Origin: Macrostomum lignano
Lineage: Eukaryota
DNA length: 34,526 nucleotides
Reading direction: 5' to 3'
NCBI GenBank assembly: GCA_002269645.1
Contig: NIVC01000998.1
Span: forward strand, 1 to 34,526
The position numbers were made by a program, and so were the translations under genes. Under the pieces are notes generated by a model. It was given only the letters and a program-made list of their open reading frames with translations. It was not told the DNA's origin and made no database searches. This document shows, piece by piece, positions 1 through 34,526 of this stretch (its first letter is position 1; every line of letters begins with the position of its first letter).

Positions 1-3000
1 TCACTTACAAACAGCTTGTCATTGTAGCCTTCAACACGAATCACTTACAAACAGCTTGTTATTGTAGCCTTAACACGAATCACTTACAAACAGCTTGTCA
101 TTGTAGCCTTCAACACGAATCACTTACAAACAGCTTGTCATTGTAGCCTCAACACGAATCACTTACAAACAGCTTGTCATTGTAGCCTTCAACACGAATC
201 ACTTACAAACAGCTTGTCATTGTAGCCTTCAACACGAATCACTTACAAACAGCTTGTCATTGTAGCCTTCAACACGAATCACTTACAAACAGCTTTGTCA
301 TTGTAGCCTTCAACACGAATCACTTACAAACAGCTTGTCATTGTAGCCTTCAACACGAATCACTTACAAACAGCTTGTCATTGTAGCCTTCAACACGAAT
401 CACTTACAAACAGCTTGTCATTGTAGCTTCAACACGAATCACTTACAAACAGCTTGTCATTGTAGCCTTCAACACGGAATCACTTACAAACAGCTTGTCA
501 TTGTAGCCTTCAACACGGATCACTTACAAACAGCTTGTCATTGTAGCCTTCAACACGAATCACTTACAAACAGCTTGTCATTGTAGCCTTCAACACGAAT
601 CACTTACAAACAGCTTGTCATTGTAGCCTTCAACACGGATCACTTACAAACAGCTTGTCATTGTAGCCTTCAACACGAATCACTTACAAACAGCTTGTCA
701 TTGTAGCCTTCAACACGAATCACTTACAAACAGCTTGTCATTGTAGCCTTCAACACGAATCACTTACAAACAGCTTGTCATTGTAGCCTCAACACGAATC
801 ACTTACAAACAGCTTGTCATTGTAGCCTTCAACACGAATCACTTACAAACAGCTTGTTATTGTAGCCTTCAACACGAATCACTTACAAAAGCTTGTCATT
901 GTAGCCCTCAACACGAATCACTTACAAACAGCTTGTTATTGTAGCTTGTCATTGTAGCCCTCAACACGAATCACTTACAAACAGCTTGTCATTGTAGCCT
1001 TCAACACGAATCACTTACAAACAGCTTGTTATTGTAGCCTTCAACACGGAATCACTTACAAACAGCTTGTCATTGTAGCCTTCAACACGAATCACTTACA
1101 AACAGCTTGTTATTGTAGCCTTCAACACGAATCACTTACAAACAGCTTGTTATTGTAGCCTTCAACACGAATCACTACAAACAGCTTGTCATTGTAGCCT
1201 TCAACACGGAATCACTTACAAACAGCTTGTCATTGTAGCCTTCAACACGAATCACTTACAAACAGCTTGTCATTGTAGCCTTCAACAACGAATCACTTAC
1301 AAACAGCTTGTCATTGTAGCCTTCAACACGAATCACTTACAAACAGCTTGTCATTGTAGCCTTCAACACGAATCACTTACAAACAGCTTGTCATTGTAGC
1401 CTTCAACAAAACACGATCACTTACAAACAGCTTGTCATTGTAGCCTTCAACACGAATCACTTACAAACAGCTTGTCATTGTAGCCTTCAACACGAATCAC
1501 TTACAAACAGCTTGTCATTGTAGCCCTCAACACGAATCACTTACAAACAGCTTGTCATTGTAGCCTTCAACACGAATCACTTACAAACAGCTTGTCATTG
1601 TAGCCTTCAACACGATCACTTACAAACAGCTTGTCATTGTAGCCTTCAACACGAATCACTTACAAACAGCTTGTCATTGTAGCCTTCAACACGAATCACT
1701 TACAAACAGCTTGTTATTGTAGCCTTCAACACGAATCACTTACAAACAGCTTGTCATTGTAGCCTTCAACACGAATCACTTACAAACAGCTTGTCATTGT
1801 AGCCTCAACACGAATCACTTACAAACAGCTTGTCATTGTAGCCTTCAACACGAATCACTTACAAACAGCTTGTTATTGTAGCCTTCAACACGAATCACTT
1901 ACAAACAGCTTGTCATTGTAGCCTCAACACGAATCACTTACAAACAGCTTGTCATTGTAGCCCTCAACACGAATCACTTACAAACAGCTTGTCATTGTAG
2001 CCTTCAACACGAATCACTTACAAACAGCTTGTCATTGTAGCCTTCAACACGAATCACTTACAAACAGCTTGTCATTGTAGCCTTCAACACGAATCACTTA
2101 CAAACAGCTTGTCATTGTAGCCTTCAACACGAATCACTTACAAACAGCTTGTTATTGTAGCCTTCAACACGAATCACTTACAAACAGCTTGTCATTGTAG
2201 CCTCAACACGAATCACTTACAAACAGCTTGTCATTGTAGCCCTTCAACACGAATCACTTACAAACAGCTTGTCATTGTAGCCTTCAACACGAATCACTTA
2301 CAAACAGCTTGTCATTGTAGCCTTCAACACGAATCACTTACAAACAGCTTGTCATTGTAGCCCTCAACACGAATCACTTACAAACAGCTTGTCATTGTAG
2401 CCTTCAACACGAATCACTTACAAACAGCTTGTCATTGTAGCCTTCAACACGAATCACTTACAAACAGCTTGTTATTGTAGCCTTCAACACGAATCACTTA
2501 CAAACAGCTTGTCATTGTAGCCTTCAACACGAATCACTTACAAAACAGCTTGTTATTGTAGCCTTCAACACGAATCACTTACAAACAGCTTGTCATTGTA
2601 GCCTTCAACACGAATCACTTACAAACAGCTTGTTATTGTAGCCTTCAACACGAATCACTTACAAACAGCTTGTTATTGTAGCCTTCAACACGAATCACTT
2701 ACAAACAGCTTGTTATTGTAGCCTTCAACACGAATCACTTACAAACAGCTTGTCATTGTAGCCTTCAACACGAATCACTTACAAACAGCTTGTCATTGTA
2801 GCCTTCAACACGAATCACTTACAAACAGCTTGTCATTGTAGCCTTCAACACGAATCACTTACAAACAGCTTGTCATTGTAGCCTTCAACACGAATCACTT
2901 ACAAACAGCTTGTCATTGTAGCCTTCAACACGAATCACTTACAAACAGCTTGTCATTGTAGCCCTCAACACGAATCACTTACAAACAGCTTGTCATTGTA

Positions 3001-3015
3001 GCCTTCAACTCGAAT
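1..3015 (-). repeat. 40-bp tandem satellite (~75 units, runs off the window edge); unit on minus strand = ATTCGTGTTGAAGGCTACAATGACAAGCTGTTT+GTAAGTG
   Basis: Direct 40-bp periodicity (tcacttacaaacagcttgtcattgtagccttcaacacgaa). The rightmost unit overlaps the nardilysin exon 2983-3052. Confidence 0.98.
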
Positions 3016-3052
3016 ACGAATAGAAAATGGCTCTACGTATAGAACTTCGTAC
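2983..3052 (-). CDS. NRDC: Nardilysin/M16A peptidase exon 8 in window: (W)YEVLYVEPFSIRIRVEGYNDKLF
   Basis: Acceptor ttatag|G, donor TTT|GTAAGT. Phase 2 matches the previous exon. Matches the IDE/NRDC motif V-x-G-[YF]-N-[DH]-K. Confidence 0.88.
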
Positions 3053-3149
3053 CTATAAATTTTTGTGATGAGTATTTTTTATGTAGATAAACGCAAAACC
3101 GACTGCTGCATAACAAGTCTCGTAGAAAGCTTGAAAATCAGTCACATAC

Positions 3150-3233
3150 CACAGATAGGCCTCGACGGCGGCGTACAACTCCTTGCTCAACTGAAAATCG
3201 AACATGTACAGCCACAGGTGCACCAGTGTTGAG
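3150..3233 (-). CDS. NRDC: Nardilysin exon 7: (N)STLVHLWLYMFDFQLSKELYAAVEAYL(W)
   Basis: tttcag| acceptor, TG|GTATGT donor, phases 2/2. Aligns to the M16A 'L..E.AY.A..A.L' helix. Confidence 0.85.
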
Positions 3234-3289
3234 CTGAAATGTACAGGTGCTCATTCTTGGATCGCACCACCTGGCACGGCTCCACATTC

Positions 3290-4570
3290 TCAAACCATGC
3301 CGTCAGCCGCCTACATTCTCAGACCATGCTGTCACCCTCCCACATTCTCAGATCATGCCGTCACCCGCCCACATTCTCAGACCATGCTGTCCCCCTCCCA
3401 CATTCTCAGACCATGCTGTCACCTTCCCACATTCTCAAACCATGCTGTCACCCTCCCACATTCTCAGACCATGCTGTCACCCTCCCACATTCTCAAACCA
3501 TGCTGTCACCCTCCCACATTCTCAGACCATGCCGTCACCCTCCCACATTCCCAGACCATGCCGTCACCCTCCCACATTCCCAGACCATGCCGTCACCCTC
3601 CCACATTCTCAGACCATGCCGTCACCCTCCCACATTCCCAGACCATGCCGTCACCCTCCCACATTCCCAGACCATGCCGTCACCCTCCCACATTCTCAGA
3701 CCATGCCGTCACCCTCCCACATTCTCAGACCATGCCGTCACCCTCCCACATTCCCTGACCATGCCGTCACCCTCCCACATTCTCAGACCATGCCGTCACC
3801 CTCCCACATTCCCAGACCATGCTGTCACCCTCCCACATTCTCAGACCATGCCGTCACCCTCCCACATTCTCAGACCATGACGTCACCCTCCCACATTCCC
3901 AGACCATGCCGTCACCCTCCCACATTCTCAGACCATGCCGTCACCCTCCCACATTCTCAGACCATGACGTCACCCTCCCACATTCCCAGACCATGCCGTC
4001 ACCCTCCCACATTCTCAGACCATGCCGTCACCCTCCCACATTCCCAGACCATGCTGTCACCCTCCCACATTCTCAGACCATGCTGTCACCCTCCCACATT
4101 CCCAGACCATGCTGTCACCCTCCCGCATTCCCAGACCATGCTGTCACCCTCCCACATTCCCAGACCATGCCGTCACCCTCCCACATTCCCAGACGAAGCC
4201 GTCACACTCCCACATTCTCAGACCATGCTGTCACCCTCCCACATTCCCAGACCATGCCGTCACCCTCCCAAATTCTCAGACCATGCTGTCACCCTCCCAC
4301 ATTCCCAGACGAAGCCGTCACCCTCCCACATTCTCAGACCATGCTGTCACCCTCCCACATTCCCAGACCATGCCGTCACCCTCCCAAATTCTCAGACCAT
4401 GCTGTCACCCTCCCACATTCCCAGACGAAGCCGTCACCCTCCCACATTCTCAGACCAAGCTGTCACCCTCCACATTCTCAGACCATGCCGTCACCCTCCC
4501 ACATTCTCAGACCATGCTGTCACCCGCCTACATTCTCAGACCATGCTGTTCTGTTACCCTCCCACATTTT
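3290..4570 (+). repeat. 29-bp minisatellite (ccctcccacattc[c/t]cagaccatgccgtca), ~44 units, intronic
   Basis: 29-bp period; this explains the 29-aa cycling translations in the ORF track. Confidence 0.95.
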
Positions 4571-4615
4571 CAGATCATACCGTCAATTTGATTACCAGGC
4601 AAAAATGCAACTTAC

Positions 4616-4667
4616 TTTTCTAGCGACTCACAAATAACAGGAGAGTCTAAGCTGACTCGAACGACGG
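4616..4667 (-). CDS. NRDC: Nardilysin exon 6: (A)VVRVSLDSPVICESLE(N)
   Basis: tttcacttcag| acceptor, AA|GTAAGT donor. Phase 1 in and phase 2 out fit both neighbours. Aligns with NRDC KAYIRFHLISPLIQ. Confidence 0.82.
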
Positions 4668-4765
4668 CTGAAGTGAAATCCAAAGTGTCAATCAAATTAA
4701 TAAATTGATTTTTATATAGTATATAGGAAAGCATCGCACAGAAAGCATTGCAAAAAAAAGCGAAC

Positions 4766-4856
4766 CTCTTGGCGTCTTGAACTTGCGGTCCTTATAATAG
4801 AACAGGGGCCCGAACCGGTCCACGGCTGGGTCGCCAACGAGAAGGCGAACTGGGTA
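4766..4856 (-). CDS. NRDC: Nardilysin exon 5: YPVRLLVGDPAVDRFGPLFYYKDRKFKTPR
   Basis: tgtcccgcag| acceptor, G|GTTCGC donor. Matches the M16A 'LW[YF]K.D..F..P[KR]' motif. Confidence 0.85.
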
Positions 4857-5039
4857 CTGCGGGACAACAGGTTTCGTTCGGAGCCTACATGAGATAGTTA
4901 GCTTTCGACTTGCGAAGTAGGAGTATAGACAAATACTCATAAATGTATCAAGGCTCATGGGATGTCGGAGTTCATGTCTGATTCTCTTAACCTCATAATT
5001 GAAAGATACCTGAAATCTTATTGGCGATGCCTGGATAAA

Positions 5040-5440
5040 AGGCTGGATTCTCATTGAGATACCCGGATTCTAAGTGGAGATACCAGGATTTTTTAATGGA
5101 GATAGCTAGATTCTAAGTGGAGATAGCTGGATTCTAAGTGGAGATAGCTGGATTTTAAGTGGAGATAGCTGGATTCTAAGTGGAGATAGCTGGATTCTAA
5201 GTGGAGATAGCTGGATTCTAAGTGGAGATAGCTGGATTCTAAGTGGAGATAGCTGGATTCTAAGTGGAGATAGCTGGATTCTAAGTGGAGATAGCTGGAT
5301 TCTAAGTGGAGATAGCTGGATTCTAAGTGGAGATAGCTGGATTCTAAGTGGAGATACCAGGATTTTTAATGGATATACCTGGATTCTCAGTGGATATACC
5401 TGGATTCGAGGTGGATATACCTGGATTCGAGGTGAAATTA
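5040..5440 (+). repeat. 21-bp minisatellite (ggagatagctggattctaagt), ~18 units with degenerate edges, intronic
   Basis: Direct 21-bp periodicity. Confidence 0.93.
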
Positions 5441-5601
5441 TTTGAAAACTCGATAGACATAGATAGGTATCTTCATGGAGAATCCTATTAAGAATCTAGT
5501 TATCTTTTTCATTACAAGTACCTAAATTGGAAACTTAGCACAGAGATTCAATACAAATGAAATGTTAATATGAGCAATATTAAAACGCCAGCCGCGCCCA
5601 C

Positions 5602-5776
5602 CTCCGGCACGCATTCCAGTCCCATCTCTCTGTAGGCCTCGCCCGGCGACGGCACGTTAAACTGCTCGGACACGAACTGGTTGGGCAGCGGCAGGTGCAG
5701 CCGGCAGGCGGTCAGCATCTCAGTGTCCGGATTCGTCACGCAGAGCTCCCAGTCGGCCATTGTGGCCTCGCTGAGC
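5602..5776 (-). CDS. NRDC: Nardilysin exon 4: (R)LSEATMADWELC...LHLPLPNQFVSEQFNV...ECVPE
   Basis: CAG|G acceptor, GAG|GTGGGC donor; 175 bp fits phase 2 to phase 0. Matches the M16A 'L.LP..N.FI..DF' motif. Confidence 0.88.
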
Positions 5777-5936
5777 CTGCCGGAGGCAAGTTTTATGTGC
5801 CAGTTGGAGACTGTCATTTCGTATTTTTACGCCTTTAATCTTACGGTAATTTCTCTTTAGGCTTTACTGCTCCAGTTTTGGTACCAATTAAAATGATTTT
5901 TGTCGGGTTTAGAACACTTCTTAATAAGTAATTACT

Positions 5937-6268
5937 AACTATTAATAATCATAATAATAGTAGTAGTAATAATAATAACTGCATACACCTGCCCAATTAG
6001 GCCAGATATGCAACCGACAGTTCAGTCGCCGCTATTGCGCGGCGTATCTGAAGGCTGCGTACGGCTGTTCAGTCCAAGGACTGGGAGGTCGCCACACACC
6101 CTCAGTTACCCCAGCTAATGCTGGCACCCATTTTACAGCTGGGTGAACTGAAGCAATGCAGAGTTAAGTGTCTTGCTCAAGGACACAGATTGTTCCGAGT
6201 GGGTTGAGAATCGAACCCAAGACCTTACAGTCGTGAGACCGACGCTCTAACCACTAGGCTACAACCCT
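5937..6268 (-). mobile_element. tRNA-derived SINE, copy 1, with (ATT)n tail
   Basis: A-box TAGCCTAGTGG and B-box GGTTCGATTC on minus. Central CCTTGAGCAAGACACTTAAC...CTGTAAAATGGG. Homologous to copies at 9008 and 9885. Confidence 0.88.
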
Positions 6269-6348
6269 GATAGGTGTCTATGCATGTCCAAACTGACAGC
6301 TGAGTGGGTGACTGCTGTTCATCATTGAGTGAGTGACTACAGTTCATC

Positions 6349-6425
6349 GAGTGGGTTGGCTGAGAATCGAACCCCCGACCTTCAAGTCGTGAGTCCGACG
6401 CTCTAACAACTAGGCTAGAATCCCT
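6349..6425 (-). mobile_element. Isolated SINE tRNA-head fragment
   Basis: Near-identical to the head of the copy at 9008-9090. Confidence 0.75.
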
Positions 6426-7101
6426 ACCCTAGTTAGTTTAACTATTGAACTAACCATTTTTATTACCTAAAAAATAAGTATTCAAACTTGTAGCGTCTTA
6501 GATTAACAATTTCAATTGGTCCCAACATCTTAGATGTAAAATCTTGACGCCAAACCGAAAGTCCAGATGTTAATCAACATTACAAAAAACTCTTAGTTGG
6601 TAATATAATACCAATACACAGGCAACGTGGAATTCTTGGATTCTAGAATATGCTTCAATTAAAACTATTCAGCTTGTTGACAATACGCTGTTGAAGTCGG
6701 TAGGTTTGTTGTTTACTATTGTTTACTAAGTGTTGCGGTTTTAACTATTCAATTTATTAATCTAGACTAGACTGCAAAGTATAGATAGAATAAAAGAATA
6801 TCCGCAAGAGGCCCTTCTTAAAAGTATAGATACCACAATATCCCAATAAAGGATTTATTGGTACTGTATATAGAATTTCTAAGACCTCTGTGCACTGATT
6901 CTTTACCAACTGTCAGCAACCTTCTCCAACTTTTCCTCACCACTTCAACCAATTTTTCGTATCCCATTGCAACAGACTGCAAAATAATATAGCTTTAATA
7001 GAGTCTTGGCTATGGCTATAGCATACCGCAGCCTTGCCTCTTCCTGTCGTGTCTTTTTAATGTAATTCTAAAACTGTTCTGACACTGAATCCAGTTCGCA
7101 C

Positions 7102-7105
<4 letters not shown>

Positions 7106-7140
<35 letters not shown>
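7106..7140. repeat. (AT)n microsatellite
   Basis: Direct. Confidence 0.95.
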
Positions 7141-7142
<2 letters not shown>

Positions 7143-7745
7143 TCGCTAGCCATAGCTCATAGGAATGCAAATTGGAGTGAAGCGCAAATTTAAGCAAGGC
7201 TTTTTTTACTCTTTTTCACATAGTACCCGATTTCCTATGGAAACGTATGCGCCAGCACAGCACTATTAGCCATTTCGTTGCGATTGGAGCCTGCTAAAAA
7301 TAGCAGGTTTTCCATAGGTAATTGCTAATATTCTCAGTGGGCAGAGCGGCTAAGATTGTACAACAATAGGCCTAGTATTTTTCTTCTTGTTTTATTCAGT
7401 AAAGTGTATCGTTTCTTTAAGGACGAGGTATCGGGGCTTGTGCATTTGAATTTGAAGGCTGGCCTATTTGCCTCTATAATACATTGAAACCGATAGGATG
7501 CTATGTTTTTATCAATACAAAACTAAAATTTCGTTGCCAATATGAGACGGCAGTAGCGCTGAAACTGAAATGTTGGAATTCATTATTTAGTATAGTGTTA
7601 CTAAGCTTTGCAAAGATTTTTTGTTTAGTTTATTTAGAGTTTCTGACCAATTTGACGGTTTTAAAAACCTATAAGGAAATGCTTTTTGGCTATAACTAAA
7701 AACTGGGAGGTAACTGCATGTAACTATGAAAGCATAAAGGAAAGG

Positions 7746-7746
7746 C

Positions 7747-7791
<45 letters not shown>

Positions 7792-7816
7792 CTAAGACAG
7801 ACAGACAGACAAACAC

Positions 7817-7898
<82 letters not shown>
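7746..7898. repeat. (GACA)n microsatellite, ~37 units, starting a few nt into the intron
   Basis: Direct; source of the spurious CLSV/DRQT ORF tails. Confidence 0.97.
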
Positions 7899-7902
7899 GC
7901 AC

Positions 7903-8934
7903 CTGTGCTCAGCGAATCGCACCGCCGGTCCATCGGTGACCTGATCGCAGATTGGTCCATACGAGCGCGAGGTCAGCAGAATGCAGCAGTTCCGAGGCCG
8001 CAGCCGTTTCCGATAGTCCTCAATTGCTTCGGGGTTAAATCGGCGCACGATCCGATCGCCCATCAGCCACATCTCCGGCTGCAGGCGGTGCATGTTGCAG
8101 CTGGCAAACTCAACGCTGTCGGCCGGCTCGTCCTCCTCCTGGAACCGGAAGGCCGTCCGCCAGATGCGCCTACGCTCGGCGTAGATTCTCGCCAGCTCGT
8201 TGAGCCGCTGGCCCATGAGGCCGATGTAGGCGTAAATGAGTCGAACGATTCTCTCCCAGGCCCGCAGTCCGGCCGGCGTGAGCCGGACGCCAACTTCGAA
8301 CAGCGAAGCGGCTGGATTGTCGCACAGGCCGCGGTTGCGCACTCCGGCCCAGAGCTCGGCGGCCAGGCCGGCCCGGCGCAGGCAGTCCAGCACGCTGCCC
8401 GGGCCCTCGTGGGCCAGACAGATGGCCAATAGCCGGTGCGGCTGATCGTGCAGACGGGCTGGGGGCCCCGGCCAGGCCAGGCGCAGCCGGTCCATGTCCT
8501 TAGCCGGCAGCAGTTTGTACACCCGGCCGTGAAATTTGTCGCAGTTGGCGAATGGCGGGGCCAGAGAGCGGGGCTCCGGCTGGCCAGGCTGCAGGCAGGC
8601 GAAGGACTCGCGCACAGTGGCCTCCAGTTCGTCCAGTCCGATGCGGCTCTGCACAGCCAGTCGCATGTTGCCGGCCGTGTAGTGCCGACGCCAATAGGCT
8701 TCGAGGCGTTGTCGAACGTCGATGCCCCGTTCGCGCGGCCGCTCCCACAGGGTGAACCGGTTGCCGGACTTGAAGCCGCCCATGGGGTGGCCGGTGCCGG
8801 CCAGCCAGTTGTGAAAGAAATTCATTTGCGAATCAACATTGGTGCAGGCCAACTCGAATTCGCTGTGCACCGCCTGAACCTCGCGCTCCAGACTGGACTC
8901 GAGCAGCAGCGGTTCGCCGAGCAGATGGGCGAAT
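7903..8934 (-). CDS. NRDC: Nardilysin exon 3 (1032 bp): (R)FAHLLGEP...EREVQAVHSEF...HPMGGFKSGN...RHYTAGNMRLAV...HEGPGS...FAEH(R)
   Basis: ttcaag|A acceptor, AG|GTGCGT donor, phases 2/2. Contains the third Zn-ligand Glu context (V.SE), the F..GN motif and HEG.GS of M16A. Confidence 0.93.
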
Positions 8935-9007
8935 CTTGAATAATAAGTTAAAAACCCTTCATTATTTGGCTACTCAATAAGGCTGTTTCGATGTACTCTC
9001 CTAGCCT

Positions 9008-9328
9008 AGGGTTGTAGCCTAGTGGTTAGAGTCGTAGAGTGTCGGACTCACGACTTGAAGGTCGGGGGTTCGATTCCCGATCCCACTGGAACAATTTGTG
9101 TCCTTGAGCAAGACACTTAACTCTGTATTGCTTCAGTTCACCCAGCTGTAAAATGGGTGCCAGCATTAGCTGGGGTAATTGAGGGTGTGTGTGGCGACCC
9201 CCCAGTCCTTGGACTGAACAGCCGTACGCAGCCTTCAGATGCGCGTAATAGCTGCGGCTGAGCTGTCGGTTGCACATCTGGCCCAATTGGGACAGGTAGT
9301 TCATTATTGCTTTTATTTAATTATTAAT
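9008..9328 (+). mobile_element. tRNA-derived SINE, copy 2
   Basis: A/B boxes, same body as copy 1, AT-rich tail. Confidence 0.88.
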
Positions 9329-9462
9329 GTACTTTAAGATGGTCGCTTTTACAACTCAGAACTTTCAATAATGTCGAAGCACAATGCGGAGATAGGAGAC
9401 TCCCAAAGCCGAAAATTTGCTAATGTCAAAATATCTAAAATCATTCGACCTTTACTACTCAC

Positions 9463-9881
9463 CTATCCAAGCAATCGGGCAGGCTCTGCTGCCTGACGCT
9501 AAAATAAAACAGCGTCTGCTCGGCATCAGTCCAAGCGTTGCTGCTGCCGCCGCATTCCTGTACAAACGCGTCGAACCCGTTCTCGTCAGGATACTTGGCC
9601 GAGCCCATGAACACCATGTGCTCCAGGCAGTGGGCCAGGCCGGGCAAATCCGGATCGTCCTGGGCGTTGCCGCTGCCGACGCAAACAGCGGCGGCCGACA
9701 GCTTGGCAGTGCGGACCCGCTGGCTGCGCCTGGCCTCGGCCAGGCCGTCTCGATCGCCGCGTTCGCGATTGGCGACTGCCTCGACCTCGCTGTCCTGCGC
9801 GTCTTCGTCTGGGTTCGACTCTTCACCGGTTTCTTCTTGGTTCTGCTTTTGGGGATCAAGGGAGTTGGGATTTCTCAGGGG
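9463..9881 (-). CDS. NRDC: Nardilysin exon 2: acidic stretch + KLSAAAVCVGSG...PGLAHCLEHMVFMGS.KYP.EN...GG..NA.T
   Basis: Inverzincin HxxEH motif (HCLEH); tattatag| acceptor, AG|GTGAGT donor; 419 bp fits phase 0 to phase 2. Confidence 0.93.
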
Positions 9882-9884
9882 CTA

Positions 9885-10177
9885 TAATATAATGATTTAA
9901 TAATTGATTACACCTGCCCTAATATGCAGATGTGCAACCGACAGCTCCGCCGCAGCTATTGCGCGGCGCATCTGAAGGCTGCGTACGTCTGTTCAGTCCA
10001 AGGACTGGGTCGCCACACACAGCCTCAATTACCCCAGCTAATGCTGGCACCCATTTTACAGCTGGGTGAACTGAAGCAATGCAGAGTTAAATGTCTTGCT
10101 CAAGGACACAAATTGTTCCGAGTGGGTCGAGAATCGAACCCAAGACCGACGCTCTAACCACTAGGCTATACAACCCT
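9885..10177 (-). mobile_element. tRNA-derived SINE, copy 3 (short deletion in the tRNA head)
   Basis: Homologous to copy 1 along its whole length. Confidence 0.88.
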
Positions 10178-10210
10178 GCTAGGTGTCTATACATGTCCAA
10201 ACTGACAGCT

Positions 10211-10695
10211 GAGTGAGTGACTACAGTTCATCATTGAGTGAGTGACTGCTGTTCATCATTGAGTGAGTGACTGCTGTTCATCATTGAGTGAGTGACTGCT
10301 GTTCATCATTGAGTGAGTGACTGCTGTTCATCATTGAGTGAGTGACTGCTGTTCATAATTGAGTGAGTGACTACAGTTCATCATTGAGTGAGTGACTGCT
10401 GTTCATCATTGAGTGAGTGACTGCTGTTCATCATTGAGAGAGTGACTGCTGTTCATCATTGAGTGAGTGACTGCTGTTCATCATTGAGTGAGTGACTGCT
10501 GTTCATCATTGAGAGAGTGACTGCTGTTCATCATTGAGTGAGTGACTGCTGTTCATCATTGAGTGAGTGACTGCTGTTCATCATTGAGTGAGTGACTGCT
10601 GTTCATCATTGAGTGAGTGACTGCTGTTCATCATTGAGTGAGTGACTGCTGTTCATCATTGAGTGAGTGACTGCTGTTCATCATTGAGTGAGTGA
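10211..10695 (+). repeat. 25-bp minisatellite (gagtgagtgactgctgttcatcatt), ~19 units, intronic
   Basis: Direct periodicity. Confidence 0.96.
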
Positions 10696-10722
10696 CAATT
10701 TCCCTCCTTCACGCACAATTAC

Positions 10723-11044
10723 CTGATCATTGTAATCAGATGGTCCATCGTCTTCATTATCCAACGCATTGTCGGCATCCTCAGACGTTGTCACCTCAAT
10801 CCCGCTATTGCTCATACTTGAGTTGGCATTCTCACCGTCGCCATTTTGTTCGTTGCGTCGACGCCGACGTCGACGTCGGCCAGGATCTTCGTCGTAGTCC
10901 TCGTCGGCCGACAGGATGGCGCTAACTTCAACCATGGCGTCCAGCGGCTCGACTGTGGACTTGCGACGCTTAACAGTTGGCAAATTGGCATCGTCGGGCT
11001 CATGAATCAGCAGCACTAGGAGGCCGTTGTCAAGCAGGATGCGC
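10723..11044 (-). CDS. NRDC: Nardilysin first visible exon: (R)RILLDNGLLVLLIHEP + start of the acidic insertion; 5' boundary uncertain (could extend to ATG at 11097)
   Basis: Matches IDE/NRDC 'YR...L.NG...LLIS[DE]P'; donor CAG|GTAATT in phase 0. An acidic insertion before the SAAA motif points to nardilysin rather than IDE. Confidence 0.8.
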
Positions 11045-12184
11045 CTGGCATGGTTTGGCAAGTGAATTTGAAACTTTCCTACTATGTGCACATACATGTG
11101 CCATGCCAGTGAAATTTATACATTTTTACATGGACAAATGAAGTAGGACACTATAATACATTTTCTTAGAAATGAACTAAAGGCTGGTAAGGAACAGATA
11201 TTTATTATATTTCGAGTACATTTAATATACTCTAGAGAATTCATAGTGTTAAATAGGCTTTAGCAATAGAAAATTTGGTAAATCCTATATACTAAAAATA
11301 AAAATCTAATTCCAATCCAATCAGGATACAATGCGCCTTCTATCCCTCTGCTTAACATCATATCTTCACTAGAGCAACAGTTACTCATAAAAATCTTGAA
11401 CACAATTGTATTCAGTTATGAGAAAAATATTACTAGAGTAAAAATAGTATCTATAGCAATGTCATAGAACTCAAAGGACATAATAGCAAGTGCCTTATAG
11501 GAAGAATTTGTAATTCTATATATAAAAGATTATATATAAATATACTAAGGTAGAATCTAGAAAGCATTGTATCTACTATGTCAATGCCTTTCAAAACTTT
11601 GCTAACATTATTATCACTTGCTTTGGCAGCAACCTTGATTTAAGATTTGAAGTATATATTGCAAAGTATAAGATATATATTCTTAGATATTTCCAAAGCA
11701 TTAAAGGTGCTTGATATTTTCATTTAAAGAAAGATATCTTTAAAGTAAACCTATAGTATATAGCCTAAAATTTTTTATGCATATAATGCATAGTATAGAA
11801 ATTCTATAATTTTAGTATAGAATTTTTTAGGCTTTATAGACAGGTTCCTGGACACTTTGTCATCTAACCACCTTGTCATCTCGATGACAAAGTGACCATG
11901 GTTTTTGGATGCTTTGTCATATGAGCTATCAAAAAAATGTTAGTAAATCTAGATGACAAAGTGACTAAATTTTGAGGACACTTCGTCATCCCAAGATTTA
12001 GCAAGGCTGTAAATTGTTATTCGATTGTTATTGTTTTAAATTGTTACTCAATCAATTTAGTCTGTAAAATATAGGATTAAATACATGCTTAGAGATTCAA
12101 CTTGTCGCTATAATTGGCATCCAATGTAAACAATGTATACGCAGTTTGCATATGCACGCTTTAATGTAAGAGCACTAGTATCTA

Positions 12185-13176
12185 TGAGGGGTGTCCAAAA
12201 AGTAGTGATACTTTTAACTGTAGCTCTCGTTTTATAGCTTCCTGAGATTTAAAATTTTATGAACTGATAGCGGCAAATCTCTTCTACAGACTGCTTTTTG
12301 AATTTTTAAAATTGATACCAGAGAACAAAATTTATACCCATGAAAGTAACAGTACCTGTACCATAAAGCTACACAAACTATATCGAAATTTATAATAGTC
12401 AACTTCTGCACTCATTTATTAAGAAGGCAATGATAAATGTCTTGTTTAAGCAATATTACAGCCCAATTGCAAAATGATGCTCACTGTGACTGACTGAAAT
12501 TTGTCTATGGACGGGATCATGTGCAGAAAAATAAAGCATTAAATTCATTACTTTACTTGCAAACAGAGGAGCTTGCATTTTGCGATTTGTTCATGATTTC
12601 ATTGCCCATACTCGACAACACACATGGATGTGCACTCAGTTGTTGCTTAGCAAAGTACGATCTTCACTCTTTGGGGCGCTGGTCATAGTGCCTCAGCAAT
12701 TCACGCAAAACTTTGCTCTGCGCATGGATCCTCTGCAGTCAGCAAAATGACAGTTTATCGATGGATGGAGCAGTTCAGCAAGGGAAGGAGTGACTTGGCA
12801 GATGAGCATTGGACAGGGCATAGATACGTTCATCGATCTGATGTACTGGTGGATTCCATTCTGAATCTTCTTGACAAGGACTCCCGAATGACCATTAGAG
12901 AGATTGCTAACAGGTTGAACAAGCCAAAATCAACAATTCATCGAAGCTTACTTGGCATGGATCTCGTGAAGCTTAGCCTATAATTTGTGTAACTCTATGG
13001 TACATATACTGTTACTTTCATGGGTATAAGTTTTGTTCTCTGGTATCAATTTTAAAAATTCAAAAAGTAGTCTGTAGAAGAGATTTGCTGCTATCAGTTC
13101 ATAAAATTTTAAATCACAGGAAGCTATAAAACGAGAGCTACAGTTAAAAGTATCACTACTTTTTGGACACCCCTCA
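12185..13176 (+). mobile_element. Non-autonomous mariner derivative nested in the MULE, ~198-bp TIRs, flanked by TA
   Basis: TA|TGAGGGGTGTCCAAAAAGT...ACTTTTTGGACACCCCTCA|TA; arms 12185-12382 and 12979-13176. Confidence 0.87.
12624..12980 (+). pseudogene. Mariner transposase N-terminal HTH remnant
   Basis: GHSASAIH..L...G..AVS..TVYRW...F..G..DL.DE...G...D.RMTIREIA..L..PKSTIHR; in-frame stop; truncated before the WVP motif. Confidence 0.85.
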
Positions 13177-13312
13177 TAGATACTAGTGCTCATTGTAATT
13201 TTATTCATGTTCAAACTTGCCAAGCACTAATAATTATTTTTGCTTCCTTGCTAAAGCCTAAAATTGGCATTATCACTTCTACAACCCAGGGGAGGCAACA
13301 AAGTATGTGGCC

Positions 13313-13512
13313 ATGGATTTCTCCTTGCTCCACCTGCAGGGACTTAACCAACCCTTGAATCACAACCCCATACAATCTGAGCTAGAGTGATGTTACATAA
13401 TGGATTTCTCCTTGCTCCATCTTCAGGGACTTAACCAACCCTTGAATCACAACTCCATACAATCTGAGCTAGAGTGATGTTACGTAATGGATTTCTCCTT
13501 GCTCCACCTTAA
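13313..13512 (+). repeat. 87-bp tandem duplication (2 full units + 1 partial) in the MULE transposase
   Basis: Units start at 13313, 13400 and 13487. Confidence 0.9.
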
Positions 13513-13593
13513 GGAACAGATATTTATCATATTTCGAGTACATTTAATATGCTCTAGAGAATTCATAGTGTTAAATTGAAATTAAAAGTGTTT

Positions 13594-14520
13594 AGGGACT
13601 TAACCAATGGCACATTGTCATGTACACGAATGACCAAGCAACACTCCTATCATCCCGCAGCCTATGGTTAATAGACGGCACATTCGACATAGTGCATCTA
13701 CCATTCAAACAGCTATATTCGATCCATTGTTATTTGCACCAAGGCACTACTTTGAAGAACATTCTGCTTACATTTGCTTTGACGTCAGGGAAGTCTTGCA
13801 TGATTATAATTCTATCTTTAATTTACTTAAGAATATAATTGGAGGCCAGACAGGTCCTTAGTCATGCGTGCTTGATTTTGAAGCTGCTGTCTAGCAGTCA
13901 CTGCACTGTTTTTCCTTGTGCTAAATTGCAAGGCTGCCTATTCCACTACTCCCCAAGCAATTTTTCGTCTTATACAGCACATGGGCCTCTAGCAAGCCTA
14001 TCTCGAGGACCCTGGCATGCAAAAATTCTGCCACTTGCTGATGGCGCTGCCTTATCTGCCAGGCAAACACATGGCTGATAGGCTTGCCCAGGTTATTGCT
14101 GGTGTTCAGTCTCCAGAACTACTTGACCTTGCCAAGTACGCCACCAGCACCTGGCTGGATAGCCTGGTGCATAGTGTCCAAGAGATAAGCATGTTTGTCC
14201 AGTCAATTCAAACTAACAACGAGTGCAAAGGCTGGCACTGGCAACTGAAGCAGCGGGCAAAGCACACCCAGCTGACTCTGTATCCGCTAATGGAGTTGCT
14301 GCACAAGGAAGCCGAGCTTGTGCTAGTTTATGCCTCCCTGGTGCACAAGCAAGGAGCCCAAGAGCATCAATGCAATTTGCATTACTAGCAGCTGCAGGAG
14401 TCTGCAGAGCGCAACTGGGCTAAATATTGAGCTGGCAAACTCTCCATCCATAGCTTCCTCCTTAGCTGCTCTCACCTGGGTCACATCCCTCAGTTCAATG
14501 GTCAAGTGCAAGGCCATCAA
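13594..14520 (+). pseudogene. MULE transposase remnant with frameshifts
   Basis: WLIDGTF...PFKQLYSIH, FAL.SGK, [L]DFEAA (alternative frame), FP...LQGCLFHY and TNNECKGWH are MULE DDE-domain motifs. Confidence 0.88.
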
Positions 14521-16337
14521 TGACTTAATGAGTATATATTAAAAGTACATAAGTTCTTGCTTGATTTTTAAAATCAGCCATGGAATTATTCTATTTGGAA
14601 AAATCATACTTGCAAATTGTGCAACTTTGAAATTTTACTCAGCTATATTTTTTGCATAATACTAGCTGGTACTATTAATTCTGCAGTAATTTAAATTTAT
14701 AGGTCTTAATGCTCTTTGTGCTTTGTGAACTTTGTGATCTTTGTGCCTATATGTAGCTACAAATTATGGTATTTAACAACTATCTTTGTGGGTCGTAACT
14801 CTGCCATTATTTAGTCCATCATAATGTAAAAGGAGGAGGGCAACTATATGTAGATACATTTACATGTATAATGTATAATCTTTATCTTTATATATGTAGT
14901 TGCATGTACAAGTATATATGTTACATATAACAAAGTTTTCAAAGTTTTTCATACAGAAAGTGGATGACAAAGTGTCCACATCCATAGTCAGGATCATGTC
15001 ATAGTATATGCCAGAATAAAAAGTAACCTAAAAAAATCTATGCCACTTCATACTGAAACGTACGCCAAGGTCCTAGGAACTTACGTCAGGTTTTCTAGGC
15101 TTTGCGACAATAAATGACCTTTTTTTGCGTGTTACACTTTTTAACAATAAAAATTTAACAAATGTGTGGTTTTCATTAAAAGTAAATTGGCTTACAGATA
15201 ATGCCAACAAAAATCAATTTCTAGTTTGTTTTTTTTACAAAATTAACATGATTAGTTTGCGTGGAATTTTAAATTTTTATAAATCACAAGTAGTTATGAA
15301 TTTTCATCTTACAAGTTTTACGGTTTTTATGATTTTATAATAAGATTCTAAGGTTATGGCGTTATGCTAACAATTGTTAATATTAACTTTGGCATGAAGG
15401 TTGGAGTTGGCATACGCTGCTTGGCGTATTTACGCCACGGGGTCATGCCAAAAGGTACGCCAAATATATTTTGCCTCATTTTTTATGCCAATTGTAAAAC
15501 AAAAAAAAAGTTAAATTTTCAATTGTACACCAGAAATTTCAGGCATAAAGTATATCATCCTGACTATGGGTCCATATTAGTAATATGGATGATGAAGTGG
15601 TAAGATGATGAAGTGTCCAACAATAAGAGTGGATGACAAAGTGTCCAGGAACTATATAGACATAGCATAGGTTTACTTTAAAGGTAAAAGAAAATATGAG
15701 CTTTTTTGAGCTTTAATTATACATCAAAATTATATAGATTATAGATATAATCTTTAAGGTAAAAGCCCATATAGCACTAAAACAACTATGAAATTTTCTG
15801 AGCCTTCAGATTTTTAAGTGTCTTAAGACCAGCTTATATAACTACTAGAAAAGCAAAAAGTATAACCTGTACTTTAATTTGATTGTCTTAAATTTTAAAT
15901 TAAATCAAAGCTAGTAAAATCCATGCCTATATTATAAGATATATGATAGCACAAATGGCACTGCTGTATTTATATATTATTTATGCAAACTTTTAATATA
16001 GCGACTTTGCTATTTCCAGTGTCACAACCAGAAAATTAATGAAAGGGCATATCCTAAGACAGAAGTGGGATAAAGACTGAAAGGGGCAGAGGGGCAAAAC
16101 TTGCATTTTGGCAAAATTTTACTTGGAACCCCTTGAAATTTTTTCTGGGTCTCCATCAAATGTGGGCGGAAACAATTTTTTTATCATTTACTCCAGACTT
16201 CGAGACTTGTCACTTGACTTGGGAAGGTTGCTAAACAGTAAATCAAGATCACCTCACCTGTATTTCTTCTTATCAGATTCACTGATGATAAACTCTCCTT
16301 GACGCAAAAAATCATAATTTTCTACTATTTGCATTAA

Positions 16338-16823
16338 AATCTTTAGCAGCTGGCAGATCCCAAAAAGATCGTCTATGCTAACGGCCTATACTGTGGGTTA
16401 AACTTTTTCTTCGAAAATTCGACGAAAAAAGATATATTCAAAATAGTTTAAAAAATACATGGAAGCCTAATTATAACAATAATTTTTACATTTTAATACG
16501 CTTAAACCTCATCAACAAAGTTTAGTCGTGCTTCTGGGTATATCTTCTGGACAAAATATATAAGTTTAGACGTATTTAATAATCTTTAGCAGCTGGCAGA
16601 TCCCAAAAAGATCGTCTATGCTAACGGCCTATACTGTGGGTTAAACTTTTTCTTCGAAAATTCGACGAAAAAAGATATATTCAAAATAGTTTAAAAAATA
16701 CATGGAAGCCTAATTATAACAATAATTTTTACATTTTAATACGCTTAAACCTCATCAACAAAGTTTAGTCGTGCTTCTGGGTATATCTTCTGGACAAAAT
16801 ATATAAGTTTAGACGTATTTAAT
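16338..16823. repeat. Apparently exact 243-bp tandem duplication
   Basis: 16338-16580 is repeated at 16581-16823. Confidence 0.92.
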
Positions 16824-17646
16824 AAGTATAGGGCCTAAGCAAAAAGTAAATTTGATTCCCCTGCCTCTGGATCCGAGCTCGTTCTCTAGCTGCCCGCCTT
16901 TAATCACTTTGAACAGTTTTAGCTAGGCCCATTGGTCGCGTAATTTGATGGCATTATTTGATGGCAGTGTGAACTGTGAACAAGCCTTTACTCCACCTTG
17001 TGTTATTGATCGTAGCCATATGCCTATGTATCAATATCAATATGATTATTCCTACGGTAATTCTACAGAAATTATTCCTACGGTACCGTGGGGATAAGCA
17101 CTGCCATATATAAATTATGGTCTATCTTCCAAATCTTCATCTGTTAGGCTAATGTATTTCTAAATAAATATTCCAGAACTTTTAATGAGATTTAGTTCTA
17201 TTTAATATATGGCCTACTTGACTTGACTTAGTAAAGTCAAAGTCAAAGTATAAATGTTTGCCTATTTATTAGTATTATTAGTATAGTAGGCCACCTAGGG
17301 TAGGCTGCTTATCAATGCTCATGTCTCATCATGTGCAAACCAATTAATTAATAGAATCATAGGGCCTTAGTTAGACCTTACTAGATCCTTAACTAGATCC
17401 TTAATTAGTTAGATCCTTAACTATGAATGATAGTTAGAGCAGAAATTTTGGAATAGGCCCTAATGTTGCATTATTTTATAACAGTATCCTTGGCAATCAA
17501 TGCACTTGCCATTGGCATTGGTTGTGTAGCACCCAGATGCCATTGGCATTGGTAGCCTATAGAACTCAGCCAGTTGGTCCTCTAGCCACTAGTTGGCAAA
17601 GGTGATAACCTCTTTGTTAGACTTAAAATGATACCTACAAAATGGC

Positions 17647-18617
17647 GGCATTCCTTCGGTTTACGATCATTTTTCCACCCACATTTCAGTTCACGATCCC
17701 CATGTAATTTTTCATATAAATGATCATAGCTTGCTTGAAATAAACAAAAATTGTTAAACTGAGCTTATTCGTTACATTAGAAAAAACTAAACGGAATAGC
17801 CAACAAATGGTTTCTTTCATGGCATGGCGATGACGAGGATCCTATATATCCACTTTGGTTTACGATCATTTAAATAAAAGAGATACATGTAAATGATCGT
17901 GAACCGAAGCTAGCGTATGTGTGTAACGGGGTTTTGGTGTTTTACAAGCTCTATCTGAAATCAATCACTATCTCAATACATGGCTAGCTTCGGTTCACGA
18001 TCATTTACATGTATTTCTTCCATTTAAATGATCGTGTACCGAAGCTGAGGGGGGTGTCGAAGACATATGTAGTCATATATTTATTTGGTGGCTTGTTGGC
18101 GATTGAAATGTCATCTTGAGTTAATGTGCGCTCCCAAGTAACTTGATGCTTTATTATTCTCTGCACGCTGCCACCCCCCTCAGCTTCGGTTTACAATCAT
18201 TTAGATGTAAGCAATACATATAAATGATCGTGAACTGAAGCTAGCCATGTATTGAGATAGTGATCGATTTCAGATAGAGCTTGTAAAACACCAAAACCCC
18301 CTTACACACATACGCTAGCTTCGGTTCACGATCATTTACATGTATCTTTTCCATTTAAATGATCGTAAACCAAAGTGGATATATAGGATCATCTTTGGAT
18401 TCTTGGAACTGTGAAATGGATCACTATAACCCCTTTGCCTTCTTTTTTTCATTTGAACATGCAGCTAGTGTTATGATGGATAAATAAAAAGGATTGGAGT
18501 GCTTGTCTACACTGTTTTTTTTTGCATTTTGATGAAATAAACAACAATTTTGTATCTTCCCTATCTTTCCAATGGGGATCGTCACTAATTTCAATGATCG
18601 TAAATTGAAGGAATGCC
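17647..18617. mobile_element. Nested foldback element: inner 219-bp arms 17838-18056 and 18172-18390, plus outer arms
   Basis: Reverse-complement match of the arms; built from the motif agcttcggttcacgatcattta in alternating orientation. Confidence 0.75.
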
Positions 18618-18857
18618 AAAGTGGCCACTTGAGCCAAGCCTTAATAGAATAAATAGAAATTAGGTGCTAGTACCAAGTCTAATAAATAGGCTAGATCTTG
18701 ATAAGAAAAAATTTCGAATATTTTGTAAGTCTAGCCATTTTATCTAGACTAGACTATATATTGTTCATATCTTATAAGCTTGCTAAAATTAAAATATAGG
18801 CCTATCTTTATAAATAATATTAAAAAAGAATAGTATATAAAAGTAATTGAACTATAA

Positions 18858-19165
18858 CCCGCATAGCAAAATTATGTATCCAATAAAAAGTGGGACATCT
18901 CCAATATGCAACTTTTTTGGTTATAGGAATATCCTTGATATGAATCCAATTTTTTATGATCCTTTAAAAAAGCTTGTTTCTACAAAAATGGTGAACAGAT
19001 AATGCTTGTAATTTTGTTGATTATTTATTCCACCATTTTTGTAAAAACAAGCTTTTTTAGAGGATCATAAAAATTGGAAATGTATCGAGGATGTTCCAGC
19101 AACCAAAAAAGTTATATATCAGAGACATCCTACTTTTTATTGGATACATAATTTTGCTATGCGGG
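18858..19165. mobile_element. 308-bp MITE-like foldback flanked by TAA direct repeats
   Basis: TAA|CCCGCATAGCAAAATTATGTATCC...GGATACATAATTTTGCTATGCGGG|TAA; the arms pair almost to the centre. Confidence 0.8.
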
Positions 19166-19344
19166 TAATAGGCCTATGGAGCACCTAAAATATAAGGGAT
19201 ATACAATAAGTTTAGGATGCACAAAGTAGGAAGGTGATGTACTTATTTTGGCATAGTAAGTATTATTATTTCAAACAAATTTTTCTATAAAGATTATGCT
19301 GCATATACAAAAAGCTAATATACCCCTTGACATAGAATTCACAA

Positions 19345-19860
19345 TGGAGCTCAATAAAAGCCATTGTAGAGAAAATTATTTATTATGATTACAAAAGTGG
19401 TTTAAGGTAATAAAAGAGCTTTGAGGGACTTAAAATGGCTTTTGACAATGAAGCACTTCCTAGGACCATAGTTTTTGAATAGTTTGTTAAATTTTGATAT
19501 TGCCAATAGTCTAGATGATAAAGAGCATAGCAGCTGGCCTATCTCTATAGCAAGCAAAAAGAATATTGCTTTTATTTGGGCCATGATTGAGGATGATGCC
19601 AGGGTAACTGTGGCCCAAATAAAGGCAAAAATGGGCACTTCATTAGGAACTATCTGCGCAATATTGCATTCAAGGCTCAACCTGAGCAAGATTTCTATAT
19701 GATAGGTGCCTCATCACCTGATAGAAAGCAAATAAGACTCATATGGCTCTTTACCATGCTATGCTCAACAGATTTAATGGTAGCCACTCAAACTTAGTCT
19801 AGGAAATTGTCAGTGATGACATCCTAGATCTATAGTTTTAACCCATTGACTAAGCAATAC
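19345..19860 (+). pseudogene. Decayed mariner transposase (N-terminal half up to the first catalytic D region)
   Basis: MEL..., LKMAFDNEA.PRT.VFE, SLDD.E.S..P, MIEDDARVT..QI...G.S.G.I..ILH..L.L.KIS..VPH.L; multiple stops and frameshifts. Confidence 0.8.
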
Positions 19861-20005
19861 TTGACTATTGACCTAGTAGACACTAGTTAGAGGTGCTGTA
19901 CCATTGAAGCTGCAGTGAAAGTGCAGTATGTCAAAGCAAATGGTGGCCATTTTTGTAACAAGAGCTGGTCATATAGCAACCATGCAACTTGTGCAGTAGC
20001 ACATA

Positions 20006-23000
20006 CACGGTTAGGCTGGGCACTGATATTGGGGAAAAAATTGCCACAAGATGGCACCTATGTACCATTAAACTACTGCCTTTCTGTAGTTCAGAAAGCC
20101 CACTCATTAAAATTCATGTGCCTATCTTTGTGTACAATCTGTGTACAATTGCTCTCATTAATTGCTCTCGTTAATAAGACAAGCAGAAATTTTTAGCAAG
20201 TGACAGACTCAATGTATACTTGTACAAAAAAGAGTACAAGATTACAAGAAGTTTATTTAGGTTAATGTTTGTGTAGTATTATTGCTTGTTTTACTTGTTA
20301 ACTAGCTTGTAAGTTAGTAAGTTAAATAATTTTACGATTTCTAACATTACAAATTGTTTACATTTAAATACTCGGAAACAGCATGGGTTTTATAGAAAAA
20401 TTTCGAAATAACTATATTCTTTTTGTGTAGCAAGTTCCTCAAATATTAACCAGAACTACATGCATTTCTGCAATAATATTGCAAGGTACGCTCGTATTAG
20501 CATATAAAGTAGCAAAAGTATGAAAGCTTTCTACAGTACAGGAGCTTGCAAAAATTTTAGTATTTTAAATTTATAGGGTCCTTTGAATACTACTTTACTG
20601 TAAGACTAACAACCACTGCCATTTCTTTTACCGGTAAAGCAGAAAACCGAGTTACCGGGATTAAATGTGGTGGCTGTTGTAAGCAACCATGGCGCGCAAA
20701 AGATTTTGGCCAAACTCAGCATGGTGCGCTGGCAGGCTGTACCGTGACCACGTTTTGGCAAAATCAGAGTGAACACTCTCCACTGCTTGCTCGCTGCAGC
20801 TGCCAAGCGCTTGCCCTGTCCGCCGGCAGAACTCTCCAACATGGCAAAAGACAACGTGAACTTTTGGGGTGACAGGCAAGCTTAAGCTCATGTAGGCCAG
20901 TCGAAAATTCTCAATTGCCTCTTCAAAGTCTGCCGCCAATTCGGTTCCAAAGGCACTGCTGACCAGCCGATCGAACGCCATCAGACACGCCCCGTACGGC
21001 TGTAATGGTGGAGGCAGATCAGCGTGAAGCTGCGGTGATTTGCGGAGCAGCTGGCGGCAGGCGTTTACTTCCATCATGCCACCTCTGTAATCAGCTCGAA
21101 TAATGCCATGCTGATGAGCCCACTCGAACGCGCGATTCGCACCCCAAGCTTGGTTGAGCTTGTCCAGCAGTCGGTTGCTGACTCCAAGGAGCAGGTGCAG
21201 CTCAGGTGGCGGCAGAAGCATCAAAACTTCTTTGTCATCATCGCCTGGTAGCAGTGGCATGTTGACACAGTTTTTAAAGTTCTTTGCCTTTGCACAAACT
21301 TGGCCAGCTGCTTGAAACTGCTGAGCAAACTGCCGAATTCTCCCAAGAGTTCTTGGCACACCATTTTCTGTAAGAGGAGCCAGAGCTTCGCAATAGGGGC
21401 ACGGATGTGTACAGGAATGAGGTTGCAGTCCGCAGATGATGTTTGCAACTTTCATATCTGCAGTGACTGGGATTTGAAGTTCGTTGACAGCGATCGCCTC
21501 GAGCAGAGCCTGAATATTTCCGTAAGTCTCAGGAACGTCGTTGACGATCGCAAGCAACAGGATCTTCTTGACACCCGTGTCACAGAATTTCCTGCTGTTG
21601 GCTCCTTGAGTTCCGATTTCGGGTTTTGCGTTAGAGCCAATTATCGAAACGCAAACTTTAAAAAATCCGCCGCCACCATCGAGACCCAGCAGACAGTGAA
21701 AATCATTGAAACTGCATTGCTGAGCAACATGTGCAATGAGTTTGACCGAGTCGTTGCAGACAACAGTCGGGCGGCAAATAGTGTCGGCTGTTGCGGCAGT
21801 CGAGGTCAGCTCCGAGAACTGGAGATTCTGGATGTCGAAGTAATCCTCTAATGCTCGATTTTGCTGTACCAAAATTTTCTTCAAGTTTGACTCGACTGCA
21901 CGAGATGAGCTCGCGCCAGCACGAAGCACTTGAGCAGCCTGTAGCACTTGATTGTTGCTCAGATTCAGAGTTGTTTTCAAGTGCATCATAGTGTCCGTCC
22001 TCGTTGGAGGAAAGCTCGCACTGCTGTTTTGAGCAACATGCACAGCAACTCGAATCGGATGGCCGCCTCGATGTCTGGCCAGAGTGATCGAATTCGAATC
22101 CGCCGTCGACCCACCCGTCTTTTCGGCAATGCAGTTGCTGGCCAGCATCTCCCTTGTCCTTGGGCTGACTGTTTGCTCGATGTTAGTCACCTTAGCTGTC
22201 GAGTTGCATTTGTGCTGTTTGCCACGCCCAACTGGAGAATGACAGTATGAGCAGGAAAGCACAGCCGTTGCTCCTTCAGCTGGCGCTGGGGATCTTTCGC
22301 GTGGTCGACCAGGTGGGGCTCGAGCAGGACCTGTTGTGTAAGGCGTCTTTGGATCGCTGCCTTTGTGGTGATTGCCACGAGCCATTTCGCACAGTTGGCA
22401 GTTGCAATCCAGTCTGCTTCTGGTGGCTGGAGGCAGACTCTTCATGTCGGCTATTATCTTCTCGTAATCTGGTCGCGGTGGCAGAGCACGAGGCGTCAGA
22501 CTTCTTAGTGACGATAAAACGCGCCTGCAGCCCTGGCAAACTCCTTCAGGTAGAAAGTGCCGCACTGCCTCGTAGTCCTGGAACAAGTCGGCTGCCACGG
22601 ATTCGAAATTAGAGCAAGAAGAAATCAGCGCAGAAGCTCGTCTCAAGCAGAGCAGGCACAAACTTTGCCTGTTCTCGTTATGAGTTTTTTTTTGTCGTTG
22701 GCATTGTAGACAGTACAAGCTATGCAAACAGCTCTTTCAGTTCAGGCACTCGCTTGTTTTAGATCAAATAGAACTAGATCAAACCTTTATAAGTAAATTG
22801 AGCAGTATGATAACCAAGTTAACACACCTGGCAGAAATATTACAAAGCAATTATAGATAAGATACTACTGTGTTATTACTATTGATAAATTCCTCTTTAT
22901 GACTGCAATTATAAGGCATAAGCTACCTGTGGTGCAGCGTTTTATTGCTCAAGCAGATATGGGGCAATATTTACTCCCAAAGTCCTTTGTGGTCTATTCA

Positions 23001-23212
23001 TAATTATCATCTGATTAGCAAAAATTCTATTAGAGCAATAAAATATTTTGTTTTAAAGTGTACCGAAACATATAGTGCCATACACAGCAAAGATAGGCAC
23101 ATGAATTTTAATGAGTGGGCTTTCCAAACTACAGAAAGGCAGTAGTTTAATGGCACATAGGTGCCGTCTTGTGGCAATTTTTTCCTCAATATCAGTGCCC
23201 AGCCTAACCGTG
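20006..23212 (-). mobile_element. Chapaev/Transib-type DNA transposon, 3.2 kb, ~120-bp TIRs starting CACGGTT, flanked by ATA/ATA
   Basis: Left end cacggttaggctgggcactgatattggggaaaaaattgcc and right-end reverse complement are nearly identical over ~120 bp; one long transposase ORF inside. Confidence 0.9.
20661..22727 (-). CDS. RAG1-related DDE transposase (Chapaev-like), ~680 aa; natural ATG at 22704 is out of frame by one base in an A9 run
   Basis: N-terminal Cys/His cluster (H.ENR..LCLLC...C..C...CNCQLC); GLDGGGG (D), TADMK (D), CPYC, LHLLLG, KVHVVFCH, SEQAVES (E); C-terminal YNSHHI*. Confidence 0.85.
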   Translation of the reverse strand: MHSLYCLQCQRQKKTHNENRQSLCLLCLRRASALISSCSNFESVAADLFQDYEAVRHFLPEGVCQGCRRVLSSLRSLTPRALPPRPDYEKIIADMKSLPPATRSRLDCNCQLCEMARGNHHKGSDPKTPYTTGPARAPPGRPRERSPAPAEGATAVLSCSYCHSPVGRGKQHKCNSTAKVTNIEQTVSPRTREMLASNCIAEKTGGSTADSNSITLARHRGGHPIRVAVHVAQNSSASFPPTRTDTMMHLKTTLNLSNNQVLQAAQVLRAGASSSRAVESNLKKILVQQNRALEDYFDIQNLQFSELTSTAATADTICRPTVVCNDSVKLIAHVAQQCSFNDFHCLLGLDGGGGFFKVCVSIIGSNAKPEIGTQGANSRKFCDTGVKKILLLAIVNDVPETYGNIQALLEAIAVNELQIPVTADMKVANIICGLQPHSCTHPCPYCEALAPLTENGVPRTLGRIRQFAQQFQAAGQVCAKAKNFKNCVNMPLLPGDDDKEVLMLLPPPELHLLLGVSNRLLDKLNQAWGANRAFEWAHQHGIIRADYRGGMMEVNACRQLLRKSPQLHADLPPPLQPYGACLMAFDRLVSSAFGTELAADFEEAIENFRLAYMSLSLPVTPKVHVVFCHVGEFCRRTGQALGSCSEQAVESVHSDFAKTWSRYSLPAHHAEFGQNLLRAMVAYNSHHI

Positions 23213-23933
23213 ATAGTCATTGGCAACTAGTATACCAACTATTGCCTACCTGAAGTGCTAAGTGCCACCTAAGGACTCAAGCTTAGGAGTGCTTTTTTTA
23301 ACCTTTCCAGCAATATAAAATCAAACCTAGATTATGATAACTTAAACCAAGTTATAATTTATGATAAAATAAACCAAGTTTCTTGTGCCAAGTTTATAGG
23401 CATCCAGTCTAATTTCTAATAGGATTAGACATATGAATTGCATACATGGTTCTGATAGTAATGGCAATGATAATAGCATTGACAAAAAATTACTAGCAGG
23501 GTGCACATGGATAACTTCTCTTCTGATCCAATTGGCAAGGCAAATATTATGTTTGCAAAGCTTGTAGCTTGTTATTTGCTTTAAAAACTATTTCAAGTTT
23601 TTTCAAGAAAAGCTTTCTATTTGAATTGCAATTACAGTATGATTTTGTCACTGAGAAGTTCTGGCATCGAAAGAAATAAATTGAAAAAATCACTGCATTT
23701 CATCGATAATATCTGTTATGGAATAATCATGATGCATCTTATTTGGCTTTCTTGATCTGATCAGCTTTGTATATTAGTAGAATGTCCCGCGACTTACAGT
23801 GTCTTGCTAAGATGTGTTCTGCATACTCTGTGTCTGCACCTATTAATCTTATTTCTTATTTCTTATTCCATATAAGATATCTAAGTTGGCAGTGGATAAA
23901 ATCAAAACCTTTTTGCATGCAAAAAGTCTAACA

Positions 23934-24167
23934 ATGCTTATCAAGGTGAAAACCCTGACTGGCAAGGAGATCGAAATTGACATCGAGCCAACGGACAAGG
24001 TCGAGCGCATCAAGGAGCGAGTCGAAGAGAAGGAGGGCATCCCGCCGCCCCAGCAGAGGCTGATCTTCTCCGGGAAGCAGATGAACGACACAATGACTGC
24101 GGAAGAGCTGAAAATCACTGGCGGCTCGGTGCTTCACCTGGTGTTGGCCCTGCGCGGCGGCTGCTAG
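23934..24167 (+). CDS. NEDD8: NEDD8 (Rub1) ubiquitin-like protein, intronless, 77-aa precursor ending LALRGG-C
   Basis: [38 protein letters not shown] is identical to canonical NEDD8; Ala72 present; ACAATG start context. Confidence 0.95.
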
Positions 24168-26839
24168 AGATGCTTATTCAGTAGGACTCTCGCTTATGCC
24201 TCTATCTCCTCCCCCGTGAACTTTATTTGTGTTAGATTGTTATTACTCGCAAGTAGACAGTACAGAGGGTGGGAATTATAATCTAATTCAATTTGGCATA
24301 ACATAGCATATTTGAACCGGCTCTTGGACAGTCCGACAGTTGACTGAATTCATAAATATACTGAGCTGAAGCGTTTGCTTGTGTCGCTTAAAATCGGCGT
24401 ACAATGCTTTCAAGTTATATCCAGTGCGCCCGGATTTCTTTTATATTTATATATAAATAGAACATCGGCAATTTTCATTTGTCCGCCTATGCTGTATATC
24501 CTATCCACTTGAAGCTGTCGTAGTTGCAAATAAAATAAGTGAATTTCTCGTTGGGCGGATACTTGTACATGCATTAATTTTTATTATTTTGTGTCTACTA
24601 TGCAATTAAAGGTTACAGAGACTTCTAATGTTTACTATTTAAGTCATTTTTGAATGAATTGGTGTGGGTTATATATGAATTGATGATTGGATTTGATTAT
24701 ATTACTTATACAGTAGTAAATTACAGAACAATTTGCAGGAGGGCTGTGGGCACCCTGGCTTATTCTGCAGTTCTTTGTAAGTTGACGTCAATATTTTGTT
24801 TTGAAATTAAATTCTAAAATAAATAGCTTTTTGAAGGGTTCTAAATAGGTCTGTAGATAGATTAGGTCCACAAAGTTATTAAAAATATTTACCAACAAGT
24901 TACTCAAAGACTCCAGAAAGACTGATGAGCGATTGTTTCTAGGAAAGTTGAGCAGGTTTTGAGCATTGAGACGAATTACGTGTTCAGACGCTGGGTGAGA
25001 CTCACCCGCCTCTACCGGAAAGCAGTGCAGCCACGCAAAATTTTTAATAGCTCTCGTTCTAGACTTGATTAACAAGCAGAACAATAAGTGCCAGTTTGTT
25101 TTTTTCCGAGGTTGATTCTTAAATTTAGCAATTGCTTTTCCTGAAATGCTACTGGAAACCGGCGAGAAAGCTAAGTTCCGGCGAAATTTATTTAGTGTAT
25201 CTTTTTCTTAAACCTAAACGAAGTTTTTTATAATGAAACCTCTTGTTTACTAAATTAAATCATATTTGCGCTAGACGTCAATCTTTCAACTTCCTGTAAA
25301 AAATCTGTCGATATTTCTACCGGACAAAGACATTTTCTGCATTCAGTTATTAACTAGTAGCTTCAACAGGTGGCATCGGGTGACTATGGACACCTTGTTG
25401 CGAATTTCTGTAGTCTGTTTCAGAGTCTGAGAACGACCCGGAGTTTGAAGTTTGCCCATTATTGATGCTTTGGTCAGTGACATAAAAAAATTGCAACAGT
25501 TGTCTATAGTCGCAGCTAGTGTCATTTATTGGAGGTTCTGAAGGCTTACTTATGCTTGAGAGACTAGCTGAGGATGTCCAGCAGTGAGGCTTGAGAAATT
25601 AGAGAAATTCGCAACAGGGTTGTCCTTATAGTTACCTGGTGCCACCTGTTGAATGTTCAGAAGCTCTGTCTGGGTGAAGGCTGTGAAGTGACCAACGAAG
25701 TCAGGACTAGGCTGATGCAGACATGTGGTCGACGTGCTGATGAAATTTGGAGGCTTGGCAAGGCTGCACTGAGGCGCAGTGCTGACTGGGGTACAAGTGA
25801 TAGCGCTATTATGGAAAAAATCCGACCGTCTGGCAGAATTGTCGAATACCTCGACGGTCCGGAGGGCTGGCGACTTGATTCTTGTTGGAGGTGCGCAACA
25901 AAGAGCTCGCCTGTATTCTGGATTTTCGTGTGCCTACGTTGCTGCTCCGTTCCAGCGCAGCAAAAAACTGTCGGGGTGGGAGGGCCCCCACTTGGTACGA
26001 GCCATAGTTCAACGAACATAAAAGTGGCTAATTGGTATTCCTTCTGTTAATTGGATTTTCACAATATAACTTCTGCTAAATTCTCCTCTGTCTGTATTAT
26101 CCTATTGCATGATTGATTGAATTGTCAACTACTTCTTTCATTCATCTAGCTTTAGTTTTTTTGACCTGGTAAATAGCGTCAATTTATCTCGCATCTAGTG
26201 TTTATAGCATATTCAATCTCTTGCTCTTATCAATCTTTCGGGATAAGATAAAGATAATAGAAATAGTTTTTTGTGTGTGGGCCATCTGCAATGGCACATA
26301 GGCCTAATACACTGCAGAAGTGGCTGCATGCCACTTTTCCAGAAGGAACAATATATAATGTGCGGCAAAGGACACAGAAGCCCGACAATGCCTATATAGA
26401 TATATATTTAATTCGACTGTTTAACTCTCGTTTGGTAATCAATCAATAAGCGCCTGCCTGCTCGTGGAATATTTGGAACAAGGCCGCCGATGGAATTTCA
26501 GTTCGTTTTCGTATTTCTATTCTTAAAGGATCGTTCGCTGAATATGTGAATAATTTGCTAACTTATTTGCGCGGAATTTCTAAGGAATTAAAGGTCACGC
26601 TGCCTCTGCGGCACGACCACTGTTGTTCATTTTAAGGTTATCTCTCTGAAAGGTACGTATGGGAGAGTGATTTTTAAACCTGTGCTTTCTTACACTTATC
26701 GAAGAGATTAGTTTCCGACGAGATTTAAAAATATATTTTTCCGACCGTGAAGGACAACTGACTGGTTACAATACCAGTGTATAAATTCTCTAAAATATTT
26801 AATGTAGCTTCAGGGGATTGATAGGTCTTCGGCGACACT

Positions 26840-27965
26840 CGTAGATTCCCAGAGAATGTCCGCCACCCTCTCAGATTCCCAGAGGTTGTCCGCCACCCTC
26901 CCAGATTCCCAGAAGTTGCCCACTACCTCCCAGATTCCCAAAAGTTGCCCACTATCCTCCCAGATTCCCAGAAGTTGCCTACTATCCTCCCAGAAGTTGC
27001 CCACTATCCTCCCAGATTCCCAGAAGTTGCCTACTATCCTCCCAGATTCCCAGAAGTTGCCCACTATCCTCCCAGATTCCCAGAAGTTGCCTACTATCCT
27101 CCCAGATTCCCAGAAGTTGCCCACTATCCTCCCAGATTCCCAGAAGTTGTCCACTATCCTCCCAGATTCCCAGAAGTTGCCTACTATCCTCCCAGATTCC
27201 CAGAAGTTGCCCACTATCCTCCCAGATTCCCAGAAGTTGCCTACTATCCTTCCAGATTCCCAGAAGTTGCCCACTATCCTCCCAGATTCCCAGAAGTTGT
27301 CCACTATCCTCCCAGATTCCCAGAAGTTGTCCACTATCCTCCCAGATTCCCAGAGGTTTCCGCCACCCTTCCAAGATTTCATGAGGTTGTACGCCACCCT
27401 CAGATTCCCCGAGGTTGTCCGCCACCCTCACAGATTCCCAGAGGTTGTCCGGCCGCCACGCTCTCAGATTCCCAGAGGTTGTCCGCCACCCTCACAGATT
27501 CCCAGAGAATGTCCGCCACTCTCTCAGATTCCCAGAGGTTGTCCGCCACTCTCCCAGATTCCCAGAAGTTGCCCACTACCTCCCAGATTCCCAAAAGTTG
27601 CCCACTATCCTCCCAGATTCCCAGAAGTTGCCTACTATCCTCCCAGAAGTTGCCCACTATCCTCCCAGATTCCCAGAAGTTGCCTACTATCCTCCCAGAT
27701 TCCCAGAAGTTGCCCACTATCCTCCCAGATTCCCAGAGGTTGTCCGGCCGCCACGCTCTCAGATTCCCAAAGGTTGTCCGCCACCCTCACAGATTCCCGG
27801 AGGTTGTCCGCCACCCTCACAGATTCCCAGAGGTTGTCTGCCACCCTTTCAGATTCCCAGAGGTTATCCGCCATCCTCTCAGATTCCATGAGGTTGTCCG
27901 CCACCCAGATTACAAGAGGTTGTCCTGTCCGGCCTCCTCTCAGATTTCCAGAGGCTGCCCACCAC
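26840..27965 (+). repeat. Composite 30-bp minisatellite (cagattcccagaagttgcccactatcctcc and cagattcccagaggttgtccgccaccct[c/t] variants)
   Basis: 30-bp periodicity with blocks of variant units. Confidence 0.95.
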
Positions 27966-30819
27966 CCTCCCCATGTCTTACCCCGGTTAAAGTTACTGAA
28001 CGAGCTAGCAACAGTTTTATATCTTTACCTTTACTCTGCCAAGTTCCTTTAGAAAACCTGTCAATATGCGCCCGCACGGTCTGCCCGGATCTGCAAAGCA
28101 TCAAATAGGTTAAAGCATTTTCAGCTCCAATTTCATTAGCCTTCTTCAAGTCCGCGTTTACGAGCTACGTGTATAGATTCGCATCGCATGAGTGTCGTAA
28201 TTAGCTTGAAGAACTGTTATGTTAATAGGTAATCTTTGAAATACTCGTAAATTGCATTGATTTTATTCTAAGTCACTGCATGGTCAAAATCAAAATCAGA
28301 ATTTTAAGCTGTTCATCAAGCTAGCAGTGTAAAAATGATTTCAAAACTGTGCAGCGCTTCTGAAACAAGCCGTGCACCAAATATTTGGTGCACTGAACTT
28401 ACCAGCCAAGATGTTGCTTTAGATGCTATCTTTGTCGACTTCATTAATCACGAATTCCTCATACTCTGTGGTGTTAGCTGTAATGAATCCGCTGCAAGAG
28501 TAAGAAAATTAAGTCTGGGCGTTTTGTTGGTGATTGTCAGAGTGCAGTGGTAGACATGCAGCGAATTGAAGCTTGGAAGCTGCGGCTGAATGTGTGGTAG
28601 GCCATGTATGCATTGATCTGTGTATCCTATACACCCGAGTTTATTAATCCCGCACATGCACTCAACAGCATGTTAAAGTTCCCACACCGAAAACAGGTGG
28701 TCAGCAAGTGGCAGCTCTAAACCAACTCAAGCCACCACAATTCTCTAGCCAAACTGCATCACCCACAGTTTAGACGCGAACCCCAGGCTTTGCGTCACTT
28801 GGGACTAAAATCTACAGGTTGCTCATATGGCCAGAACATAAAATCCAAGTTAGTTCGTGCTCATTGATATTATAAAATCTGAAGCTTTTTAGTCATTCAG
28901 ATTTCTATTTTTTTAATATTCATAAGTGAAACCTGATCCCTTTGGAGAATTTCCTCCGCAATGGTTCTAATGAATCCCCAACACCCGTAGGTGTGCCCAG
29001 TCCCGCAAACACGAAGTATGTAGCAACACAAGCGTCCGATGTTCCAGCTGTGGCCAGGCACCTGCAGCACCTGCAGCAGGCCAATAGCTTTGTTGTTATT
29101 TCATTATCTCCTCTAACCTCCCGCCCCTTATACAATGCGCTGGCGTTAAGGAGCTGAGAGAGTTGGCGAAATAGAACAACACGAAGAGGTTTTTCAAAGA
29201 AATTGGACCCCTCGAAAGTAGGCCCGATGAATATTTAGTCCGACAGGCTTCAACCTGCAGCCGCGCTCAGCGTCAGCCTCATCACCTGAACCCCATGATT
29301 ATTTTATCTGCGTGCCGCATCATCTAAGCGAGGTGAGGGGGGAAGCTGCGAGGCCGGAGACCTGAGGAATCCCTTGGCAGAAATTGGACGAAGGTTTGGC
29401 GCAGCCAATTCGAGTGTAGACATTTTGACCGGGAAGGAGGGGAGCCCTGCCTGAATGTAAGGCGTGGGATTCTTCGCTTGGCTTTTTTCACCAAGAGGCG
29501 CCCGACTTGTTCCTCCACTTTCGCGTTTCACGATTTCCAGAGTCCGATATCAGACGCGGGAAGCTGAAGGGGTCAAGAGATGAAGCCGCACCTCGTATCG
29601 AGCTGAGATGTTGCGCTGGCTGCTGCACCTCCTGGAACATGAGTGTTGACAAGACGCGTCATGTTGCGCTGAATCTCCAACTGCCTTCACCCTAAACCCG
29701 CCAGTTCTCCCACTTTCTTCTTCTGTTTTGGGTCCGTCCGCGTGAATTTCCATTCAAATACTTCGGATTCTGGGGCTTGCTTCGCAATGTATAAATATTG
29801 CACCGGCCGTGTTGTTGGGTTAAATTTGCTCGCGCATCAATACCTGTAGCTCTGCACAATCTGGCCTCTCTGTTCAATCCATTCAGCAGTGAGGATGGAT
29901 TGTTGAAAATTTCAAAACAAAACCATCATGTACGCCTTCCTATATACTAAAAATGAGTTGTCTGTATGTGTGTAAATAAATAAATAAAATAAATACTTTT
30001 ATTTGACTTGATACTTATTGCACCTTAAATGTAATTTGTTTCTCCTCAATTCGGTAGCTGCATACACTTCTTGTGGTACTACACGTCCGAAGGAGAGCTT
30101 GTATGGCGTGGACTAGCGTGCTAAATTTCACAGTTGGTTCTGGACTTATCCAACTTTCGACCTAGTGATACTGCGTCTTCACAAGCGTACTTGACTCCGG
30201 AGCTGTTTTCAACTTCTTGCATCCGACATCGTTCATTCAGTTTCAGTTTAGGCAGAGCCTTATCGGCGCCATCAAAAATTTTTTGACGGCCAAATGCAGA
30301 GCTGCAGCTTTGAATTAGCTTCGTCGGCTTGATTGGCATCTAGATTTCTTGGAAATCGAAATTTCCGAAGAAACCTCGACTAACCCGGGAGCGGAATCTG
30401 TTGCTGTTGCCGGGAACCAGCGGGGGGTCGGGGTGGACCGCCTGGAGAACTATGTTTAGCTCCCGTGTGCGCCCAGCAACCAACTCGGCTTTGATCAAAA
30501 GACGGAATATAAAAGCAACAGAGATTTGGTTAAGAAATGAATCAAGAGACCGTGAAATCGAAAGTATAGAAATTTCATTCCGTTTAGCTCAGCTACCAAA
30601 TTCCAGATCTTCTTTGTTGCATTGGTTCAGTTGGATTTATGCATTTGACTGTTGATAAACACCGGATTTTGCCTCACTGAGCTACAACCAATTTGCAACG
30701 GTGCCTCGTCGTCCCCTAGGGGAAGGGGGGCAAAAGCAGGGTTGGGAAGAGAAGACAAAGTCGGTTGTTTTCTGGCCTAGCATCTCCTTGTTGAATTGTG
30801 TTTTACTGCATGAGGGCCC

Positions 30820-31175
30820 GGCTGTTTCAGGTGGTAGTCAAAACCGTCCTGATCTACAACGTCGAGACGTGGACGCTGACGGACGCTCTGGAGAAGCGGT
30901 TAGACGCAGCACACTCGGCTCTGCTGAGAGCCCGCCTTCAGCATCAGCTACCTGACGCAGTCTCCAACACAGCCTCCACGACTGCGCAGGGCTGCGACCA
31001 CCTAGCGAGACCCTCCGCAGGTGAAGACTTCAACTGGCGGGGCACACCATCCGTGCAGAGGCCTACTGCCCTCAACCGGCGCAGGACGTCCTGCTGCTCT
31101 CGATGCATGCCCCGTGGCGCCGGGGCTACGGCCAGGCGCGCAACTACGTGGACTGCTAGCTGGATGACGCTGGGG
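30820..31175 (+). pseudogene. 3' fragment of a non-LTR retrotransposon RT (RTE-like), frameshifted
   Basis: VVKTVLIYNVETWTLT..LEKRLDAAHS.LLR; in shifted frames RLQLAGH.IRAEAYCPQPAQDVLL...PWRRG...NYVDC.LDDAG. Confidence 0.8.
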
Positions 31176-31508
31176 TGATCGGCCAGGCGCACGCTGTTGC
31201 CGTCTTCATAGAGCTCGCTCTGAGAAAACTGATCTGACACCGCCTTTTGTGAACTTTGTTGATGAAACAAAGATGTTGATGTTGTTGAAATTTGTTTATT
31301 ATCTAGCTCGTCACCCACAGCTGTAGTCAAAAAATTGAACAAAGCTGTAACACCTCATGTCGGGTCATGACAGTGGGAAGAGAATCCTGTTTTTGAGAAG
31401 ACAATGAACAAATTAATAGAGTACTAAGCTCAAATTGAGTGCGTTAATGCAAAAATTCAGTGAACATTCATCTGGTTTTATTGGCTACTTGATAGCTCCC
31501 TGACAAAC

Positions 31509-31600
31509 TGACCCCCAACCAAGAACTACAGCTGATCGGCACAGGCTATGCTCAACAGGCTGACCCCAACCAAGAACTACAACTGATCAGCAAAAACTAC
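31509..31600 (+). repeat. Short imperfect ~51-bp duplication (ctgaccccaaccaagaactaca...)
   Basis: Two adjacent copies visible. Confidence 0.7.
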
Positions 31601-33181
31601 TCCATAACATCACCTGCTCAATGAATCTGACGCATGATAGGATGTCAACTTGCTGATTAGTTACCTGCTTGTACTCTCTGCTTGGAAAGCAAAGGTGCCA
31701 TCAACGTCCCGATTGTCCCAATCTGAATACTAGCTCTGAATGATGCGTACAAGACATGACACTGCCACTCCCGCGCTCTCCGTTGTTTTTCAATCGATCT
31801 GCTAAACACGAATTGGCTCTTTTCAATCCCCTCTCCAGGACACGGGGCATTTGCGCGCTAAAACAGTCGAATTCCGTTGGAATCGCAGCAGGTCAGAAAC
31901 AATTTCCCAGTTGTTGGCAAGGCTGGCGCTGGAAATGACCTGGGGGTTCCGGCTCCTTTACTTGATCTGATCCGGCATATAGAAAACAAAATGTTTGACG
32001 CGCTAGTAACACATGTCCCAATCCATGGGTCTCTCTCTTCAACTTTCTCCGGATGATAGCAGGCCCAATATAGCGTGTGATTTTTTCGCCCCAACGCCAA
32101 AATCCCCAACGGATGGATGGCTAGATGGAAAATGACAAAAATGCGCCGCGTTGATTGGTAGTAATGCGCCCAGAGCTGGCCAGCTTAGTAAGGGGTGTTG
32201 CTATGCCAAAACATGCCAATGTCACGATACGTCAAGCCGTTGATACGCGCGTTTCTCTTGTTCAACCCATCACATTTTATGTAGGAAATATGTTTTGAAG
32301 AGAATGAAGTGACCGCTGGGCTGTTGTCCAGTCTTCGTTGCTGCGGCAGTCGCCAGTTCCTGGGACTATCGGGACTGGACCAACTGACTGGAGAAAATCA
32401 CTAATGATTTTGCACGGGGAGAGGGGCGGCGCTGAGGGACTGGAGTGAAGACGGGGGTGGACAAATGGCTTTAGAATTGACCGCCGGCCGTCTTTCTCTT
32501 CAGACAAGCTCGCTCTATTAGCTACTCTCTCCCTCTCTCGGAAATTTTCTCACCGCCAAACCGGGTTCCCGAGGACACAGCCGCGTCCTGTTCACACAGA
32601 CCGGCAATATGAATTCGGTGAATTTTACATCATACAAATTCGCTACTTGGGTTTCAATCTTGAAACTCTCTGGTTGCCAACTACTATGGGGCAGGGTGTG
32701 ATGCAACGCAGCTCCACATGCCTCAAGCGGCGCCATAAACACAGCGAAATAATTGTGTCCTCGCATCGCGCAGCTGCTGCTTGGTTGAAGCTGCGAAGAG
32801 GCTGCAAGTTGGGGGCTTTATCTATGTTGCCGATCCTGCCCCATCGTCTGTTGGTCATCAAAATTTTGATTGCCTCAATATTAGCTGGGCTCGGTTGCGT
32901 AGCTGGGGACCTGAGAGGGCGCACACCGGAATAGGAAGCTAATTGTCTCGGTCTCGATTTGATGCGAAGAGCGTCAAAGCCAACTTTGTCGTACGCTGGC
33001 TAGTGCCTGCCGTTAGGGCTCTGCTTGAATCTACACGAGTGCTGTTCATTCAAATTCAAACCGACTGGTTTTGGTTGAAATAACTTTTCAACCTCACTAA
33101 AAACAGTTAAAAGATCCGCAGACAGAAAACACACAAAACTTGTTGAACGCTCGTATTAACGTTTTACCATCTTGTCCTTCA

Positions 33182-33211
33182 TCTCTCTTTTCCTCTCTCT
33201 CTCTCTCTCTC
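33182..33211. repeat. (CT)n microsatellite; a second one near 33587-33612
   Basis: Direct. Confidence 0.85.
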
Positions 33212-34526
33212 GGTTTCTAAATAACAGAACGCCAAAGTAATTTGCTTCTGGTAACTTCCAAGTGACAGGCGGAGACGACGATTGGCATTCCCTCATCTCC
33301 CCTCCGCCTCGGGAATGCTGGGACAGCGGCGGGAGACTGCGATGGCGGCAAGGGTAGCTCTAGATGACAGAGCGACACGGGCAACGATGCAGGAGACGCG
33401 GGTCCGCGATGACCGCCCAGCGCCCCACCCAGCTTCCCCCTTCCCCGTGTTTTTTCTTCTCTCCTCTCCACCACAGTCGGGAAATAAGGGGGACCCGGCG
33501 CCGCATTTGTTGCTAATTTCTCACCTTCGTATTGCCGTTTATAATTTGTGGTCCCGTCGCGTCGCGTTGAAACTCGCGCGGTCTAAGCTCTCTCTCTCTC
33601 TCTCTCCTCTCCTTGTCCCTCGCCTCTCCGGATGGGTGGGTGGCGGCGCGATGCGCGCAAACGGACTGCCGCTTCTGCTTAGCAAATTTGTAGTCATGTT
33701 TTACAAACAGCCAAAGCCCTCCCGGCCTGCAGTTGTTGCTTTGCTATGCCAGTCGGTGGTAGCGCCGCTTGCCCACTAGCGGATTATAGTCTTAGCCCTG
33801 TAGACCCGGCTGACAGCGAGATGATCGGCGCTGTATAAGCCTTGTTTGTAGTAATAAGTTTGTAGTAAGTTTGGTCGCATCTATGCAGCTTGAAGATTTA
33901 TAAATCTTAGCTTTGGCACGCTGGGCAGATCGCGACTTGACGCTCGAACGCCTCCTGCGCGCATAAATTTTCGTGTCCGCGAGGTTGCTGCGTTCTATGA
34001 AAAATTCAACACGCGAAGGCGACCACCAGAAAACAACAAGAAGGAAGTCGAGTGATTTTTTGCTAACTTTGTCAGCTTCGCCTTCATGCAGCCTTTTTGC
34101 GTTCGCGTTTTCCTCTAGTAATTGGGTCGTAAAATTACTGAAAGAAGGCGCCCAGTAGACCAGCACGCACTTCATCTGTCATCAGCTGTACCCGCTTATG
34201 GCGGAGTTTGCGTTGCATAATGCTGCAGTTGTTTTTAAATTTGTTTTACTTAAATTGTTGGACAGCAATTACCAATGCAAGCTGTTAATGGACAAGAAGG
34301 CTGTGGGTGACATTCTACCACAAATAGCGCTGAGGCAATTCTGCCGATCCGCTGACTCCTGAGCACATGCGAGCTCGCCAATGCTGTACGCAGGCACAGC
34401 ACTCATGCACACGCTCACACAGGGTGTACAGCAGCCTTGACTTTCTAATCCTGTCAGGCATGTGCACTCTCTGTGCCTTGGGGGTTGGTCCTCACCGCTG
34501 TGAATCGCACGACAACCCCAGGCCAA

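Follow-up and report, generated by a model that had tools for sequence, protein, structure and literature searches.

Host gene and exon 9

The locus described here raises the question of how a protein-coding gene came to carry, behind one of its exons, more than seventy tandem copies of its own exon end and 5' splice site, which of these donors would be used, and whether the array serves any function. The window, meaning the whole stretch of DNA analysed (34,526 nucleotides), is the entire contig NIVC01000998.1 of the Macrostomum lignano assembly Mlig_3_7, and the array runs off its end. The gene concerned, BOX15_Mlig012474g1, lies on the minus strand, and its deposited 766-aa protein PAA73685.1 was rebuilt exactly from nine GT-AG exons. 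Spliced reconstruction placed exons 1-4 at 16334-16258, 11044-10723, 9842-9463 and 8934-7903, and exons 5-8 at 5776-5602, 4856-4766, 4667-4616 and 3233-3150, the span of exons 1-8 (3150..16334) being supported by Pfam M16 domains as well. Intron 8 (3053..3149, 97 nt) is array-free with the acceptor ...aaaaatttatag, and it is followed by exon 9 (2983..3052, 70 nt, ...YEVLYVEPFSIRIRVEGYNDKLF). The first-pass annotation had taken exon 9 as genuine, and this stands, as the exon is needed for the exact rebuild of the protein and the paralogue has a 70-nt homologous exon with the intron at the same site.

The host gene is, judged from its protein sequence, a predicted nardilysin-like M16 peptidase. 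PAA73685.1 retains the HxxEH zinc motif as HCLEH, contains the N-terminal Peptidase_M16 domain (PF00675, E=1.6e-29) and is rich in Asp and Glu at residues ~70-160, an acidic insertion in the N-terminal domain being a nardilysin feature; both the ML2 copy and the paralogue are named 'Nardilysin' in UniProt. The VxGYNDK motif at the end of exon 9, which had been described as conserved in IDE and nardilysin, indeed aligns to VKGYNDK of human IDE (1019 residues), the last residue of the motif there being number 637. The contig holds only 761 genuine residues, so the four-domain architecture of ~1000-1150 aa is incomplete there, with roughly 380 C-terminal residues absent; the Pfam Peptidase_M16_M match is cut at profile position 219/284, which suggests further exons downstream. 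Three gene models from two assemblies (Mlig_3_7; ML2: A0A1I8JHW5 and A0A1I8GRL9) all terminate at exon 9. Since the contig ends inside the array, PAA73685.1 acquires the terminus ...VSDSC*, a false C-terminus that comes from reading into the array; the two ML2 UniProt models are likewise truncated at exon 9, and both cases are a lesson for annotation. Exact look-up of PAA73685.1 returned this contig alone, with no other assembly or transcript contig encoding an identical read-through protein, and a literature search for Mlig012474 returned no papers. When proteins were searched using the 460-aa stop-to-stop frame as query, low-complexity matches (translated CAGA) dominated, with two true relatives, PAA73685.1 among them.

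Anatomy of the 40-bp array

The 40-bp minisatellite occupies 1..3015 (minus strand) and comprises ~75.4 units up to the contig edge, as established by TRF, by the sequence and by a unit census. TRF reported a 40-bp period with 23.7 + 51.7 copies and 97% match over 1-3015, which makes the unit a head-to-tail tandem of the 10-100 bp class; an alternative of 25.0 copies with a 120-bp period (score 5576) was also returned, and a higher-order repeat was rejected as this score is not above that of the 40-bp period. The array extends past the contig end, and the array length and the copy number (~75 units) are therefore lower bounds; any acceptor for which the donors would compete falls outside the sequence. 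The earlier description of an array over 1-3052 with about 74 decoy donors was right as to the array, its start being corrected to 3015 and its donor number to a minimum. On the minus strand, exon 9 reads ...ATTCGAGTTGAAGGCTACAATGACAAGCTGTTT, then GTAAGTG, then ATTCGTGTTGAAGGCTACAATGACAAGCTGTTTGTAAGTG over and over. Each unit is thus composed of the terminal 33 nt of exon 9 plus GTAAGTG, as had been read at first pass, and the first unit begins with the last 33 nt of the exon itself (3015-2983).

Substitution variants recur and are interspersed among the units (AATAAC at least 9 times, GAGGG at least 4, GAGGC 5). The 40-bp unit was found neither in the remainder of the window nor at the paralogue locus, a metagenome scan with a 41-nt unit-junction string gave zero matches, and an Rfam scan of the whole window gave no family. 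A dispersed satellite that merely resembles an exon was rejected, given that the unit is missing from the rest of the window and from the paralogue locus. Moreover, its exonic part encodes the motif shared by human IDE and the flatworm paralogue, so the array derives from the exon.

Donor copies and stop codons

The authentic 5' splice site, TTT|GTAAGTG in phase 0, lies at 2976..2982 (minus strand), and its intron position is kept in the paralogue. It is the first of 74 GTAAGT sites running from 2982 to 8 on the minus strand, followed by 73 GTAAGT copies at ~40-nt steps and one degenerate GTAGTG (8..2942); spacing is 40 nt in 55 intervals, 39 in 9 and 41 in 6. GTAAGT is a perfect match to the six-base donor consensus. 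The copies are close to the authentic site also in their context, with 57 of 73 matching it exactly over -20..+8 and 40 of 73 differing from it by one base over -33..+7, the single differing base in consensus units being A/T at -29. The donor at 2982 is preceded by the exon end ...AAGCTGTTT, and use of donors at +40n would place GTAAGTGATTCG... before the junction.

Every unit carries stops in all three frames (GTA AGT GAT TCG TGT TGA; G TAA; GT AAG TGA), which was read directly from the unit sequence and agrees with the first-pass annotation. Its prediction that use of a later donor would give ...KLFVSDSC* is borne out to the extent that the deposited protein has exactly such an end, the TGA reached after first-donor read-through (VSDSC*) lying at 2965..2967 (minus strand), where the deposited CDS is annotated to end. 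The 40-nt unit shifts the frame, in contrast to the human IFI6 unit of 12 nt, which keeps it. A hexamer search of the array found no AATAAA or ATTAAA, and on this absence it was rejected that the array provides a 3' end or serves as an alternative terminal exon; similarly, no pyrimidine-rich, acceptor-like site was present within the array, and internal pseudo-exons were rejected.

The paralogue and other intronic minisatellites

The full-length paralogue Mlig032179g1 (1121 aa) has exons of identical sizes (91/52/84/70), and a phase-0 intron follows its ...NDKLF, at the same position as the array intron. At this site its intron is 103 bp long and repeat-free, and the next exon encodes VLYSTILSKLEQF. 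Because the paralogue carries an intron at the same site without the array, the array is a derived expansion over a genuine exon-intron junction. The host gene is 48% identical to the paralogue and retains an open frame, and the intactness of the frame at this identity implies that the host gene long remained coding.

Minisatellites were observed in other introns of the same gene by TRF, with a 29-bp array at 3282-4585, a 21-bp array at 5042-5428, CAGA at 7746-7898 and a 25-bp array at 10210-10696, all unrelated in sequence to the 40-bp array. TRF arrays make up 38% of intron bases in the host gene and 62% in the paralogue, and arrays of 1-4 kb are common within contigs of this genome, of which simple and tandem repeats constitute 15% (PMC5730564). 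Introns of ~100 bp contain zero TRF arrays in the two paralogues. M. lignano has many short introns. The exon 9 array resembles the ordinary intronic minisatellites of M. lignano in size class (units 16-41 bp, arrays 0.2-4.2 kb) and in location, as these likewise occupy introns within this gene family, often starting within tens of nt of the donor. Their starts relative to donors were +1, +4, +7, +12, +26, +27, +30, +40 and +41, and a 41-bp array in the paralogue begins at +2 of the donor; since the others start at +1 to +41, a start at -33 forms the extreme of one continuous range of start points. The exon 9 array differs from them in that it alone, among 14 array-bearing introns examined, has a first array starting upstream of the donor, and owing to this start its units include the end of the exon together with the GT.

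Origin and possible function of the array

Taken together, the array is a minisatellite that was born at the exon 9/intron 9 boundary, and it is probably a neutral intronic one. A 40-bp segment over this boundary of the nardilysin-like gene was duplicated in tandem and probably grew to at least 75 units via slippage or unequal exchange. By chance, the founding duplication took in 33 exonic bases and the donor, presumably the sole difference from neighbouring arrays, and the array is probably one further product of heavy intronic minisatellite growth in M. lignano. The gene probably goes on past the contig, with the authentic first donor spliced and the downstream copies silent or nearly so; for first-donor use, the argument comes from F7 intron 7, where, among identical donors, the one lying most upstream is preferred. 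On the neutral reading, the array would have no evolved function. Against it, given the many short introns of M. lignano, a spliceosome that pairs sites across introns could, unlike in mammals, prefer whichever donor is closest to the acceptor, and the perfect GTAAGT copies could matter in the light of F7, where only perfect-consensus copies could divert splicing.

It is rather unlikely that the array lowers or tunes expression to a measurable degree, with some transcripts using a downstream donor and leading to NMD or a truncated protein in a copy-number-dependent fraction. The route would be retention of at least one 40-nt unit, the first of which brings in a TGA after 18 nt. The GTAAGT present in all copies, the exact match of 57 of 73 over -20..+8 and the stops in every frame of the unit are in line with this, and so are human IFI6 and CBS, which also splice at the two most proximal copies, and ABCA7 intron 18, where a one-unit-retention isoform has a premature stop and length correlates with splicing changes, so that length-dependent splicing effects of such arrays can occur. 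On the other side, F7, LMNB2 and PDGF are restricted to the first donor, leaky splicing at the second or third site would burden the gene and not amount to purpose-built regulation, and the paralogue works array-free. A U1 snRNP sink, copy-number-dependent NMD and a useful truncated peptidase, as put forward at first pass, would be hypothetical functions to which nothing in the sequence points, and the truncated product would end inside Peptidase_M16_M (219/284).

Quite unlikely is a truncated or decaying duplicate, in which the gene would stop at the array with no exons beyond and the decoy-donor problem would never arise. The contig terminates inside the array, the Mlig_3_7 model and both ML2 models (A0A1I8JHW5, A0A1I8GRL9) finish at exon 9, as a truncated gene copy would too, a full-length paralogue is present, and the DV1 line has duplicated chromosomes with 180 Mb of redundant blocks (PMC5730564). 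Long arrays often break assemblies, though, and this accounts equally for the shared model end. Neither the gene's C-terminal 271 aa nor, as a probe for the missing exons on another contig, the paralogue's C-terminal 419 aa recovered a C-terminal fragment, but both searches missed even their own source proteins and are uninformative either way. Nine intact exons with canonical splice sites, a frame still open although the paralogue is only 48% identical, and the preserved HCLEH all argue against decay. Very unlikely, too, is the array as a working regulator, by which copy-number-dependent downstream splicing and removal by NMD would let array length set nardilysin dosage.

An assembly artefact, in which noisy long reads at the contig end would have led the assembler to create all or most of the array, is extremely unlikely: it does lie at the extreme contig end, and 18 of 73 intervals differ from 40 nt, mainly by single-base indels that suggest poorly polished sequence (the internal 29-, 25- and 21-bp arrays have 0% indels), but the substitution variants recur and are interspersed as in real minisatellites, the models of the second assembly (ML2) end at the same exon, and arrays of 1-4 kb are frequent within other contig sequence of this genome.

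Should the gene go on beyond its array, the locus would constitute a natural experiment with 74 near-identical donors in the same exonic context and one acceptor. M. lignano is transgenesis-capable (PMC5730564), which makes the rule that the most upstream donor wins testable outside mammals, in a short-intron flatworm. The locus may hold the largest natural array of donors in an identical exon context, none larger being present in the literature searched. It is an example of how a splice junction can now and then be caught up in the rampant growth of intronic minisatellites, and it reveals no new mechanism.

Comparison with known donor-repeating minisatellites

The kind of array is already known, as the human F7, IFI6, CBS, LMNB2, PDGF and ABCA7 minisatellites start at or across a splice donor. 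Several such human minisatellites have been described from the 1990s onwards (PMC1557585, PMC5954066), and of the claim that a satellite born from an exon-intron junction had been found, the origin is upheld by the conserved intron site and the array-free paralogue, while its novelty is not. The first unit of the exon 9 array holds the bona fide exon-intron junction and the donor is repeated in later units.

The 37-bp VNTR of F7 intron 7 (Borensztajn et al. 2006, PMC1557585) is alike in that its first monomer spans the exon-intron boundary and identical pseudo-donors follow the authentic one, most of which would bring about an early stop if used; it is a natural model of 5' splice site choice, as the array described here may be. 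In F7, the downstream identical donors are functional yet silent, the most upstream alone is used, and splicing was diverted from the first site only by perfect-consensus copies (PMC1557585). F7 differs in having 5-9 units, 4 exonic bp and the weak donor UGG|gugggu, against at least 75 units, 33 exonic nt and GTAAGT here, and its splicing was assayed experimentally, whereas the M. lignano array is described from its sequence. In IFI6 (6-16) intron 2, CBS intron 13, LMNB2 and PDGF intron 4, the first monomer also spans the junction and the donor is repeated 10-25 times, fewer copies than in the M. lignano array; LMNB2 and PDGF use the authentic donor only, and in IFI6 and CBS the two most proximal copies are spliced constitutively alongside the authentic donor (PMC1557585). 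The 25-bp VNTR of ABCA7 intron 18 likewise begins at the donor, with each unit starting with GT, and its alleles range from 12 to ~427 units (0.3-10.7 kb), bracketing the size of the M. lignano array; retention of one unit causes a frameshift and a premature stop, and length is associated with altered splicing (PMC5954066). ABCA7 differs in that its unit is without exonic sequence and in having an effect documented from human tissue, the exon 9 array of M. lignano being described at the DNA level.

Host gene and anatomy of the 40-bp array

The 460-aa open frame at 7590–8969 matched the 766-aa 'hypothetical protein BOX15_Mlig012474g1 [Macrostomum lignano]' (PAA73685.1), which was reconstructed exactly by a simple spliced aligner from nine exons, with every intron GT-AG. 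The spliced alignment of this protein places the exons on the minus strand at 16334–16258 (exon 1), 11044–10723 (exon 2), 9842–9463 (exon 3), 8934–7903 (exon 4), 5776–5602 (exon 5), 4856–4766 (exon 6), 4667–4616 (exon 7), 3233–3150 (exon 8) and 3052 onwards (exon 9). The protein carries HCLEH and a long acidic insert, and contains the Pfam domains Peptidase_M16 (E=1.6e-29), Peptidase_M16_C and Peptidase_M16_M, the last being matched no further than profile position 219 of 284; UniProt gives the name 'Nardilysin' to both its paralogue and the copy of the host gene in the earlier ML2 assembly. The exon 9 peptide aligns with human insulin-degrading enzyme (IDE) up to VKGYNDK, which ends at residue 637 of the 1019-residue human chain, so about 380 residues are missing from the host protein.

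A 40-bp segment spanning the exon 9 junction has been amplified in tandem. The minus strand of 1–3060 reads ...aaaaatttatag, GTACGAAGTTCTATACGTAGAGCCATTTTCTATTCGTATTCGAGTTGAAGGCTACAATGACAAGCTGTTT and GTAAGTG, directly followed by copies of ATTCGTGTTGAAGGCTACAATGACAAGCTGTTTGTAAGTG that continue to position 1. Tandem Repeats Finder (TRF) reported a 40-bp period over 1–3015 (23.7 + 51.7 copies, 97% matches, 1% indels); an equivalent solution has a 120-bp period, 25.0 copies and a score of 5576. The unit census counted 74 GTAAGT on the minus strand from 2982 to 8, spaced by 40 nt (55 intervals), 39 nt (9), 41 nt (6), and 44, 53 and 80 nt (one each), the single 80-nt interval containing a degenerate GTAGTG. 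The consensus unit differs from the exon end only at −29 (exon CGA, array CGT), and 40 units match the consensus exactly. Identity with the first donor over −20 to +8 was found for 57 of the 73 downstream donors, and 40 of the 73 differ from it by a single base over −33 to +7. Recurrent variants, such as AATAAC replacing AATGAC (at least nine units), GAGGG (at least four) and GAGGC (five), are scattered along the array, as is typical of real minisatellites. Direct reading found stop codons in all three frames of every unit, and a transcript left unspliced at the first donor runs into TGA once 15 nt of intron have been read. Neither a polyadenylation hexamer nor an acceptor-like site occurs in the array, so donors are all it offers. 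The first-pass annotation had described the array accurately, as the sequence, TRF and the census agree, except for its extent: the repeat starts at 3015 and runs off the sequence end. Since the window is a complete contig with the array as its terminal 3 kb, the array length is a minimum, and anything that the gene has downstream would lie beyond the contig end.

Origin of the array and minisatellite background

An exhaustive HMMER search recovered an M. lignano nardilysin of 1121 aa (BOX15_Mlig032179g1, PAA90416.1) that is 48% identical to the host protein, right up to ...EGFNDKLFV, and maps to 16 GT-AG exons at NIVC01000110.1:186907–212044 (locus L002). Its exons 7–10 (91, 52, 84 and 70 nt) equal host exons 6–9 in length, and exon 10 ends in TTATTT/gtaagg, followed by a 103-bp intron without any tandem repeat and an exon encoding VLYSTILSKLEQF... 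The phase-0 intron after ...NDKLF thus dates back to the common ancestor of both paralogues, and the array is derived in the host gene copy; since the motif encoded by the 33 exonic nt of the unit is conserved between human IDE and the paralogue, copying proceeded from the exon and its junction into the array. Elsewhere in the window, and in L002, the 40-mer is absent. The array-free conserved intron and the conserved motif together support the first-pass view of a satellite arising from an exon–intron junction.

Of the intron bases, TRF arrays take up 38% in the host gene (3282–4585, 5042–5428, 7746–7898 and 10210–10696) and 62% in the paralogue (L002 8270–21898). In both genes, introns of about 100 bp contain no arrays, whereas introns above about 300 bp are largely unrelated minisatellites, mostly one array each, such as a 29-bp unit occupying 94% of host intron 7 and a 20-bp unit (210 copies, 4.2 kb) filling 90% of paralogue intron 9; intron length is therefore mainly set by array expansion. 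First arrays start at +1, +4, +7, +12, +26, +27, +30, +40, +41, +73, +82, +173, +248 and +2852 relative to the donor, and the array under study at −33. A second array abutting a donor is the 41-bp array of paralogue intron 5 (5.2 copies, L002 10410–10620), which runs from the second intron base (GAG followed by gTGGGTCACTGG...) without donor reiteration, its later copies being GAT/TGGGTC or GAT/TAGGTC, without GT. According to the genome paper, 15% of the M. lignano assembly consists of simple and tandem repeats, which it blames for the assembly difficulties (PMC5730564); in such a genome, a donor-straddling array is a rare but expected result of a common process.

Other repeats were also observed. 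Three copies of an interspersed repeat, 90–96% alike, lie in introns 2–4 at 6003–6348 (+), 9035–9320 (inverted) and 9927–10257 (+); it has a tRNA-like segment (GAATCGAACCC...CTCTAACCACTAGGCTA) and is probably a SINE; the 25-bp minisatellite at 10210–10696 is the expanded tail of this SINE-like repeat, and the 25-mer also occurs 1.9 times at 6301–6348. A 243-bp tandem duplication (16334–16825, 2.0 copies, 99% identical) adjoins the annotated start codon at 16334, which puts it in the peptidase gene's 5' UTR or promoter region. Outside that gene, a 30-bp minisatellite at 26843–27971 (about 36 copies, 79–86% matches, 5–8% indels) is the source of spurious long ORFs on both strands, a single-exon gene of the ubiquitin family (80 aa; Pfam ubiquitin, E=2.7e-26) lies upstream of the peptidase gene at 23925–24167 (+), and an uninterrupted 688-aa ORF at 20661–22727 (−), in a locally GC-richer stretch (~0.50) and without a Pfam match, might derive from a mobile element.

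Splicing, gene models and alternative readings

On balance we favour a reading in which the host gene would continue past the contig end, because a folded domain is cut mid-way, and the first donor would be chosen, being transcribed first and alone 70 nt downstream of an acceptor. The later copies would be silent, or there would be leakage at position two or three, and the array would be neutral or slightly costly baggage, perhaps tolerated because duplicated chromosomes and a full-length paralogue are present. It appears rather unlikely that, as in ABCA7, transcripts leak to isoforms with a premature stop in a length-dependent manner.

The deposited protein ends in ...GYNDKLFVSDSC, with its CDS closing at TGA 2967–2965, exactly the read-through terminus that had been predicted from the sequence. 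Its final five residues, VSDSC, come from translated intron/array sequence (2965–2982). The Mlig_3_7 annotation was built from genome-guided transcript assembly (PMC5730564), and the contig contains no downstream exon, so the open frame runs on into the first array unit; this terminus is regarded as a contig-end artefact. Of the two ML2 models, P0121 follows the window collinearly from about 33.6 kb down to 2986, stopping 3 nt short of the exon 9 end, and P0122 differs from PAA73685.1 at only 3 of 760 residues. UniProt lists the ML2 models as A0A1I8JHW5 (1417 aa, fused with upstream ORFs located at 30–34 kb) and A0A1I8GRL9; both end at ...GYNDKL, and these two and PAA73685.1 are all 3'-truncated. 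That three models from two assemblies all stop at exon 9 would also fit a truncated duplicate with nothing downstream of the array, but arrays break assemblies and all nine exons before the array are intact; such a duplicate is improbable. An assembly artefact is very improbable: single-base length changes are many at the contig end, against 0% indels in internal arrays, and suggest poor polishing, but the interspersed recurrent substitution variants argue for a real array.

The functional interpretation of the first-pass annotation seems unlikely, with the best-studied precedent against it. As a U1 snRNP sink, 74 U1 sites in one pre-mRNA would be negligible relative to cellular U1 abundance. 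The proposed truncated peptidase would be without part of M16_M and the entire C-terminal domain; in IDE-type enzymes, half of the catalytic chamber is built by that domain. Tuning through NMD is possible but speculative.

Comparison with known donor-reiterating arrays

Among human arrays, only the most upstream donor is used in F7 intron 7 (37 bp, 5–9 copies) and only the authentic donor in LMNB2 (100 bp, 10–15 copies) and PDGF intron 4 (81 bp, 16–18 copies), while CBS intron 13 (15–20 repeats) uses the authentic site and two pseudo-sites (PMC1557585). With 50 constructs, Borensztajn et al. found the F7 pseudo-sites functional, yet never competing with the most upstream site, except that pseudo-sites mutated to perfect consensus competed, only partly (PMC1557585). 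In ABCA7 intron 18, the first two bases of a 25-bp unit are the exon 18 donor, alleles range from ~12 to ~427 units (0.3–10.7 kb), an isoform retaining one unit has a premature stop, and altered splicing is associated with array length (PMC5954066). Documented precedents exist for the anatomy and the scale, and also for the idea that array length could lead to premature stops and NMD. The flatworm array is an unusually large member of this group, at a contig end in a repeat-rich genome, and is set apart by the 33 of 40 nt of its unit that are exonic, its strong GTAAGT donor, its copy number within a single reference sequence and its host organism.
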